Below, one piece after another: positions 1 to 64,000 of a DNA stretch of 64,000 nt (positions are counted from its first letter, which is position 1; each line of letters opens with the position of its first letter). Position numbers and translations under genes: made by a program. The notes beneath the pieces were generated by a model. The model was given only the letters and a program-made list of their open reading frames with translations. It had not been told where the DNA came from and searched no databases. The DNA comes from a virus. The DNA lies in the IMG/VR virus record IMGVR_UViG_3300042507_005574; one strand, written 5' to 3'.

Positions 1-1
1 C

Positions 2-1234
2 AATTATCCACCTGATCCTTGGACGGGAGTAGGTCACTATACTCCATATATTGCATTCTCAAATCAGTCTGGAACAGATCCGTCTTTTGGTCCATATGGA
101 CTTTATTGTGGGTGTACAGGTGCAGCGTTAACACAGGGTCACCCAATATGCCCAGGACACACATCGACTCATAGAGGCGATGGCAGAGGAATAGGTCCGT
201 TCTCATTTGCATGTTTCAATGCACACGGATATTTCAACTCAACAGGCGTTGGAGATTCTTATTATCACGAATCACCAGATGTTGGAAATCAAGGAATTCC
301 AGTATGTTCGGTTTGGTCACTCTTGCATGCAATATACTATAGAATTCATGCAGATATAGCATATTTACATGGATCTGCAAACGCAAGTAAACATCTTCAT
401 TATAATATCACACCAGATTCTTGGAAAAATCTAGATCCATCAGGTCTAACAGGATTTACTGGAGATTTCCAAATGGTTCGCCATGTGATGGAAAGGGTAT
501 CTGATGCTGTGATGAATCAGGGGCTATCAAGAGATTATACAGATCCTTTAGGCGGTGGTGCAACAGCAACAACGGGAGGTCTTGGATCGAACATCGGTGG
601 TAAACGATCTCAGGGAACCAATTACGGTCCAAACTGGAGTTTCGTTTATCCAAATGTTTTCCTTTGGGATAAGGATGCATATCTGGCAGCAGGAACCAAC
701 GAAGATAAATGGAAACACCTGTATGTCATAGGAAATTCAAACATCATCTATGATAGCCAAGTGAGTCGCCCATTGTATAGAGATGATGGATCTTCATACA
801 CAGGAAGTTCATATACAGCCCTAATAGAACTAGATGAATGTTCACACGAAGCAGTACCAGGAAGTACACATAATGCTAGATTCATTGGGTTTGGTTCCGC
901 TGATAATAGTGGACATACATCAGGTCCAGCGCAAATATCTTTCAAATTACTATCCTATCCTGTTGCATGTGGAACTGGAACGGATGAAAATAATTACTAT
1001 GAAACTTATTGTAATGATCTAGATGATTTATGTGACGAGTTCTGTAATAATCCCAATACATGGCTTTCTTACTCTGATGCGGAGGTGTGCCGTCAATGTC
1101 GAGATCAGGCTGAAAACTGTCCCAATTGGGTCTTGAATCAAGGAAATTTTCAAAGGTATAGATGGGATCCTGATGGTAGTGGTGCGGTAGTTCAGACTGC
1201 CGTCTATGGAAGTTGTGGCCTCACAAGTTTATAA
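2..1234 (+). CDS. 5'-truncated hypothetical, probably virion-associated protein with a Cys-rich C-terminus
   Basis: The frame of ORF 323..1234 is open back to position 2 (NYPPDPWTGVGHY...), so the gene begins before the window. It carries GCTG/GLTGFTG motifs and a C-terminal Cys cluster (CNDLDDLCDEFC...CRQC...NCP). Confidence 0.7.
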   Translation, partial: NYPPDPWTGVGHYTPYIAFSNQSGTDPSFGPYGLYCGCTGAALTQGHPICPGHTSTHRGDGRGIGPFSFACFNAHGYFNSTGVGDSYYHESPDVGNQGIPVCSVWSLLHAIYYRIHADIAYLHGSANASKHLHYNITPDSWKNLDPSGLTGFTGDFQMVRHVMERVSDAVMNQGLSRDYTDPLGGGATATTGGLGSNIGGKRSQGTNYGPNWSFVYPNVFLWDKDAYLAAGTNEDKWKHLYVIGNSNIIYDSQVSRPLYRDDGSSYTGSSYTALIELDECSHEAVPGSTHNARFIGFGSADNSGHTSGPAQISFKLLSYPVACGTGTDENNYYETYCNDLDDLCDEFCNNPNTWLSYSDAEVCRQCRDQAENCPNWVLNQGNFQRYRWDPDGSGAVVQTAVYGSCGLTSL

Positions 1235-1284
1235 ATTTGATCAATTGATCTAGCATAATTAATTAATGGAGAATAGTCTGAATA

Positions 1285-4200
1285 ATGGCCCGTGACGAAT
1301 ACATTCGCATATACAGATCAAGCACACCAGGCGCAGAACCCTCATTAACTTCAGGGGAAATTGCAGCAAATCTGGTTGACAACAAACTATTTGTTGGTGG
1401 AACCAACGGATCTCTTATTACATTTTATGCAGACGGAATGACGGGGGTTATAACTGGTGGAGTGGCAACAGATGTTGTGCGAACGGGAAATGAAATAAGA
1501 ATAGACAATACTGGTGTAGTGGAGTTCAATGGTATAGTCGGAGGGGCGACTCTTACTGGTGACTCAGGTGCTGTTCAAGGTAAAGGTAACAATAGAATCA
1601 CAGTTCGTATTGCATCCGATGCATTAACAGGTGTTGCTTCGTTTGATCCTAGTCACTTTACAGTTGGTACTTCAGGGCATGTAAGAAGTAAAGGTGTCAT
1701 AACAATTAATAATCAGGCACCCGATGCAAATGGTAATTTTGAAGTTGCATCTTCAACAACTACAGTGAATGGTGTCACAGGAATTGGTTTTGGTAATGAC
1801 ATTGGTTTGACTGGAAAGATCAACCTGACTGCTGGTTCAGGAATTTCAATCAGTCAAAGTTCTAGAACAATAACTTTCAGTAATACGGGTATTACGGGGG
1901 TTAGGGCTAAAAGTAATAGTGCTCCTGATGATTTTATTCACACTGGACTTTTAGTTATAACTGGTGGAAATGCTGTAAGTGTATTGAGTACAAACACAAA
2001 TCAGATAAGTATTGATCTTAAGTCAGGATACCAAGTCACAGGTGATACAGTAGTTGCAGGATACGGTATTGATGTTGTTTCTAGCAACAACCAAAAGACA
2101 ATCAACAACAGAGGTGTCACCAGTTTCAATGGATTGACAGGGAATGTTACTTTAACTGGTGATGGTCAAGCGATTCAAGGTAAAGGTAACAATACGATTA
2201 CTGCTCGTATTGCAACTACTGCGTTAACTGGTGTTGCTTCATTTGATCCTAGTCACTTTACAGTTGGTAGTACAGGACATGTAAGAAGCAAAGGTGTCAT
2301 AACTATTAATGGATCCTCACCTGATGTAGATGGTAATTTTACAGTTGCATCTGCTACTGTTGTTACAGGTGATGGTGGTGCAATTCAAGGTAAATCAGAT
2401 GCTTATATTACTGCTCGTATTGCAACTACTGCGTTAACTGGTGTTGCTTCATTTGATCCTATATTCTTTGGTATTGGTGCTTCAGGACATGTTCTACTTG
2501 CTTCAGGATACCAAGTCACTGGTGATACAGTTGTTGCAGGATACGGTATCAATATTGTTTCTAGCAACAACCAAAAGACAATCAACAACAGAGGTGTCAC
2601 CAGTTTCAATGGTTTGACTGGTAATGTCACTTTAACTGGTGACGGTCAAGCGATTCAAGGTAAAGGTAACAATACGATCACAGTTCGTGAAGCAACCAAT
2701 TCTCTAACTGGTGTTGCTTCATTCAACTCAAATCACTTCAGCGTAGTAAGTGGTGCAGTAAGTCTTGCTTCAGGAGTCACTGGTGATACAGTTGTTGCAG
2801 GATACGGTATTGATGTTGTTGCTGACGGCAAAACAAAGACAATCAACAACAGAGGTGTTACTAGTTTCAATGGATTGACAGGGAATGTTACTTTAACTGG
2901 TGACTCAGGTGCTGTTCAAGGTAAAGGTAACAATAGAATCACAGTTCGTATTGCATCCGATGCATTAACTGGTGTTGCTTCATTTGATCCTAGATTCTTT
3001 GGTATTGGTGCTTCAGGACATGTTCTACTTGCTTCAGCATACCAAGTCACTGGTGATACAGTAGTTGCAGGAGACAATATTACAATAACAAGAGATGGTA
3101 ACTCAGTTACTGTAAATTCAAATTCTGCATCTTCAACAACTATAGTAAATGGTGTCACAGGAATTGGTTTTGGTAATGACATTGGTTTGACTGGAAAGAT
3201 CAACCTGACTGCTGGTTCAGGAATTTCAATTAGTCAAAGTTCTAACACAATAACTTTCAGGGGTATTACTTCGTTCTACGGTCTAACTGGTCCCACCAGT
3301 GGAAATTTCCCAAAAGGAATTTCGGGAGCAGGACAAACTGGTGATCGTTTGCTCATCGCCACAGGACCACCAGCAGATCCATTTAGAAATTACATAAGAT
3401 TTGGAAATGCGTGGTTCCAAACAGGTGTTGTAGGAACTCAATCGAACAATGTTCGTATTGCATCCGATGCATTAACAGGTGTTGCTTCATTTGATCCTAG
3501 ATTCTTCGGTATTGGTGCTTCAGGACATGTTCTACTTGCTTCAGAGTATCAAGTCACAGGTGATACAGTTGTTGCAGGATACGGTATCAATATTGTTTCT
3601 AGCAACAACCAAAAGACAATCAACAACAGAGGTGTTACTAGTTTCAATGGATTGACAGGGAATGTTACTTTAACTGGTGACGGTCAAGCGATTCAAGGTA
3701 AAGGTAACAATACGATAACAGTTCGTGAAGCGTCAACATCAGTTACAGGTGTTGCTTCATTCAACTCAAGTCACTTCAGCGTATCAAATGGTGCAGTAAG
3801 TCTTAAGTCAGAGTATCAAGTCACTGGTGATACAGTAGTTGCAGGATACGGTATCAATATTGTTGCTAGTAACAACCAAAAGACAATCAACAACAGAGGT
3901 GTCACCAGTTTCAATGGATTGACAGGGAATGTCACTTTAACTGGTGATGGTCAAGCAGTTCAAGGTAAACTTAATAATACGATAACAGTTCGTGAAGCGT
4001 CAACATCGGTCACAGGTGTTGCTTCATTCAACTCAAATCACTTCAGCGTATCAAATGGTGCAGTAAGTCTTAAGTCAGAGTATCAAGTCACTGGTGATAC
4101 AGTTGTTGCGGGATACGGTATTGATGTTGTTGCTAGCAACAACCAAAAGACAATCAACAACAGAGGTGTTACTAGTTTCAATGGTCTTACTGGTAATGTC

Positions 4201-7200
4201 ACTTTAACTGGCGACTCAGGTGCTGTTCAAGGTAAAGGCAACAATAGAATCACAGTTCGTATTGCATCCGATGCATTAACAGGTGTTGCTTCGTTTGATC
4301 CTAGTCACTTTGCAGTTGGTAGTACAGGACATGTAAGAAGTAAGGGTGTCATAACAATTAATAATCAGGCACCCGATGCAAATGGTGATTTTACAGTTGC
4401 ATCTGCTACTGTTGTTACAGGTGATGGTGGTGCAATTCAAGGAAAATCGGACGCTTATATTACTGCTCGTATTGCATCCGGTACATTAACTGGTGTTGCT
4501 TCATTTGATCCTATATTCTTTGGTATTGGTGCTTCAGGACATGTTCTACTTGCTTCAGGATACCAAGTCACAGGTGATACAGTAGTTGCAGGATACGGTA
4601 TCAATATTGTTGCTAGTAACAACCAAAAGACAATCAACAATACGGGTGTCACTAGTTTCAATGGATTGACGGGGAATGTTACTTTAACTGGTGACTCAGG
4701 TGCAGTTCAAGGTAAAGGTAACAGTAGAATCACAGTTCGTCAAGCAACTAATTCTCTAACAGGTGTCGCTTCATTCAACTCAAGTTACTTCAGCGTATCA
4801 AATGGTGCAGTAAGTCTTTCAGGACCATTTCAAACTCCTGTATTTGCAAATAGTACATCGGGATCGATTGAATCTTTATCTGTCCATTCAGGAAAAGCAT
4901 TCATATCAACTCCAATCAGAACAAACTTGATCAAGCACAGTCAAGATTATGTTAGTGGGGTTTGGAATGTGTATTCGTCTGCTGTTGCTTCAAGTTTAGG
5001 TAATACAACTAATGGTTGGCCTAATGGTTCAACAGGTGGAATTCAAATTGCTTTTTCTGCTGTACCCAACGCCAACAACGGAATCTATCAAGTAATTCCA
5101 GATGTTGAAAATAATCAAGACTATACAGTTTCATGTTGGGCTAGATCAGATACAGGAGAAGGCAAAGCAAGATTTAGTTATTATGATGGCTCTACAAGTT
5201 ATTTCTCTTCTGATTTCTTACTAAGCACCACTCCACAAAGAGTTTCATTTACATTTAGAACTAAATCAAGCGATGTTGGTTCAAATGTTGCTTTTGGTAA
5301 TGGATCGGGTAATAGTGTAGGTACTGTTTACGCTTGGGGATTCCAACTTGAAAAGGGATCTGTTGCCACAAGTCCAATTCATAATGATACAGGATTATCA
5401 AAGAGTTCTGTTGCTGAAATAATTGCTATAGGTGATACTGCTCGTATTGCATCCGGTACATTAACTGGTGTTGCTTCATTTGATCCTATATTCTTTGGTA
5501 TTGGTGCTTCAGGACATGTTCTACTTGCTTCAGGATACCAAGTCACAGGTGATACAGTAGTTGCAGGATACGGTATCAATATTGTTGCTAGTAACAACCA
5601 AAAGACAATCAACAACAGAGGTGTTACTAGTTTCAATGGTCTTACTGGTAATGTCACTTTAACTGGTGACTCAGGTGCTGTTCAAGGTAAAGGCAACAAT
5701 ACGATTACTGCTCGTATTGCATCCGGTACATTAACTGGTGTTGCTTCATTTGATCCTATATTCTTTGGTATTGGTGCTTCAGGACATGTTTTACTTGCAT
5801 CGGGATACCAAGTCACAGGTGATACAGTAGTTGCAGGATACGGTATCAATATTGTTGCTAGTAACAACCAAAAGACAATCAACAATACGGGTGTCACTAG
5901 TTTCAATGGTCTTACTGTAGTGTCACTCTAACTGGTGATGGTGGTGTTATCATAGGTAAAGGTAACAATACGATTACTGCTCGTATTGCATCCGGTACAT
6001 TAACAGGTGTTGCTTCGTTTGATCCTAGTCACTTTACAGTTGGTACTTCGGGACATGTAAGAAGTAAGGGTGTCATAACAATTAATAATCAGGCACCCGA
6101 TGCAAATGGTAATTTTACAGTTGCATCTGCTACTGTTGTTACAGGTGATGGTGGTGCAATTCAAGGAAAATCGGACGCTTATATTACAGCAAGAGTTGCA
6201 ACAGAAAGTGTTACTGGAGTTGCATCTTTCAACAACAATTATTTTACAGTTTCTGCTGGTGGTAGTGTTTCGATCATTGACCCTAAAATAAGTTTTGTGG
6301 ATTCCGCTGGCCTAAGCACAGATATATACACTCTCGGTATTGGTGGTAATTACAGATCCATTAAGTTAAACGGTATCGATGGTGTTTCTGTTAAACTGGT
6401 GGAGGGCACACCAAATCCAATCAACGAATACACATTCAGAAATACGGGTGTCACCAGTTTCAATGGTTTGACTGGTAATGTCACTTTAACTGGTGACGGT
6501 CAAGCGATTCAAGGTAAACTTAATAATACGATCACAGTTCGTGAAGCGTCAACATCGGTCACAGGTGTTGCTTCATTTAACTCAAGTCACTTCAGCGTAT
6601 TAAATGGTGCAGTAAGTCTTAAGTCAGGAGTCACAGGCGATACCGTAGTTGCAGGATACGGTATTGATGTTGTTGCTAGCAACAACCAAAAGACAATCAA
6701 CAACAGAGGTGTTACTAGTTTCAATGGATTGACTGGTAATGTTACTTTAACTGGTGACGGTCAAGCGATTCAAGGTAAACTTAATAATACGATCACTGCT
6801 CGTATTGCATCCCATACATTAACAGGTGTTGCTTCGTTTGATCCTAGTCACTTTGCAGTTGGTACTTCAGGGCATGTAAGAAGTAAAGGTGTCATAACAA
6901 TTAATAATCAGGCACCCGATGCAAATGGTGATTTTACAGTTGCATCTTCAACAACTACAGTGAATGGTGTTACGGGAATTGGTTTTGGTAATGATATTGG
7001 TTTGACTGGAAAGATCAACCTGACTGCTGGTTCCAATTCAGGAATCTCAATCACTGGTGGCATAAATGACATTGGTGGTACTAATGTTCGTCAAGTAACT
7101 ATTACAAACACAGGTATCACGGGGATTAGGTTTCTAACTGTATTTGATGGAAACGATTCATATAAAACTGGTGCCATCACAATAACAGGATCTCAATACA

Positions 7201-8432
7201 TATCGGTATCTTCCAATGATGGTACAACTATCGCAATAGTTAATCAAGGTGTGTCCACACTTAACGGTCTCGTGGGTGCAAGAACTCTTACTGGCGACTC
7301 AGGTGCAGTTCAAGGTAGAGGCAACACTAGAATCACAGTTCGTGAAGCAACCGATTCTCTAACAGGTGTTGCTTCATTCAACTCAAATCACTTCAGCGTA
7401 TTAAATGGTGCAGTAAGTCTTAAGTCAGGAGTCACTGGTGATACAGTTGTTGCAGGATACGGTATTGATGTTGTTGCTAGCAACAACCAAAAGACAATCA
7501 ATAATAAAGGTGTTACTAGTTTCAATGGTCTTACAGGGAATGTTACTTTAACTGGTGATGGTCAGGCTATTCAAGGTAAACTTAATAATACGATAACCGC
7601 AAGAGTTCCAAATGATTGCGGAATTACCGGTGTCGTTGGTATTAAATGCAGTAGTGGACTTGGTATCAATTCAGATGGTCTTATCTATCTTGACAGCGGG
7701 AGTCCTTGTATATCCTGCTTTGGTCTAGATGAATCTTTGTGTTTAGGACCAGATTGTGAATGGTGTGGAACTGAAAATCAATGCATTTGCCTAGGCCAAT
7801 CTTGTGATGATATTATTGTTGGTCCTGGCCTGTTTCGAGCAACAAATTCCGGTATGGGAGCATCTGCCAATTCAGATGGATCTTTGGCATATTTGTATTT
7901 GGATGTCAATAACCTTGCGACAATGGGTTCTACGATTGAATCAACAGATTCAGTTTTATTCTTCGATGCTAGTGAACCGGGTTTAATCAAAACCAAAAAG
8001 GCAAATGTTAGCAAGTTGATTTTGGATAATGACAACTTGTTTGAAAGTAAAACTCCAAGTCAACTCACAAGAAACACAAAATCATCAACAATAGAATTCT
8101 CTGTGGTTCTTGGTTCAATTGCACCCAATCAACAAGGATTGGTCAAGGGGGCTAGCGCACACGAATATATTGCACAAAACACGGTCAGATCCTTAAATGG
8201 AATGACAGGTGATCTTGAGTTCATGATTAATGGATGCACAGGTAGTGGAAGCGGAAAAATAACAATAACAGGAACTCAAAATGAAGTTAATGTTTCGACA
8301 TCCTGTCCAACAATAGTCATAGGTCTTCCCGATAATGTAATGATTCCTTATATTAGTGTTTCAGGAGCAACATTCACCGAAACCGTAAGTGCAAGTCTGT
8401 TTATTGGAAGTATCGTTGGAGGAACCTTCTAA
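1285..8432 (+). CDS. Giant repeat-built tail fibre/adhesin (~2382 aa if repaired), interrupted by a 1-nt deletion at ~5917; ORFs 1285..5931 and 6297..8432 are one gene
   Basis: SD GGAG upstream. N-terminus resembles the Mtd_N-like fibre N-terminal domain (GEIAANLVDNKLFVG). About 10 copies of the TINNRGVTSFNGLTGNVTLTGD module. At 5911 the repeat consensus CTTACTGGTAATGTCACT reads CTTACTG-TAGTGTCACT, and the frame starting at 5919 is open and in frame with 6297..8432. Confidence 0.85.
1540..7610 (+). repeat. Intragenic near-identical coding repeats (module spacings of ~267, 270 and 480 bp)
   Basis: AACAACCAAAAGACAATCAA recurs at about 2086, 2566, 3604, 3871, 4138, 4618, 5593, 5863, 6681 and 7482. 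Differences between copies are mostly synonymous. Confidence 0.95.
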
Positions 8433-8445
8433 ATAGGTATAGACT

Positions 8446-9834
8446 ATGTCAAAACAAAGCACAATTCAACATTATTTCTCACTCACTCCCGCAGGCGTAC
8501 CCGCAGGCGCAGGAATGACTTATGGAGAAATTGCCATCAATGTGGCAGATGAAAAACTATTCATTGAAAATCTAAATGGTGATGTGATTTCCTTATCACA
8601 GACCAAAGATCTCTCGGGTGCATTTGCTCACTCAGATCAAGTCGTGACTTCTGTGAATGGTGTTACTGGTGCCATTACAAATGTTGCCGTTACCAACACA
8701 GAACAAACTTTCACGGGATTGCAAACATTTGCAAATGGAATTTCAGGAGCAGGAGCAACATTTGCAAGTGATATAACGATCCACGGAATTCGTGTTGGAA
8801 AGGGAGCAGCAGGAGATCTCAATAGTATAGTGGTTGGAATGTCTGCATGTCCGGCAGGAACATTCAATGTTGCCATAGGTAGAGAGGCAATGCGTGATTC
8901 TGTTAGTGCAATCAATAATGTTGCAATAGGATATCATGCAGCGAGAGATATTCAAGGAGGAATCAATAATGTTGCTATAGGAGCAAACGCACTAGATGAA
9001 AATGAAAATGGCTCTGTTAATGTTGCCATAGGTTCTCTTGCGCTTTCTGAATCTACAAACAGCAATCAGAATACTGCAATAGGATCATCTTCTCTACAAA
9101 ACACTACCACTGGATTTAGAAATGTAGCAATTGGTTATCTGGCTTTAGAAAAGAATACTTCCGGTGTAGCGAATGTTGCAATCGGCCACGCAGCAGGAGC
9201 ATATCGTGGCGATTTAGATTTTCTTTTTCCAAACGATTTAGACAACGAAGACAACAATGTAGGCCCGTTCAACAGAACAACAGGTACTGGCGGAATTTAT
9301 ATTGGCCAGTGGTCAAGAGCATCTGCCAATGGTAATGTAAATGAAATTGTGATAGGCACAAATGCTCTGGGTCTTGGATCAAATACAGCAGTCATCGGTG
9401 CAACCGCACAAGTTTCCGCAACTATTTACGGAACATTAAATTTACCCGGTGGTTTAAGTTCATCATCCAATTCTACACTTTCAGGCGTTAGAATTGTAAA
9501 TGAGGGGATTTATTGGAATGGATCGCAGAGAACTGTTGGGGTCAGTTTCCTCAACGGCCAAGTTCAAACGCTAACTGGAATTGGTTCGGGCGCAACAGGA
9601 ATGACTGCAATTTATTTTGTAGATGCGCCTTCGACTGGTGCGGCATCTGTAACGGTGATCATCACAAACGGTGGGCAAATGACAGGCAATCAAGACTTTT
9701 GGAGTTCGAAGATTGAATGGCCTGGTGGCGTGAAGCCATCACTATCTTTAGGGGGAGTTGATGTTGTGTCATTCCTAACTGTCGATGGTGGAACAAACAT
9801 ATATGGATTCCTTGGTGGATTGAACTTCTTATGA
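8446..9834 (+). CDS. Tail fibre protein: Mtd_N-like N-terminus, YadA-head-like NVAIG beta-roll repeats, C-terminal WPGG/VDVVSF tip domain
   Basis: GEIAINVADEKLFI; about 8 tandem 14-aa N[VT]AIG..A[LM] repeats; WPGGVKPSLS..GVDVVSFLTVDGG. Preceded by CTAAATA. Confidence 0.8.
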   Translation: MSKQSTIQHYFSLTPAGVPAGAGMTYGEIAINVADEKLFIENLNGDVISLSQTKDLSGAFAHSDQVVTSVNGVTGAITNVAVTNTEQTFTGLQTFANGISGAGATFASDITIHGIRVGKGAAGDLNSIVVGMSACPAGTFNVAIGREAMRDSVSAINNVAIGYHAARDIQGGINNVAIGANALDENENGSVNVAIGSLALSESTNSNQNTAIGSSSLQNTTTGFRNVAIGYLALEKNTSGVANVAIGHAAGAYRGDLDFLFPNDLDNEDNNVGPFNRTTGTGGIYIGQWSRASANGNVNEIVIGTNALGLGSNTAVIGATAQVSATIYGTLNLPGGLSSSSNSTLSGVRIVNEGIYWNGSQRTVGVSFLNGQVQTLTGIGSGATGMTAIYFVDAPSTGAASVTVIITNGGQMTGNQDFWSSKIEWPGGVKPSLSLGGVDVVSFLTVDGGTNIYGFLGGLNFL

Positions 9835-10712
9835 TTGGCGTTGTAAGAGCAGCATCAACTTCAAAAACAATATACAACTACCAACTCATATCCGAAACAC
9901 AATTCGGGGCGAGTGCGGGGGCGCAATCATATTCTATTCCCGCAGGAACTATTTACATTGACATAGAAATGTTTGGTGGCGGTGGCGGCGGTGGAGCGGC
10001 AAACTCTTTCACCTTTAATAGAAATACATGGTACAGTGGGGCAGGCGGTGGTGCTGGAGGTGGTTATGTGAGAGCAAAATATTTTGGTGATGCGGACGGG
10101 AAAGATGAGGTGGTTGGTGCTATAACAGGAAATATGCAGGCTGGAGATACAATACACTTTACTGTTGGTGCGGCTGGTGCAGGAGCCGCTGCAAACGGTG
10201 GTTGGGGTGCAAGTGGTGGAGCAACTTACTTACAGTCTCACCAAAGAAGTGGGACAACAATACTAACATTTGCTGGATTAACTGCATCTGGTGGAGGTGG
10301 CGGTCAAGGTGGAAGAGTTGATGGTGGTAGAGCCATTGGAGGTGCAACTGCTCAATCTGTATCATCTCTTAGCATATATTTTATAGATGGAAGTGCATCA
10401 AGATCTGGTGTCGTTGGTGGATTGACATCAACATCAGGAAGTTTTGGTGGCACTGGATCATCAGGAGCAGTCTCTGGAATAACATCAAGTATTTCTTCAT
10501 ATCAGAATGGCGGTTCGGGCGGCAATTTTGTGACGAACCAACAACCTAGAAATGGCACATCAACAATTGATCAGAGACAGTTTCCATACCTATACACCGG
10601 TGTTGCTGGTGGTGGCGGTGGGGGTGGTTATAACGAAGCAGGAACTGGTCTTACTGCTAGACAAGGTGCAACAGGTGGAATTGGTGCAGTTGTAATCAGG
10701 GCATATGGATGA
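9831..10712 (+). CDS. Glycine-rich fibre-tip/adhesin protein
   Basis: Multiple polyglycine tracts (GGGGGGG, GAGGGAGGG, ASGGGGGQGG). ATGA overlap with the fibre gene. Confidence 0.7.
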   Translation: MIGVVRAASTSKTIYNYQLISETQFGASAGAQSYSIPAGTIYIDIEMFGGGGGGGAANSFTFNRNTWYSGAGGGAGGGYVRAKYFGDADGKDEVVGAITGNMQAGDTIHFTVGAAGAGAAANGGWGASGGATYLQSHQRSGTTILTFAGLTASGGGGGQGGRVDGGRAIGGATAQSVSSLSIYFIDGSASRSGVVGGLTSTSGSFGGTGSSGAVSGITSSISSYQNGGSGGNFVTNQQPRNGTSTIDQRQFPYLYTGVAGGGGGGGYNEAGTGLTARQGATGGIGAVVIRAYG

Positions 10713-11281
10713 CAAGAATTAAAGTAAATATTCCTGAGGGTAAGATTGGAGAGTGGTCTATCAAAAAATTTACGGGAGACCACACTACAATCTACAATCA
10801 AGCACATAATCAAGAAACAACTAGATTATATCATAATGATAATGAAGTATATGATGAATATACATTTCTCATTCATGATGTCTATGGACCAATTATGCAA
10901 GACACTATGTCCGAGTACCGTGAACATGAGCCTCTTTGGGGTGGTGCGACAGGAGATGTTCTTATAGCGGGTCTAGGAATTGGATTTGTCAATCAAAAAT
11001 TAATAGACAATCCAAATGTAACATCAATAACTATAGTAGAAAAAAACAAAGATGTGATTGATTTAGTTTGGCCGTATTGTCCTAAAAATCAATCATTTAC
11101 TTTAGTTCATGCTGATATAGAAACATGGACTCCACCGCAAAGATCACATTGGAACTATGCTTGGTTTGATTCTTGGGGAGGCGATAATCAAATGAATTTA
11201 ACAGATTATCAACAGTTTATCACCAACAAATATCAACCCTATTGTGATACCATTGGTGTTTGGAATCCAATACTTTTTTGA
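10709..11281 (+). CDS. Class I SAM-dependent methyltransferase, spermidine-synthase-like fold
   Basis: Motif I GDVLIAGLGIG, then ITIVEKNKDVIDLV, VHAD and WFDSW. Confidence 0.75.
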   Translation: MTRIKVNIPEGKIGEWSIKKFTGDHTTIYNQAHNQETTRLYHNDNEVYDEYTFLIHDVYGPIMQDTMSEYREHEPLWGGATGDVLIAGLGIGFVNQKLIDNPNVTSITIVEKNKDVIDLVWPYCPKNQSFTLVHADIETWTPPQRSHWNYAWFDSWGGDNQMNLTDYQQFITNKYQPYCDTIGVWNPILF

Positions 11282-11296
11282 TCTTTTGAATAGTCC

Positions 11297-11335
11297 TTGC
11301 TATTAGCACAATGGTGCTGTATCATGGTCTAAATA
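11297..11335 (+). promoter_or_regulatory. Tandem sigma70-like promoter (TTGCTA-17-TATCAT) and late promoter (CTAAATA) upstream of nrdJ
   Basis: TTGCTA 11297-11302, TATCAT 11320-11325, CTAAATA 11329-11335. SD AAGGAG precedes the ATG. Confidence 0.55.
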
Positions 11336-11359
11336 CACCGCACAACCAAGGAGTGAAGT

Positions 11360-13321
11360 ATGTCTGACGAGATTCGACTGCCGACCGAGTACCAGCAATT
11401 TATTCATTTATCACGCTATTCAAGATGGCTTGAAAATAAGGGACGAAGAGAAACTTGGGAAGAGACAGTCAATCGCTATTTCAACTTCTTCGATAAGCAC
11501 CTTGCAATTTTTACTAAAGGAAAGTTGTCGAAGGCAGAGCGTGAAGAACTTCGTCAGGCAGTTCTTAACCTTGAGGTGCTTCCTTCAATGCGATGTCTCA
11601 TGACAGCAGGTGAAGCCCTTGAACGAGACAACATTGCTGGATACAACTGTGCCTATGTTCACATCAATCGGGTTCGTGCATTCGATGAGATTCTCTATGT
11701 TCTCATGTGTGGTACGGGGGTTGGATTCTCTGTCGAGCGTCAGTTTGTTGAGAAGTTACCCACCATTGCCGAAGAGTTCAGCGATAGCGATACCCTCATC
11801 AATGTTGCCGATTCAAAGCAGGGTTGGGCAAAGGCTTTCCGTGAACTGATCAGTCTTCTCATCGTAGGTCAGATCCCCAAGTGGGATGTGTCAAAGGTTC
11901 GTCCTGCGGGTGCTCGACTGAAGACATTCGGTGGCAGAGCATCTGGTCCTCGTCCACTTGAAGATCTATTCAAGTTCACCGTGGAGACTTTCCGAAAGTC
12001 TGCGGGTCGCAAGTTGACTTCAATCGAATGTCATGACATTGTTTGCAAGATCGCAGAGATCGTAGTTGTCGGGGGCGTTCGTCGCTCGGCACTCATTTCA
12101 CTTTCAGAACTTGGCGATGAGCGAATGCGTAATGCCAAGAGCGGTGCTTGGTGGGAGGCAAATCCGCAACGGGCACTCGCAAACAATAGCGTTGCATACA
12201 AGGAAAAGCCTGAAATCGGAACTTTCATGCAGGAGTGGCTGTCTCTCTACAACAGCAAGAGTGGTGAGCGTGGTATCTTCAATAGAGCCGCAGCACAAAA
12301 GACTGTTTCAAAGTTAGGTGATCGTCGTGATCCTAACCATGAATTTGGAACGAATCCCTGCTCTGAAATCATTCTTCGTGATCGTGAGTTCTGTAATCTT
12401 ACGGAGATCATCATTCGTCCAACAGACACCGTAGAAGATCTTCTGAGAAAGGCTCGTATTGCTGCCATTCTAGGTACGATGCAAGCATCACTCACTAATT
12501 TCCAATATATTTCTTCTGAGTGGTCGAAGAATTGTAAGGAAGAAGCACTTCTTGGCGTTTCCATGACTGGTCAGTTGGACAACAAGATGATGCTTTCGAT
12601 GTCTGATAATAGTGATCTTCTTTTGCCGTCTTCACTACCAAATATTCTTGAGACCGTGAAGAACAAAACCATTGAAGTGAATGCAGAATGGGCAAAGAGA
12701 CTTGGTATCAATCCCGCTGCTGCAATTACATGTGTCAAGCCTTCGGGAACTGTTTCTCAGTTGACTGATGCTGCTTCAGGAATGCACCCAAGACACAGTC
12801 AATACTACATTCGCACGGTTCGTGCAGACATCAAAGATCCCCTCTGTCAGATGATGCAGGAGGCAGGATTCCCTTCTGAGCCTTGCGTAATGCGTCCCGA
12901 CCACACTAGAGTATTTTCATTCCCCATGAAGTCTCCTGATGGGTGTTTGACACGCAATGATCTAACTGCAATTGAACATCTGAATCTTTGGTTGACCTAT
13001 CAGAGACATTGGTGTGAACATAAGCCGTCTATTACCATTACCGTTCGTGAACACGAATGGATGGATGTTGGTGCTTGGGTGTATGAACACTTTGATGAGG
13101 TGTCTGGAATTTCCTTCCTGCCCCACAGCGACCACTCATACAAGCAGGCTCCGTATCAAGATTGCACAAAGGAAGAATATGAAACCCTTTTGGCTCAAAT
13201 GCCAAAGAATGTAAACTGGTCTGATCTCTCCAAGTATGAGAAGGAAGATAGAACGGCTGGATCTCAAACCTATGCTTGTTCAGGAGATAAATGTGAATTG
13301 GTGGATTTGACATCCTCATAA
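11360..13321 (+). CDS. nrdJ: Monomeric class II (adenosylcobalamin-dependent) ribonucleotide reductase
   Basis: YNCAY, GTGVGFS, VVVGGVRRSALI, TNPCSEI (thiyl-radical Cys), TCVKPSGTVSQL and a C-terminal CSGDKC redox pair. No beta-subunit gene is adjacent. Confidence 0.93.
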   Translation: MSDEIRLPTEYQQFIHLSRYSRWLENKGRRETWEETVNRYFNFFDKHLAIFTKGKLSKAEREELRQAVLNLEVLPSMRCLMTAGEALERDNIAGYNCAYVHINRVRAFDEILYVLMCGTGVGFSVERQFVEKLPTIAEEFSDSDTLINVADSKQGWAKAFRELISLLIVGQIPKWDVSKVRPAGARLKTFGGRASGPRPLEDLFKFTVETFRKSAGRKLTSIECHDIVCKIAEIVVVGGVRRSALISLSELGDERMRNAKSGAWWEANPQRALANNSVAYKEKPEIGTFMQEWLSLYNSKSGERGIFNRAAAQKTVSKLGDRRDPNHEFGTNPCSEIILRDREFCNLTEIIIRPTDTVEDLLRKARIAAILGTMQASLTNFQYISSEWSKNCKEEALLGVSMTGQLDNKMMLSMSDNSDLLLPSSLPNILETVKNKTIEVNAEWAKRLGINPAAAITCVKPSGTVSQLTDAASGMHPRHSQYYIRTVRADIKDPLCQMMQEAGFPSEPCVMRPDHTRVFSFPMKSPDGCLTRNDLTAIEHLNLWLTYQRHWCEHKPSITITVREHEWMDVGAWVYEHFDEVSGISFLPHSDHSYKQAPYQDCTKEEYETLLAQMPKNVNWSDLSKYEKEDRTAGSQTYACSGDKCELVDLTSS

Positions 13322-13348
13322 TTCAGTATAAATAATATCGGGTATATT

Positions 13349-13711
13349 ATGCAAACTCTTGCGATACAAGCACTTTGGTTAGGATTTATCCTTTACCTTC
13401 TCTACGAGACATCGGCAGTATATTCCTATATTTCATCTTGGCCGATGAGACTTTTTAAGAGGTGGAGTAAAATTCACCAATATGAAAAGACAGCAGCAGA
13501 TTCAATCAGTTACTGTGATTGGATGCTGTCTCATCACAACAAATCTTTCTTAGTTAAATTGTTGTCATGTAGATATTGCTTTGGGGTTTGGTTATCATTA
13601 GGTATCTGTATGATAACAAATTCACCTGAAAATATACCGATTGTGTATTTTGGTGGACAATTAATTTGCTCTTTGTTTGCATTCGCTGAAAGGAAAATGA
13701 GAGATGAATGA
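13349..13711 (+). CDS. Small membrane protein with CxxC (DUF1360-like)
   Basis: Hydrophobic helices and LLSCRYCFGVWLS. TATAAATA at 13327-13334. Confidence 0.6.
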   Translation: MQTLAIQALWLGFILYLLYETSAVYSYISSWPMRLFKRWSKIHQYEKTAADSISYCDWMLSHHNKSFLVKLLSCRYCFGVWLSLGICMITNSPENIPIVYFGGQLICSLFAFAERKMRDE

Positions 13712-14003
13712 GATTATATTCGAAGGTCCGGATGATTTGTACAATAAAATTGGCGACAAAGCGTTAGATGGTGAGGCACATAAACCTCTCATCAGTATCC
13801 ATGCAACAATCAGAATGTTTAGAGATCCTAACACTTGCAGTTGCAAAAAGGGGAAAAAGGTTCAAGATAAAATCGTAGGCATGTACATGTCACTTCCGCC
13901 GTCGATTAGAATTGATCCTTTCCGTGAAAATATAAAAGCACTTTTTGACAACTCAGTTTTAATTTTTAAGATCAACGGCTTGGAGTTTGCACGGATAGAA
14001 TAA
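13704..14003 (+). CDS. Hypothetical protein with a CxC motif
   Basis: 99-aa ORF translationally coupled to both neighbours; contains TCSCKKG. Confidence 0.6.
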   Translation: MNEIIFEGPDDLYNKIGDKALDGEAHKPLISIHATIRMFRDPNTCSCKKGKKVQDKIVGMYMSLPPSIRIDPFRENIKALFDNSVLIFKINGLEFARIE

Positions 14004-14602
14004 TGGCATCTACGAACAATATATTTGTTAAGTTCGTTAGAGAGACACTTCGTGAGAATGGTCTTGAACTAAATCTAAAAAACACAAAATTCGTCAAAAC
14101 CGATGGATCTATGTGTTGGGGGTTTTTTGACGAAAAGCAAATATGTGTAGCAAAAAATAATCCCCGATGGATTGAAGTTTTGGCTCATGAGTATTCCCAT
14201 TTCATTCAATGGAAAAGGGGAACCGAATTATACAAAAAATGCTTTGGTCCGACTAACAACTATGCCGATGTTGTTGAGGATTGGCTTATTGGTAAAGATT
14301 TTGATAGTAGAAGAGTTAAAAAAGCATTTGAAACATATCGGTCTATGGAACGAGAATGTGAAAAGATTACTGTGAAGGTGATGCAGCGACACGGTATAAA
14401 ATTTGATTTGGAGAGATATACTCAAGAATCGAACTGTCACATTTACATGTACCATTACATGGAAAGAAGAAGAAAAAGTTCATTCAATAATGAGCCGACG
14501 AAAAACTGGAGAATCGTAAGGCAAATGCCTTCATCTTTCAGAGTTCAGTCGCATAAAACCCTACCAAAAGAAATAGATGCAGTAATGGATAGTCTATTGT
14601 GA
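14003..14602 (+). CDS. Putative zincin-type metallopeptidase (HExxH)
   Basis: EVLAHEYSHFIQW followed by a downstream ERECE glutamate. Confidence 0.65.
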   Translation: MASTNNIFVKFVRETLRENGLELNLKNTKFVKTDGSMCWGFFDEKQICVAKNNPRWIEVLAHEYSHFIQWKRGTELYKKCFGPTNNYADVVEDWLIGKDFDSRRVKKAFETYRSMERECEKITVKVMQRHGIKFDLERYTQESNCHIYMYHYMERRRKSSFNNEPTKNWRIVRQMPSSFRVQSHKTLPKEIDAVMDSLL

Positions 14603-14620
14603 GATACTAAATAGTAGGCT

Positions 14621-17377
14621 ATGGCTCACTATAGACTATTCAATGCATATCCTTCTTTTGGATCCACTTTTACCGAAAATGATGTAGTACTGAATAACCC
14701 CATTCCGAATTACGGAATGATGGCTACACATTTGACCGACTACTTCGAAAATCAAATGTCTGAAACTACGGTTTCTGGTACCGATTATCTGTCGGCATTT
14801 ATTGCATCAAATAAGAGTCTGACGAGTATCGTTGAATCTGACATGACCGCAATGGCAAATGATGTCTCAATAGATTTTGGAATAACTTCATCTACTATTG
14901 GGTATGCTGCATTGGATTTCCGTGGAGAGTCATGGAAATATCTAATTGGCGATGGAATCATTGGACCGAGCAATATCAACAACACACCAGCATTTACTGA
15001 AACATTGAATGCTGCAACAAATATACTCAACTTCTTTAGAGGAAAATACCCTTCAATTAAATGGGCATTTGTTGGATTACCTCACCTTCCAAAGTACACA
15101 TGCTTTGCTCCTACTGCTGGTTCGTCTTTTTCATGGGGTGAAGGTCTCACAAATAATCCGGGTACAACAAACAATCACTGGGACGCATCACATCCAACGG
15201 GGCCATCAGGCATGTCAGGGTCTTACGGTGATAGAATATTTGAATGGAACCATACTCCTAGTAATTTGGCTGCATTCTATAAATCAAGAGTCATCGAAAG
15301 AACAAGACCAATACTAGAGGCTTCTGGTTGGTTGTGCCCCGACATTAATCCAGTTGGAACGGACAGTACGCAATTCGGATACTATGTCCATTCAATCTTT
15401 GCTCATAACTCATATACAACTGAGTTAATTAGAACTGCAAAAGAGTTTTCTCAATCTAGACTTGTGGATTGTAAAATTATTCCAGTGTTTAACAGTATGA
15501 TGAGGTCTAGGGAAAGTCATGTGTTTGACGATCCATTTGGTCAATTCAAAATAAGACGAGAAACTGAACCTGGTGGACCAAATATAGACATTCAATATCT
15601 CGCAGGATTCTCAGGTGGGTCGGGCAGTTTATATGCATCCGACATTGACTTGAGTCTCTCATTTTTAAGATCTGCCATGCTTGAGCCTGCCGCACTGAAT
15701 GGAGCAGTAGGATTTATTTACGAGGATAACATTCCTCTTATGGTAAATTTTGCATGTACTGGATCAACATCACACACTGCTCAAGAAGAAGAGGCAATAC
15801 TTAGAGCAAAAAATTTCATATCTAACACCGTCTATGATAGAACCGATATATCTTTAATTCCTTGGACATCGGTTAAAAATGAAGTTCTAAGTGTATTATC
15901 TTACAAAATAACAGCAGCACAACTTAGAGTCATATCCGAATCAATTCCTATAGGAAACTCTTGGTCATTTGTGGACAACAGAATTCAAGTTCCAGATGGA
16001 GAAAGTGTTGATGTTTCAGAATATAGAAGTGTCTTCTGGAAAAGATGTAATGCAGGGGTATGCACCGATGCAGGAGAATCATCATTCCGAGAATATAGAG
16101 AATCAAATCCATTAATTGCTGAGTGTGATGGTTGTGGTCCCCCACCACCCGACTGCAATCGTGGTGCTTGTTGTTATGAAGAGGGTGGTGTAGGTTTTTG
16201 TGGGGATGACATATGTGAAGGTGATTGTGCTGGTAATTTTATTCCACTGAGTTCAAATGTATGCGGAGCAGGAGTTCCAATCACATGTGCAAATCTCGGT
16301 GGTGCTGGTGTGGGAGAAGCAGCACCATGTTCAGAAGTAGGATTTGAAAACCGTTGTTGGACAGATATCATAGGACCACCACCTCCACCTGATCCGTGTT
16401 GTGTTGCACAAGGTCTAGATCCAGAAAAACCTTGCGTTGAAGTTAAGATTTGTTCTTATGACTGCACATTCTGCGACAATATTGATCGAGACTGTGATGG
16501 AATTCCAGATGCACCAAACGGTTGCGCCTCGCCTCCTCTTCCACCAGGTACTATAGAAGAGACAACAAAAGAAAGAACATGTAGAAAGTACCGAATTGCG
16601 GCAGGAGCATGTTGCTGTGTAGATTGTACAGGATTTCCTGGCGATACTCCTGGACTTGATAGAGATCCTCCGCAGTGTAGTGAAGGTCCAGCAGGAGGTC
16701 CACCAAACGGTCAATTTGGAACATTTGGTGGAATAGCAGGAGCAATTCGTTGTGGTCAAAACGATACCTCAACTTTACCGCTTGCTCCTGGTGGTTTTCA
16801 GTTTTGCCACGATCCTGCTCAACCTTGGCTCGACAAAGATGGTTGTCTGAAACCATGTGAAAACTTTGCATCGGTTTCAAATGATCTATGTGAATGTTGT
16901 GCAGAAAGATCTCCGAGTGGATATGAAAATCCCGATGGCACACGATGTTGTAATACTGACTCAGGACTCAGTTTTTTATGCCCTAGAGATAACTGTTTTC
17001 AACCATGTGTAAATGGTGGAGGAACAGAGTTAGACTGGCAAACAATTACTGAATCTTTATTTCAAAGTTTGTCTTTAGAACAGCAAAAATTAGTTGCAGA
17101 AGACATCTATAATTTCAATCTATATGGACATTTAGATGCAGAGACAAAACTAATTGTTGAAAACATAGCAAAGAGAACTAGGAGATTTGGATTATCAACT
17201 ATGAGAGATAGAGGCCAAGTGATGAACACTATTTCTCTTTATGAAGATATTACCAATCCAAGGAAAAACACAGTTCTTAATCTAAAGAATAATTACTTAC
17301 CTTCAGTCGAAACAGTCAATAGAATCAAATCGGAGTTTGCATTTGACAGATTCTTATTGCCAATCTCATATAAGTAA
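14621..17377 (+). CDS. Large late protein: GH56/hyaluronidase-like TIM-barrel N-terminal half plus a Cys-rich C-terminal half
   Basis: AALDFRGESW, FFRGKYPSIKWAFVGLP, SGWLCPDI and EPAALNGAVGFIY resemble GH56 strands. Dense Cys, including GACC motifs. CTAAATA at 14607. Confidence 0.55.
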   Translation: MAHYRLFNAYPSFGSTFTENDVVLNNPIPNYGMMATHLTDYFENQMSETTVSGTDYLSAFIASNKSLTSIVESDMTAMANDVSIDFGITSSTIGYAALDFRGESWKYLIGDGIIGPSNINNTPAFTETLNAATNILNFFRGKYPSIKWAFVGLPHLPKYTCFAPTAGSSFSWGEGLTNNPGTTNNHWDASHPTGPSGMSGSYGDRIFEWNHTPSNLAAFYKSRVIERTRPILEASGWLCPDINPVGTDSTQFGYYVHSIFAHNSYTTELIRTAKEFSQSRLVDCKIIPVFNSMMRSRESHVFDDPFGQFKIRRETEPGGPNIDIQYLAGFSGGSGSLYASDIDLSLSFLRSAMLEPAALNGAVGFIYEDNIPLMVNFACTGSTSHTAQEEEAILRAKNFISNTVYDRTDISLIPWTSVKNEVLSVLSYKITAAQLRVISESIPIGNSWSFVDNRIQVPDGESVDVSEYRSVFWKRCNAGVCTDAGESSFREYRESNPLIAECDGCGPPPPDCNRGACCYEEGGVGFCGDDICEGDCAGNFIPLSSNVCGAGVPITCANLGGAGVGEAAPCSEVGFENRCWTDIIGPPPPPDPCCVAQGLDPEKPCVEVKICSYDCTFCDNIDRDCDGIPDAPNGCASPPLPPGTIEETTKERTCRKYRIAAGACCCVDCTGFPGDTPGLDRDPPQCSEGPAGGPPNGQFGTFGGIAGAIRCGQNDTSTLPLAPGGFQFCHDPAQPWLDKDGCLKPCENFASVSNDLCECCAERSPSGYENPDGTRCCNTDSGLSFLCPRDNCFQPCVNGGGTELDWQTITESLFQSLSLEQQKLVAEDIYNFNLYGHLDAETKLIVENIAKRTRRFGLSTMRDRGQVMNTISLYEDITNPRKNTVLNLKNNYLPSVETVNRIKSEFAFDRFLLPISYK

Positions 17378-17395
17378 TACAGAAAGGAGAAAGCC

Positions 17396-17509
17396 ATGTC
17401 AGAATTTCTAGGTACAACTTGGTGGAGTGTCCTCATGTTTATTGCTGGTGCTTTGATCGGTGCGCCACTTTGGAAGTGGGTATCGTCAAAAATGCCTTGG
17501 AACAATTGA
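17396..17509 (+). CDS. 37-aa single-pass membrane microprotein (not in the ORF track)
   Basis: Strong SD AGAAAGGAG before the ATG. Translation MSEFLGTTWWSVLMFIAGALIGAPLWKWVSSKMPWNN. Followed by a terminator. Confidence 0.75.
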   Translation: MSEFLGTTWWSVLMFIAGALIGAPLWKWVSSKMPWNN

Positions 17510-17533
17510 GTTCCTTAAAATAATAAACGGACC

Positions 17534-17560
17534 AACGGGGGGAGAAATCCCCCCGTTTTC
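17534..17560 (+). terminator. Rho-independent terminator
   Basis: AACGGGGGGA-GAAA-TCCCCCCGTT, a perfect 10-bp stem with a GNRA loop, followed by T's. Confidence 0.85.
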
Positions 17561-17591
17561 AATAGTATCTTCGTGAACTAAATAGATTGAA

Positions 17592-17795
17592 ATGCCAAAA
17601 CTTTATACAGATCTTCTCAAATCCCTTGAAGAGTGGGTTGCACACACCGCAAGGGTATCATCACGACTTAGCACCCGCACAGACCTCTCCATTAAGGCTA
17701 AGAAGCCGAGCGTGATACAACCGACACAAGTTCCCTTCTCCAAGAAAGAGAAGGCTCGTAGGGGCATACACGGCTTCCAGATAGGAGAAAAATAA
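17592..17795 (+). CDS. Small basic hypothetical protein
   Basis: CTAAATA at 17578-17584 directly upstream. The stop overlaps the next ATG (TAATG). Confidence 0.6.
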   Translation: MPKLYTDLLKSLEEWVAHTARVSSRLSTRTDLSIKAKKPSVIQPTQVPFSKKEKARRGIHGFQIGEK

Positions 17796-20700
17796 TGGCT
17801 TTTCATGGATCTCAAGGGTTTTTTAGATTTAAAGGTGCTACATCCATACCGCAAAAAGAGGTTGGAATATCGGGGGATTCAAGATACACAAGAGAATTTT
17901 TAGATCGTGAACCCATCACCATACATGCGCCATTTAATTTAACGAGTACATTCAAAAGAGGAGATACCCCTTTTGGATTTTCTTTGCCATTCTCATATAT
18001 TCAAGATGAGTGGGATACAGTACCTGGAATTCCTAATGATTTCTACAACCTAAAGTTTTCTCCAGATTTGGTGTGGAACACATATGCATCCTTACAGGAA
18101 AATGGTGATCATGTTTTTATGGAGGAAAAAGATGGTTACATTTATATTTTGAGAAATGTAGTTCTTGCTGGTCTTACTCAAGAAAATGCTGGAATACCTG
18201 TCGTATATGATGATGAAATTGGATCTTTTTTGTCGGTTCCATATCTTTGGGGATCCGTCATAGAGGGAATTCACAGTGGAGCAAGAAGATTTATTGTTGG
18301 CCCCACGAAGAAATTTGTATCTAATCCCTTTTATGGAGAATATGACTCAACATCATTAGATATTTTGGGAGATTATGGTGATATTGCTTGTGCTGGCACT
18401 GGAGATTTTGCAGCAGGGCAAATGCTTTTGGTTATGCCTGAATATGGAACGACTGGAGTATATGATGAATCTAGACACAACATATTCAATTACTCAGCAG
18501 ATGTTCGGGTTGTATCAGGAAATTCCACTCCACTGAATTCCAATTTCCTACCACAAACTCCTTTCTCAACCGAGAATATTGATTACTCTGGATTTAGACT
18601 TAGAGACAGAAAAAAACTTCCAGTTCCATATTTTGCAGCAGATGAAGAATCGCTAATCTCAATGGTGAATGGTACTACTGTTGAACCAGATAGAACAGTT
18701 TACGGAACAAGTGGTAATCCCCAAACCCCACCATTCATTTCATTTGTCAGTTGGAAATACACAGGTTTTAATGCAAATCCCACAAGAAGACATGCATTTG
18801 CAATCACAAAAAGACACTTGCTGTCTTTATCTACGCCATTTCATAACTATGCATACTCACCCGATAATCCATATGCAAAAGATCCATTTGGATTTGCTAA
18901 TGCAGTTACAGGTTTTGTACCATTTACTGACCACCAACCTGGCGACAAAGTATATTTCTATGACAAAAACGAAAATCGTGTCATAGAAAGAACTGTGGTC
19001 GCAACACTCCCTTTCGATGTTAAAACTGTACACGAAACCTTAAATAAGATAGTAAGCGGTGCATACCCGAGACTTGAATCAACTTGGACAAATGTATATA
19101 TTGAAAACTGTGTAATTTATACGGATCCAGCAGGAGTAACTTATAATACCCCCTGCTACGAATACACACAACTGGAAGAGGGATACAATACGGAAATTGC
19201 TTTTGGGAATTATGATTATGTAGTAAACTATGAAGGGTCTCCTATCGGAGGGACAGGAGATATATCTGAGTTCGACTCAGGAAGCGAATTCGAAGATAAA
19301 TGGCTAAAAACATATCCAGAAATAACAGGCACAGAAAGCAGTCTTGAATATGCGGAGATGTTTAGTAGGATTAGAGATAAGTTTGTGCAAAATGCTTTGT
19401 ACAAAGATAATTTTAGCGGATTCGATGAAAAGTCATTTGGACCTACATCTTTCTTCGAAGTTGTACCTTTCAACTATAACTTAGGAATTGAAACTGGTGG
19501 TGTAACATCCACCACTGGAGTAGGGTGGTTTGATTCTCTAATGCCTCAAAACTATCCGATTAGAAATATGGTTGGAGGTTTACCGATAAACCTCTACACT
19601 CTCAATAATCCATCTGAAACTAACCCACTTGCACTGCAAAAAAGTTTAGGTAATAAGTTTCAAGAATCTGTTGCATTCGAAGACTCAATCACTGATGTGA
19701 ATCCGACAAGAGAAAATATAAGATCCTCGCAAGCAAATCAAAATATTGGTGTTGTTGGATATTCGGCTGAACAATCACTTGAAGAATCCGATCCTGAACC
19801 AGAAAATCCAACAGGATCCATACCTCGGATGGAAGTCGATTCCACTCTGCCAAATTCAACAATAGATGAACAATTTTACTATTTACCAACAGCAGCAAGA
19901 AATGCGATCAGAGAATATTTTCCGCATGGTTTAAACAATATATTCTACGGAAGTTTCAATGCTAATGATAAATTTAGGAGACTTTTGACATGGGAATATC
20001 TAACTAGTCATTTTAAGGGACTAATAGATGGAAAGTGCAGCATTCATTTATTGGATCAAGATCTTCCTGATGGTGTAAGACCAATATCTCTGTTAGATGT
20101 AAGAAGATCTGAATTACATAAACATGAGATGTTTGTTGATGACCAAATGAGGGGATTTATTGCAAAAAATTGCCCACCACAAACTACATTCTTTCCACTT
20201 CAATATTTTGGTAATGTTGCGATTGCCGGATGTCGAAGAGAATATGGAACTATAAATTTCGCAAGAACATATGCAAATCCTTATGGTGAATCCATGCTCA
20301 ATATGCTGTTATTTAGAGTGGGAAGATGCGGGGATAATATATCTAATGTTCTAGACGATTGTGGAGAAACCGGAAACTCATCGTCGGGACCAGAATGTAA
20401 ATGGGGAGTTTTCCAACTTAGTGTTGGATCTAATTTCCCAATACTTAGCAACGACGGAAATGATCGTGGGCTGATGTTCCCTGATGTAACTACTCAGACT
20501 AATTGTTATGATTGTTGGTATAACGGAAATGATACGATTGAGCGGTCTTTGCCGATAAATGCAAAAAACGAAGACAAATTAAATGATCTGACTATTACAA
20601 AATCCTCTTGGGGCGGTCAAGATTTACCAGGCCCACTTTTCACATATGGTAAAAGTGGATCTCCAATACTTTCTAGAATAGTAACACAAAGTTTATATGG

Positions 20701-21625
20701 GTCTTCAGATTTTGATTATCGGTATCTTTATGATTATGTTGTAACGGGACACAAAGGAGATGATATACAGGTTGGGGATGCTATATTCCAAAACTTTGCG
20801 GGAGGAACTGGAATATGCTCGTATCCCTTTGACAGTACATTTGGTTTTGTTTTTGCATACTCTAAAGATACAGGAAGACTTTTACTTTCCAGTAGAACAT
20901 CTCACCCCGTTCTTTCATCTGATATTTTAATCAGATGTGATGAAACTTTGAGACCAGTGGGTGCAACATACGGAACTACATCTGGATATGTTCAAGGCAC
21001 TTTGGGATTCCAATCTTGTGAAGAAATATCTCCATCAACTAGTGCTGGTGGATGGAAATTCAATCATTACTTAGGTAGACCAGGATATGGGTATACAAAG
21101 AAATCATCAGGGCTACCATATCCAAATGACACCGAAGTTGCGTCTTGGATGAGTATTGAAAGAGGCGGACCAAGAGTGCTTGGAAACTTTTGGTGGTATG
21201 GTCTTTGGTATGAAGGATTCCCACAATCAAGAATACAGAATAGTAAAAAAGATGATTGTACATTTGCAGAAATAGAAGACCCTGTAGCATCAAGCAACGA
21301 ATTGTATCTTGGAACTCATAATATGGGGATGTTCTTATCTGATCAACCAATCTACTATAGATCAGCAGATCCCGATGATCCGAATAAATACTATTACTTC
21401 GGTAAAGTGGAAGATATTTTTTACAGAATGTTGAATGATTTTAATGATGAAAACGGTGTGACGGGGGACTATAGATGCACAAAGGAAATCATCAAATTTG
21501 ATGGTGAATCCGATGCATACAATTATCCAAATTCCATAAGAGTTCCAGTATTGAAGTCTCAACACCCATCGCTAACAAGAATTTATGCTGGTGTTAACAT
21601 AAAAGAGACAGAGTTCTTAAAGTGA
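17795..21625 (+). CDS. Large hypothetical virion protein with dispersed trypsin-like serine protease motifs
   Basis: AITKRHLL..FH, SIHLLDQDLP and GKSGSP occur in trypsin order but far apart. Many GxTG motifs. Confidence 0.55.
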   Translation: MAFHGSQGFFRFKGATSIPQKEVGISGDSRYTREFLDREPITIHAPFNLTSTFKRGDTPFGFSLPFSYIQDEWDTVPGIPNDFYNLKFSPDLVWNTYASLQENGDHVFMEEKDGYIYILRNVVLAGLTQENAGIPVVYDDEIGSFLSVPYLWGSVIEGIHSGARRFIVGPTKKFVSNPFYGEYDSTSLDILGDYGDIACAGTGDFAAGQMLLVMPEYGTTGVYDESRHNIFNYSADVRVVSGNSTPLNSNFLPQTPFSTENIDYSGFRLRDRKKLPVPYFAADEESLISMVNGTTVEPDRTVYGTSGNPQTPPFISFVSWKYTGFNANPTRRHAFAITKRHLLSLSTPFHNYAYSPDNPYAKDPFGFANAVTGFVPFTDHQPGDKVYFYDKNENRVIERTVVATLPFDVKTVHETLNKIVSGAYPRLESTWTNVYIENCVIYTDPAGVTYNTPCYEYTQLEEGYNTEIAFGNYDYVVNYEGSPIGGTGDISEFDSGSEFEDKWLKTYPEITGTESSLEYAEMFSRIRDKFVQNALYKDNFSGFDEKSFGPTSFFEVVPFNYNLGIETGGVTSTTGVGWFDSLMPQNYPIRNMVGGLPINLYTLNNPSETNPLALQKSLGNKFQESVAFEDSITDVNPTRENIRSSQANQNIGVVGYSAEQSLEESDPEPENPTGSIPRMEVDSTLPNSTIDEQFYYLPTAARNAIREYFPHGLNNIFYGSFNANDKFRRLLTWEYLTSHFKGLIDGKCSIHLLDQDLPDGVRPISLLDVRRSELHKHEMFVDDQMRGFIAKNCPPQTTFFPLQYFGNVAIAGCRREYGTINFARTYANPYGESMLNMLLFRVGRCGDNISNVLDDCGETGNSSSGPECKWGVFQLSVGSNFPILSNDGNDRGLMFPDVTTQTNCYDCWYNGNDTIERSLPINAKNEDKLNDLTITKSSWGGQDLPGPLFTYGKSGSPILSRIVTQSLYGSSDFDYRYLYDYVVTGHKGDDIQVGDAIFQNFAGGTGICSYPFDSTFGFVFAYSKDTGRLLLSSRTSHPVLSSDILIRCDETLRPVGATYGTTSGYVQGTLGFQSCEEISPSTSAGGWKFNHYLGRPGYGYTKKSSGLPYPNDTEVASWMSIERGGPRVLGNFWWYGLWYEGFPQSRIQNSKKDDCTFAEIEDPVASSNELYLGTHNMGMFLSDQPIYYRSADPDDPNKYYYFGKVEDIFYRMLNDFNDENGVTGDYRCTKEIIKFDGESDAYNYPNSIRVPVLKSQHPSLTRIYAGVNIKETEFLK

Positions 21626-21654
21626 TCCTAAATAAAGCCACAGGAGATTATGCT

Positions 21655-21963
21655 ATGGACAATGTTAAATTAATTAGAATGGTTTCGGGTGAAGAAGTGA
21701 TTGCTAAGGTGCTTGATGAAACTCAAGATGGTGGACTTGTTCTCAAGAACCCATGCATTCTGCTTCCTGCTGGTCAGGGTAGACTTGCCCTAGTTCCTTG
21801 GATGCCTTATGCGGAAACAGAAAACATGGAAGTTCCGTCTAAGGTGGTTGCTTTCCAAGTCACTCCCAAGATTGATTTGGTCAACGAATACAACACGATG
21901 AACAGCGGTCTCATCGTTCCTGACAAGAGTGTTGCATCACCGAAACTGACTTTGGTCGAGTAA
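21655..21963 (+). CDS. Conserved T4-like Sm-like-fold protein
   Basis: VKLIRMVSGEEVIAKV...LKNP...LVPWMPY...LVNEYN. SD CAGGAG favours the ATG at 21655 over 21622. CTAAATA at 21628. Confidence 0.7.
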   Translation: MDNVKLIRMVSGEEVIAKVLDETQDGGLVLKNPCILLPAGQGRLALVPWMPYAETENMEVPSKVVAFQVTPKIDLVNEYNTMNSGLIVPDKSVASPKLTLVE

Positions 21964-21977
21964 TCTGGCCGTCTAAT

Positions 21978-22037
21978 AAGGACAGATTTCGCAGAATCTG
22001 TCCTTCTGAGAAGGACACCTTTTGGGTGTCCTTTTCT
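21978..22037. terminator. Two tandem hairpins between convergent genes (bidirectional terminator)
   Basis: AAGGACAGATT-TCGCAG-AATCTGTCCTT and AAGGACACC-TTTTG-GGTGTCCTTTT. Confidence 0.7.
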
Positions 22038-22039
22038 AT

Positions 22040-23746
22040 TTACGACATCTTACTGTAATTGCCCTTCTTGGATAGTTGAACATGTCGCTCAAACTTATCT
22101 TGAAGAACTTCCTTGGATTTGTGGCTGATGACAAAAACATTTACATTGTGACCACGCATGCCATTCATGATCTCCAAGAACGCTTCTGTTGATGTATCGT
22201 CTAGCGATCCATCTAAAACCTCATCTAGAATCAGTAAGTTAGTGGAGAGTGAGTTCTTGATCTCTGCCATGGCTCTCCAAGCAAACAGAAGTGCCAGATC
22301 GATCTTCCGCTTCTCACCTTCGCTGAAAGAAGCATATGTGAATACATCACGGTGTCGAGACTTGATGGTTTCGTTGAATTCATCGTCAAGATTAAAGTTG
22401 ACGAAGAAATTCATCATACTCAAATACTTGTTGATCGTTCTATTGATGACTGGAATATAATGCTTGATAATTTTTTTCTTGATTCCACCATCTTTCAGCA
22501 GGATAGACGCAAGGCCCAAGTAATGATTGTCCTCTACAAGTTCTCTCTTTGAATCAAGTACTTCTGATTCTTCACTTTCAAGACGAGACAGTTCTTTTTC
22601 GTCTTGAATCAACTTTGTGGTGTTCCCCCCACGCCCACGAACTTTACCAATATAATCATTAAGAGAATCGATATCAGATGTTTTCTTATGGATTAATGAC
22701 TGAAGTGCAGAAATCTCCAACAGAACATCTGTAATTGTGTTCAGTCTATCATCGACCTCTTTATACTTGATCATCAATTCCGAAAGACCATCATTTAAAT
22801 CTTGAGACTTCTTACCCTTTGATTGTACAGTTGTCTTCTTAAACTCTTCATCGATTGACTGTGAGCATGTCGGACACTTGTTATTACTTTCATAGAATTG
22901 AATCTCTTTCTTGAGAGAAGAGATCTTCTTTTCAATCGTACCTTTCAAAACAATGCATTCCTCACGCTTCTTGGAGATTAAATCTTTATCCGCTACACTT
23001 TCGAACATAGTTTCGATGGTTTTAGTCATCGATTCGATTTCTTTTCGGTGTTTCTCAATCTCTACATTTGTACGATCAATTTCCTGTGTTTCCCACTCTT
23101 TATCTGATAGAGTTCTTTTTCTTTCGTCTTCGATGATCTTTCTTTGGTTCTTGACCCTCTCCTTAGCAATAGCCAACTGTGTGTCGATCTGCACCGACTC
23201 TTCCTTGATCTGGCTGGTTCTTTCCTTGAGAAGGGTATTCATCACGGAGAACACTCCGATGTCTAGAATCGACTCTACGACCGCTCTACGCTCTGCTGCG
23301 GGTAATCGCATGAATGGGATATAATTGGCAGAACCTAGTATAACTACCTGACAAAAAGACTTATAAGACATGTGGAGAATCTGTTCCTCTAGAATCTTTT
23401 GTCCATCCCGTGCTTTTGCTTCTTGATCTAGGAGTTTATCGTCTTTCCAAATCTCAAAGATCTTGGGTGACTGCCCACGAACGATTTTGTATTCGTTCTT
23501 TTCATCCGAGAACTCCAATTCAACAACACAATCTTTTTCATTGACTGAGTTAGTTAACTGTGGTAAGTTGATATTTCTGTATGGCTTATTGAAAAGAGCA
23601 AATGTCAAAGCGTCGAGCAAAGTACTCTTACCTGAACCATTCTCACCGCTGATTAGGGTTGTTGATGCATCTGTTAGAGATAGTTCTGTGAAATTATTTC
23701 CTGTGCTTAGAAAGTTCTTCCACCGAATTTTCTTGAAAGTAATCAT
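22040..23746 (-). CDS. gp46: Recombination endonuclease ATPase subunit (Rad50/SbcC-like)
   Basis: KNFLSTGN, Walker A GENGSGKST, zinc hook CPTC, signature FSEGEK, Walker B LILDEVLD. Confidence 0.97.
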   Translation of the reverse strand: MITFKKIRWKNFLSTGNNFTELSLTDASTTLISGENGSGKSTLLDALTFALFNKPYRNINLPQLTNSVNEKDCVVELEFSDEKNEYKIVRGQSPKIFEIWKDDKLLDQEAKARDGQKILEEQILHMSYKSFCQVVILGSANYIPFMRLPAAERRAVVESILDIGVFSVMNTLLKERTSQIKEESVQIDTQLAIAKERVKNQRKIIEDERKRTLSDKEWETQEIDRTNVEIEKHRKEIESMTKTIETMFESVADKDLISKKREECIVLKGTIEKKISSLKKEIQFYESNNKCPTCSQSIDEEFKKTTVQSKGKKSQDLNDGLSELMIKYKEVDDRLNTITDVLLEISALQSLIHKKTSDIDSLNDYIGKVRGRGGNTTKLIQDEKELSRLESEESEVLDSKRELVEDNHYLGLASILLKDGGIKKKIIKHYIPVINRTINKYLSMMNFFVNFNLDDEFNETIKSRHRDVFTYASFSEGEKRKIDLALLFAWRAMAEIKNSLSTNLLILDEVLDGSLDDTSTEAFLEIMNGMRGHNVNVFVISHKSKEVLQDKFERHVQLSKKGNYSKMS

Positions 23747-24813
23747 ACAGACTGCGCCTCCATGTACAGTTCACGAATGATGTTCTTTAGTCTAGTTGGA
23801 TCTTCGATCCCCTCTGTCCTATCAATCTCTTCGCAAATCAAACTCAATGTGTCTTTGGACAAATCAACTTTCTCTACCGTGTTAACAGTCTTGTTGGATT
23901 GAGTTTGATCCAATATCGAAATTGAATGTGAACCTTCTTCATTCAATTTATCAATCACACGATCCAACATGAATGGGTTTGTCTTCTTCTCAATAACTAG
24001 TCTGACAAATGTGTTTTTGAAATAGTTCCAATCAATTGAACCATCGAAGAAGTCTTTATGTTCTTCATCGTTGTAGGTAAACTGTGTGAAAAGTCGAATT
24101 GGATTCTGAATATATTCAACCTCACCAGTATCAGTATCAATTACATGAAATCCTTTAGGCTCATGCAAGTCACCAAAAGTGATCTGATATTGTGTACCAA
24201 GATAGTGGATGTTGCCTTTACTGTGTCTGCAATGGAAATGTCCGCTGTAAACAGCATCGTATCCCGAAAGAATACCAGGATCCATACCATCATGGTGTTC
24301 AACACCACGAAGCACTTCGTATCCCGACAACTCAAAGTGGCCCATGAGAATCTTTGCATCTTTCTTTGCAATGAAATCTAGGCACTCTTTCTCATTTGCT
24401 GTAGTTATCCAAGGAACCATTCCAATTCGAAGTCCCTTGATTTCGACAACTCTTGGTTCAAAATAGAAATTCCAATTGTGGCAAAGGCCCGAATGGTAAA
24501 ACAACTCTTGAATGGAGTTGACTTCGTTGGTGTTCTTATAGAAAACATCGTGGTTACCTGGAATGATGTCTAGAGTGATTCCCAATTCCAACAAAGGAGT
24601 AATGAACCTCTTGTGAACGACATTTAATGTGTGAAAATTAACATACTTGCGACGATCCATAAGATCACCCAAGTGAATGACATTTCGTATGTCATGCATA
24701 CGCATATATGGGAAGAACACTTTCTCAAAGAACTGCATGAAGTGTTCTAGAAAAATCGGGTTGTCGTTACGAGCACCGAAGTGCGTGTCGTTTATGATTG
24801 CTATCTTACCCAT
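23743..24813 (-). CDS. gp47: Recombination endonuclease nuclease subunit (Mre11/SbcD-like)
   Basis: Metallophosphoesterase motifs DTHFG, HLGDLMDRRK, PGNHD and SGHFH. Confidence 0.97.
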   Translation of the reverse strand: MGKIAIINDTHFGARNDNPIFLEHFMQFFEKVFFPYMRMHDIRNVIHLGDLMDRRKYVNFHTLNVVHKRFITPLLELGITLDIIPGNHDVFYKNTNEVNSIQELFYHSGLCHNWNFYFEPRVVEIKGLRIGMVPWITTANEKECLDFIAKKDAKILMGHFELSGYEVLRGVEHHDGMDPGILSGYDAVYSGHFHCRHSKGNIHYLGTQYQITFGDLHEPKGFHVIDTDTGEVEYIQNPIRLFTQFTYNDEEHKDFFDGSIDWNYFKNTFVRLVIEKKTNPFMLDRVIDKLNEEGSHSISILDQTQSNKTVNTVEKVDLSKDTLSLICEEIDRTEGIEDPTRLKNIIRELYMEAQSV

Positions 24814-24814
24814 C

Positions 24815-25402
24815 TCACTCCATTAAATCTTCTAGATTTTGCTTGGTAGATTTACGCTTACGCCTTTTCTTCTTGATCACCTTGTTTTCTGAAGTGCCTT
24901 CGAAATTTCTGACATCGTTATCACTGAGTGAAAAATAATCAGCATAAGGATTTTCACTTTTAGGTTCCGAATCAGATAACTTACTATCTTCCATCATTCT
25001 ATTTCTGAATTTTCCAGTTTTATCAGAATTTTCGAAACACTTCATTTTGACAAAGAGTTGCTTCTTCTCTTTCATTATTCTACGAAGAAATGCGTAGTAA
25101 ATTATTTGAGTAAAAAAGGCAAAAGGGTTCTTTGATTTCTTTTCGTCAAAATTTGTGGTGTACATTATACAATTTTCAATGCCATCGGATATCATCTCCT
25201 CTTTGAAAATGTAATTAGCAAAATTGGGTTTCTTCGCTAAGTTGAGTGCGATATCTAAAAAGCACTGTCCAATATAATTGGACACACCTGGAGGCTTTTC
25301 TCCATTTTTCTTTGCTTTGGTGTGTAATTTTTTATGTTCAATAAGTTCCTCTAGGAACTTTTGATTGTCGATATAGTGATTTTCTTTTTTTCTTTTAGCC
25401 AT
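24815..25402 (-). CDS. gp55: Late-transcription sigma factor
   Basis: HYIDN, KPNFANY..KEEMISDGIENC, KSKNPFAFFTQIIYYAFLRRI. Canonical position beside gp47. Confidence 0.95.
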   Translation of the reverse strand: MAKRKKENHYIDNQKFLEELIEHKKLHTKAKKNGEKPPGVSNYIGQCFLDIALNLAKKPNFANYIFKEEMISDGIENCIMYTTNFDEKKSKNPFAFFTQIIYYAFLRRIMKEKKQLFVKMKCFENSDKTGKFRNRMMEDSKLSDSEPKSENPYADYFSLSDNDVRNFEGTSENKVIKKKRRKRKSTKQNLEDLME

Positions 25403-25532
25403 GTTATTGGGTGTAGTTTAACCTGAATATTCATTTTGTAAAGACTGTAGTTTCATTTTTGTAAAAATCTTTAGGATTATAATGTAAAGAACTGTTTTTG
25501 TGTGCTACATATCCTTGGGTTACAAGGAACCA

Positions 25533-25595
25533 AAGTACTTAAGTACTATATTACCCTATTAAGTAAGATATAAAGTATCAAGTACTTAAGTACTA
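25533..25595. repeat. Two copies of the 14-bp palindrome AGTACTTAAGTACT in the AT-rich gp55 upstream region
   Basis: AAGTACTTAAGTACTA at 25533-25548 and 25580-25595. Confidence 0.9.
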
Positions 25596-25958
25596 GGCGA
25601 GTTCTTCGCCTTCATCCTCGTCATCAAAAAAATCGTCTTTTGCGTCTTCAAGATCATCATTTGCATTGAATAGATCAAATCTGATTTTTGCTTCATTGTA
25701 GTCCTTTAGGACATCATTGTATGGATTGGATATGCAAACTACCATTTTTTCAGGAACAATGTACATCTCGTCTTTTGAAAATTCCATCCAAGGTTTTAGT
25801 AACATCATTGGTTCTGCTGGTTTGCCCTTTTTGTCCATTGTAGATACAAATGATATAGACATGGGTCTTTCTAGTTGATAAATCTCATTGGTTTTGGCTA
25901 TACCACAGATTAAAGTTTCGTTACTAACAAGTCGAACAATCCTGATTGGATACATCAT
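25593..25958 (-). CDS. Conserved T4-like Sm-like-fold protein downstream of uvsW
   Basis: IRIVRLVSNETLIC...ERPMSI...LKPWM, similar to 21655..21963, with an acidic tail. Confidence 0.7.
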   Translation of the reverse strand: MMYPIRIVRLVSNETLICGIAKTNEIYQLERPMSISFVSTMDKKGKPAEPMMLLKPWMEFSKDEMYIVPEKMVVCISNPYNDVLKDYNEAKIRFDLFNANDDLEDAKDDFFDDEDEGEELA

Positions 25959-27478
25959 GGTTTGTCCTTTCCATAAACAGGCAACTTAACAATTTTGTAC
26001 GGGAATCCTTCTTCGTCGTATAATTTCATTCGTGATAAGAAGTGTTTGAAGGTATAGTTTACTTCATCTTCCCAATGTAAATCGTCTGCTATATCGTATA
26101 ACTTTGCGATATCTTTGTTTTCTGATTTGCGAAGTTGTCTACCGATGCTCTGAAGGATTCGAATCCTACTCTTGGATGGACTAGCGAAGATCAAATTTTT
26201 CAAAGACTTGATATTAATCCCTGTGGAAAATGTCCCATATGAAGCAACAATAATTGCATTGTCTTCTTTTTCTACAATGTGGCGAATTTGCTCACGGTCA
26301 TCCACATCAGTTTCTCCTGCTACGAAAAACACTTTACGGTTTTCTATTTCAATAGGAGCCATCTTACGAATCATCTCATACAGAGGCTTACCGTGTTTCT
26401 CGACATACTGAAACAGAACAAGAGTGTTGCCTCTTACGGATGTTGCGAGTTTAGAGATCATGAAATTGCGTTTTTCACAGTTGACAATCCAATCAATTTC
26501 ATGTTGATAATCTAGACCTCTTAAGGCTTCACGAATCTCTTGTGGATATTTGAACAGTACGCATTCGATTTTCAACGCCGTTAACAGTTCCCTCTCCATT
26601 AGTTCTTTTGTGGATACAACTTTGTTGACAGGTCCAAATAAACCTTCGATGCACAACTTGTGGATCTTCGTTCCGTCGAGTGTTCCCGTAAGAGCAATTC
26701 TGTAGGGACAATCAACCAACTTGTTCATGATAGTTGTTAGCGATTGCGACTTGAATAGATGCGCTTCATCGCCTATAACAACCTCAAAATTGTCAAACCA
26801 AGCACGGGGCATTTTGTAAATAGATTGCCATGTGGAGATGACTATCTGACGATCTGTTAGTTTAGCCACACCACCATGAATTTTGTGACAGTTTTTGTGA
26901 ACTTCCCATCCCGAGTTTTTTGAATAGTCATCGAAGTCTGCATACATCTGTGCAACTAGCGAGATTGTGGGAACAACTATGAGTATCTTTCTCGACGGAT
27001 TAATTACATTTTGATAGTAGCGGCATAGACTATAGATGATTAAACTCTTACCACTAGCAGTTGGAGACAGAAGCACACAACGAGACTTATTGATAGCGTG
27101 ACAAAACGCATCTACTTGGTGGTCATGTGGATCAAGAGGTTGGTCTCCTGCTTTGGGTTTGAGGCTCCTGATGAAATCTTTGGCCTTTTCGCAATTTATT
27201 TTGATTTCGGGACTTGCTAGTAGTGAGTCCACTTCCATTGTGTACCCACGCTGCTGCGAGAAAGAGGCAAGATATTCAATTAGTCCCGCAGGAAGAAGTC
27301 CCGAGTGTGCGTTGAATAGCCTGATTTTACCATCCCAGTACTTGTTCTTAAAGGCAGGAGTGAACTTAGCACCTGGAACATCATAAGTAAAATAGTCTTG
27401 CAACTCATATGCGATTCCATTGTCTGCAAGGACACGGATAAACGCAGAGTTTACATGACGAACACCTATCACATTCAT
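25955..27478 (-). CDS. uvsW: SF2 DNA helicase UvsW
   Basis: WDGKIRLF, SPTASGKS, DEAH, LTGT, ASYGTFSTGINI, LQSIGRQLR. Confidence 0.96.
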   Translation of the reverse strand: MNVIGVRHVNSAFIRVLADNGIAYELQDYFTYDVPGAKFTPAFKNKYWDGKIRLFNAHSGLLPAGLIEYLASFSQQRGYTMEVDSLLASPEIKINCEKAKDFIRSLKPKAGDQPLDPHDHQVDAFCHAINKSRCVLLSPTASGKSLIIYSLCRYYQNVINPSRKILIVVPTISLVAQMYADFDDYSKNSGWEVHKNCHKIHGGVAKLTDRQIVISTWQSIYKMPRAWFDNFEVVIGDEAHLFKSQSLTTIMNKLVDCPYRIALTGTLDGTKIHKLCIEGLFGPVNKVVSTKELMERELLTALKIECVLFKYPQEIREALRGLDYQHEIDWIVNCEKRNFMISKLATSVRGNTLVLFQYVEKHGKPLYEMIRKMAPIEIENRKVFFVAGETDVDDREQIRHIVEKEDNAIIVASYGTFSTGINIKSLKNLIFASPSKSRIRILQSIGRQLRKSENKDIAKLYDIADDLHWEDEVNYTFKHFLSRMKLYDEEGFPYKIVKLPVYGKDKP

Positions 27479-27488
27479 TCATTCGTAT

Positions 27489-27926
27489 TTAGGTTACACC
27501 AGACATGAACTTACGCCACTCAATGGCGTTGCGAATGACCCATTGACGATTGTTGATTCCTTTGAGAATAGAATCTAGATAGTCAACTTTTTGTTTTTGC
27601 ATGTCAATTTTCGTTTGTATCTTGATCAAATCAGCATCTGAATCAAGATAGACATCCATGTCTTGCCGAAGAATTCTGTGGTCAAATTGCTCCCAACCCA
27701 AAGCGGTAAGTTCATCCTTTGACATCTTACCCGAATAGTACTCCCATTTCTGTCTTCGAAGGATTTTGTAATCAGCCTCATGCTTTCTTAGTATGAGAGA
27801 TTCGTCGTGGAAAATATTGAGATACTTTCCATGCAGTTGAGGAATTCGAACGGATTCATCTGCAAGTTCAGTTCCGTCCATTTTCAGGTCGGTTTCGGCC
27901 ATTTCACGGATTCTTTCAATATTCAT
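27489..27926 (-). CDS. uvsY: Recombination mediator UvsY
   Basis: DLKMD..EL..ES..IPQLHGKYL, KWEYYSGK, YLDSD, IRNAIEWRKF. Adjacent to uvsW. Confidence 0.92.
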   Translation of the reverse strand: MNIERIREMAETDLKMDGTELADESVRIPQLHGKYLNIFHDESLILRKHEADYKILRRQKWEYYSGKMSKDELTALGWEQFDHRILRQDMDVYLDSDADLIKIQTKIDMQKQKVDYLDSILKGINNRQWVIRNAIEWRKFMSGVT

Positions 27927-27933
27927 TGCGTAA

Positions 27934-27961
27934 ATTGTATCCTCAAATCCTGAAATGTCAA
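27934..27961 (-). promoter_or_regulatory. sigma70-like promoter for uvsY (TTGACA-16-TACAAT), 7 nt upstream of the ATG
   Basis: The minus strand reads TTGACA tttcaggatttgagga TACAAT ttacgca ATG. Confidence 0.7.
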
Positions 27962-27972
27962 TACATAATAAT

Positions 27973-28542
27973 ATGAGAGTTTATGGAATAGATTATTCTA
28001 TGACTTCTCCAGCCATTTGTTTATTTGATGGTGAGGAGTGGTCTGTAAGATACTTGACTTCAACTTCACGACATGTGAAAGAATATCAATTTCAAACTTT
28101 AATGGGTAAGATTAGTATAGTTGGAGACCCACACAAGGAATTGTGGAAAACTCAAGAGCATAGATTTCATGATATTTCAGAATGGGCGATGGCTTGTATT
28201 GATGATGTTCATGCTAAAATCGTGATAGAAGATTATGCCATGGGGTCTAAAGGTAAAGTTTTCCACATAGCAGAAAACTGCGGCTTGTTGAAACACAAAC
28301 TGTGGAGTGAGGGTTTCAAGTTTGAGACAATCGCACCAACATCTTTAAAGAAATTCGCTACAGGTAAAGGCAATTCTAATAAAGACATCATGCATGCTCA
28401 CTTTATTAAAGACACAGGGGTCGATCTCATGAAAGAGATGACCCCTAATGCCAAGGACTGCATCAGTCCAGTTTCAGATGTGGTTGACTCGTTTTACTTA
28501 GCCAAATGGGCTAATCATACGGCCAAAGATCTCGTTGTGTAG
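27973..28542 (+). CDS. RuvC-like (RNase H fold) Holliday junction resolvase/nuclease
   Basis: GIDYSMTSPAIC, VIEDYAMG, IAENCGLLK, PTSLKKFATGKGNSNK, SDVVDSFY. Start placed at MRVYGID (27973). Confidence 0.8.
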   Translation: MRVYGIDYSMTSPAICLFDGEEWSVRYLTSTSRHVKEYQFQTLMGKISIVGDPHKELWKTQEHRFHDISEWAMACIDDVHAKIVIEDYAMGSKGKVFHIAENCGLLKHKLWSEGFKFETIAPTSLKKFATGKGNSNKDIMHAHFIKDTGVDLMKEMTPNAKDCISPVSDVVDSFYLAKWANHTAKDLVV

Positions 28543-28952
28543 ATTTTAGGGAAAGCCTTTTCAACCATTTCCTTATCGATTCCGTATGAATACTTGAAAG
28601 ATCCCTCAAACATAGACTTGAGCATTTCCGTTTCCTTTTTGGAAATGGATTCAAGAATCTGAATCAGGATTTCATCCTTTCGTTTAGCGGAAAGGTTGTA
28701 TTCTTCTTTGAAAATGTAAAGTCTTCGAACTTCAGCCCAAAGCGAAGATGGTGCTAATCCATCAGGACTGCCGTCTTCGGTGAAATCCGGTAGGGTCTTT
28801 CTATACCAAGAAGTTCCATCGAATGCATATTTCAACAGTTCTCGCATGGCTATTGTGTTATTTGCTTGAAGACCACGAACAATATCTTGCGGTCCTTTGG
28901 CCTTGTTCTTAATATCAATTAGAATTTCTGCAATAGTTAAATTCGCTGACAT
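28515..28952 (-). CDS. Conserved T4-like hypothetical protein
   Basis: LTIAEIL...ELLKYAFD...EVRRLYIF...IQILESI, a pattern typically found next to rnh in cyanophage-like genomes. Confidence 0.7.
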   Translation of the reverse strand: MSANLTIAEILIDIKNKAKGPQDIVRGLQANNTIAMRELLKYAFDGTSWYRKTLPDFTEDGSPDGLAPSSLWAEVRRLYIFKEEYNLSAKRKDEILIQILESISKKETEMLKSMFEGSFKYSYGIDKEMVEKAFPKIYTTRSLAV

Positions 28953-28954
28953 GT

Positions 28955-29794
28955 TTAAAACTCCTGTAAGTGTTCAATAAGCAAACGCATATTGTTTTCT
29001 ATCATATATGGTAATATCTTTGATCGATTGCCTTCAGAAGGGACTTCGAATTCACGCATAATTGCGGTTTCAATTCTATCCGGAATTCGTGAAAAATCGA
29101 TCATGGTCTTGTTGCGTTCGTAGTTTCGAAGCATTTCATCTGTGCAGAATGTATTTAGCGGAACCTGAATCCATTCAACAAGTTTCTTCTCGTAAATGGG
29201 TTTTTGTCGTTTACTTTCGACAAAAACAGAATCGTCCGATAGGAAATTGGGAACTCCATCGCCACTATCTCCCTTCATGATATGGCGTATAAGTTCCTCT
29301 CTAGGATTTTCGCAGACGATAAATTCTTTCGTCCGAGGACACCATTGCTTCACATTCGGCAGGCTCTGTAGTTGGAAGAAGTCGTGGTCTGACGATACAA
29401 TCAGATGCTTCCCTTCAAGATTCTTTGAAAGGACTGCAATGATGTCATCACCTTCACACGAATCAACTTCCATCAGTTTATAGGGGAAGACATCCTTCAA
29501 CTCTTTTTTGATCTGACGCAGAATGTCCCATAACTGATCCCAGTTAATATCGGACTCTTCCCTAACCTTTTTTCGATTGGCCTTGTATTGTGGAAAGATA
29601 TCCTTGCGCCACGCCCGTACACGGGAGTCATAACACAAAACTGGTTCGCCGTATTCACTTGAGAACTTGAGTCTGATAAGTCTAACGCTATTCACTACCA
29701 TATGACGAATGAGACCAATATCCATATTGGGCTTGCCCTTAGACTCAGCCATCAAGTTGGCAATAGTGATTTGATTCATGTCCAAAAGGATCAT
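28955..29794 (-). CDS. rnh: T4-type RNase H (5'-3' exonuclease, FEN family)
   Basis: MILLDMNQ, WRKDIFPQYKANRK, EGDDII, SSDHDFFQLQ, GDSGDGVPN. Start placed at 29794, directly after a sigma70 promoter. Confidence 0.93.
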   Translation of the reverse strand: MILLDMNQITIANLMAESKGKPNMDIGLIRHMVVNSVRLIRLKFSSEYGEPVLCYDSRVRAWRKDIFPQYKANRKKVREESDINWDQLWDILRQIKKELKDVFPYKLMEVDSCEGDDIIAVLSKNLEGKHLIVSSDHDFFQLQSLPNVKQWCPRTKEFIVCENPREELIRHIMKGDSGDGVPNFLSDDSVFVESKRQKPIYEKKLVEWIQVPLNTFCTDEMLRNYERNKTMIDFSRIPDRIETAIMREFEVPSEGNRSKILPYMIENNMRLLIEHLQEF

Positions 29795-29801
29795 ACCGAA
29801 C

Positions 29802-29862
29802 AGTATACAGTCAAAAACTTTAGTTGTCAAGACTTGACAACGATTAAATATGGCTGTATATT
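29802..29862. promoter_or_regulatory. Back-to-back divergent sigma70 promoters
   Basis: Minus strand: TTGACA(29830-29825)-17-TATACT. Plus strand: TTGACA(29834-29839)-17-TATATT(29857-29862). The two -35 boxes form the inverted repeat TTGTCAAG-A-CTTGACAA. Confidence 0.8.
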
Positions 29863-29926
29863 ATGCGAAAGCCCAATTTGGATGTTGGGCTATCGTAAAT
29901 TTGCAAGATAGAAAATAGGATAGAAA

Positions 29927-30157
29927 ATGTCTAAGAATCATCAGGGCGTTAGTGTTCAGAAGGTTTATGTTCATTCACTGGATAAGGTTGCGACTGTTCG
30001 CAAGGTGGAAGAGGATCCTGTTTGGGGAACACAGTATTTCGTTAGTACTTACTCCCGAGAATGGGGACCGGAATTCTTTTGGGTGAAGAGTAGTGATGCA
30101 CAGCCTATGGCAACCCTTAAGGGAAGTTCGTCAAATTCTGATTCAGATGTTGACTAA
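29927..30157 (+). CDS. Hypothetical protein, probably early
   Basis: 76-aa ORF downstream of the sigma70 promoter, with an AGGA SD. Confidence 0.65.
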   Translation: MSKNHQGVSVQKVYVHSLDKVATVRKVEEDPVWGTQYFVSTYSREWGPEFFWVKSSDAQPMATLKGSSSNSDSDVD

Positions 30158-30171
30158 ATACAAGTAGTACT

Positions 30172-30429
30172 ATGCCATTCTATGACTACATTTGTAGGGC
30201 TTGCAACCATGAATTCGAAGAGATGCTTCGTATTGATGATCGCAAGAAGCCAACCAAAAAGCCTTGTGAAAAATGTGGTCAAAAGAAGGTAGAACAGATA
30301 ATTAAAGAGGCTCCATCTGCTTGCGACCCTATTCGGGTTGGCAGCGTAGGCAAGGTGGATAATGGCTTCAGAGAAGTACTATCTAAAATAAAGAAAGCGC
30401 ATCCACGCCACAAAATGCGTGATTACTAG
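30172..30429 (+). CDS. FmdB-family zinc-ribbon protein
   Basis: MPFYDYICRAC...CEKC, then GFREVLSKIKKAHP. CTAAATA at 30154. Confidence 0.85.
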   Translation: MPFYDYICRACNHEFEEMLRIDDRKKPTKKPCEKCGQKKVEQIIKEAPSACDPIRVGSVGKVDNGFREVLSKIKKAHPRHKMRDY

Positions 30430-30431
30430 TA

Positions 30432-31115
30432 ATGAAGTTGAATTCAGTCGAATTAGAGGGTAAGGGTAGATACTATCAATCCCCAACAACACTTCGTTGG
30501 TATCCATCGGTTACCACAGTTGTCAACCATGAAATGGAAGATTTTTGGCGTGAGTGGAGGAAAAATCCACAAAATCTTGCCAATTCGAAAAAGGCATTAG
30601 CGAGAGGTAATCGTCTACATCAAGTGATGGAAGATTATCTTGGTGAAAATAAAACAATACCAACTGATCCATTCGATAGGATGAAGTTTGATCTGCTGAA
30701 GCCTTGTTTGGACAAAATAGGCAAGATTCGTGCAATTGAAACTTCAATGTGGTCAGATAAAATTTTACTTGCGGGAAGAGTAGACTGTATTGCTGAATAC
30801 GATGGCAAGTTGGCTGTAGTAGATTTTAAAACCGCAGGCAAAGACAAGAGTAAAGATCAGATTCTCAATTATTTTCATCAGACAACTGCATATGCATACA
30901 TGTGGAATCAAAACTACGATCAAGATGATTTGATTGAGAGAGTTGTCATTTTGATCGTTACGGACGATGGTACAATACAAGAATTCGTTGAGGATCCATC
31001 TGACTATAAAAAGTCAATGTTCGATGTTATAAAGACTTACTGGGATAAATATTCATTCAGAGAAGTACAGGAGATAGCAAATGAAATTCATCAAGCGACT
31101 ATTCAGTTCGGGTGA
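30432..31115 (+). CDS. PD-(D/E)xK exonuclease (cyanophage-type, Cas4/RecB-like)
   Basis: YPSVTTV, RGNRLH, AGRVDCIAEYDGKLAVVDFKT, YFHQTTAY. Confidence 0.88.
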   Translation: MKLNSVELEGKGRYYQSPTTLRWYPSVTTVVNHEMEDFWREWRKNPQNLANSKKALARGNRLHQVMEDYLGENKTIPTDPFDRMKFDLLKPCLDKIGKIRAIETSMWSDKILLAGRVDCIAEYDGKLAVVDFKTAGKDKSKDQILNYFHQTTAYAYMWNQNYDQDDLIERVVILIVTDDGTIQEFVEDPSDYKKSMFDVIKTYWDKYSFREVQEIANEIHQATIQFG

Positions 31116-31293
31116 AGTGTTGCCGCCAGCAAAAATTGAAAAGTATCATTGTGTTCGTTTCATGACCGAAAAGGGTGAACAACTTGGTCTTTTACTGACA
31201 CATGAAGAGTTCGAAAGAGCAGTTTTTAGATGGGTTCAGACTATAGAGTCTATGCCCATACAAGAAGATCCTGAACAGGAAGGGATGATTTAA
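31081..31293 (+). CDS. Hypothetical protein
   Basis: SD CAGGAG before the ATG. The stop overlaps the gp33 start. Confidence 0.6.
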   Translation: MKFIKRLFSSGEVLPPAKIEKYHCVRFMTEKGEQLGLLLTHEEFERAVFRWVQTIESMPIQEDPEQEGMI

Positions 31294-31532
31294 TGGGATC
31301 AATTATGAATATAGATCACGACTTCTCAAAAGAAGTCGAAGAACTTACCCGAACAAGAAATAACGGTAAATACATGGAATCAATCATTGATTTGTGTGAA
31401 AAATATGGTATTGAGCCTGAGTCGGCTGCAAAGTTGCTCTCAAAACCTATCCGTGAAAAACTCAAGAGTGAATTTGAATCGTTGAATATGGTTCGTGGAA
31501 AAAGAAAAACCACGAAGTTACCTCTTGACTAA
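31293..31532 (+). CDS. gp33: Late-promoter transcription co-activator
   Basis: FSKEVE...YMESIIDLCEKYGIEPESAAKLLSKPIREKL..E...LN, with a KLPL C-terminus. Confidence 0.88.
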   Translation: MGSIMNIDHDFSKEVEELTRTRNNGKYMESIIDLCEKYGIEPESAAKLLSKPIREKLKSEFESLNMVRGKRKTTKLPLD

Positions 31533-31552
31533 TGTGATATCTTAGTTACAAT
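31525..31552 (+). promoter_or_regulatory. sigma70-like promoter for gp32 (TTGACT-16-TACAAT)
   Basis: Sequence match followed by an A/C-rich leader and an AAGGAG SD. Confidence 0.6.
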
Positions 31553-31590
31553 TCAAACACATCGCTACACTTAAAATACAAGGAGATACA

Positions 31591-32514
31591 ATGTCATTCG
31601 CTAATTTGAAGAAAAATGCTCAAACCGGTATTGATAAACTACAGAAGGAAATGGAAAAGCAGGGCGGCAAGGAAGGTGGCTATCAAAAGGATGATCGCTT
31701 CTGGTCGCTTGAGCGAGACAAGAGTGGAAATGGTATGGCTGTGATTCGTTTTCTTCCGGCAGCCGATGGTGAAGAGATTCCCATGATTCGGGTTTTTAGT
31801 CACGGATTCCAAGGCAAGGGTGGATGGTTCATCGAAAACTGTCCAACGACACTTGGCCGCAAATGTCCTGTTTGCGAGGCAAACAATGAACTTTGGAACA
31901 GCGGCATCGAATCCAACAAGAAGATTGCCCGTGATCGTAAACGCAAGTTATCTTATATCAGCAACATTCTTGTGGTTTCCGATCCCGCAAATCGTGACAA
32001 CGAGGGAAAGGTCTTTCTTTTTAAGTATGGTAAGAAGATCTTTGATAAGTTGCAGGAAGCCATGAATCCTTCCGATCCCGATGAGCCTAAGTTTAATCCT
32101 TTTGATTTTTGGAAGGGAGCCAACTTTAAGTTGAAAGCACATATGGATTCAGGGTATGTTTCCTATGAAAAGAGCGGCTTCTCTGCTCCTGCGCCACTCT
32201 TTGAGGGTGATGATTCTAAGTTGGAAGCATTGTGGAAGAAGGAATATGCTCTTAAGGAGTTTGTTGCGGAAGATCAGTTCAAATCTTATGAAGATCTTTC
32301 GGCAAGATTCACACAGGTTTCGAAGGCATCTTCTGCCGCATCTGTAAAGGCAGAAGATTCCGAGCCAGAGGACTTCCGTACTAAGATGGGGAAGGCTAAT
32401 CAGATTGCCGAATCGTCTTCCAAGAAGACTACTGCAAAGAAGAGTGTTGTTGATGACGATGATGAATCTGAGGCACTTTCGTACTTCCGTAAGTTAGCGG
32501 AAGATGATGAGTGA
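31591..32514 (+). CDS. gp32: Single-stranded DNA-binding protein
   Basis: DDRFW, GNGMAVIRFLP, HGFQ..GGWFIENC.TTLG..CPVCE, YGKKIFDK, FDFWKGANFKLK and an acidic tail. Confidence 0.97.
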   Translation: MSFANLKKNAQTGIDKLQKEMEKQGGKEGGYQKDDRFWSLERDKSGNGMAVIRFLPAADGEEIPMIRVFSHGFQGKGGWFIENCPTTLGRKCPVCEANNELWNSGIESNKKIARDRKRKLSYISNILVVSDPANRDNEGKVFLFKYGKKIFDKLQEAMNPSDPDEPKFNPFDFWKGANFKLKAHMDSGYVSYEKSGFSAPAPLFEGDDSKLEALWKKEYALKEFVAEDQFKSYEDLSARFTQVSKASSAASVKAEDSEPEDFRTKMGKANQIAESSSKKTTAKKSVVDDDDESEALSYFRKLAEDDE

Positions 32515-32555
32515 TAAATACTCATAACCCCACTAAAGATAGCATCTTTGGTCCG

Positions 32556-32585
32556 ACAACCCCCGAAAGGGGGTTGTTTCTTTTT
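32556..32585 (+). terminator. Rho-independent terminator after gp32
   Basis: ACAACCCCC-GAAA-GGGGGTTGT followed by TTCTTTTT. Confidence 0.88.
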
Positions 32586-32602
32586 ATATGATTCAATGAA
32601 TA

Positions 32603-35440
32603 TCAGAACAATCCGTTTGGATGAGCCATTCCTGTCGATTGCCTGAAAGTGGGTTCCGTGTTTCTCGGTGGTTGTGGTGCAATTATATGCGGTCGTGATC
32701 CGCCTTTGTTATTAACACTACTTATGTTCATATTTGTTGTGGTTACATTTGTTTGGGTATTTTGACCGTTGCGTGTATTTGGTTTGAGTGCTTTTTGTTT
32801 TGTTTCATATTCATCTTTTAGTTTTTTCCCCATTGGACCCAATGTATTTTCATCAAAAGAAAAATCACGAAGAAATGGTGTTTCTGTTGGAGTGAACAAC
32901 TTAGGTCCAGATAATAGGGGTTGATTTGTTTTTATTGCTGTCTCGGGAGTCGCTGATTGAGAAGATCCTGTAAAAAACTCAAAAGTTGCTGTTGCAATTT
33001 TGACAGCAGGTATGTTTTTGATGCTGTTGGTGACCAATTCTTTAGACAGTTTGATCACATTTGTAATTGCATCAAAAAAAGATTTGACTTCCTTTTTTAA
33101 TTTATTGTGTAATTTTGGAATTATTGATTTAACGGCATCAAAAATAGATTCAACATTTTCCGTAAAATCATCGACTAGTTTTGGAACTACCGACGATATC
33201 ACTGCCCAAATTTTTTCTGACAGACTTACCAAACCCTTATAGATTAATGTAATTGGATTATAGTTGAGTAAAAATGATTGAAGTTTTTCAATGCCCTCTA
33301 TTATAAAGGTTTTCATGTTATCAATAATTTTTTTCGCTGCGGATATTCCATATTTGATTCCCTGATATAACAGATTCGGAAGACTATATTTCCACAAAAG
33401 CATTAATGTTTCTTTAGCAGCATTTATAATTGAATTGAAGTTATTGTAAATCCACATGACTCCTTGGACAAGCAATCCTATGGGGCTGTACTTGAAAATC
33501 AATTTAATCGCATTGTATGTGTGTTCTAATATTTTTTTGAACGCCTTTGTTATGGAGTCAATTATGTTATTCATGAATTTATAGATTTTATCGAAACCTA
33601 TTAATCCTAGAGTTAATCCATCTGTAATTCCGGCAAATATTCCGACAAGTAATCCTCGTATACCATCTTTTTTAAATCCTTTGAACGCACCTATGACAGC
33701 ATCGATTAATGTCAACACTATCGTAAGTGGGAGGAATGCTCTACCAATTAATGAAATGATTGGTCGAAGAACTCTGAGAAATCTGAATAGACCACTCATT
33801 ATTCCATAACCAAGTCTGAATGAAGTCATAAAGATTTTGAATATTTCTATGACAGGAGCGAAAACAGATTTTAGTATCTTTATGAATCCTAATGCACCAA
33901 ATTGTACATCTTTGATTATCGCAATAAAAGTAGTAAAAACACCTATTGTTCTATTAATTACTGATACAAAGTATCTACCTATAGCAGTTCCATTTTTGAT
34001 AAAGATGAAAAATGATTTCATCCCATTGATCATTTTGTTTATCGCTGGAAATGTTTCTTTCAAATACAAGAAAAATCTTGATATGATTCCTCCTCCTTTG
34101 AAAGCAGATGTAATCATTCCGAATACTTCTGCTATTGCGGCAGATACCATTCCAACTATCAATCCCGTGGCAAATGTTATAATCGCAATGAGTTTAAACA
34201 ACCAACCGCCTTCTCTCATAGTATCCCGTAAACCTATTATGTGAGCATCTATTATTTTTACATTTGCTTTGAGATCTTTATACCATTCGGGTAATTCCTT
34301 CATCTCTTTTTTGTCCTCGACTGCTTGCCTGTTCTGTCTTTCAACAGCGGCTATTTGAATCAAGGATGCCTGCTCAATATTCTTGAAAATACTTATTTGT
34401 TTGTTTAATTTTTGCGTTTCTTCTCGGAATTGTTTTTCTGCCAATCTTTCTGCACGAATCTCTGCGACTCTTTCATTAACACCTTGCTTTACAATTGTTT
34501 CATATATGGATTTTTGTATATTCTCTTTTTGGATTGAATCCCTCATCTCTGTGAGTTTTTCAATGATCTTATCTTGGGTTTTCTGTTCCTTAGCCCAATT
34601 TGCCTTGAAAGCCATGACAGCAGTTTCGTCTTTGAGATCTACTCCTGATTCAATCATAGCATCACTAAGCATTTTTTGAACAACAGAAAGACTTTGTATG
34701 TTTGCTCCGGTTCTTTCAATTAGTCTATTAATAGTATCTTCGTTTGATGATCCTTTAATTTGTTCAAGTGCATTACGAACTTCTTGAGCAAGTTCTTTGG
34801 TTTCATTATTTTTTTGATTTTCTTCTTCGTCTTTTTGTTTCTGCTTTGCTTCAATTTTATTTCTGTCAGACAGTTCTTTTTCCGCTTTTAATTTTTCATC
34901 CTCTTCTTTTTTAGACTGCTTTAGAAATTCTTTCGACCAATTCTTAAATTCAACCAATATAGTTTTATCTTTGATTTTAGCATCTGATAGTGTGTCTGCG
35001 ATTTGTTTTGTGAGATCTAAAGAGGCATCAAGTTCTTTTTTTACTACATCTATCTGTGTTTTTGAATCAATAGCAATCATTTCAATTGCATCTGTGATTT
35101 GCCTTTGAGTTCCCGCTACATCGGTTTGAATTTCTCTTAACCTATTTGTAGACTCGGATCTTGATAGTTTGGCTTCTTCGTACTGCTTTATTGCTATAGC
35201 AAGAGCAGCAGTATCTCCCTTCAGTTCTGCCTCCAACTGTTTCTTCTTTGCATTCAATTCCTCACGCTGCGAGGATTCAATCTTCTCTGTGAGTTCTTTG
35301 ATATATTTGGTCTGAAACTCTTGATTGTCCAATTGATTTCTCAATAGTTCAACCATTTCACGATTATATGAACCAGACCATTGGCTATCGCTTCCTGGTG
35401 CGGTTTGATTTTTGGGATTAGTTTCGCCTTCGTTTGCCAT
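32603..35440 (-). CDS. Tape-measure protein / tail-length determinant (gp29-like)
   Basis: Long N-terminal coiled coil, then hydrophobic and amphipathic helical repeats with TM-like segments. Lies directly after gp26/gp51. Confidence 0.75.
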   Translation of the reverse strand: MANEGETNPKNQTAPGSDSQWSGSYNREMVELLRNQLDNQEFQTKYIKELTEKIESSQREELNAKKKQLEAELKGDTAALAIAIKQYEEAKLSRSESTNRLREIQTDVAGTQRQITDAIEMIAIDSKTQIDVVKKELDASLDLTKQIADTLSDAKIKDKTILVEFKNWSKEFLKQSKKEEDEKLKAEKELSDRNKIEAKQKQKDEEENQKNNETKELAQEVRNALEQIKGSSNEDTINRLIERTGANIQSLSVVQKMLSDAMIESGVDLKDETAVMAFKANWAKEQKTQDKIIEKLTEMRDSIQKENIQKSIYETIVKQGVNERVAEIRAERLAEKQFREETQKLNKQISIFKNIEQASLIQIAAVERQNRQAVEDKKEMKELPEWYKDLKANVKIIDAHIIGLRDTMREGGWLFKLIAIITFATGLIVGMVSAAIAEVFGMITSAFKGGGIISRFFLYLKETFPAINKMINGMKSFFIFIKNGTAIGRYFVSVINRTIGVFTTFIAIIKDVQFGALGFIKILKSVFAPVIEIFKIFMTSFRLGYGIMSGLFRFLRVLRPIISLIGRAFLPLTIVLTLIDAVIGAFKGFKKDGIRGLLVGIFAGITDGLTLGLIGFDKIYKFMNNIIDSITKAFKKILEHTYNAIKLIFKYSPIGLLVQGVMWIYNNFNSIINAAKETLMLLWKYSLPNLLYQGIKYGISAAKKIIDNMKTFIIEGIEKLQSFLLNYNPITLIYKGLVSLSEKIWAVISSVVPKLVDDFTENVESIFDAVKSIIPKLHNKLKKEVKSFFDAITNVIKLSKELVTNSIKNIPAVKIATATFEFFTGSSQSATPETAIKTNQPLLSGPKLFTPTETPFLRDFSFDENTLGPMGKKLKDEYETKQKALKPNTRNGQNTQTNVTTTNMNISSVNNKGGSRPHIIAPQPPRNTEPTFRQSTGMAHPNGLF

Positions 35441-35457
35441 GGGGAGTCTACTTTAAG

Positions 35458-35619
35458 TTAAGATTCTTTCTGCTTTTCCATCATTTCTTTTTCTTCTTTA
35501 AGGTGATGAATTAACATTTCTATGTAAATTCGACGCTCCCAAGGAATCATTCCTTCTATTTCTGTTAGCGAATACTTGTGGTGTTGCATTAGAGAAAAGT
35601 TTGTTTCGTAATGATTCAT
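35458..35619 (-). CDS. gp51: Baseplate hub assembly protein gp51-like (53 aa, not in the ORF track); probably made as a -1 frameshift extension of gp26
   Basis: MNHYETNFSLMQHHKYSLTEIEGMIPWERRIYIEMLIHHLKEE matches the cyanophage gp51 pattern. The frame is open back to the gp26 slippery site. Confidence 0.85.
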   Translation of the reverse strand: MNHYETNFSLMQHHKYSLTEIEGMIPWERRIYIEMLIHHLKEEKEMMEKQKES

Positions 35620-35642
35620 TAGACTATCATGGGAGGTCGCTA

Positions 35643-36353
35643 TTAGAAAAAATCAGCCACCCCCTTAAGGGTAATTGTATTTTCGTGTCCACATCCACTA
35701 CACTTAAAAGACACTTCTTTCGTCAGTTGAGGCATCGTTTCAAAGAAAGAAGATATTTTCCTGAATTGACTTTGAGATAAAGACTCAATGAACTCAGTTA
35801 CATCAGTCACACCAACATCTTTGGCTGTGAATGTTTGCTCTGGTGTATAAATTTTATCAACACACAACGCAACTAATGTAAACATCTTTTCGGTATCTGT
35901 CTTTTTTTCCTGCATCTTTTCGATGTCGGAATAGGTTGGACACCTCATTTCAATAATTGTGCTATCGTTGAGATTAATCTTGCTGTTGTGTTCGGGATTA
36001 AAATCTGGATTAAGTTCAGTAAGATTTACATTTACTACATTTGAATGTTGACAGGCAGAACATTTAATTTGAGGATTCGCAGTTTCTCCAACAGACTTTG
36101 TTCGTATATTCACGAATAAATATTCAATATCAACAAGTGCTGCCTCAGTCATATTAATTTTACCAAATGTACACGCTGCTACCACATCTTGCATCGCTTT
36201 GTATATCTCTTTTTCATTTTTCGACTCTGATGCTATAAGCAGTATTTTTTCCTCTTTAACAAGAAAAGGTCTGTATGTGATTTTTTTCTTGTTGCTTGGA
36301 AGAATCAGTTCATATGTTGGTGTTGTTGCTACTAAGTTAGTCAGTGTTCCCAT
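35643..36353 (-). CDS. gp26: Baseplate hub assembly protein gp26-like (tail assembly chaperone)
   Basis: PTYELILPS...YRPFLVKEEKILLIA, DIEYLFVNIR.KSVGE, two CxxC motifs, FFETMP, and a C-terminal GVADFF. Confidence 0.9.
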   Translation of the reverse strand: MGTLTNLVATTPTYELILPSNKKKITYRPFLVKEEKILLIASESKNEKEIYKAMQDVVAACTFGKINMTEAALVDIEYLFVNIRTKSVGETANPQIKCSACQHSNVVNVNLTELNPDFNPEHNSKINLNDSTIIEMRCPTYSDIEKMQEKKTDTEKMFTLVALCVDKIYTPEQTFTAKDVGVTDVTEFIESLSQSQFRKISSFFETMPQLTKEVSFKCSGCGHENTITLKGVADFF

Positions 36354-36377
36354 TTTATTTAATCTCCCTATGTTTTA

Positions 36378-37358
36378 TTATAGTTGTCCTAAAAATCCTT
36401 GTCCCTGTGAGATAAAAGTAAGTGCTTGATTGAATATGTTTCTTATTTCGTCATTTGGATTTTGTCCAGGAAGACCATCAACTTTTGGTTTTATTAGTCT
36501 TCCATCAACGCCTTTAGGCACATTACTACGCTGATCATACTTTTTTCTCTCTTCTATTTTTTCAAGCATTGACTGCGTTTCTCTTCGCTGAATCTGCTCC
36601 CAATCCCTGATAGCATCTTCTGCTGTGACATTAACTAGTCCATTTCTAACAAAATTTTCGTTACTATTAACAAAAGGTATTTCTGACGGATCTTTTAATG
36701 TCCGTGTGAATCTTCCTTGACTGTCTATGACAGGTATTCCTATATCTTTTGCCGGAGATTCTCCTCCACGAAGAACTTCACGGTACATAAAATCCACTTT
36801 CATTTTTAGTGGTTCTATACTTTGTGTGTAGTTTAGTGATCCATTATTGAGTACCACGCTGTAAGGGTACACTTCTGTCAACTTTATACTATTTGCCCCT
36901 AAATCTTGTCCTAAAAATTCTATCGCTTGGTCTAAACTTTGAACAAAAGAGGGGAGTTGCATGATGTATATCGAACATGATTTGGCGTAGTCATCATAAA
37001 ATCCAACTTGTTTCGTTTTTGGATCTACTATTAGATTTTGCCACTTTTCAAACAAGTTTTTTTCAAACATGTCAGTTAACACATTAAACTCAAATGAAAT
37101 ACCAGATGTGTTGTTTGAATTTATTCCATATGGAATCAGTCTAGTTGGAGTTGAGATATCCATTTCATGAGTAAAAAAAGATTTTGCCGGTAATGTGACC
37201 GAACTAACCGTTAAGGCAAGTCTTTCTTTTATTTCTATCGATGAATACCCCAAATATCTGGCCACACTAGGGGGAACATCAATCAACATGACAAACCTAT
37301 TGGGCCGCATTACGCCCTTTTGTCTGATTGCACTATAGAATTTGTCTACAAAGGTCAT
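36378..37358 (-). CDS. Tail-tube-fold baseplate protein (gp54/gp19-like tail tube initiator)
   Basis: RPNRF, SVTLP, FEKWQ, GFYDDY, EVYP.SV, VDFMYR. ATAAATA on the minus strand at 37374-37380. Confidence 0.75.
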   Translation of the reverse strand: MTFVDKFYSAIRQKGVMRPNRFVMLIDVPPSVARYLGYSSIEIKERLALTVSSVTLPAKSFFTHEMDISTPTRLIPYGINSNNTSGISFEFNVLTDMFEKNLFEKWQNLIVDPKTKQVGFYDDYAKSCSIYIMQLPSFVQSLDQAIEFLGQDLGANSIKLTEVYPYSVVLNNGSLNYTQSIEPLKMKVDFMYREVLRGGESPAKDIGIPVIDSQGRFTRTLKDPSEIPFVNSNENFVRNGLVNVTAEDAIRDWEQIQRRETQSMLEKIEERKKYDQRSNVPKGVDGRLIKPKVDGLPGQNPNDEIRNIFNQALTFISQGQGFLGQL

Positions 37359-37363
37359 GGCTG

Positions 37364-37963
37364 TTACTTAGAGTATTTATTTGCCCATTTCCAAACTTGT
37401 TCACGATTTGCACCACGGAATCTTTCAATAGGCATGAATGGCACAAATTTCCATTCGTCAGACGATATGACATTTGCTTTGGTCACCACACAGTTGAAAT
37501 AGTACTTTTTTATTGCTGCTTTGAACGGCTTCATATTAGAAGCGGATTTCAAGTATGAATATGTAACTTTAAACATTGCGGGGGGATTTTTCGCATAATT
37601 AGGGTTGTTAGTCATTGTCAGAAGATTGTTTAAAAATGTTGCCCTAACCCTCGGTGCTAGGTAGTGTAAGTTTAGTCCAAGAAAATGGTTTCTCATTTTA
37701 TGAATCATTATTACAAGAGGGAATTCATCCCAAAATGGTAGTTCTAATTTAGTTTTTGGGTTGTAGCCAAAAAAAATCATAGTTCCGATTCTTGGTTGAT
37801 TGATACCTACACTTGCCATACTTTGGTTAAAATTTTGAGGATTCATTTGAGTTTGAATTTTACTCAAGTTAGTAGCCAACCAATATGTTGCCGCATTAGA
37901 TTGAATATCTTTTCCGGATTGATTAAATTCTTTTACGACTTTTCCGACTTCTCGTTTACTCAT
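37364..37963 (-). CDS. gp2: DNA end protector protein
   Basis: GTMIFFGYNPKTKLELPFWDEFPLV, FLGLNLHYL, AAIKKY, W.FVPFMPIERF. Confidence 0.9.
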   Translation of the reverse strand: MSKREVGKVVKEFNQSGKDIQSNAATYWLATNLSKIQTQMNPQNFNQSMASVGINQPRIGTMIFFGYNPKTKLELPFWDEFPLVIMIHKMRNHFLGLNLHYLAPRVRATFLNNLLTMTNNPNYAKNPPAMFKVTYSYLKSASNMKPFKAAIKKYYFNCVVTKANVISSDEWKFVPFMPIERFRGANREQVWKWANKYSK

Positions 37964-38432
37964 TACTGGTTCCGTTCTTTGTGAATAAATTGTCCTCAGT
38001 CAGAATTTTAAACTCCCACCCTTTATCCTCACAAATTTTTCTAGCAGCGTTCCATTTTGCAGAATTAATCATCCAATTTTTCATTTCTGTTAGTTTTGAC
38101 TTGGACACTTTTTTTGACTTGGGCGGATTTGGTTTTTTAGTTTGTGATTTGGGCTTAATTTCTATGAGGTATACTCGTTTATTTCCATCTTTCGACAAAA
38201 CCTTTATCCAAAAATCAACAAAGTATCTGTGAACTTTTCCATCTATTGGTGAGGTATAGGGAATAATAACTTCCTCCGAAGACCATTCCAGCACCGATGA
38301 GTTTTCGTCACAAAACAACATGAACTTTCTTTCCCAAAGTGAACGATAAAAACAGTTGTTGGGGTCTCCTTTGTATTTTTGTGGGTTTTTTGGTTTGTAG
38401 CACCCCTTATAACTTGCGTTTGATCTACGGAT
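37956..38432 (-). CDS. gp4: Head completion nuclease (TnsA-like); start extended to an ATC codon at 38432
   Basis: WSSEEVIIPY.SPIDG..HRYFVDF, IEIKP, NSAKW..A, FKILTE. The conserved N-terminal YKG.YKPKNPQKYKGD...YRSLWE lies upstream of the called ATG at 38321. Confidence 0.88.
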   Translation of the reverse strand: MRRSNASYKGCYKPKNPQKYKGDPNNCFYRSLWERKFMLFCDENSSVLEWSSEEVIIPYTSPIDGKVHRYFVDFWIKVLSKDGNKRVYLIEIKPKSQTKKPNPPKSKKVSKSKLTEMKNWMINSAKWNAARKICEDKGWEFKILTEDNLFTKNGTSNE

Positions 38433-38456
38433 TTTTACCTCCTTATAACTTGAGTT

Positions 38457-38481
38457 TATTTAGGTAGTTTTCGTCTAAATA
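38457..38481. promoter_or_regulatory. Divergent late promoters (CTAAATA on both strands)
   Basis: TATTTAG at 38457-38463 (minus strand, toward gp4) and CTAAATA at 38475-38481 (plus strand, toward gp48). Confidence 0.8.
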
Positions 38482-38486
38482 CAATT

Positions 38487-39668
38487 ATGAATCAGTATCC
38501 ATTTGACCCACTTAATCCATGGTATGACAGCGATCTGCAACCGGTGCCCAAGCCTCCGAAGCCGAATCCAGCATGGCCCTGGGGCGAAGACGAATATGAA
38601 AATGCTTTCTCAGATTCAGGGGACACAAGCACAATTAGATCACCACCGCTGTATTATCCTGATGATCTTGGTCAGACCGATGATCTTCAATATATGATGC
38701 GGTTTACCATTTATGATACCGGCGGAATTGAGTTGAGAAGACATAGACAGAAGTTCACAGAAAATCAAAATGAATTGACTAGGATGTTTCAATCTAGAGA
38801 GCAAAGTGAAAGGGAAGATCCAAATGCGAGCATATCCCTTGCCCAACTTGTGAAACTTGCTAAAGTATCATTTGATACAACAGTAGATAATGTTTTAAAC
38901 GCTTTTGGTGGCGACAGTTCGGGGTTTAATGTGAGCGGAGCGGCAAAAGGCAGGGATTCTTTTGTTGAGGAGGCATCGGGATTTGCTAAACTAACTGAGG
39001 AAGTTCAGAGCATATATCTTTACATTCCTGGACAAATAAATGTGTCTTACAAATTTGATTATGAAGATGCTGACCTAACTTCGTTAGATATATTAAGAGG
39101 ACTTAGAAGTCTTACTGAAACTCAAACTAGTACTTCGGCTGAAGTTCAAGCAGAACTGGCTAAAACTGTTGGAATGGCCGCTTTGAAAGTTGCAGATGAA
39201 ACTATAGAACTTGTTGGTGGGCAAGAGATATTTGCGAACAATCAGGCTGCGGCAACAAGGGAGATTAGAAATCCTTTTGTTGTGCATTTGTTCAAAGGAG
39301 TCGGAAGAAGAACATTTAGATTTGAGTTTGATTTTTTCCCAAGATCACAAACCGAAGCAGTTATTATTGAAAGAATAGTAAATACATTCAAGTTGTACGC
39401 ACACCCAAATAGATCTAAGGGTGGGAGATTTCTCGATTTCCCCGCTGAGTTTCAGATCGAATTCTTATACAAAAATGCTGAAGTTATTCGTATGCCTAAG
39501 ATAATGAAATGTGCTTTGACTTCGATAAGCACCGACTATGGTGAAAAAACATTTACATCTACAATTGTTGATTCAGAGGGTAAAGTGTCTCCCACAAAAA
39601 TCAAACTCAATTTAGAATTCAGCGAACTTGAACTTTTAACAAGAGAACGAATAGCAAGAGGAGCATAA
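38487..39668 (+). CDS. gp48: Baseplate tail-tube cap
   Basis: LYYPDDL, IYLYIP, NPFVVHLFKGVGRRTFRFEFDFFPRS..EA, FLDFPAEF.IEF, CALTSISTDY, LEFSELELLTR. Confidence 0.88.
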   Translation: MNQYPFDPLNPWYDSDLQPVPKPPKPNPAWPWGEDEYENAFSDSGDTSTIRSPPLYYPDDLGQTDDLQYMMRFTIYDTGGIELRRHRQKFTENQNELTRMFQSREQSEREDPNASISLAQLVKLAKVSFDTTVDNVLNAFGGDSSGFNVSGAAKGRDSFVEEASGFAKLTEEVQSIYLYIPGQINVSYKFDYEDADLTSLDILRGLRSLTETQTSTSAEVQAELAKTVGMAALKVADETIELVGGQEIFANNQAAATREIRNPFVVHLFKGVGRRTFRFEFDFFPRSQTEAVIIERIVNTFKLYAHPNRSKGGRFLDFPAEFQIEFLYKNAEVIRMPKIMKCALTSISTDYGEKTFTSTIVDSEGKVSPTKIKLNLEFSELELLTRERIARGA

Positions 39669-39670
39669 TC

Positions 39671-40576
39671 GTGGCATATTTTGGCAACTTTCCAAATCTA
39701 GCCTACCCGATAGTCATCGATGGTAAGACTGTTCGTATTAATGCAAAGAACATTACCGTAAGAGCAAAGTTTCTAGACTATGTGAAAACATCACAGGTAT
39801 CCTATCGTGATTACACTATAAAAGATGGTGATCGTCCTGATACACTTTCTTATCGTTTATATGGAAGATCGGATTTACATTGGGTTATATTGATCTTCAA
39901 TGAAATACTGAATCCCTTTTTTGATTGGCCTTTAACATCCGGTGACTTGAACCGAATGATTAAAAACAATTACAAAGGAAAAGCGATATTCATCAACTCA
40001 AAGGTAGCAAAATTCGGAAATAGGTTTGGAATTCTGGAAGCAGCAAATGAACAATTATGGTATGAGGTCGGACAGAGAGTAACACAAACTAGAGGCTCGT
40101 CTATTGTACACGGAACTGTAAAAAGTTGGGATCCTAATTTATACAAAATTGTTTTGGACTCTGATACTATAACTGGATCCTTTTCTATAACTCCAAATAT
40201 CACAAATTTTAACTCCGAAATTTTGGATTTAACTCACAATAGAACTGATGGTCTAAGCATATATGCTTCTGTTGGAAAAGTAGTCGAAGATAATATTTAC
40301 TCTGTGCATCATTTTGTTGACACAAACACAGGTGATATTGTTGATCATCATGCACTCATATCCACTTCAGATGGGAGTATTGTAAATTCTAGCATCATGG
40401 ACAGATATGCAGTTTATGGGAACGAAGTTATACCGTTGGCGAATAGAAACATCGTTTCGGTGTCGAATTATCAGTATGAGACAGAAAAAAATGATTCCCT
40501 TCGAAACATCAAGATAGTTCGACCTGAAATTATTGACTCTGTTATCAAAGACATGAGGAGTTTGTTAAGTGATTAA
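39671..40576 (+). CDS. gp53: Baseplate wedge subunit (LysM-like)
   Basis: YFGNFPNLAY, YTIKDGDRPDTLSYRLYG..DLHWVILIFN, WPL, VSNYQYE..KND.LRNIK. Confidence 0.9.
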   Translation: MAYFGNFPNLAYPIVIDGKTVRINAKNITVRAKFLDYVKTSQVSYRDYTIKDGDRPDTLSYRLYGRSDLHWVILIFNEILNPFFDWPLTSGDLNRMIKNNYKGKAIFINSKVAKFGNRFGILEAANEQLWYEVGQRVTQTRGSSIVHGTVKSWDPNLYKIVLDSDTITGSFSITPNITNFNSEILDLTHNRTDGLSIYASVGKVVEDNIYSVHHFVDTNTGDIVDHHALISTSDGSIVNSSIMDRYAVYGNEVIPLANRNIVSVSNYQYETEKNDSLRNIKIVRPEIIDSVIKDMRSLLSD

Positions 40577-41882
40577 ATCAACTGATAAATTTTACACGGC
40601 AGGAGATGTTGTAGTTGATGAAATTCGTCTTGTGTCTTACTCAGGACTTGAAGTCGATTTGAGAAAGATTGTTGGAGACTTTTCAATCACAGAAGACATG
40701 TTTTCAAACTCTCTATCAGGATCACTAGTGATAGCCGATTCGATGAATTTGGTTAAAAACCTCCCAATAATAGGTGATGAAGACTTGTATATTTCTTTCT
40801 ACACTCCTGGCGTAGACAGCAAACCAAGAAAAGTTCGATTCAAAATCTATAAAGTCTCATCATATATTCGTGGACAGGGGGCTGCAAATGTACTCATTCG
40901 TGTTGAGTTTATGTGTCCCGCATTAGTATTATCGAACAGGACTAGGCTGCGTAAAGTTTTTAGAAATCTCCCCGTGAACGAAATGGTTAAAACTATTTAC
41001 TCTGAGATGCGAGATAAGGAAAAACAAAGGAATTTAGATCTTCCCGAACTTTTAACAGACGAAACATTCGGATCAACTACAGTTTTGATTCCAAATTGGT
41101 CTCCTTTTTATACCATAAATTGGCTTGCAAATAGAGGAGTATCAGAGTCGAATACGCAAATTGCGGACTATGTTTTTTATCAAGATCTTGATAAGTATAA
41201 CTTTGTTCCCATTTCCAAACTGAAAAAATTAAGTCCCATTTGCACATATAAAAACGCACCTGGTGGATTTAGGTCGGCTAGTGGTGATCGGATGTTGGAG
41301 TCGGAACTTCGTAATATTATAGACTACTCTGTACGAGATTTAGGAGATAAAGTTGATGAGACAACTATGGGAGTTTATGCATCAAATATGCTTGTACATG
41401 AAGTAAACACAAAATCATACTTCATGTACAATTACACTTATAAAGATGCCTTTGACAACGCTCCTAGTTTAAATAAAGGTAGAATGTTGCCATATTACAG
41501 TCCAATTCAAAAATCATTTGATGCTCATGTTAAGTATTATGATAAGTCTTATTTTCAGTTCAGTAATCATGAAGACGCATCTGGAATTGATAGATTTTTG
41601 AACAGACAATCTCAGATGCATCAGATGAATTCTATGACCATGGTTTTAAATGTATATGGGGATACAACTATAAGAGTGGGTAATGTAATCAGACTTGAGT
41701 TTTTTACGCAAGAATATAGTAAATACAGAGATGATTTTTTGGATGAATATTTGACTGCTAATTATATGATTACTGCAATAGTACATAATGTAACAGATGG
41801 GGTTCATACTATGAAAATGACTGTCGCAAGAGACAGTTATGGTAGTGAATTACCGGATATTAAAGAGAAAGTTATAAGATGA
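40569..41882 (+). CDS. Baseplate hub protein (gp27/VgrG-like)
   Basis: ITEDMFSNSLSGSLVIAD, IPNWSPF..INWL, FYQD, VYGD...RVG, YMITAIVH. Lies between gp53 and gp5. Confidence 0.75.
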   Translation: MIKSTDKFYTAGDVVVDEIRLVSYSGLEVDLRKIVGDFSITEDMFSNSLSGSLVIADSMNLVKNLPIIGDEDLYISFYTPGVDSKPRKVRFKIYKVSSYIRGQGAANVLIRVEFMCPALVLSNRTRLRKVFRNLPVNEMVKTIYSEMRDKEKQRNLDLPELLTDETFGSTTVLIPNWSPFYTINWLANRGVSESNTQIADYVFYQDLDKYNFVPISKLKKLSPICTYKNAPGGFRSASGDRMLESELRNIIDYSVRDLGDKVDETTMGVYASNMLVHEVNTKSYFMYNYTYKDAFDNAPSLNKGRMLPYYSPIQKSFDAHVKYYDKSYFQFSNHEDASGIDRFLNRQSQMHQMNSMTMVLNVYGDTTIRVGNVIRLEFFTQEYSKYRDDFLDEYLTANYMITAIVHNVTDGVHTMKMTVARDSYGSELPDIKEKVIR

Positions 41883-43048
41883 GATTAAGACCCGATTTCA
41901 TAGGACTGAATGGATTTCTTTGGTGGCATGGTGTTGTCGAGGACATAGAAGATCCCGAAAAAATGGGCAGACTTCGTGTTAGAGTGTTAGGTTGGCACAC
42001 CGATGACAAGACATCTGTTGGAATCCCAACAGAGGATCTTCCGTGGGCGACAGTGCTTATGCCTATCACCACATCTTCTATGACAGGATTAGGAAGATCA
42101 CCAACAGGAATTCTACCGGGATCTTGGGTAATCGGGTTTTTCTTGGACGGAGAAGCAGCACAGCAACCATTTGTGCTTGGTTCTTATGGTGGAATTCAGA
42201 AACCCGATATTGCTCTAGGTTTAACAGCAGTTGCTGGACTTGATCAAGTTCCATACAACGATTTCAAAATTAAACCCAAATCACTTCAAAATAGAATCAT
42301 GAATAATAAAGTGGGATTTAGAGATCCATCAGGATTTTACCCAATAGAAGGGAGAATGGGAGAACCAGACACAAATCGTCTTGTAAGAAACGAGAACATA
42401 GATTGGACGGTCGTTAAAAAAAAGAGAGATGAGGTATTGGATTGTGATACTGCTCTTTATGGATATTGGCAGGAACCATACACCCCATATGCGGCCAAGT
42501 ATCCATATAATCATGTCGTAGAATCTCAGTCCGGTCACATTTTCGAAGTGGATGATACAACGGGTGCCGAAAGAATTCACACATATCATAGATCGGGAAC
42601 ATTCGATGAGATCCATCCAAATGGCAGTCAAGTTCATAAAGTTGTTGGGAATGAATGGAACATTACTTTAAATGATAGACTTATTTTAGTTCGTGGTAAT
42701 GCATCATGGAACACAGATAGGTTGATGAAGATTCGTGTTGGTAAAGATCTAGGTAAAAACGGGCATTTTGAGATTGAAGTCGAGGGGGATATGAGAGTCC
42801 TTGTTAAAGGCAACACCATCATGGAAACTCAAGGTAACTTCCTCCACAAGGTCAAAGGCAAATACACAACATCAAGCGAAGGGAATATGTTGTTCGTTGC
42901 TCCAAGAATAGATTTAAATCCAAATGGATCATCAGCGCAAAAAATACAAACTTTTCTGACTAAACTGAGAGGAACTATTAGGAAAGTAGTTCGTGATACT
43001 ATTGATGTTGTTAGGTTTAACGGAGCCATGAATAGGCGTAGGAATTAA
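41879..43048 (+). CDS. gp5: Baseplate central spike (OB fold plus beta-helix), no lysozyme domain
   Basis: WWHGVVED..DP..MGRLRVRVLG.H, LPWA, WVIGFFLDG..AQQP, YPYNHV.ES.SGH..E.DDT.GAERIH..H.SGT. Confidence 0.92.
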   Translation: MRLRPDFIGLNGFLWWHGVVEDIEDPEKMGRLRVRVLGWHTDDKTSVGIPTEDLPWATVLMPITTSSMTGLGRSPTGILPGSWVIGFFLDGEAAQQPFVLGSYGGIQKPDIALGLTAVAGLDQVPYNDFKIKPKSLQNRIMNNKVGFRDPSGFYPIEGRMGEPDTNRLVRNENIDWTVVKKKRDEVLDCDTALYGYWQEPYTPYAAKYPYNHVVESQSGHIFEVDDTTGAERIHTYHRSGTFDEIHPNGSQVHKVVGNEWNITLNDRLILVRGNASWNTDRLMKIRVGKDLGKNGHFEIEVEGDMRVLVKGNTIMETQGNFLHKVKGKYTTSSEGNMLFVAPRIDLNPNGSSAQKIQTFLTKLRGTIRKVVRDTIDVVRFNGAMNRRRN

Positions 43049-43049
43049 T

Positions 43050-43634
43050 ATGCTAGGACCAAGACCATTTAAAAGACTTCTTCCTAAATCAAAAGACACG
43101 AAACCTCCTGTCTTAAGCGTTGATAATATATCAGCAGAATTTTTTGGTCTTGGTGAGTCGCCTACACTAGATCTACCATCTACTTTAGACCAATCTTTAG
43201 TGAATGAGCAATTACTCGACAATCCGTCTTTGGTGATTGAAAACACCGTATCTATATTTCCGAATAATGAATTTTTGAGTGATGTTGCTGTGGGCATACC
43301 GATACCGAATCAGACTGATAGTAGTGCATTTGGTGGTGGTATTGGCACACAAAATTCAGAACAGCGACAGACATTTAATCAGACCTCATTAGATCGTCAA
43401 GAGAGTGTAGTTCTTATGCAAAACACTCTTTTATCGCCGCTTGTAGTTACGGGAAATATAGTATTTCAGGAACTTGGAACTAAGTTGAAATATTCAAAGG
43501 AACAGTCTAACAAGTTGAACGAAATACTTTCCACACAATTTCAATTGTTAAATTTAGATACTCAGGTCGTAGTTGATCCTCCAACATTTTTGTCTCCAGA
43601 TCCACCATTTGTTTTAGATGGGGGTGAATTCTAA
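43050..43634 (+). CDS. Hypothetical baseplate-region protein ending in LDGGEF
   Basis: ORF tightly packed between gp5 and the next gene. Confidence 0.6.
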   Translation: MLGPRPFKRLLPKSKDTKPPVLSVDNISAEFFGLGESPTLDLPSTLDQSLVNEQLLDNPSLVIENTVSIFPNNEFLSDVAVGIPIPNQTDSSAFGGGIGTQNSEQRQTFNQTSLDRQESVVLMQNTLLSPLVVTGNIVFQELGTKLKYSKEQSNKLNEILSTQFQLLNLDTQVVVDPPTFLSPDPPFVLDGGEF

Positions 43635-43636
43635 TT

Positions 43637-44332
43637 ATGCCGATGACGCATAGCGGCCAATATCCGATAGAATACTATTACCCTGGATTAGGTATCGGTC
43701 CCAACTACAATCCCATTGGATTTGGTCCAACATCGGAAAACTGTAGATTTACATGGACCGATTCAGGTAGAACATTTGGAAGAAAACCAATCTATGAAAA
43801 ACAATTTGTCGGTCAATGTATAGACATTAGTGTTGAGGCGAACTACACAAGATGTGTTGATTCTGTTCTAAATGGGACATATGATCCGCCATTTGCCGGA
43901 GCAGATGAGATTCCCGCTCAATGTTGCCCAACTGCTAGTGGACCAATAAAATATGCAGTTATAGGTGGAGAGTTTCCGCCGAGTTTAGTTTTGGACATAG
44001 ACACAGGAAAGATGTTCGGCCAAATAGATTCTTTACAAGAAATATCCCCCAACAGATTTGGATATTTCGATAAGACAGATTTTAGTAATGTCGATTATCT
44101 AGATGGATCGATAGGTGGCGGAAAGATATTTTTTACGATTAGGGCTTTTGATTCTGGAAATACATCTGATTTCTCTGACAAGGAATTCACATTTCATGTT
44201 AGAACAAATTGGGCTTTGCGAAGAGATAGGATGCTACTAAATATAAACAATCAATCTTATTTGGATGACATGAAAAAACAAGGATTCTTTACAGGTCCAG
44301 GATGCGACGAATACGAAGACGATATTTTCTGA
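43637..44332 (+). CDS. Hypothetical protein with a putative Ig-like (He_PIG-type) segment
   Basis: YAVIGGEFPPSLVLDIDTGKMFG...FFTIRAFD...KEFTF. Confidence 0.55.
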   Translation: MPMTHSGQYPIEYYYPGLGIGPNYNPIGFGPTSENCRFTWTDSGRTFGRKPIYEKQFVGQCIDISVEANYTRCVDSVLNGTYDPPFAGADEIPAQCCPTASGPIKYAVIGGEFPPSLVLDIDTGKMFGQIDSLQEISPNRFGYFDKTDFSNVDYLDGSIGGGKIFFTIRAFDSGNTSDFSDKEFTFHVRTNWALRRDRMLLNINNQSYLDDMKKQGFFTGPGCDEYEDDIF

Positions 44333-44341
44333 AAGGTTATA

Positions 44342-44626
44342 ATGCCCCCAGTTCACAGATTAAGAGACATATGCACAGGACATGGATGCTATCCACCAAG
44401 ACCGAATAGGTCTGCGTCTGCAAATGTCATTGTAAACAGTCGTGGATGGCATCGTAAAGGCGACTCATGGAAAGTCCATTGTTGCGGGGGGTGTCACAGT
44501 AGTGTAACTTGTAAAGGATCATCGACTGTATTTGTTAATAGTAGACAAGCGGTTCGGATCGGGGATCCTGTTTGTTGTGGCTCTGCCACAGCAACGGGAT
44601 CAGAAAATGTATTTTGTGGAGACTGA
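44342..44626 (+). CDS. PAAR spike-tip protein (gp5.4-like), Cys-rich
   Basis: MPPVHRLRDICTGHGCYPP, VFVNSRQAVRIGDPVCCGS, GSENVF. Confidence 0.88.
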   Translation: MPPVHRLRDICTGHGCYPPRPNRSASANVIVNSRGWHRKGDSWKVHCCGGCHSSVTCKGSSTVFVNSRQAVRIGDPVCCGSATATGSENVFCGD

Positions 44627-44628
44627 TC

Positions 44629-45021
44629 ATGGCAGAAATTAACGAAAATGCAGCAGATCTTGATATAAATTTTGCAAGAAATTTTTTCACAAATGATGTC
44701 ACTAGATTTACAGGTGACGCAGCAATACGCCGAGCACTTAAGAATTTGGTTCTCCTTAAATCAAATGAGAAGCCATTTCATCCAGAAATTAATTCTGGTA
44801 TAGCAGATCTTCTTTTTGAGAACACCTCCCCCATAATTGTTCAGGAAATCAAAAAACGAGTCGAAAAGGTCATAAGAACATACGAACCTAGAGTTAGTAG
44901 AACTATGATAAAATTGCAATATGATATAGACAGAAGTGAAGTCAAAATAAGCATAATGTATACAATAAAAAACATCAAAAAAGTCTTTGACACCACGATA
45001 ACATTACAGAGGACAAGATAA
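44629..45021 (+). CDS. gp25: Baseplate wedge subunit
   Basis: DLDINF, AIRRALKNLVL...EKPFHPE..SGI..LLFE, YEPRV. Start MAEINE at 44629 follows the PAAR stop. Confidence 0.92.
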   Translation: MAEINENAADLDINFARNFFTNDVTRFTGDAAIRRALKNLVLLKSNEKPFHPEINSGIADLLFENTSPIIVQEIKKRVEKVIRTYEPRVSRTMIKLQYDIDRSEVKISIMYTIKNIKKVFDTTITLQRTR

Positions 45022-46955
45022 TGTCAGATACAAAAATCAATGATTTAGATTTTGACAGCATCAAGTCTAGTCTAAGAGACTACTTGAGAGGACAAGAGCA
45101 GTTCAAAGATTATGACTTCGAAGGGTCTACTTTAAACATTCTTTTAGACCTTCTAGCGTATAATACGCATTATCAGGGATTCTATGCAAATATGGTTGCA
45201 AATGAAGCGTTCCTAGACTCTGCAATAGTGAGAAACTCTGTGGTGTCTTTAGCGAAACATTTGAACTATAGACCTAGATCAAAGAAAGCAGCCAGAGCAG
45301 TTGTAAATATTGAAATGATTCCAATTAACAGTGCTAGGGGTGGAGTTCCTGCATCTGCAACTGTGGCAGCCAACAAAGAGTATCTTCCTCCGGGAAAATC
45401 TTTCAGTGCTAGAGATGCGTTAGGTAAAACTGTAAACTTTGTTAACCTAGAGAATTACAGGTTCTCGGTTGTTGGTGGAAGATTTTTCATCAATAACGCT
45501 ATTTTATATGAGGGTAATATACAGACATCTTCATTTGTAGTGAATGTAAAAGATGTTAATCAAAAGTTCATAATTGATGACGATGATATCGATATTGATA
45601 CTCTATTTGTAAAAGTTCAAAGATCAGTTAGAGATACGACAGGCATAGAGGATGTTTGGTTTAGAGCGTTAGATGTTAATAAACTTGATGGAAATTCATT
45701 GGCATTTTTTGTACAGGAGGCAGAGGGAGGCAAATGGGAAATATATTTTGGTGATGGGATAGTTGGTAAAAATGTTGAAAATGGAAACTTGATATCAATA
45801 ATTTATTTGCGAACTAATGGAACTCTCGGAAATGGAATAGGCAACACAGATACCGAGCAGAACAGAACATTTACAACAACAAATACAGATACATCACAGT
45901 ACATAGTTTCAGTAGTCCGTGATGAAAATGGTAGACCATCTCCATCATTTGGTGGTTCTGAGCCAGAATCCATCAATTCAATCAAGTATTACGCTCCAAG
46001 AAACTATCAAGCACAAGATCGTGCGGTCACATCCACGGACTATCTCGTTTTACTTGCCAAAGAATATTCACTTAGATCAGAATCATTTTTAGTTTGGGGT
46101 GGTGAGGAAAATGATCCCCCGAATTACGGTAAGGTCTTTATTTCAGTCAAACCAAAGAATTCATCTAAGTTGTCTATAACTGAAAAACAAGCGATATCAA
46201 AAAGTATTTTGAGTCCTTTGAATGTTCTTACGGTTAAACCTGAGGTTGTAGATGCGGATGTAACATACATCAATCCCTCCGTAACAGTTTACTATGATCC
46301 GAGATTGACAACATCTTCAGCAGACAGTTTATCACAGGGAATAAGAGATAAGATAATAACATTTGGTGATATTAATTTAGACCAGTTTGGAAAAAATTTC
46401 AGACAGTCAAAGTTTAGTTCTTACATTGATGGGCTTGATGCATCTTTTAATAGCAGTAGCATTTCTTTACTTCTTGAAAAAAGGTTTGAGGTAAAATTCG
46501 GGCAGGCTCTTCCCTATAAAATTAAGTATGACAACAAACTGTTTCATCCAATTGATGGGTATCCTCCAATTATTAGTTCATCTGGATTTTTTCATTTAGA
46601 TTTAACCGCCACATCATTAATTAAACCTACCGTAGTTGCATATTTTGATGACGATGGTTATGGAAATATTAGAATTTATAAGTTGATAGGTAGTGAAAGA
46701 GTATACTTAAAAAGAAAAGCCGGAACTGTCAATTATGAAACCGGTTTAATTGAGATTAAATCATTTACACCGTTAGGTATTCCTGATGGTACTGTTGAAA
46801 TTAATATATTAGCCAAACCCGATAAGGGGGATATCTTTGTAAGAAGAAATCAAGTTCTAGTAATTAATACTGACAAGATAGATATTACAATGGTTCAGGA
46901 GAAATCGGTTATTGATAGAAAGGCAAGTGACACAGGATTCCCTTTCCTGACTTGA
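45021..46955 (+). CDS. gp6: Baseplate wedge subunit
   Basis: LDFDSIK, DYDFEGS.LNILLDLLAYNTHY, FLDSA..R.SVVSLAK, YFGDG, AQDRAVT..DY, WGGEEN.PP.YGKV. Confidence 0.95.
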   Translation: MSDTKINDLDFDSIKSSLRDYLRGQEQFKDYDFEGSTLNILLDLLAYNTHYQGFYANMVANEAFLDSAIVRNSVVSLAKHLNYRPRSKKAARAVVNIEMIPINSARGGVPASATVAANKEYLPPGKSFSARDALGKTVNFVNLENYRFSVVGGRFFINNAILYEGNIQTSSFVVNVKDVNQKFIIDDDDIDIDTLFVKVQRSVRDTTGIEDVWFRALDVNKLDGNSLAFFVQEAEGGKWEIYFGDGIVGKNVENGNLISIIYLRTNGTLGNGIGNTDTEQNRTFTTTNTDTSQYIVSVVRDENGRPSPSFGGSEPESINSIKYYAPRNYQAQDRAVTSTDYLVLLAKEYSLRSESFLVWGGEENDPPNYGKVFISVKPKNSSKLSITEKQAISKSILSPLNVLTVKPEVVDADVTYINPSVTVYYDPRLTTSSADSLSQGIRDKIITFGDINLDQFGKNFRQSKFSSYIDGLDASFNSSSISLLLEKRFEVKFGQALPYKIKYDNKLFHPIDGYPPIISSSGFFHLDLTATSLIKPTVVAYFDDDGYGNIRIYKLIGSERVYLKRKAGTVNYETGLIEIKSFTPLGIPDGTVEINILAKPDKGDIFVRRNQVLVINTDKIDITMVQEKSVIDRKASDTGFPFLT

Positions 46956-46961
46956 TAGAAG

Positions 46962-49148
46962 ATGTACGAAGATAAGTCTAAACAAATTTCTAATCTTGTA
47001 GCGGGAAGACTTCCTGAATTTGTTAGGGTCGATCATCCAACATTAGTTGCATTTCTTGAAACATATTATGAGTGGTTGCAAAAAAAAGAACGGGGCAAGC
47101 AAATTGTTAGCCCGATGCTTTTACAGGATATAATTGATGTAGATAAAAGTTTGGATGATTTTATCAGTCAATTCAAGAAAGAATATTTGTTCGATTTTCC
47201 CGAGCAGTTGGCTGTATCTAAAGAAACTGGAAATCCAGTTGATATCAGAAAACTAATTAAAAACATTAAATCATTTTATAGAGCAAAAGGTACAGAAAAG
47301 TCATACGAATTTTTGTTTAGAATTTTGTATGACACAGCAGTTGAATTTTATTATCCAAAGACCGATATTCTTCGGGTTTCTGATGGTAAGTGGTTACAGA
47401 AAACATCTATTAAAGTAACCAATACATTGAATGATCGTATATTTGAATCTATTGGTAGGATCATCTATCAGAAAAACGAATTAGGTCAGATAGTATCATC
47501 GGGGAAAGTCATTGATGTTTCGCTTTATCGTGAGGGGCAGAATGATGTCGCTGAATTAATAATTTCAGGCCGCAACGGCTCATTTACTCCTGGAAGCAAG
47601 GGTATAGATTTTAAAACTGAAAATGGAGAAACACTACATGAACTTAGAGTTTATGATGTGGTTGCATCTGTAACTATTTCGAACGGTGGATCTAACTACT
47701 CAGTTGGAGACAAAGTCTTTTTTACTTCTGCCGCAGGAGACAGCGGCGTTGGCGCACGGGGTTCTGTCTCACTTGTCGATGCCACAGGAAAAATTAGACG
47801 AATCAAAATTGAAAATTTTGGTATCAATTATCTCATCTCTCCAACAGTAAATGTGCAGTCTATTAGTGGTACGGGATTCGTTGGGGTTGCAAATACAGGA
47901 GCAATTTGTGAATATGAAGGGTACTACATAAATACTGATGGAAGAGTTAGTACCAATAAAGTCTTACAAGACAATCATTATTATCAAGATTATTCGTATG
48001 TTTTAAAAGCAGAAATTGTTATTGACGAATATCGTGAGTCAATCAGAAGACTTGTTCACCCTGCTGGTATGGCAATGTTTGGACAGGTTCTTATCAAACG
48101 CTGCGCCCGTGAAGATCTAGATCAATCATCCGCTTTAATTAAATTTGAAGTTCCTGTGATTGGTCACTACACACCGTACACATTCAATACATTTGACAAC
48201 TTACCTGACTGGTTTTCTATTCCAGGAACAGGAGCATCATCGGGATATAATGTTCATGTTGGATACAATCCCGCCAAACACGACTCTTTAATACAAGCAA
48301 TTGGTCTTTCGCCCGTTCCAAGACAAATCGGAAACCCAATAGCAAATATCATACCATTTGTTGAGGCTACAGGACCATCTTTTACTCCACTTGGTCTTAC
48401 CGGTTACAAAACTGCCGATCCATTCTGGATCATTTATGAACATCCAAATAGGAAGATAAGCGACATAGTCATTGCACAAGTTTGGAAAAATCAAATAGAT
48501 GATTTCACACAATGGCCTGAGTGGACCACTATAACGGGTGGCTCTCCTCCTGTAGGTTGGACTGCGGATTTTTATGGTGCATCGGGAACCTCTGCTGTTA
48601 ACAAGAAATATGCTCTACTGAAATATAACGAATTATCTGCTTTTAGAAAAATAACTGCAAGAGCATTTTTTAATATGCCGATTGGTAATGAATTTGATTG
48701 CAGAACAGAGGATAGGATTAGATATGCGAAACCGATTGTTTCGTTGATATATCCACTAAACACACAAAGAGTTTTTACTCCTGGCAGATGTGAATTTAAT
48801 GCTGGAATTTTGATTAGTAACTATGAAAATTTACCTAGATTTGGTGTTACTTCAGCAAGTAAAATAAGATTCACACTTTCAGGGTCAAAGAATGAAGTTA
48901 AAGTTATCAACATAAATGATAGAAACTGTTTGTTCCAGAATTTGACAGATGGTCCTTATTCATTGAAGGTTGAAGTTACCGATAGTAATGGGAAGGGAAT
49001 ACAAGGAATATCAGATACGGTGGTATTTGAGTTTTATTGTAGTGAACCAGTTTCACTTGGCGGTAGTGGCGGATCTGAGGATGCGGAAATTGACAGAATT
49101 ATTTCTAGTATATCTGGACAAGCACAAGATCCGCTCGGGTTCATTTAA
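46962..49148 (+). CDS. Baseplate wedge initiator (gp7-like)
   Basis: LPEFVR, FLETYYEWL, IKNIKSFYRAKGTEKSYEFLFRILY, LQDNHYYQDYSYV, VHPAGMAMFG. Lies between gp6 and gp8. Confidence 0.8.
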   Translation: MYEDKSKQISNLVAGRLPEFVRVDHPTLVAFLETYYEWLQKKERGKQIVSPMLLQDIIDVDKSLDDFISQFKKEYLFDFPEQLAVSKETGNPVDIRKLIKNIKSFYRAKGTEKSYEFLFRILYDTAVEFYYPKTDILRVSDGKWLQKTSIKVTNTLNDRIFESIGRIIYQKNELGQIVSSGKVIDVSLYREGQNDVAELIISGRNGSFTPGSKGIDFKTENGETLHELRVYDVVASVTISNGGSNYSVGDKVFFTSAAGDSGVGARGSVSLVDATGKIRRIKIENFGINYLISPTVNVQSISGTGFVGVANTGAICEYEGYYINTDGRVSTNKVLQDNHYYQDYSYVLKAEIVIDEYRESIRRLVHPAGMAMFGQVLIKRCAREDLDQSSALIKFEVPVIGHYTPYTFNTFDNLPDWFSIPGTGASSGYNVHVGYNPAKHDSLIQAIGLSPVPRQIGNPIANIIPFVEATGPSFTPLGLTGYKTADPFWIIYEHPNRKISDIVIAQVWKNQIDDFTQWPEWTTITGGSPPVGWTADFYGASGTSAVNKKYALLKYNELSAFRKITARAFFNMPIGNEFDCRTEDRIRYAKPIVSLIYPLNTQRVFTPGRCEFNAGILISNYENLPRFGVTSASKIRFTLSGSKNEVKVININDRNCLFQNLTDGPYSLKVEVTDSNGKGIQGISDTVVFEFYCSEPVSLGGSGGSEDAEIDRIISSISGQAQDPLGFI

Positions 49149-49159
49149 AGGAACACCAA

Positions 49160-49999
49160 ATGGCTGAAATAAATGCATCATATATTAAAAGACAAATAGC
49201 CAAATTGGCATATCAAGATCCAAGGGGAGATGGATTTGAAAGGGTATTTCCAGATATACCTGTTGATCCTGGTGTAAACCAAGACTGTTGCGCCACAGAC
49301 GGGGGAACAAATCCGATGGATATGCCCTGCGCTGGAATGTTTGTTTATATTTGGACTACACTCGTACCCGCATGTCTAAGAGAACAAAAAATAGTGGATG
49401 ATCCTGCACCATTCCTACAGAACGATAGTGTTCAAGCATTTCAATTTTTACTTGCAGAGATGCAAAACTACTTAATCAAAAATCCGTCTTGGAGACCAGA
49501 AGATTTAAGTTTGTCTCCCGAAGATTTTGACCGTTATAATGATGCAAACGACGATTTTCCTGTAACAATCCCTCCACACCTATATTTGGGGGACTGGGAC
49601 TGTGAAATTGATATTTGGAAAATTATACCATACAGCGATACAAATTTCGACTGGCCACGGGACGAGACTGGAGAACCAATTGGGCCAAATCTGCCAGGCG
49701 ACCGTGCCAACAGAAAAATTAAACTACAGGAAATACTTCAGTGTTTTCGTAGATTTTATGCATCAGTTTTGGCGCAACAGGGCGAACACACTTTAAATTG
49801 GGATCTCAACAATCCATGTTGTTCTATTGCAAATTTGAATAAAATGATGACCATAATGAGACTTTTTGCTTGCCTCAGCACCATAACAGAGGGGAATATT
49901 CCTCACGCCGCCGGTGGAACTCGTATTATTTCAGATAAACTTAGACAAAAAATGATAAAATGTATAAATTGCATCGATAAGAAGTGTCAATTAGCGTAA
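49160..49999 (+). CDS. Hypothetical Cys-containing protein inserted between the gp7-like gene and gp8
   Basis: 279-aa ORF with an AAGGA SD and several CC/CxxC motifs. Confidence 0.65.
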   Translation: MAEINASYIKRQIAKLAYQDPRGDGFERVFPDIPVDPGVNQDCCATDGGTNPMDMPCAGMFVYIWTTLVPACLREQKIVDDPAPFLQNDSVQAFQFLLAEMQNYLIKNPSWRPEDLSLSPEDFDRYNDANDDFPVTIPPHLYLGDWDCEIDIWKIIPYSDTNFDWPRDETGEPIGPNLPGDRANRKIKLQEILQCFRRFYASVLAQQGEHTLNWDLNNPCCSIANLNKMMTIMRLFACLSTITEGNIPHAAGGTRIISDKLRQKMIKCINCIDKKCQLA

Positions 50000-50070
50000 C
50001 TCTAAACAAATACTCGTACCAATAACAATCAAAGTTTTAACTCAAATTTGCTTTCTAAATAGGAATAGCC

Positions 50071-52407
50071 ATGCCAAGTTGCGACCCATTTCGTCAAAAC
50101 CACAGACGCTTCATAGCAGATACTATATTGGATGAATATAGTGATTTATCCGATGAGAATTTTTTTCTCTGTATTGGAAAGGTAACCCCTTGGGGAATAA
50201 CAGGATCTGATTTTCCCCCACAGTCAGTAGATTCCGTTCAAGATGAGACAAACTTTTGGCGGAATCTTATAGCAGCAAAAAGAATAAACAAATCTGATTG
50301 TTCTATGCTTGTTAGACGAATAGATTGGAATCCAGGAGAGATATATCAACCATATAGAAATGACATAGATTTATTTGATGATGTTGAGCCTGCTAGGTTT
50401 TATGTCTTGGTAGACGAAGAGAGGGTTTATGTTTGTGTAGATAATAATCTTGGAAATCCCTCTACAGTTCCTCCAACTCACACGGACACGATTGTTCGTA
50501 AGTTGTCCGATGGGTATAGATGGAAGTTTCTCTATCAAGTACCTGAAAGCAAAAGAAAGTTTTTGACAAAATCTCGGACTGGAGCATTAGGTTATATTCC
50601 AGTTGAATTTGTAGAATTTCTTCGTGTAAATGATGATAGATTTTTGCAATGGGAAGTTCAAAATTCAGCAGTTGATGGCAAGATTGAATTTGCTTATATG
50701 GATGAAGCAGCAAAAGCATATTGGGTTAGTACATTATCATGCATACTTCCATCCAGTGCAAATTTAGTAACCTTGAACGCTGCTCCCGGTGCAACTACAG
50801 TTTATATTGCTGCTCCTGAGTTAACTCCTAATTCCGCTCTTTATAATGATATGATTATTTCATTTGACGGTGGACCCGGACAGGGACAGAGAAGACAGAT
50901 TAAAGATTATACATGGCAGGGAACTTCCGCAAAAATTTTTATAGATCCTTTAGTTTTAGGTTTATCCGGTACATCCGATCCCAACAAACAATCATATTTT
51001 AGCATTCAACCGAGAATTACAGTCAGAGGTGATGGTAAAGCATATGAAAACATCAATAACCCTGACATAAAAACTGCCGATTTTCAAATCAAATTTGGGG
51101 AGACTGCAAACACAGACTTGGAATGTAGTGTTGTGTCACCAAGATATATTAAAAGTATTGAGATTGTAGATGGTGGAAAGAACTACACATTTGCCGAACT
51201 TGATATCCCTAAAGGATTAACTACATTAGTTTCTAACACACCATTTGAATATACAGATCTGAAAAAAGTTTTACACGCAGTTATACCGCCCCCCGGAGGT
51301 CATGGTGCTAATCCTCTCCGTGAACTTGGTGCAGCATCATTCATGATTGTTAAAAATTATGAAAGAGATGAAGACGGCAAAGTAGATACTGACAATGATT
51401 TTAGACAATTTGGTATTCTAAGAAATCCCATTTTGAGTGAGAAGCAAGTCAGAATTAAATTCAATCAGGCTGGCCTCAGCGGTTCGTTCACTGTTGGTGC
51501 AACTGCAATGCAGATGACTGGTGCGTATGGTGCGCCTTATGGTAAGGTAGTCGAGTGGTGTCCTGGATATTCAGGTGTAACGGCGACTAGTGAATTAGTT
51601 CTTACGAATATTCGTGGGGGCACATTTGCTGCGGGTGCTACAATGTCAGGACTTACCATTTTCGATGTTGTTACGAAAACTGTTGCTGGCTCTGAGGCGA
51701 GGCACTTATTAAATCTAACTCTGACACCTGAAAATGTAGAATTTTTATCTGTCGGTGGTGACTATAAGAGAAAGCATTTTGCACATGGGGTTGGAGATAG
51801 AAGGGTAAATATTCCACAGTCGAGAGCCTCCGGTGAAATTTGCAGTTGGCTTGCGTCTGGAGGAACACTTCTATATGGAACCTTGAAACTGGAAAATCCC
51901 AAAGGGAAATTCTACATCGGTGAAACAGTTCTTCAGACAGAACCATATTTCTCGGGATCTAATGGATCTACGGGCCAAGGTAAAATTTATGCAATTGACA
52001 CAGAAGTTTGCTGTTCACCCGCAACATACGATTTAACCACTTCTTTAACACTTTATGGTGAGGGTTTCGAAAACGATACTTTCTATAAAGATTCTTTTGT
52101 CTCTTTCCTGACAGGATCAACAGAGGGTAATGGATATATTGTTGATTGGAATCCCGTTACCGGAGGAACAAGTGGTGTTCTTCGTCTTGCAGGGGTTCAG
52201 GGTGATATAGTTAAAGGTCAATTAATCGATTACACCACTTTAGGGGCATCAGGAACTACCGTTACCATAAGTGGGTCAGTTCTTTCGGTGGATCACTCGG
52301 GAGAACTTAAATATAGGTCTGGAGAAGTGCTATACATACAGAATATCAAACCTATACAAAGGGATTTGGAGCAGAGGGAAGAAATCAAACTTGTCATCGA
52401 TTTCTAA
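50071..52407 (+). CDS. gp8: Baseplate wedge subunit
   Basis: IGKVTPW, RRIDW, VYVCVDN, STVPPT, DGYRWKFLY, PPGGHGANP, NDFRQFGILRNP, SGEVLYIQN..PI.R..EQREEIKLVIDF. CTAAATA at 50055. Confidence 0.9.
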   Translation: MPSCDPFRQNHRRFIADTILDEYSDLSDENFFLCIGKVTPWGITGSDFPPQSVDSVQDETNFWRNLIAAKRINKSDCSMLVRRIDWNPGEIYQPYRNDIDLFDDVEPARFYVLVDEERVYVCVDNNLGNPSTVPPTHTDTIVRKLSDGYRWKFLYQVPESKRKFLTKSRTGALGYIPVEFVEFLRVNDDRFLQWEVQNSAVDGKIEFAYMDEAAKAYWVSTLSCILPSSANLVTLNAAPGATTVYIAAPELTPNSALYNDMIISFDGGPGQGQRRQIKDYTWQGTSAKIFIDPLVLGLSGTSDPNKQSYFSIQPRITVRGDGKAYENINNPDIKTADFQIKFGETANTDLECSVVSPRYIKSIEIVDGGKNYTFAELDIPKGLTTLVSNTPFEYTDLKKVLHAVIPPPGGHGANPLRELGAASFMIVKNYERDEDGKVDTDNDFRQFGILRNPILSEKQVRIKFNQAGLSGSFTVGATAMQMTGAYGAPYGKVVEWCPGYSGVTATSELVLTNIRGGTFAAGATMSGLTIFDVVTKTVAGSEARHLLNLTLTPENVEFLSVGGDYKRKHFAHGVGDRRVNIPQSRASGEICSWLASGGTLLYGTLKLENPKGKFYIGETVLQTEPYFSGSNGSTGQGKIYAIDTEVCCSPATYDLTTSLTLYGEGFENDTFYKDSFVSFLTGSTEGNGYIVDWNPVTGGTSGVLRLAGVQGDIVKGQLIDYTTLGASGTTVTISGSVLSVDHSGELKYRSGEVLYIQNIKPIQRDLEQREEIKLVIDF

Positions 52408-52422
52408 TAAGTAAGGTAAAAA

Positions 52423-55400
52423 ATGCCATCATATATTCCAGAACTATTCAATACTGACCCTTATTACGATGATTTTAGCGAGAGCAAAAAGTTTCTTCGT
52501 ATTATGTTTAGACCAGGATTTGGTGTTCAAGGTCGTGAACTAACCCAACTTCAAACAATCTTACAGAATCAGATTGAAAGATTCGGTAATCATGTCTTCG
52601 AAGAAGGGAGCATGGTTTTAGATGGTAAGATAACAGTTAATAGTTTGAGATTTGCCCGTGTTTCGGGGCTGTCGGGAACAAATGATGTTTCTGATTTTCT
52701 CGGTACGATAATTTCTGCTGGAGGCAAGGCTAAGGCTAAAATTGTTCATACTGAGAATGGGTACACGGCATCATCGATTGACAATATTCCAGTAGTATTT
52801 TTTGAATACTTAGAAGGCGGAACCGCTTTTGCTTGGGGCGATTACATTGGCGGAACGGCAGGAAATGGAACATATGTTGTCGCTAGCATTACAGGAGCAA
52901 CATCAGGAGTTGTTCCTCCAACCGGAACGGCATTAGTTGTTTCTGTAGATAGCGGAGTTCGCTTCACAGAAGGATTTTTTGTACTGAATGATGCACAGTC
53001 TATCGGTGCTTATTCGCTTTCTGGTTCTGCTGGGTCTCAAGTTAGAATGTACGGATCGCCTACGACAAGAGTCGGTTTAAATGTCGTAAAGGGATTTGTT
53101 CAAGCGGAAGAAGATACATCGCTAAATGACCCCGCATTTGGATCTTACAATTACAACGCACCAGGCGCAGATAGATTCAAAATTGATCTCAATATAGTTC
53201 AATATGGATTTACTGCGGCAAATACAAGTGCAACTGACAACTTCTCACGAAAAGACTTCATAGAATTTTTACGATTAGTTAATGGGAGTCCAATTAAGAT
53301 AGAGAAGTATCCTGATTACGCTGTTCTAGAGGATACATTAGCAAGAAGAACATATGACGAGTCTGGAAACTATACAGTTCGTCCATTTGAACTGAACATG
53401 GTAGATGGACCTGGCATCAGCGGTGATGGTGCTACCGCAAATCTTTTTGCAGATTTAGAACCAGGAAAAGCATATATTTTTGGATATGAGTTTGAAACTC
53501 AAGGAATAACAAGACTTCCTATCAATACAGCCAGAGATGCTGCACATGTCAGAACAATAACTGACAAATATTTCAATAGATCTTTAGGTCCATATTGCAG
53601 AGTTCAATTTACAAATATTGCAAGTTCTTTGACTGGAATTGCATTTGATGACGAGCAACTTGTCTATCTTGGTAGAGGCATTTCAGGTGCTGCAAGAGAT
53701 CAGATAGGCACAGCAAGATTGCGTTGGATAGAACCTTATAGTGTTGCCAATAGTGTCTATAATTTACATCTTTTCAATGTTGAAATGTCTGGAACCGCAT
53801 CGTTTGACGATGTGACTAGAATTCATCACGCATCTTCGGGGACAGCACATGCATTTTCAGTTACTGGAAATGATGGTTTAATCAACCTACAGAATAGTAA
53901 TCTTCTGTTTGAATATCCAACGGGAACAAGAGGTAAAACAGTAACTGATGCTAATTATTCAATCGCAGGCTTCTTTGAAGTGACACTAGGGGCAGGAAAC
54001 TTCCCCTCCGTCGGATCAAATGGTTCAAGAGGTGTTGTCAACATCACTGATTACACTGCAAGTGCGACTGATGTTGCATTCTCTGTTCCACAAGACTATA
54101 CGGTTTTGCCAGATGAAGATGTCATGGCATTCACTAGAAGTGGATTGCCAATTGGTGGGACTGCCTACAGAAGAAATGACCAAGAACTTGATCTGACTTT
54201 AACGGGACCAGGAGTTATATCTGGAGAAAAGGTGTATATCGTAACATCAATCGATGTCCGTGCGCTTGATTACCCTGATCTTCGTAGAAATAAGACTGTC
54301 GTAACCGAAAATATTGGATTTACTGCTGCTGGCGGATTTACTGGAATATTTTCTGGATTAACAACAGATCAATACAATAACAGTGTTCTGTATCTTGCAG
54401 GAAAAGTGGATGTTTTTGATATCATATCTGTTACAGGAGTCAAAGACACAACAACACAACTAAAGCAATACTTCACATTTGACAATGGACAAAGAGATAA
54501 TTTGTATGATTGGTCTAGACTGAGTTTATTGGCGGGAGTCACTGGAGTTACAGGTCCATTCCAAGCAACGATAAAGAGATATGAGAGATCTGGAAATCGT
54601 GGACCATTCATAGTTGATTCCTATCCTTCTCCATACTCTGATATTCCAAAATATTCTAGTAGAACAACTGGAAAGATATATGATCTAGCAGATGTGATCG
54701 ACTTTAGACCTGATCGTGGTTCAAGTGGTAATGTCGTTGGTTATCCTTGGTTCCCAATCAATACTGCTGCAAACGATCAACTTTTCTCGTATCAACACTA
54801 TCTTCCAAGAACAGACAAAATTGTTTTGAATAGAGATAGAACATTCTCAGTAATTAGTGGAGTTCCGAGTCTTGATGCTCAATCTCCACCTGATGATCCG
54901 AATGCAATGACACTCTACTCAGTTACGGTGAATCCATATACATTCGATAAGAAAGATGTGTCTATTAGATTCGTGGAAAATAAGCGTTACACGATGCGTG
55001 ATATCGGTGAACTGGAAAAGAGAATAGAAGCAGTAGAATACTATACAACATTGACGCTTCTTGAACAAGAGGCAAAATCCATATCGATTGTCGATGACAG
55101 CAATATTGAAATTCCTAAGAAGGGTATTTTAGTCGATCAATTCAAGGGACACAATATTGGTGATGTCACCAACTCAATGTATGCTGCATCTGTAGATTTT
55201 GAGAAGAATGAACTTCGTCCTCCATTTGTTTCTCGGGTTTTTGCGCTCACGGGGCCATCAGAAATCTCAGGACTGACAACTTCGGGTGACGGAATCGTGA
55301 CTTTGAACTATACGACACAGGCAGAAATAGTTCAGCCTCTCACTACAAGAACATATACAATTAACCCATCAAATGTTTTCAATTACCTTGGCTCTCTGAT

Positions 55401-57372
55401 GCTGTCTCCTTCTTGTGATTTCTGGTTTGACACAGGAATTACTCCATCAGTAAAGGTCAATGTTGATGGTGAAAATGATGCTTGGCAATCAGGCGATGGT
55501 TTCGGTACACAATGGAACGATTGGGAATCAATTTGGTATGGTCGTGAAGTTGCTAATGAGGTCAATACAAAACAAAATATTGTTGACACGAAGAATTCAG
55601 TGGTTGCAGGAACTAAAGGTCTCAGTTTAGGAAACACATTTAAGTCTGGTGTTCCCGAAGGGATAAAGAGAAAGTCTATCTCTAAAGTCATCCGAAAAGA
55701 TGTCGTTCCTTATATGCGAGACAAAACAATAACAATGAATGCGTATGGCCTAAAGCCAAATACTAAATTCTATGTGTTTGTTGATGATGTTGATATCACA
55801 GCATATTGCACAGGTGGTTCACAAATCACAAGTGAAAAGGGTGAGATCAGTAATCTGAAATATATTATGAGTCAGGATGTGGAAAATGAGTTCTTAACTG
55901 GCCGTAGAGTTTTCAGAATCACCGACAGTAGTACTAATACTGTCTCTGAGACAACTATGGCCGCTGACGCTATTTTCAATTCATCGGGAAGTATTGATAC
56001 TTTACCCGAAGATGAGATACTCTCAACTCGCTCTGCTATTGTTCGTCGTAGATCGACAAAGTCGAATAAAATTCAGTCTAACTTGACAGAGTTATTATCT
56101 ACAGATTTCTTCGGTTATACCGAGCCAATGAGCCAGACTTTCTTTGTGGATCCTGTTAAGTATCCCGATGGTGTGTTTGTGAAAACCGTTGGCGTTGCAT
56201 TTGCAGGAAAAGATAGTGATCCAAATTCTGCGATTACTCTTATGATAAAGCCAACCCAAAGTGGATATCCACACCCCTCAAAGGTGATGCCATTTGGACA
56301 AAGGACTCTGTATTCTTCAAGTATTACAACAACGGAAGACGGATCTACAGAAACAACATTCGATTTCTCAAGTCCAGTTTATCTTCTTCCGGGTAGAGAG
56401 TATGCAATTGCTATTGCAACGAATAGTAGTGATTATATTGTTTTCGGTGCGTCTATCGGTAGTGATCTAATTCGTCTTAGTGAAGGTGACCCAATACAAA
56501 AGGCAACTAAACAACCCGCAATACGCAGCATATTCTTGCCGCAAAATACAGGCAGTCTTTCGAAGAAAGAAACAGATTCCTTAAAATTCTCAGTATATCT
56601 TTGCAAATTCTCGCCGCAGTCTGGATATGTGAAATACGAAAATAATCATGAATCTTATGGATCTGACACTAAGTTCGATCTCATGAGAATCAATATGAAC
56701 TATATTTCACCATCAAACACTTCGACCACATTTAGTGAAAGAGGGTTGTTAGGTGACATTGGCGGTTCTTTCATCGCTGCTCAAGCAAATAAAAATTTGA
56801 ATCGTCCAACTACAAGATCAACGAGAAACATGGGGACAGGTAAATTCTCAGAAGTTAGAGCAAATATGATCGGAAATGCTTATGTTTCTCCTTCTCTTGA
56901 TGTGGAAACATCGCACTATCTTGTAGTTGAAAATAAAGTAAATAATAACTTCGTTGTCGCTACCAATCGTGAATTGTTCCCTAATAATCTGGGCGCAACA
57001 GCACCTAGCGAAGCAAGATACATCACTAAACAAGTAACTCTTGAGCCAGGATTTGAGGCAACAAATGTTCATGTTCAGATGTCTCTCTGTAATCCATACG
57101 ATTCATCTATTCAGGTGTTTGTGAGACCACTTCCTGTTGGGGAAGGTGATTTTAGTAGTATTGGTTACACTCAATTGAATACTACTGACTCAGGATATTC
57201 ACAAAATTCTGATGAGTTCAGAGAAGTGCTTTATACGAGTGACGGATTGGGACTCTCTAAATTTAGGGCGTTCGCCATAAAGATTGTAATGTATTCGTCA
57301 TGCACATCGACTTTACCAAGCGATCCGAGATCTCTACCAAGAATTAGAAATCTAAGATTGGTGGCTACATGA
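52423..57372 (+). CDS. Large virion structural protein (VrlC/DUF4815-like)
   Basis: PYYDDF...RIMFRPG..VQ.RELTQLQTILQNQ, APGADR, LARRTYDESGNY.V, KRYTMRDIG.LE.RI, SQTFFVD, RYITK.VTL. Confidence 0.88.
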   Translation: MPSYIPELFNTDPYYDDFSESKKFLRIMFRPGFGVQGRELTQLQTILQNQIERFGNHVFEEGSMVLDGKITVNSLRFARVSGLSGTNDVSDFLGTIISAGGKAKAKIVHTENGYTASSIDNIPVVFFEYLEGGTAFAWGDYIGGTAGNGTYVVASITGATSGVVPPTGTALVVSVDSGVRFTEGFFVLNDAQSIGAYSLSGSAGSQVRMYGSPTTRVGLNVVKGFVQAEEDTSLNDPAFGSYNYNAPGADRFKIDLNIVQYGFTAANTSATDNFSRKDFIEFLRLVNGSPIKIEKYPDYAVLEDTLARRTYDESGNYTVRPFELNMVDGPGISGDGATANLFADLEPGKAYIFGYEFETQGITRLPINTARDAAHVRTITDKYFNRSLGPYCRVQFTNIASSLTGIAFDDEQLVYLGRGISGAARDQIGTARLRWIEPYSVANSVYNLHLFNVEMSGTASFDDVTRIHHASSGTAHAFSVTGNDGLINLQNSNLLFEYPTGTRGKTVTDANYSIAGFFEVTLGAGNFPSVGSNGSRGVVNITDYTASATDVAFSVPQDYTVLPDEDVMAFTRSGLPIGGTAYRRNDQELDLTLTGPGVISGEKVYIVTSIDVRALDYPDLRRNKTVVTENIGFTAAGGFTGIFSGLTTDQYNNSVLYLAGKVDVFDIISVTGVKDTTTQLKQYFTFDNGQRDNLYDWSRLSLLAGVTGVTGPFQATIKRYERSGNRGPFIVDSYPSPYSDIPKYSSRTTGKIYDLADVIDFRPDRGSSGNVVGYPWFPINTAANDQLFSYQHYLPRTDKIVLNRDRTFSVISGVPSLDAQSPPDDPNAMTLYSVTVNPYTFDKKDVSIRFVENKRYTMRDIGELEKRIEAVEYYTTLTLLEQEAKSISIVDDSNIEIPKKGILVDQFKGHNIGDVTNSMYAASVDFEKNELRPPFVSRVFALTGPSEISGLTTSGDGIVTLNYTTQAEIVQPLTTRTYTINPSNVFNYLGSLMLSPSCDFWFDTGITPSVKVNVDGENDAWQSGDGFGTQWNDWESIWYGREVANEVNTKQNIVDTKNSVVAGTKGLSLGNTFKSGVPEGIKRKSISKVIRKDVVPYMRDKTITMNAYGLKPNTKFYVFVDDVDITAYCTGGSQITSEKGEISNLKYIMSQDVENEFLTGRRVFRITDSSTNTVSETTMAADAIFNSSGSIDTLPEDEILSTRSAIVRRRSTKSNKIQSNLTELLSTDFFGYTEPMSQTFFVDPVKYPDGVFVKTVGVAFAGKDSDPNSAITLMIKPTQSGYPHPSKVMPFGQRTLYSSSITTTEDGSTETTFDFSSPVYLLPGREYAIAIATNSSDYIVFGASIGSDLIRLSEGDPIQKATKQPAIRSIFLPQNTGSLSKKETDSLKFSVYLCKFSPQSGYVKYENNHESYGSDTKFDLMRINMNYISPSNTSTTFSERGLLGDIGGSFIAAQANKNLNRPTTRSTRNMGTGKFSEVRANMIGNAYVSPSLDVETSHYLVVENKVNNNFVVATNRELFPNNLGATAPSEARYITKQVTLEPGFEATNVHVQMSLCNPYDSSIQVFVRPLPVGEGDFSSIGYTQLNTTDSGYSQNSDEFREVLYTSDGLGLSKFRAFAIKIVMYSSCTSTLPSDPRSLPRIRNLRLVAT

Positions 57373-57566
57373 AAGTACCCGTTAAAAATAACAAAATGGT
57401 TCGGGATACAAAAACCAATGCCATTCTCTCAGTCGATATTGATGCCATTAAGGCATACGAAGAGAAGAGAAGAAAGATTCAGACCGAAAGAGATAGACTA
57501 AATAGGCTAGAACTAGAGGTATTGGAACTTCGTTCCATCATAGATCAATTAAGGAATAAGCCATAA
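57369..57566 (+). CDS. Small coiled-coil protein that typically follows the VrlC-like gene
   Basis: MVRDTKTNAILS followed by a C-terminal heptad repeat. Overlaps both neighbours. Confidence 0.75.
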   Translation: MKVPVKNNKMVRDTKTNAILSVDIDAIKAYEEKRRKIQTERDRLNRLELEVLELRSIIDQLRNKP

Positions 57567-60500
57567 TGTCCTGCACATGTACCGGCAACTGCGACCTAAT
57601 TAATATTTCAAATTTAGTCCTATCGGACACATTTCATACATGGTACGATAGAACAAATGAGATAATTGATGCTATAAATCCACTACAAATCTATGATGTT
57701 AATGTTGGGCAAACTGATGGTGGTTTGACTTTAAATTCAACTTGCGTGAATGGTGACACAAACGGTGTCATTACTTTGAAAGTATGGCCTGGACCCGGAA
57801 TTGGTGTCGGTACAACATTAACTCCAAATTACTATCTAAACCACACGATGATAGATGTGTCAAACATGTTGACACTCGGCGTGACGGGTTTCTCAGATGC
57901 GATTGTAGCAAATAGATCACTAACATCATTCCCGAACATAAACGACTGGTTTATAGTCAGTGATACTCTTGATAATAGACTTGGTTCGGGTGCAGGAACT
58001 CCTAAGAGAATTAGCGCACAGCACATTCTGCCCCCAACTGTCTATTTGCCTCCTGGATTTCAATTCAATGGTAATGTCAGTATAAATGGAAATTTGAGTG
58101 TTCAAGGTACTGCATCAAATGTCGATTCAAATGATCTTCGTATAGAAGATAAAGTAATTGAACTTGCATACCATAGAATCGTTGCTATCGATGTCACTGG
58201 TCCAACATATGGGGGATTCCCCGCACAAGGTGCTACCTTCTATTATTATGATCCTGGAGTGACTAATCCAACTGATTACACCACTAGTGGTCAAGTTAGT
58301 GAAGTAAATTTCTATCCATCGTTTACAACACTAAAATTACATAACTTTGTTTTTGGTGGAGTAAATGATATTGTATCGGGAGGCAGTATCAGCATCACGG
58401 GAACTGTTCTTGATTTCTCAATGATTGCTGGACCAACTACTACTGAAAATTTCTATGGTGATATTGAGTTGGATGAAGCGGGGATAAGAGTTCGTGGTTC
58501 GGATAGTGATAAACACTTCATATGGGTTTATGAGCAAGGACCATATCAAGAAGTAGTGAATACATTCATGGCAGACACCAATCTTGGTGTCAGCGGCACA
58601 GATTTACACATTTATTCTTCAAGATTTAAGGCATTTGGTTACTACGACCCAGATGTTGCGGCTTACAAAGATGATTATAATGATAAGTTCCATTTCATCG
58701 GCCATGAAGGAGCAAATACTTCAATAAGACTCGGTGGATTGGGTACAGGAGGATCTTTAGATGCTCCGTATGGATATTGGGGTATTACAAGATATAACTA
58801 CGGTTCTACGGGTTCACAGCAGCCTCTTGTATTCTCTTTCAAACAGAGTTTAAATCACGGGGAACAAGACAAATTCACGATTTGGTCGGGAGCATCGGGT
58901 CCACAATATCCTTACATCACAGGACCAACGGGACAAAGTGATAATGCAATAGACCATTTTGCACAAAGACTGAATGTCGATTTCTTAGATGGTGCACACG
59001 GCACTACGATGCCAACGCCATTCAGCATTCCTGTTGCAAGAGCAAGTGGAACGATTGATCCAGGCTGGATTGACTTCGATAATTCATCAATCGGTAAGTG
59101 TTACTCTGTAACTGCTCATAGTTTTGTAATTGGTGATGTTGTAAGACTTGATCCGGATAATTTAACAATAACTGGTGCGATTGCAACGAGTCCTGAAAAT
59201 GCAGAAGTATTGGGTATCGTTAGTAGAGTTGTGAATGCTAATAATTTCTGTGTTACGACTAAAGGATACATATCAGGTCTTACTGGTACTGCATCTTCAA
59301 GAATCGCATCGATTCTTCCATTGGCACCCGGAAATGCATACTTTTTGAGTGCAGACAATGTTCGTGGAATGATTGCTGATCCTGATGGTGGGGCAAGTCA
59401 ACTCCAACTTGGTGAAATTCGTAAGCCACTTATAGTTGCACTCGGTCCAGATAGTGCCTATGTTCACAATTATCTTGGTGCTGTATTTGGTGGAATTCCA
59501 AGTGGAGGCGGTGCAGGCGCAACAGGAACGCTGAGTGATGTTGTTGATATTCAAGGTCTGATGCCGGTAGGGATCATACAGCCTTTTAGTGGAGAAATTG
59601 AATATATTCCATCAGGGTGGTTGCTATGTGATGGTAGAAGACTCGAAAAATCATTGTGGACAGAACTGCATACCGCTATTGGGCAGAAGTTCTATGCTGA
59701 TGGGACATTGAATAGTTCTTATAACCCTAATGTTGGGGGTAATGTTCCGATAGATATTGCAGGATGGAATCGTGGACTTTTAGTGAATGATGCAGTTACT
59801 GTCGAGGCAACTGTAGGTGGAGTCCTGAGAGAATCGGACACATTTGTTACATCTGTAAATGGAACAACTGTAAGTTTTGACGAAAACACATTTGCATATG
59901 AAACTTTCAATGGAGCAACTTCGTTTAGAATTAGAGGTAGACTAAAGACTCCATCTGAAAGTTATACAAGCGTTTTCTTTATTCCCGACTTACGCCGTAG
60001 AATTCTTGTTGGTGCAACTAAAGGTCTGACAGGTTCCCTTACACCGAGTATTTCTGTCGGTGATATTGGTGGAACGAATCAAGTTACTCTGTCTGCTGCA
60101 AATATTCCACCGCATGAGCATAGACTAACATCTGCATCTATCAATACTGGTTTAGACGCTGAAATCGGAGTTGGTTTTGGTCAACCAACTTCGGACAGTA
60201 CTGTTGATACTTACTTTACTGCCCGTGGCCCTCTAGGGGTAAGTACAGCACAGCCATTCGATAACATGCAAGAGTATGTTACTGTTCATTGGATTATTCG
60301 TGCACAGAAGGGTCTTAGTGCAATTATCCTTACAGGACATAATCATGATGATCGTTATGTTCGCTACGATAGTTCACAGACAGTCACATCCTCACAAAGA
60401 AATACATTTAGATCAAATGCACATGTTTTGAGTGATGGATCTGACGGTGGGGCAACATTCGCAAATAGACTCACCATAACAGGTGGTGCCGTCATAGGTG

Positions 60501-61666
60501 ACAATGGTTCTTCACTATTGATTGTTCGATCAGGAGCCTCATTTGGCGGCGGTGCGACATTTAATGATGTCAGTATAGTGAAATATCCGTTCTCATCGGG
60601 TGGGTTGACTCACAAGGGAGTCATCAGTTCTGACAATATCAGTAACTATACAAGATGGTCTATTCGTGGAAATCCATATTCTGAAGCATCAAATGGATAT
60701 GGTGATCTTCTAGTTGAAAGTGGTTGGTCTGGTTCTTCTTGGAACACACTTTCAACTGTTATTGCACCTATGAGTCAGGCTGCGATTAAAGTTCGTGGCG
60801 GAACCATTGGTACTTCTTCCATTGCAATTTTCAATGACAACGCTCTTGGTGCAACTAATGATGCTTGCTCTCTTTTAATGTATGGGAAGGGAACTGCATC
60901 TGACGATGTAAATGAGGTAAAGTTCTCCTCTGGAATTAGAGGCAGAATTGATCGTGCAGAAACTTCAAGTACGATTACTAGGAAATTTAGTATTGTTCTT
61001 GGTGGTGGATCTTCGCCAAATGCCGCAGAAGATGTTTTCACTTTCACAAGAAAGGATAGTACACCTGCAACTGTTGACATTAACATTCCTAAGGGACTTG
61101 CTACTATAACTAGCCCGTCATCTTATGTTGTTCTTGATTCAAATAACAATTTGAAGAAAGTTACCACAGTAGTAAGTGCACCAAATATACCAGGAGCCTC
61201 TAATACGCTGACAGGTGCTGCATCATTTGACAGTAGACATTTCCAAATCGGTTCTACGGGACATGTGGTCAGTAAGATTACGGTTAATGGGCAAATTCCT
61301 GATAGTGATGGAAATATTACTATTGATATACCAACACCAACAACATCATTTGGTGTTAAGGCACACGGTTCATATCAATTAAATGGGAGTACTATTAGTA
61401 CGATAGTATCGGGGAATCTTTCATTCAGTATACCTACTGGTGGTCAAATTGGAAGAGTGCGATGTACATTCACCACGCCTATGACTAATACTAATTACAC
61501 TGTAGTTGTAACTCCTCTCCGTCCGGCTAATTGGGGATCTTCACAAATTGTTAATTCAGCCATGGGAGTTTGGCAAGGATCTAAGACAATAACTCATTTT
61601 GATTTGATTGCAGATTCAACTTTTAGTCCAGGACCAAATTCATCCGAAGTGGTGGTTATAGGATAA
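57566..61666 (+). CDS. Tail fibre protein with a phage tail-collar domain
   Basis: N-terminal LSDTFHTWYDRTNEII; collar PVGIIQPFSG...PSGWLLCDG...ELHTAIG; FFIPDLRRR; NIPPHEH; C-terminal FTTPMTNTNYTVVVT. Confidence 0.82.
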   Translation: MSCTCTGNCDLINISNLVLSDTFHTWYDRTNEIIDAINPLQIYDVNVGQTDGGLTLNSTCVNGDTNGVITLKVWPGPGIGVGTTLTPNYYLNHTMIDVSNMLTLGVTGFSDAIVANRSLTSFPNINDWFIVSDTLDNRLGSGAGTPKRISAQHILPPTVYLPPGFQFNGNVSINGNLSVQGTASNVDSNDLRIEDKVIELAYHRIVAIDVTGPTYGGFPAQGATFYYYDPGVTNPTDYTTSGQVSEVNFYPSFTTLKLHNFVFGGVNDIVSGGSISITGTVLDFSMIAGPTTTENFYGDIELDEAGIRVRGSDSDKHFIWVYEQGPYQEVVNTFMADTNLGVSGTDLHIYSSRFKAFGYYDPDVAAYKDDYNDKFHFIGHEGANTSIRLGGLGTGGSLDAPYGYWGITRYNYGSTGSQQPLVFSFKQSLNHGEQDKFTIWSGASGPQYPYITGPTGQSDNAIDHFAQRLNVDFLDGAHGTTMPTPFSIPVARASGTIDPGWIDFDNSSIGKCYSVTAHSFVIGDVVRLDPDNLTITGAIATSPENAEVLGIVSRVVNANNFCVTTKGYISGLTGTASSRIASILPLAPGNAYFLSADNVRGMIADPDGGASQLQLGEIRKPLIVALGPDSAYVHNYLGAVFGGIPSGGGAGATGTLSDVVDIQGLMPVGIIQPFSGEIEYIPSGWLLCDGRRLEKSLWTELHTAIGQKFYADGTLNSSYNPNVGGNVPIDIAGWNRGLLVNDAVTVEATVGGVLRESDTFVTSVNGTTVSFDENTFAYETFNGATSFRIRGRLKTPSESYTSVFFIPDLRRRILVGATKGLTGSLTPSISVGDIGGTNQVTLSAANIPPHEHRLTSASINTGLDAEIGVGFGQPTSDSTVDTYFTARGPLGVSTAQPFDNMQEYVTVHWIIRAQKGLSAIILTGHNHDDRYVRYDSSQTVTSSQRNTFRSNAHVLSDGSDGGATFANRLTITGGAVIGDNGSSLLIVRSGASFGGGATFNDVSIVKYPFSSGGLTHKGVISSDNISNYTRWSIRGNPYSEASNGYGDLLVESGWSGSSWNTLSTVIAPMSQAAIKVRGGTIGTSSIAIFNDNALGATNDACSLLMYGKGTASDDVNEVKFSSGIRGRIDRAETSSTITRKFSIVLGGGSSPNAAEDVFTFTRKDSTPATVDINIPKGLATITSPSSYVVLDSNNNLKKVTTVVSAPNIPGASNTLTGAASFDSRHFQIGSTGHVVSKITVNGQIPDSDGNITIDIPTPTTSFGVKAHGSYQLNGSTISTIVSGNLSFSIPTGGQIGRVRCTFTTPMTNTNYTVVVTPLRPANWGSSQIVNSAMGVWQGSKTITHFDLIADSTFSPGPNSSEVVVIG

Positions 61667-61669
61667 GTT

Positions 61670-62011
61670 ATGGCAATATCGATCAACAGAGACATGGATC
61701 AAGGATCAGACTTTTCTTTCTCTTATATTGTAAGAGGAAGTGACGGGTCTCCCACGGACATTTCAATAGGTTATACAGCATATTCACAGATGCGTAGATT
61801 TTACTCGTCAACAACGGGAGTCAATTTAACCACATCAATAACAGGATCTACGGGCAATATTATAGTTTCTATGTCAGCAACAAATACTGCAAACATAAAG
61901 GCAGGAGTTTGGTTTTATGATGTGGAATTACATTCGAATGGCAGTGAAAATGTCCAAAGAGTAGTTCAAGGAATGATAACTGTTTATCCAGAAATTACGA
62001 AAATTTCTTGA
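61670..62011 (+). CDS. Conserved small Ig-like virion/baseplate accessory protein
   Basis: NRDMDQGSDFS, YTAYSQMRR, AGVWFYDVEL, RVVQGMITVYPEIT. Confidence 0.7.
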   Translation: MAISINRDMDQGSDFSFSYIVRGSDGSPTDISIGYTAYSQMRRFYSSTTGVNLTTSITGSTGNIIVSMSATNTANIKAGVWFYDVELHSNGSENVQRVVQGMITVYPEITKIS

Positions 62012-62079
62012 ACATCTTATATCATCTCATAATCGATTGCTAAATAGTTCAGACTCAACAGTTCATAATGGAGATTAAA

Positions 62080-63276
62080 ATGGCTGAAACAGCGATTCTT
62101 GAGCCTACGATTCAAAACACGCAAACTAAGACGAATAAGAGCGGAATTCCTACGGTCAACCTTTGCATGATTGTAAAGGACGAGGCACATGTCATCGAAA
62201 GATGTCTTGCTTCCGTTCTTCCTGTGATCGATTATTGGGTTATTGTTGATACAGGTTCAACTGACGGAACGCAGCAAAGAATTAAGGATTTCTTTGATCG
62301 AAATGGCATCCCCGGTGAACTACACCAAAGCACTTGGACAGATTTCGGAACGAATAGAAGCGAGGCTCTAGAGTACGCCCAAAAGACAGGGCACGACTAT
62401 AGCCTCATGATTGATGCAGACGAGATTCTTGTTTTCGATCCTGGCTTTGATCCACAGACTTTCAAGAAGGGTCTAACTGCTGATCTCTACAATGTGTTTG
62501 CAATGTTTGGACAGACTAAGTACCATCGTCCACAATTGACAAGCAATCACAAGAAATTCTACTACCGTGGAATTCTTCATGAGTATGTTGATTGCCATGA
62601 TCAGATCTCAACTAGAGATTTTGCCCGTGGATTTATCAATACTCCAATTCAAGATGGTAATAGATCTAAATCTGCTGATAAGTATGAGAAAGATGCAAGA
62701 GTATTTGAGGCAGCACTTGAATCAGGTAAGGTCGATGAGAAGGATCTAAACCGATATCATTTCTATCTTGCTCAGTCATACCGTGATTCGCAGCAGTGGG
62801 AAAAGTCACTTTCTGCATACTTGAAGAGAGCAGAACTTGGTGGTTGGAATGAAGAAGTTTTCTACTCGTACTATCAGGCGGGTAGAATCATGGAAATTCT
62901 CAACAAGTCATTCGATGAAATCGTCAAGACATATTTCCAAGCCTACCAGGCTGCCCCTTGGAGAGCAGAGAGCCTATGGGCTGCTGCTAGACTCTGTCGG
63001 ACATACTGCCGCTGGGATCAGGCTTATCGCTTCGCCAAGCAGGCATTAAAGATTCGATATCCTGAAGGTGCTTTGTTTGTTGGTCAAGGTATCTACGAGT
63101 GGGCAATCCTTGATGAATTTGCTATTTCATCATATTGGACTGAGCATTATCGTGAATCTCGTCTAGCATCAATGCAACTTTTAAATGATGGTAAGTTCCC
63201 GCAAGACCAGAAAGAAAGAATTGAAGCAAACCTCAAGTTCGCCACGGAGGCTCTGTTAACAGAGCCAAATGGGTGA
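62080..63276 (+). CDS. GT2-family glycosyltransferase with C-terminal TPR-like repeats
   Basis: LCMIVKDEAHVIERCL, IVDTGSTDGT, DFGTNRS, DxD motif MIDADE, GILHE; TPR-like FYLAQSYRD...YLKRAE and APWRAES. SD GGAG favours 62080. CTAAATA at 62040. Confidence 0.9.
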   Translation: MAETAILEPTIQNTQTKTNKSGIPTVNLCMIVKDEAHVIERCLASVLPVIDYWVIVDTGSTDGTQQRIKDFFDRNGIPGELHQSTWTDFGTNRSEALEYAQKTGHDYSLMIDADEILVFDPGFDPQTFKKGLTADLYNVFAMFGQTKYHRPQLTSNHKKFYYRGILHEYVDCHDQISTRDFARGFINTPIQDGNRSKSADKYEKDARVFEAALESGKVDEKDLNRYHFYLAQSYRDSQQWEKSLSAYLKRAELGGWNEEVFYSYYQAGRIMEILNKSFDEIVKTYFQAYQAAPWRAESLWAAARLCRTYCRWDQAYRFAKQALKIRYPEGALFVGQGIYEWAILDEFAISSYWTEHYRESRLASMQLLNDGKFPQDQKERIEANLKFATEALLTEPNG

Positions 63277-63334
63277 TACTTGGTGGACTGAGTAGTTTGC
63301 TGTCTAAATAGTCAAGTTACATAAGGACTAACGG

Positions 63335-64000
63335 ATGGCATTTAGCGCACTACCAATTCAAGGGGGCGGATCCAGTGACGGACGCTCCATCAGAAACACT
63401 ATCACGCAAGTCGGCCACTCCTTTCAGCCAGGAATGGTTGTCAGGCGTGATAGTGCTACTGGTTTATATGTTGTTGCCAGAGCAAATACTATAGCAAACT
63501 CAAACTCATGCGGTATAGTTGAGTCTGTTACTGCAAACACATTTGTTCTTGTTTACCAGGGAGAAATGGATTTTGGTTCTGCTACAATATCAATTGATGA
63601 CGGTTCGACTAGTTTAACAAATGGTTTTGTGTACTATCTTTCACCTGGTAGTGGTACACAGGGCTATCTGACACCTACTGCACCTACTGATCAGTCAGCA
63701 ATTTATCATCCTCTTTTTGTAGCAACTGCAAATAAAAACGGATTAGTAATTAATGCATTACCTAGACCAGGTGGTGGCGGTGGAGAAGGATCTTCTCTTT
63801 TCACACCTGTCGGCTCTATAATTTCTTGGGGCGGCAAGGCAAATGAAGTTCCTCAAAATTGGATGTTGTGTGCTGGTGATGCACTAGGCAAGAGCGAATA
63901 TTCTACGCTTTATAGCAAGATAGGCGATTCATATAAGATAATTGGTTTGGAAAATGCAATTTCAACTGGAGTAACGGCTAATGATAGACTCAGTTTGAAG
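63335..64000 (+). CDS. 3'-truncated tail fibre protein with a tail-collar domain (not in the ORF track)
   Basis: MAFSALPIQGGGSSDG...HSFQPGMVVRRD...PVGSIISWGG...PQNWMLCAG, open to the window end. CTAAATA at 63304 and an AAGGA SD. Confidence 0.8.
   Translation, partial: MAFSALPIQGGGSSDGRSIRNTITQVGHSFQPGMVVRRDSATGLYVVARANTIANSNSCGIVESVTANTFVLVYQGEMDFGSATISIDDGSTSLTNGFVYYLSPGSGTQGYLTPTAPTDQSAIYHPLFVATANKNGLVINALPRPGGGGGEGSSLFTPVGSIISWGGKANEVPQNWMLCAGDALGKSEYSTLYSKIGDSYKIIGLENAISTGVTANDRLSLK

What the first reader, a model, noticed from the sequence alone, without database searches (positions are those of the whole stretch)
35458..36353. Probable programmed -1 frameshift fusing gp26 to gp51: a lambda G/GT-type tail chaperone in a T4-like phage
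Seen in sequence: on the minus strand gp26 ends ...GAT TTT TTC TAA, giving a canonical X XXY YYZ heptamer, T TTT TTC (35652-35646), immediately before the stop. A -1 slip continues LIATSHDSLMNHYETNFSLMQHHKYSL...PWER...QKES* and gives a ~298-aa fusion. The gp51 ATG at 35619 has no SD, and the residues SHDSL, which I recall as part of the gp51 motif, lie upstream of it. An SD-like AGGGGG sits about 7 nt 5' of the heptamer, resembling the dnaX stimulator. The order is tail-tube-fold gene, gp26, gp51, tape measure. Established: this is the G/GT chaperone arrangement of lambda, Mu and P2, but T4 gp26 and gp51 are normally treated as separate genes. Inference: gp26/gp51 are the T4-superfamily tail assembly chaperone pair made by recoding.
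Basis: partly seen in the sequence, partly recalled or inferred. Interest (0 to 1): 0.85.

Follow-up and report, generated by a model that had tools for sequence, protein, structure and literature searches.

The report
Frameshift in T4-like hub chaperone gene
One tail-assembly gene of this T4-related phage very probably makes both a 236-residue and a 298-residue protein, because some ribosomes slip back one base on a strictly conserved TTTTTTC; phage T4 makes the same pair from two separate genes (26 and 51).

Summary
On the minus strand the gp26-like gene (36353-35643, PF12322) ends GAT TTT TTC TAA. The heptamer T TTT TTC (35652-35646) is in phase. The -1 frame opens exactly there and runs 64 codons through a gp51-like sequence, giving a 298-aa fusion.

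The heptamer alone is not rare in this window. The support is comparative:
- All 105 analysable homologous loci keep T TTT TTN in phase, with the gp51-like sequence in the -1 frame. They include cyanophages and KVP40-like, phiM7, Aeromonas and Cronobacter phages.
- Codon usage alone would give this with P about 1e-15.
- T-even phages encode FF as TTC TTT and carry gp51 as a separate, divergently transcribed gene. That gene is a gp26-like domain plus the same extension.
- Conserved residues lie upstream of any start codon.

A strong Shine-Dalgarno-like element lies 7 nt upstream. No downstream hairpin was found.

The first 90 residues of the gp26 model resemble the HK97 tail assembly chaperone (Z 8.2). 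The gene sits between a tube-like gene and the tape measure gene.

No paper or GenBank record that I found reports the slip. This scan has already found the same signal in at least 165 other genomes. One GenBank record already names gp26 and gp51 tape-measure chaperones.

The parts
35643..36353 (-). gp26-like gene in the 0 frame, giving the short product of 236 aa. The model shows a TAC-like N-terminal domain (residues 1-90). The rest of the protein carries two CxxC pairs (C99/C102 and C218/C221).
   Evidence: PF12322 T4_baseplate, E 4.8e-60. phrog_150 baseplate hub, E 3e-62. AF2 model with pLDDT 90.2. HK97 tail assembly chaperone 2ob9_B, Z 8.2.
35657..35667 (-). Shine-Dalgarno-like element UAAGGGGGUGG. 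Proposed role: upstream stimulator of the slip.
   Evidence: Duplex with the anti-SD is -12.5 kcal/mol, stronger than any other 17-nt window of the gene. Across 35 representatives the site median is -5.9 against a background of -0.9 (Mann-Whitney p 2e-18). The Glu codon before the conserved Gly is GAG in 12 of 17 representatives against a 25% background (p 1e-4).
35646..35652 (-). Slippery heptamer T TTT TTC in X XXY YYZ phase. This is the proposed -1 shift site.
   Evidence: Read directly. T TTT TTN is kept in phase in 105 of 105 homologous loci.
35643..35645 (-). TAA stop of the 0 frame, directly after the heptamer.
   Evidence: In relatives the stop lies 0 codons (7 loci), 1 codon (93), 2 codons (1) or 8 codons (3) after the heptamer.
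35653..35655 (-). TGA in the -1 frame just 5' of the heptamer. It means the -1 frame is open only from the shift site onward.
   Evidence: Read. The translation starts at the heptamer.
35458..35652 (-). gp51-like extension in the -1 frame: 64 codons counting the two Phe of the heptamer, plus the stop. It adds 62 residues to gp26 and gives a 298-aa long product.
   Evidence: phrog_634 baseplate hub assembly catalyst, E 9e-26. It also matches phrog_150 positions 231-281, directly abutting the gp26 match that ends at 232. Gapless alignment with 32 relatives and with T4 gp51 residues 197-249. T4 gp51 residues 200-244 against the extension profile built without T4: hhalign E 1.5e-5.
35458..35619 (-). 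The 53-aa ORF that gene callers usually annotate as gp51. It probably does not exist as a separate protein.
   Evidence: The ATG at extension codon 12 is not conserved. In 21 of 34 representatives the first ATG lies at codon 21 or later, and none has an SD-like sequence. Extension codons 3-20 carry a coding signature in the -1 frame.
32603..35440 (-). Tape measure protein gene (945 aa), immediately downstream.
   Evidence: phrog_5493 tail length tape measure protein, E 9e-7. A large ORF sits at the same position in cyanophage, Aeromonas and Cronobacter relatives.
36378..37358 (-). Tail-tube-fold gene (326 aa), of the gp54/gp48 tube-initiator type, immediately upstream.
   Evidence: phrog_3629, E 5e-19, and phrog_45, E 4e-16. 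The syntenic gene is annotated gp54 baseplate tail tube initiator in AsFcp_2, tail tube monomer in phiM7 and tail tube in LPCS28.

Best explanation
The gp26-like gene is a recoded tail or hub assembly chaperone gene.

Most ribosomes terminate at the TAA and make the 236-aa short form. A fraction slip back one base on U UUU UUC, with the two tRNA-Phe re-pairing on UUU UUU. This is probably helped by pairing of the 16S rRNA 3' end with the UAAGGGGGUGG element 7 nt upstream, and perhaps by the adjacent stop codon. These ribosomes continue in the -1 frame and make a 298-aa long form: the whole of gp26 plus a 62-residue helical extension. The 53-aa 'gp51' is therefore not an independent protein. 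It is the C-terminal part of the long form.

The short and long forms correspond to T4 gp26 (208 aa) and T4 gp51 (249 aa). In T-even and related phages these exist as two paralogous genes instead.

By position (between a tube-fold gene and the tape measure gene), by the TAC-like fold of the N-terminal domain and by the two-product logic, the pair most likely acts as lambda G/GT does. Both forms would hold the tape measure protein, and the extension of the rarer long form would dock it to the nascent hub or tube initiator. Neither form would stay in the virion.

Shown here: the sequence features, their conservation, and the homology to T4 gp26 and gp51. Inferred: the slip itself, its efficiency, the role of the SD-like element, and the chaperone mechanism. 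The confidence given (0.85) is for the frameshift; the G/GT-like chaperone mechanism I put at about 0.6.
For: 1. Anatomy in the window: an in-phase heptamer abuts the stop, and the -1 frame opens exactly at the heptamer.

2. Conservation. All 105 analysable homologous loci have T TTT TTN in phase (91 TTC, 12 TTT, 2 TTA), with a 59-70 codon gp51-like ORF in the -1 frame. The set is 98 of the IMG/VR contigs plus this window and Synechococcus phages S-CAM1, Syn1 and S-WAM1, Vibrio VH7D, Sinorhizobium phiM7, Aeromonas AsFcp_2 and Cronobacter LPCS28.

3. Synonymous constraint. The residue before FF varies (S, D, N, G, T), but its codon always ends in T and the first Phe codon is always TTT. With the amino acids fixed and background codon usage, P is about 1e-15 over 35 clusters below 60% identity. 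Two loci changed FF to FL yet kept the heptamer (TTT TTA).

4. Natural control. T4, mogra, PEi26 and STML-198 have gp51 as a separate gene. They encode the same FF as GAR TTC TTT, which is not slippery.

5. T-even gp51 has the architecture predicted for the fusion. It carries a full PF12322 domain at residues 1-201 (E 4e-52 in T4, 5e-59 in mogra), followed by about 45 residues homologous to the extension. The alignment starts at the junction Phe (BLASTP E 6e-6; hhalign E 1.5e-5 without T4 in the profile). The window's gp26 and its extension match adjacent positions of one profile, phrog_150.

6. Against independent initiation. The first ATG lies at extension codon 21 or later in 21 of 34 representatives, and none has an SD-like sequence. 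Codons 3-20 differ at codon positions 1/2/3 by 0.42/0.33/0.59, which is a coding signature in the -1 frame.

7. SD-like stimulator.

8. Chaperone role. The gene lies between a tube-like gene and the tape measure gene. Residues 1-90 of a model with pLDDT 90 match the HK97 tail assembly chaperone 2ob9 (Z 8.2, rmsd 3.5 over 84 residues), 3fgx (Z 8.1) and YqbN 3klu (Z 6.7), with the next unrelated hit at 5.2. The same three hits top the list for a second model, of a 35%-identical homologue. T4 gp26 and gp51 are listed as hub assembly chaperones, and gp51 is reported absent from the virion (PMC3004832). GenBank MT409116 names both of them tape measure protein assembly chaperone.
Against: - No protein, ribosome-profiling or reporter data exist for this or any homologous site, so the slip is inferred from sequence alone.
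- FF is conserved at the protein level even where no frameshift is possible, so part of the T run is explained by coding.
- No downstream hairpin or pseudoknot was found. The window's 60 nt fold at -2.5 kcal/mol (z +1.1), and the mean z over 38 representatives is -0.43.
- The SD-like element overlaps a conserved Glu/Lys-Gly dipeptide, and its 7-nt spacing is shorter than the roughly 10 nt of dnaX (my recollection of the dnaX literature).
- The TAC fold match has only moderate Z (6-8) and covers 90 of 236 residues. Foldseek and sequence profiles find no solved relative.
- Ackermannviridae-like relatives keep gp51 in the -1 frame without a canonical heptamer, so some lineages may use another route.
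- The 35 clusters are not phylogenetically independent, so the P value is only indicative.
Confidence: 0.85

Rival explanations
1. There are two separate proteins. gp26 terminates normally, and the small gp51 ORF is translated on its own, by initiation at ATG 35619 or by termination-reinitiation coupling. The T run exists only because FF is conserved and the genome is AT-rich.
For: GenBank annotators call a separate 43-54 aa gp51 in many cyanophages and in phiM7. FF is conserved even in T-even phages, which have no frameshift. Many genes in this window lack an SD, so a missing SD does not exclude a start. In Vibrio phage D494 an ATG overlaps the gp26 stop (TAATG).
Against: The start position is not conserved. 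The first ATG falls at extension codon 21 or later in 21 of 34 representatives, and at codons 35-46 in three of them. The residues upstream of those starts are conserved, with a -1-frame coding signature. The wobble base before FF and the TTT choice are invariant (P about 1e-15). The FF-to-FL variants keep the heptamer. T-even gp51 carries these residues as the continuation of a gp26-like domain.
Confidence: 0.07
2. The fusion is made by transcriptional slippage. RNA polymerase stutters on the run of 6-7 T and produces mRNAs with one base fewer or two more, and these encode the long form in a single frame.
For: The conserved element is a homopolymer run. Lengthening it by the wobble T of the preceding codon would also favour polymerase slippage. 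No downstream RNA structure is needed, which matches.
Against: From my recollection of the literature, productive transcriptional slippage in bacteria generally needs runs of about 8-9 or more, and here the run is 6 (91 loci) or 7. The site fits the canonical tandem-slippage pattern. From recollection, P2 E/E' uses TTTTTTG as a ribosomal site. The upstream anti-SD complementarity makes sense for a ribosomal mechanism and not for a polymerase one.
Confidence: 0.05
3. The split is an artefact or decay: a sequencing error in a homopolymer, or a pseudogenised single gene.
For: Rare single-ORF versions exist in metagenome gene calls (P0004, P0007, P0011 and P0017, 291-299 aa, one contig each).
Against: The same frame relation occurs in 105 of 105 loci from independent isolates and metagenomes, sequenced by many methods. 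The in-frame versions are singletons. The -1 frame is closed by a stop directly upstream of the heptamer in the window.
Confidence: 0.01

Closest known systems
Lambda gpG/gpGT and the conserved -1 frameshift of tail assembly chaperone genes in long-tailed phages (Xu, Hendrix & Duda 2004, Mol Cell 16:11, cited in PMC9024508; the P2 E/E' site TTTTTTG is my recollection)
   Same: Two overlapping ORFs lie between a tube-fold gene and the tape measure gene. An X XXY YYZ heptamer sits at the end of the first ORF. The long form equals the short form plus a C-terminal extension. The site and the frame relation are conserved while the sequence diverges. The N-terminal domain has a TAC-like fold (HK97 TAC 2ob9, Z 8.2).
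   Different: The protein family is different (PF12322). The short form is 236 aa and has an extra Cys4-bearing domain that gpG lacks. No sequence similarity to known TACs was detected. The heptamer abuts the stop. The upstream neighbour is a tube-initiator-like gene rather than the major tube gene. The frameshift product has not been shown experimentally.
Phage T4 gp26 (208 aa) and gp51 (249 aa), hub assembly chaperones (Leiman et al. 2010, PMC3004832)
   Same: Same family: PF12322 in the window's gp26, in T4 gp26 and in T4 gp51. T4 gp51 is the PF12322 domain plus an extension homologous to the window's -1 ORF. The pair is therefore short form plus long form.
   Different: In T4 the two forms are separate, divergently transcribed paralogous genes (26 followed by 25; 51 followed by 27, 28 and 29). 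FF is encoded GAG TTC TTT, with no slippery site. Here one gene would make both forms. In the tree the split separating T-even gp26 and gp51 from all frameshift-type genes has 88/88 support. This fits a duplication in the T-even lineage.
E. coli dnaX -1 frameshift (A AAA AAG with an upstream SD-like element and a downstream hairpin; my recollection)
   Same: A -1 slip on a homopolymeric heptamer, with an upstream SD-like stimulator. The result is two products with a shared N-terminus.
   Different: No downstream hairpin is present. Here the shifted frame extends the protein, whereas in dnaX it truncates it. The SD spacing is 7-9 nt.

Membership tests
G/GT-type frameshifted tail assembly chaperone pair | Located between a tail tube(-fold) gene and the tape measure gene | tested here: met
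   The tube-like gene (phrog_3629/45) lies upstream and the tape measure gene (phrog_5493) lies directly downstream. The same synteny holds in relatives.
G/GT-type frameshifted tail assembly chaperone pair | X XXY YYZ slippery heptamer in the 0 frame near the end of the first ORF, with the second ORF in the -1 frame | tested here: met
   T TTT TTC at 35652..35646. The -1 ORF opens at the heptamer.
G/GT-type frameshifted tail assembly chaperone pair | Slip site and frame relation conserved among diverged homologues | tested here: met
   105 of 105 loci, in 35 clusters below 60% identity. The synonymous constraint has P about 1e-15.
G/GT-type frameshifted tail assembly chaperone pair | A frameshift product is actually made, at a low fixed ratio to the short form | not testable with these tools
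   This needs proteomics, ribosome profiling or a reporter assay. Indirect support comes from T-even gp51 and from rare in-frame fusions, which have the predicted architecture.
G/GT-type frameshifted tail assembly chaperone pair | Tail assembly chaperone fold, or homology to known TACs | tested here: inconclusive
   Residues 1-90 match HK97 TAC 2ob9 (Z 8.2), 3fgx (Z 8.1) and YqbN 3klu (Z 6.7). A second model gives 6.4, 6.8 and 6.1. This Z is moderate. Foldseek against the PDB and the sequence profile search found nothing.
G/GT-type frameshifted tail assembly chaperone pair | Both forms bind the tape measure protein and are absent from virions | not testable with these tools
   The literature covers only T4: gp51 is required for assembly but is not present in the particle (PMC3004832).
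Pfam PF12322 T4_baseplate (T4 gp26/gp51 family) | Match above the gathering score over the whole domain | tested here: met
   E 4.8e-60, 203 bits against a cut-off of 24.5, profile positions 2-218 of 219.
T4 gp51 (long form) | PF12322 domain followed by the conserved C-terminal extension (...NF.L....YSL......MP.ER...) | tested here: met
   This is met only if the two frames are joined. The extension matches phrog_634 (E 9e-26) and T4 gp51 residues 200-244 (hhalign E 1.5e-5). As a single ORF the feature is not met in this window.
dnaX-type stimulated -1 frameshift site | Upstream SD-like element | tested here: met
   -12.5 kcal/mol against the anti-SD, the best value in the gene. Such elements are enriched at this site across relatives.
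dnaX-type stimulated -1 frameshift site | Downstream stimulatory hairpin | tested here: not met
   The 60 nt downstream fold at -2.5 kcal/mol, z +1.1. The mean z over 38 representatives is -0.43.

The most novel reading that the evidence does not exclude
The tail-assembly-chaperone frameshift extends to the T4 superfamily. Outside the T-even group, 'gp51' exists only as the frameshifted C-terminal extension of gp26. T4's long-enigmatic essential gp51 is a duplicated, hard-wired copy of that long form. gp26 and gp51 are distant structural relatives of lambda-type G/GT chaperones that escort the tape measure protein into the hub.
Probability: 0.55. Interest if true: 0.75.

Novelty: new variant of a known kind. 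Interest (0 to 1): 0.68.

Why it matters
[quoted passage not shown] If gp26 and gp51 are the short and long forms of a tape-measure chaperone, a defined and testable role follows for both.

As I recall from the 2004 survey, which I could not re-read here, T4-type phages were left outside the conserved tail-chaperone frameshift. This finding would bring them under that rule.

It also has a practical side. Hundreds of T4-like genome records annotate a free 43-54 aa 'gp51', or nothing at all, where a joined CDS is probably correct.

The T-even lineage offers a natural experiment in which a frameshift-set ratio of two forms was replaced by two genes.

Tried and rejected
- **Downstream stimulatory RNA structure:** none in the window, and none conserved.
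- **Foldseek against the PDB:** no match with E at or below 0.001.
- **Profile search of solved structures with the gp26 alignment:** only chance hits, E 0.35.
- **NCBIfam:** no family for either part.
- **The local Pfam copy:** no family for the extension. Precomputed tables list a newer PF28602 on homologues. I could not look up its name.
- **Literature:** ten full-text searches found no paper reporting the slip. The terms combined gp26, gp51, frameshift, slippery, baseplate hub, cyanophage, tail assembly chaperone and tape measure. The hits concerned unrelated gp26 or gp51 numbering. Subscription papers, including Xu et al. 2004, are not in the library.
- **The 'no SD before ATG 35619' argument:** rejected as weak, since most genes here lack an SD.
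- **Rarity of the heptamer:** rejected, since it occurs less often than chance would give.
- **The hhalign result:** set aside as partly circular, because T4 was a row of A3. It was repeated without T4.
- **The window's exact fusion protein:** I could not fold it, because a -1 join is not a letter-for-letter translation. A natural in-frame homologue (P0007) was folded instead.
Full report
**1. What is in the window**

On the minus strand a 236-codon ORF runs 36353..35643 and ends ...AAG GGG GTG GCT GAT TTT TTC TAA.
- It is a full-length member of Pfam PF12322 T4_baseplate (E 4.8e-60) and of phrog_150, 'baseplate hub' (E 3e-62). This makes it a T4 gp26 homologue.
- The heptamer T TTT TTC occupies 35652..35646 in X XXY YYZ phase, and the stop codon follows directly.
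- In the -1 frame a TGA (35655..35653) lies just before the heptamer. From the heptamer onward the frame stays open for 64 codons: FFLIATSHDSLMNHYETNFSLMQHHKYSLTEIEGMIPWER...KES*.
- This stretch matches phrog_634, 'baseplate hub assembly catalyst' (gp51; E 9e-26). It also matches positions 231-281 of the gp26 profile phrog_150, directly abutting the gp26 match that ends at position 232.
- A slip would give a product of 236 + 62 = 298 residues.
- Upstream lies a 326-aa tail-tube-fold gene. Downstream, 17 nt after the -1 stop, lies a 945-aa tape measure gene.

**2. Is it more than chance?**

Not on its own. TTTTTTY occurs 51 times in the window, fewer than the roughly 75 expected. There are 13 in-phase T TTT TTN heptamers in ORFs of 100 codons or more. 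Only this one abuts a stop and opens a long -1 ORF: 64 codons against 2-17 for the others. The absence of an SD before ATG 35619 is also weak evidence, because only 13 of 35 large ORFs here have one and the tape measure gene has none. The case rests on comparison with other genomes.

**3. Comparative test**

I collected gp26 loci from three sources:
- 100 IMG/VR contigs;
- three cyanophages: S-CAM1, Syn1 and S-WAM1;
- Vibrio phage VH7D (KVP40-like), Sinorhizobium phiM7, Aeromonas AsFcp_2 and Cronobacter LPCS28.

Together with this window, 105 loci had an analysable junction. Two IMG/VR contigs end too soon after the heptamer to be scored. All 105 have T TTT TTN in the gp26 frame (91 TTC, 12 TTT, 2 TTA) and a gp51-like ORF of 59-70 codons in the -1 frame, starting at the heptamer. 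gp26 identity to the window is only 25-42% in all but one contig.

- **Synonymous constraint.** The residue before FF varies (Ser, Asp, Asn, Gly, Thr), but its codon always ends in T and the first Phe codon is always TTT. With the amino acids fixed and each lineage's background codon usage, the probability of this over 35 clusters below 60% identity is about 1e-15. The clusters are not fully independent, so the figure is indicative only.
- **Variants.** Two loci changed FF to FL yet kept a slippery TTT TTA. In three loci the 0-frame stop lies 8 codons further on, so adjacency of the stop is not essential.

**4. A natural control: T-even phages**

In T4, mogra, PEi26 and STML-198, gene 26 is followed by gene 25. 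Gene 51 is transcribed divergently, ahead of genes 27 and 28. There the same FF is encoded GAR TTC TTT, which is not slippery.

T-even gp51 has the following structure:
- a complete PF12322 domain at residues 1-201 (E 3.9e-52 in T4, 4.6e-59 in mogra);
- recognisable similarity to gp26 (BLASTP E 3e-10);
- about 45 C-terminal residues homologous to the window's -1 extension, with the alignment starting at the junction Phe. BLASTP gives E 6e-6. hhalign of T4 gp51 residues 200-244 against the extension profile built without T4 gives E 1.5e-5. An earlier run was partly circular and is not used.

T4 gp26 and gp51 are therefore the short and long forms encoded as two genes. Stand-alone long gp51 is found across Tevenvirinae, Acinetobacter and Aeromonas T4-likes, RB49-like and RB16-like phages. 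In a maximum-likelihood tree the split separating T-even gp26 and gp51 from all frameshift-type genes has 88/88 support. This fits a duplication in the T-even lineage, but the support is only moderate and the tree is unrooted.

**5. Against independent translation of the small ORF**

- The window's ATG (extension codon 12) is not conserved.
- In 21 of 34 representatives the first ATG lies at codon 21 or later, and in three it lies at codons 35-46. None has an SD-like sequence.
- Residues before those starts (SH[DE]xLxNYYxTNF) are conserved in a gapless alignment.
- Extension codons 3-20 differ at codon positions 1/2/3 by 0.42/0.33/0.59. This is a coding signature in the -1 frame, and the stretch is more conserved than the end of gp26.

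**6. Stimulators**

*Upstream.* UAAGGGGGUGG (35667..35657) pairs with the anti-SD at -12.5 kcal/mol, the best value anywhere in the gene.
- Across 35 representatives the site median is -5.9 against a background of -0.9 (Mann-Whitney p 2e-18).
- The Glu codon preceding the conserved Gly is GAG in 12 of 17 representatives against a 25% background (p 1e-4). This gives (G)GAGGG 9 nt before the heptamer.
- Part of the signal is forced by the conserved Glu/Lys-Gly dipeptide. The synonymous enrichment argues for selection on the RNA itself.

*Downstream.* No structure was found. The window folds at -2.5 kcal/mol (z +1.1), and the mean z over 38 representatives is -0.43. An earlier scan note reported a hairpin in another genome. 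A hairpin is not a general feature.

**7. Function**

- An AF2 model of the window's gp26 (29-sequence alignment, pLDDT 90.2) has no Foldseek match in the PDB.
- The exhaustive VIA-align search gives three top hits for residues 1-90: the HK97 tail assembly chaperone 2ob9 (Z 8.2, rmsd 3.5, 84 residues), 3fgx (Z 8.1) and B. subtilis YqbN 3klu (Z 6.7). The next unrelated hit scores 5.2. From memory, YqbN sits between the tube and tape measure genes of a PBSX-like prophage.
- A second model, of a natural in-frame fused homologue (P0007, 295 aa, pLDDT 90.3), gives the same three top hits at Z 6.1-6.8. It shows the extension as four helices ending in a long C-terminal helix.
- The Z values are moderate, so homology to TACs is plausible but not established.
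- BFVD matches show that the gp26 fold is widespread in large myoviruses.
- The rest of gp26 carries two CxxC pairs with weak zinc-ribbon matches.
- The T4 literature lists gp26 and gp51 as hub assembly chaperones, with gp51 absent from virions and of unknown function (PMC3004832).
- GenBank record MT409116 (Acinetobacter phage Octan) already names both of them 'tape measure protein assembly chaperone'. The chaperone idea itself is therefore not new.

**8. Novelty**

- No record I opened annotates a joined CDS. gp51 is either a free small ORF or is missing altogether.
- Ten full-text searches found no paper reporting the slip. Subscription journals are not covered.
- Rare single-ORF versions exist as singletons in metagenome gene calls.
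- This scan has already flagged and confirmed the same signal in at least 165 other genomes. My tests were run independently and agree with those notes.

**9. Verdict**

This is a programmed -1 ribosomal frameshift that makes a short and a long form of a gp26/gp51-type assembly chaperone. The frameshift is very probable (about 0.85). A G/GT-like tape-measure chaperone mechanism is likely (about 0.6). It is a new variant of a known kind: the logic is that of G/GT, in a different protein family and in a phage superfamily where it is neither annotated nor, as far as I could find, published.

Noticed in passing
L027 (Klebsiella vB_KpnM-20, about 2520-2720), L034 (Vibrio phage D494, about 2150-2390), L035 (Aeromonas TSW001, about 2210-2440): Ackermannviridae-like relatives keep a gp51-like ORF (...MPWHLD...) in the -1 frame. 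That frame opens within a few codons of the gp26 end. The site is N NTT TTC (ATT TTC or CTT TTC), which is not a canonical tandem-slippage heptamer. D494 has an ATG overlapping the stop (TAATG). These lineages may use single-tRNA slippage or translational coupling instead.
   Followed up: partly
L051, L062, L080 (IMG/VR), just after the heptamer: In three contigs the gp26 0 frame continues for 8 codons past the heptamer before its stop. The stop next to the slip site is therefore common (101 of 104 loci within 2 codons) but not obligatory.
   Followed up: partly
L040 and L093 (IMG/VR), at the heptamer: The heptamer is T TTT TTA. The conserved FF has become FL, yet the slippery pattern is preserved.
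   Followed up: yes
L117 (Acinetobacter phage Octan MT409116, 789-2256): The depositors annotate both gp26 and gp51 as 'tape measure protein assembly chaperone'. The chaperone role has therefore already entered public annotation, although I found no paper for it.
   Followed up: partly
L001 (S-CAM1), L003 (S-WAM1), L026 (VH7D), L030 (AsFcp_2), L031 (LPCS28): The gp51-like sequence is not annotated at all in these GenBank and RefSeq records. A gap of about 170-190 nt is left between gp26 and the large downstream gene.
   Followed up: yes
P0004, P0007, P0011, P0017 (metagenome proteins): Single-ORF gp26-extension fusions of 291-299 aa occur as singletons, one contig each. They carry PF12322 plus PF28602, a Pfam family newer than the local copy. 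They may be homopolymer sequencing errors or real hard-wired variants.
   Followed up: partly
window 35441-35460 and 32603-35440 (minus strand): The tape measure gene starts 17 nt after the -1 stop, and its ATG has no SD-like sequence. Only 13 of 35 ORFs of 150 aa or more in the window have a GGAG, GAGG or AGGA motif upstream. SD-based start arguments are therefore weak for this phage.
   Followed up: partly
window 35646-36353 (minus strand), gp26 residues 99-102 and 218-221: Two CxxC pairs (KCSACQ and KCSGCG) come together in the model and give weak zinc-ribbon matches. The first pair is not conserved in all relatives, and T4 gp51 lacks part of it. It may be a metal site in the chaperone.
   Followed up: no

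Follow-up and report, generated by a model that had tools for sequence, protein, structure and literature searches.

A glycosyltransferase gene set among the fibre genes of the window, the whole 64,000-nucleotide stretch of viral DNA analysed here, is proposed to encode an SgtA-type O-glycosyltransferase that modifies the phage's own virion, with a collagen-like tract of the adjacent fibre as main substrate and motif sites dispersed over other outer proteins as probable acceptors. The probability of this proposal as a whole is put at about 0.55. The analysis establishes the fold and family of the enzyme, a conserved gene order around it, a motif excess restricted to one lineage, and the pairing of the enzyme family with collagen-like proteins. 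The enzyme, its surroundings and the sigma factor gene that gives the context for late transcription are located as follows:

61670-62011, + strand: LtfC-like fibre assembly chaperone (phrog_3304, 4.9e-18; Pfam LtfC, 0.004)
62040-62046, + strand: CTAAATA, a late-promoter-like motif 21 nt 5' of the glycosyltransferase ATG
62068-63276, + strand: soluble glycosyltransferase of 402 aa, GT-A (family 2) plus TPR, assigned by Pfam, family profile, AF2 and Foldseek
63335-64000, + strand: fibre gene 3' of the glycosyltransferase, N-terminal 221 aa with a Collar domain, cut by the window end
24815-25402, - strand: gp55-like late sigma factor (phrog_234, 8e-53)

The enzyme matches the GT2 family of Pfam (PF00535) at 1.8e-8, and its TPR part, missed by Pfam at E <= 0.01, was revealed by a family profile and by the AlphaFold model (pLDDT 93.5), in which 10 helices occupy residues 205-397. 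Compared with the PDB, the profile retrieves GmaR at 5.5e-22, SunS at 4e-17 and ThuS at 7e-16, with matches to TPR proteins reaching 7e-20. Foldseek ranks SunS and ThuS first, over the full length and at E 8e-15, while wall-teichoic-acid glycosyltransferases attain only about 1e-6. The DxD motif is D116-A-D118; the two aspartates, H171 and E172 do not vary among 36 homologues, and the sequence contains no membrane or hydrophobic segment. Profile and fold matches thus agree in placing the enzyme within the protein- or peptide-directed GT2-TPR group, GmaR and SunS included, to which the original prediction had assigned it.

More specific identities were considered and rejected. Against the glycocin glycosyltransferase model (TIGR04195) the enzyme scores 28.6 bits with a cut-off of 350, and its gene is surrounded by genes for fibres, a chaperone and baseplate proteins; a glycocin precursor peptide, a transporter and a thiol-disulfide oxidoreductase are all missing from the neighbourhood. 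A flagellin glycosyltransferase and anti-repressor of the GmaR type does not suit a phage structural module devoid of flagellar genes, the likeness being confined to the catalytic and TPR domains. A T4-type DNA glucosyltransferase (GT-B) or a membrane-bound GtrB is at odds with a GT-A plus TPR model that has no hydrophobic segment. Phage DNA glucosyltransferases of the T4 type have other folds, GT-B in the case of the T4 alpha and beta enzymes, and the top Foldseek matches include no structures of these enzymes or of GtrB.

The gene order is fibre, LtfC-like chaperone, glycosyltransferase, fibre, and the glycosyltransferase is indeed placed like a late gene among fibre genes. A late promoter of its own, also claimed for it, is borne out in part: no classical T4 late promoter (TATAAATA) precedes the gene, and CTAAATA is present 21 nt before the ATG. 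This heptamer occurs 16 times in the window. Ten + strand copies precede a gene start by 12-70 nt, among these starts 8446, 11360, 14621, 30172, 38487, 50071, 57566, 62068 and 63335, with gp8 and fibre genes included, and one copy on the - strand precedes gp4; the motif would probably function as a promoter. The DNA comes from an uncultured T4-like water phage, and the isolate collection contains no member of this phage clade.

At least 80 IMG/VR contigs encode a homologue 65-93% identical to the enzyme and repeat the arrangement of fibre, LtfC-like gene, glycosyltransferase and fibre, the LtfC-like gene being conserved directly 5' of the enzyme. In 51 of 59 relatives the downstream fibre carries at about residues 425-495 a collagen-like GXY tract, mostly G-x-T. 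The window itself contains no collagen-like tract of at least 5 GXY triplets, and its downstream fibre is cut at residue 221, before the expected position; the best-supported substrate is therefore deduced from the relatives, the closest of which with this fibre covered has an enzyme 85% identical. The tract, seen in relatives and lying beyond the window end, is predicted to be the most secure substrate. Genes for sugar supply also occur in the relatives: one for a Gmd-like enzyme (1e-120), others for sugar-nucleotide enzymes, and two additional GT2 genes.

Outside this clade, the enzyme family adjoins collagen-like proteins closely and far above chance. Of 79 bacterial loci that contain a homologue, 29 also have an ORF with an extreme G.[ST]G excess that is a true (GPT/GAT/GST)n collagen-like protein, and 16 of these ORFs lie less than 1 kb from the enzyme gene, with only 5 at 3-10 kb. 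The bacteria comprise Streptomyces, Chlamydiae, Alphaproteobacteria, Bacillus, Clostridia, Chloroflexia and others, and the same pairing is present in 6 of 31 viral loci from other lineages. Two unrelated viruses encode both the enzyme and, at other places in the genome, G-x-T collagen ORFs; in unrelated viral genomes with the enzyme, no dispersed motif excess was observed outside the collagen ORFs. The phage enzyme is 26% identical over 298 aa (E 5e-16) to a Clostridial collagen-adjacent TPR-GT2, the Ligaoa enzyme, and a homologue search started from the latter gave no C. difficile protein among the 120 matches listed. These collagen neighbours, together with the activity of SgtA, provide independent support for a tie between the enzyme family and the G-x-T motif.

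SgtA of C. difficile (CD3350; 358 aa), composed of a GT-A domain and 4 TPR, adds beta-O-GlcNAc to Thr/Ser of G-x-T/S-G peptides, single-site ones included, the peptides assayed carrying P or A at x (PMC7157674). Both enzymes are soluble, have about 360-400 aa with GT-A followed by TPR, and would be expected to share DxD metal chemistry. The sgtA gene lies directly upstream of bclA3, which encodes an exosporium collagen-like glycoprotein, as the phage gene lies upstream of a fibre whose tract is seen in relatives, and the SgtA acceptor G-x-T/S-G is the motif enriched here. The phage gene differs in being a late gene whose partner is a tail fibre, with a Collar domain and a short collagen tract, rather than a spore surface protein; moreover, the motif is here also dispersed in non-collagen baseplate proteins, and x is mostly L, V, I or A. 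The proposed homology to SgtA rests on architecture, on a shared family of Clostridial collagen-adjacent TPR-GT2 enzymes and on the motif.

The best full-length structural matches are the glycocin S-/O-glycosyltransferases SunS and ThuS (PDB 7msn, 7msp, 7msk; E 8e-15 to 1e-12), aligned over about 400 columns at only 12-18% identity and with a TM-score of about 0.6 because the domain arrangement differs. They share GT-A plus TPR with the phage enzyme, and their acceptor is a polypeptide, modified in a loop flanked by Gly; unlike them, the phage enzyme has no glycocin precursor, transporter or disulfide-forming gene nearby. GmaR of L. monocytogenes (PDB 22ao, 7x9r), the best sequence match among solved structures through its catalytic domain, is a flagellin O-GlcNAc transferase and MogR anti-repressor (PMC9638930). 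Like the phage enzyme it includes a TPR domain, and its O-glycosylation is directed at Ser/Thr in the protein of a surface filament, but it is larger, its substrate is flagellin, and the phage enzyme gives no sign of a comparable regulatory role. We know of no G-x-T-G rule for the flagellin substrate of GmaR. In mycobacteriophages, phage-encoded glycosyltransferases are described as decorating the phage's own structural proteins (Freeman et al. 2023, PMC10527164, as cited in PMC12619734 and PMC12801897); according to these citing accounts, the phages are siphoviruses, other enzymes are involved and the sugars are on C-terminal tails of capsid and tail-tube subunits, whereas here the phage is a T4-like myovirus, its outer baseplate and fibres are the candidates, and the motif is short and defined.

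The motif G-x-[ST]-[GA] was counted in the structural proteins of the window, and expected counts were obtained from whole-protein shuffles, then from local shuffles of 40 aa and 15 aa. In the pooled set 123 sites were observed against 41.7 expected (z about 13, whole-protein shuffles), a relation that did not change under either local shuffle. Proteins contributing to this count, with observed and expected sites, include:

1285-5931, + strand: large fibre-like protein with internal repeats of about 89 aa, each with GLTG/GDSG/GASG; 34 against 11.4, the sites not being independent of each other because they lie in these repeats
6297-8432, + strand: second fibre-like protein with the same repeat; 15 against 4.3
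17795-21625, + strand: 1276-aa protein, family unassigned, presumed structural; 9 against 2.2
46962-49148, + strand: gp7-like baseplate wedge protein; 6 against 1.2
50071-52407, + strand: gp8-like baseplate wedge protein, 778 aa; 11 against 1.6
52423-57372, + strand: VrlC-like / DUF4815 baseplate protein; 15 against 3.6, with 14 of the 15 in the N-terminal 770 aa
57566-61666, + strand: fibre protein with Collar and Gp10_C domains; 11 against 5.7

The excess, about 3x over composition, is real and specific for direction and register. No control motif in the same set gave an excess (reversed motif 1.20x, G[ST].[GA] 1.19x, G..[ST][GA] 0.85x, G.[DN][GA] 0.62x), and the sub-motifs ranged from G.TG at 4.2x and G.SG at 2.9x to G.[ST]A at only 1.9x. 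Within the window the excess is confined to the gp7-like, gp8 and VrlC-like proteins and the fibres, and in a 93%-complete relative enrichment was found only in gp7, gp8, VrlC and fibres. The inner virion proteins (gp6, gp25, gp53, gp48, gp5, tube, tape measure) showed none, with 5 sites against 3.7 expected, so that the motif does not extend over the whole virion surface as had been proposed, being limited to outer baseplate and fibres.

The individual motifs quoted in the original prediction were all recovered: in gp8, GITG at residue 42, GLSG at 297 and 468, GATA at 476, GYSGVTA at 499-505, GSTG at 632, GGTSG at 698-702 and GASG at 725; in the VrlC-like protein, GLSG at 82, GFTA at 262 and 632, GISG at 331 and 419, GFTG at 638, GVTGVTG at 705-711 and GATA at 336 and 1524. 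The ORF at 17795 was also correctly named as a carrier. The dozens of sites attributed to the fibres were found in the ORF at 1285-5931 only and not in the other fibres. NrdJ, gp46/47, UvsW, RNase H and gp32 do have few sites, as had been noted, but their number is at expectation (4 observed, 2.6 expected); these replication-type proteins are low in Gly, which alone predicts a near-absence and makes it uninformative by itself. The excess itself stands after correction for composition, in the outer proteins only.

Comparison with other phages bears on the link between motif and enzyme in both directions. The observed-to-expected ratio is 3.8 in the window and 1.14 pooled over six isolates without the enzyme, whose homologous proteins are equally Gly/Ser/Thr-rich. 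The chief caveat, on the other hand, comes from a sister clade (L023/L065/L024, L026/L034/L037, L062), which has a 2.3-4.5x excess in gp7, gp8 and VrlC; no enzyme was detected at the syntenic place or elsewhere in its 50-95 kb records, which are only 28-53% complete. Since enzyme and excess share one phylogenetic origin, their co-occurrence counts as one event. In gp8 the sites per protein average 9.7 in the enzyme-bearing clade, 8.1 in the sister clade and 2.8 in the outgroup, and the conserved sites of the two enriched clades barely overlap (1/6 and 1/5), so that density persists and positions shift.

In the proposed mechanism, the product of 62068-63276 would be made late, along with the fibres, and would work in the cytoplasm as a soluble O-glycosyltransferase for proteins, of the same type as SgtA, SunS and GmaR, with GT-A as catalytic domain and the TPR domain binding the substrate. 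The DxD motif, with a divalent metal, would bind a nucleotide-sugar, for which analogy with SgtA and GmaR suggests UDP-HexNAc, and the enzyme would transfer the sugar to the Thr/Ser hydroxyl of extended or looped G-x-T/S-G segments. The prime substrate would be the collagen-like tract, made of G-x-T, that the next fibre gene downstream encodes. The gp7-like, gp8 and VrlC-like proteins and other fibres would probably offer further acceptors in their isolated G-x-[ST]-G sites, and glycans would thus coat the end of the particle that recognises the host. Glycosylation of a virion fibre protein at G-x-T/S-G by this enzyme is likely, and the phage probably sugar-coats its host-recognition parts. 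Use of the dispersed baseplate sites in gp8, the gp7-like and the VrlC-like protein is plausible, at less than even odds.

That the excess is an artefact of Gly/Ser/Thr-rich composition, internal repeats or a word in the DNA is scarcely credible. The structural proteins are rich in Gly and Ser/Thr, and 49 of the 123 sites fall in the two proteins with internal repeats; nonetheless, without these two the count is still 74 against about 26, the excess outlasts whole-protein and local shuffles with its direction and register, and the equally rich homologues of the six other phages lack it. The codons of the motif are varied and include both Ser codon families, which places the signal at the protein level and not at the DNA level. 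Shuffles, controls and codons thus give the artefact reading no support. The enzyme might alternatively act on something other than the virion (host LPS or surface glycan, a host or phage peptide, DNA), with the motif excess unrelated. The glycosyltransferases in the fibre region of SAR11 myophages (pelagimyophages) are taken as O-chain modifiers (PMC7029224), the sugar-nucleotide islands of the relatives are of a kind that also serves surface polysaccharides, and GT2 is a very broad family. Such a target is nevertheless improbable for a soluble GT-A plus TPR enzyme whose nearest solved structures are peptide- or protein-directed, far ahead of teichoic-acid and polysaccharide glycosyltransferases; the folds of T4-type DNA glucosyltransferases, the lack of glycocin genes nearby and the close association of the family with collagen-like proteins speak against it as well.

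The enzyme may also modify the collagen tract of the adjacent fibre only, as in the SgtA-BclA3 pair, the dispersed sites being sugar-free structural turns. The partners of the family, in bacteria and viruses alike, are collagen-like tracts and not dispersed sites, the sister clade retains the dispersed excess with no enzyme detected, and many gp8 sites lie in lineage-specific domains missing from HTVC008M, Melnitz and S-PM2. Two Gly around a small polar residue form a common tight turn, and in the gp8 model (pLDDT 84) all 11 motif Ser/Thr are in loops or at strand ends; surface acceptors had been anticipated there, but loops are also the expected seat of structural G-x-S/T-G turns, and this mapping therefore does not discriminate. 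A structural motif, however, should keep its positions, whereas the gp8 sites barely overlap at a density of 8-10 against 2.8 in the outgroup, and several unrelated folds share the excess, all of them in outer proteins. In addition, SgtA takes isolated single G-x-T/S-G sites (PMC7157674), and the motif often occurs in the window as an in-phase doublet, for example GVTGVTG or GYSGVTA. Restriction to the fibre tract is hence considered rather unlikely. It is conceivable, at somewhat less than even odds, that the dispersed sites are true acceptors gained and lost under selection for density, a single SgtA-like enzyme maintaining an evolving glycan coat over the fibres and the baseplate periphery through a three-residue sequon.

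To our knowledge, proof of virion glycosylation is limited to a few phages, the mycobacteriophages, and has not been connected with any short sequon. The present hypothesis names a defined motif, a single candidate enzyme and candidate substrates and is thereby directly testable, its new part being the dispersed motif on baseplate proteins, with turnover of sites. The link of the family to (G-x-T)n collagen across many bacterial phyla also allows substrates to be predicted for thousands of "TPR-containing GT2" genes that lack annotation. At present, fibre-region glycosyltransferases of phages are interpreted as enzymes that modify host LPS or act on DNA (PMC7029224, PMC10202952), and the proposal, if true, would bear on their annotation; were the dispersed sites true acceptors, the "LPS-modifying" enzymes of aquatic myophages would be recast as virion-modifying, and the coat would be to a bacterial virus what glycan shields are to animal viruses. 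Moreover, with the enzyme found in at least 80 contigs, a sugar coat on fibres and baseplates would, if the proposal holds, be widespread among the abundant, uncultured T4-like phages of aquatic habitats, with consequences for host recognition, protease resistance and resistance to non-specific adsorption.

The source of the window is an uncultured T4-like myovirus, whose genes include gp46/47, gp55, UvsW/Y, gp32 and NrdJ, and whose baseplate block runs in the order gp48, gp53, gp5, PAAR, gp25, gp6, gp7-like, gp8 and VrlC-like/DUF4815, followed by several fibre genes. Among isolates, Pelagibacter phage HTVC008M and the Methylophilales Melnitz phages come closest, with only ~35% identity in gp6; at the DNA level no isolated phage matched the window, and the clade has no cultured member. 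From gp8 onwards the genes are:

50071-52407, gp8
52423-57372, VrlC-like protein (DUF4815)
57566-61666, Collar/Gp10_C fibre
61670-62011, LtfC-like chaperone
62068-63276, plus strand, glycosyltransferase (GT2-TPR, 402 amino acids; hereafter the enzyme)
63335 to window end, start of a further fibre

The motif G-x-[ST]-[GA], which the original prediction had taken for an O-glycosylation sequon of the virion, was found in gp8 and the VrlC-like protein in every instance quoted there, and its abundance is confirmed. Structural proteins contain 123 matches; whole-protein shuffles give an expectation of 41.7 (z ~13), which local shuffles of 40 and 15 amino acids leave unchanged. Control motifs (reversed, two shifted, and with D/N, V/I/L, A/G or K/R/E in the third position) showed no excess (0.6-1.2x). 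The global and local shuffles and these controls rule out an artefact of composition. The codons of the motif are diverse, both Ser codon families included; therefore the signal lies in the protein and not in the DNA, and an underlying DNA-level word is ruled out. The excess amounts to 4.2x for G.TG, 2.9x for G.SG and 1.9x for G.[ST]A, with L, V, I and A preferred at the x residue and charged residues avoided. Enrichment (observed/expected) affects gp8 (11/1.6), the VrlC-like protein (15/3.6), the gp7-like protein (6/1.2), as well as the fibres and three ORFs, at 1285, 6297 and 17795, and is not seen in gp6, gp25, gp53, gp48, gp5, tube and tape measure pooled (5/3.7). The near-absence of the motif from replication proteins stands as a count (4/2.6), but these proteins are too poor in glycine for it to be informative. 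An internal repeat of ~89 amino acids accounts for many matches in two fibre-like proteins, and without these two the count is still 74 versus ~26.

The two large repeat proteins (1285-5931 and 6297-8432) are built in tandem from units of the form ...TGVASF(D/N)..HF.V...G.V.L...GVTSFNGLTGNVTLTGDG.... and gave only spurious low-complexity matches in Pfam and PHROGs. The repeat is also present in relatives (84-101 kb in the near-complete genome G012), and the family seems undescribed. Within the fibre-like gene run lie two translationally coupled genes, one for a Gly-rich protein (9831-10712; 25% Gly, Pfam Gly_rich_2 5e-12) and the other for a 190-aa methyltransferase (10709-11281; phrog_15480 5.9e-24, no Pfam match), possibly another enzyme that modifies fibre proteins; the Pfam scan of the small ORFs and the methyltransferase gave no informative match. 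In the VrlC-like protein (52423-57372), 14 of the 15 motif sites fall within the N-terminal 770 residues and none in the conserved DUF4815 core (787-1500), a distribution that suggests that only the N-terminal half would be exposed.

That the enzyme belongs to the protein-directed GT2-TPR class, as originally proposed, is borne out by several lines of evidence. Pfam recognizes the GT2 domain only; a profile of 36 homologues, compared with solved structures, matched GmaR over the entire catalytic domain (5.5e-22), SunS (4e-17) and ThuS (7e-16), and also TPR proteins at residues ~180-305. In the AlphaFold model (pLDDT 93.5) ten helices come after a GT-A domain, and Foldseek placed SunS and ThuS at the top over the full length (E 8e-15 to 1e-12), with teichoic-acid glycosyltransferases ranking lower (~1e-6). 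Residues D116-A-D118, H171 and E172 are invariant, and no membrane segment was found in the enzyme. The family is large, with 2955 clusters at E < 1e-30.

The gene neighbourhoods of this family point to its substrate. Eight family sequences were used to retrieve 80 bacterial loci with homologues, and all neighbouring ORFs were scored for G.[ST]G. An ORF with an extreme excess (up to 394 matches) was found in 29/79 loci, at less than 1 kb from the enzyme gene in 16, less than 3 kb in 24 and 3-10 kb in five. These neighbours are genuine collagen-like proteins made of GPT, GAT or GST triplets, many with a signal peptide and a globular C-terminus, and come from Streptomyces, Chlamydiae, Alphaproteobacteria, Flagellimonas, Bacillus, Ligaoa/Oscillibacter, Chloroflexia, Paraburkholderia and others. 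Environmental Chlamydiae are strikingly common among the collagen-bearing loci; at four loci (L163, L164, L197 and L200, from Alphaproteobacteria, Xanthobacter and Chlamydiae) the collagen-like proteins, of 660-1520 amino acids, consist almost entirely of G-A-T or G-P-T triplets, with up to 394 G.[ST]G matches. The pairing recurs in 6/31 viral loci of other lineages, and two unrelated viral genomes with the enzyme carry G-x-T collagen ORFs elsewhere. In Clostridioides difficile, SgtA (358 aa, GT-A at 1-260, four TPRs) is encoded directly upstream of bclA3, the gene of its collagen-like substrate, and transfers beta-O-GlcNAc onto Thr, also Ser, of collagen-like-region peptides, accepting single-site peptides around G-A-T-G, G-P-T-G or G-A-S-G (PMC7157674). 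This G-x-T/S-G acceptor is the motif enriched in the window proteins. The phage enzyme is 26% identical (E 5e-16) to a Clostridial collagen-adjacent TPR-GT2.

A comparable neighbour exists in the phages themselves. At least 80 IMG/VR contigs encode the enzyme at 65-93% identity and keep the gene order fibre, LtfC-like, glycosyltransferase, fibre. Among the 59 relatives with enough sequence and a fibre ORF starting <400 nt past the enzyme stop codon, 51 show, around residues 425-495 of this downstream fibre, a collagen-like tract, and most of these tracts are G-x-T-rich. The window contains no collagen-like tract of five or more triplets and its downstream fibre ends at residue 221, therefore it displays the dispersed form of the motif alone; judging from the relatives, the complete fibre of this phage would probably carry such a tract. 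The genome G012 (IMG/VR 3300042691_012617) also encodes, at 100954-103386, an 811-aa protein with an unbroken collagen-like tract of 66 triplets, which is Glu/Lys/Arg-rich (GERGEK type), with hardly any Thr at Y, unlike the G-x-T type.

Six isolates devoid of an enzyme homologue (HTVC008M, Melnitz, S-PM2, DLP_6, Cr30 and Syn9) gave 82/72 = 1.14 over their pooled homologous baseplate and fibre genes, compared with 79/20.8 = 3.8 in the window. Relatives known to have the enzyme are all 3-8x enriched in gp8, VrlC, gp7 and fibres, proteins that alone stand out among the ~75 large ORFs of a relative that is 93% complete. The gp8 tree has three groups: clade I, with the enzyme wherever assessable (the near-complete G011 included), its sister clade II and an outgroup. 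The motif excess is 2.3-4.5x in clade II and ~1x in the outgroup, and the enzyme was not found in clade II, at the syntenic place or anywhere, by protein, family-profile or Pfam GT2 searches of seven records that are only 11-53% complete, those of 50-95 kb being 28-53% complete; the same search detected it in near-complete relatives. A scan of the collection for longer clade II contigs found none longer than 66 kb. This excess without a detected enzyme is the chief objection to the link. Large contigs with a distant enzyme copy, sought as an independent T4-like lineage, had no gp8 homologue, and two of them, read throughout, had collagen ORFs and no dispersed excess.

The behaviour of the sites themselves favours function over shared history, since gp8 keeps their density while their positions move. 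Clade I has 9.7 sites per protein, against 8.1 for clade II and 2.8 for the outgroup; conserved positions coincide between clades I and II in just 1/6 and 1/5, and 11 of the 32 clade I sites are singletons, an effect that misalignment in variable regions could inflate. On the gp8 model (pLDDT 84) all 11 motif Ser/Thr lie in loops or strand ends, which is compatible with glycosylation but does not discriminate, as a structural turn would occupy the same places.

The late promoter attributed to the enzyme gene had to be revised. The canonical T4 sequence TATAAATA occurs once in the window, at 13327, far from the gene, whereas CTAAATA lies 21 nt upstream, a placement consistent with late expression. 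CTAAATA likewise precedes gp8, gp48 and four fibre genes. The copies at 8429, 11329, 14607, 30154, 38475, 50055, 57498, 62040 and 63304 (plus strand) and at 38457 (minus strand) stand 12-70 nt before many gene starts; most of these genes are structural, with NrdJ (11360) and a small regulator (30172) among the rest. CTAAATA is probably the late promoter of the lineage.

Near-complete relatives encode Gmd-like GDP-mannose dehydratases (E ~1e-120), several further SDR sugar-nucleotide enzymes and two additional, short GT2 genes, in islands distant from the fibre-region glycosyltransferase (3.8-4.7 and 115-124 kb in G012; 93 and 137 kb in G011); their products could supply donors and extend the glycan. 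To our knowledge, mycobacteriophages are the only phages for which virion glycosylation has been cited. Fibre-region glycosyltransferases of pelagimyophages and actinophages have been interpreted as LPS or DNA modifiers (PMC7029224, PMC10202952). The original interpretation is partly supported. The use of the dispersed baseplate sites as acceptors is a plausible but tentative prediction, whereas the enzyme is, with a probability of about 0.65, an SgtA-type protein O-glycosyltransferase that would modify G-x-T/S-G in a virion fibre protein.
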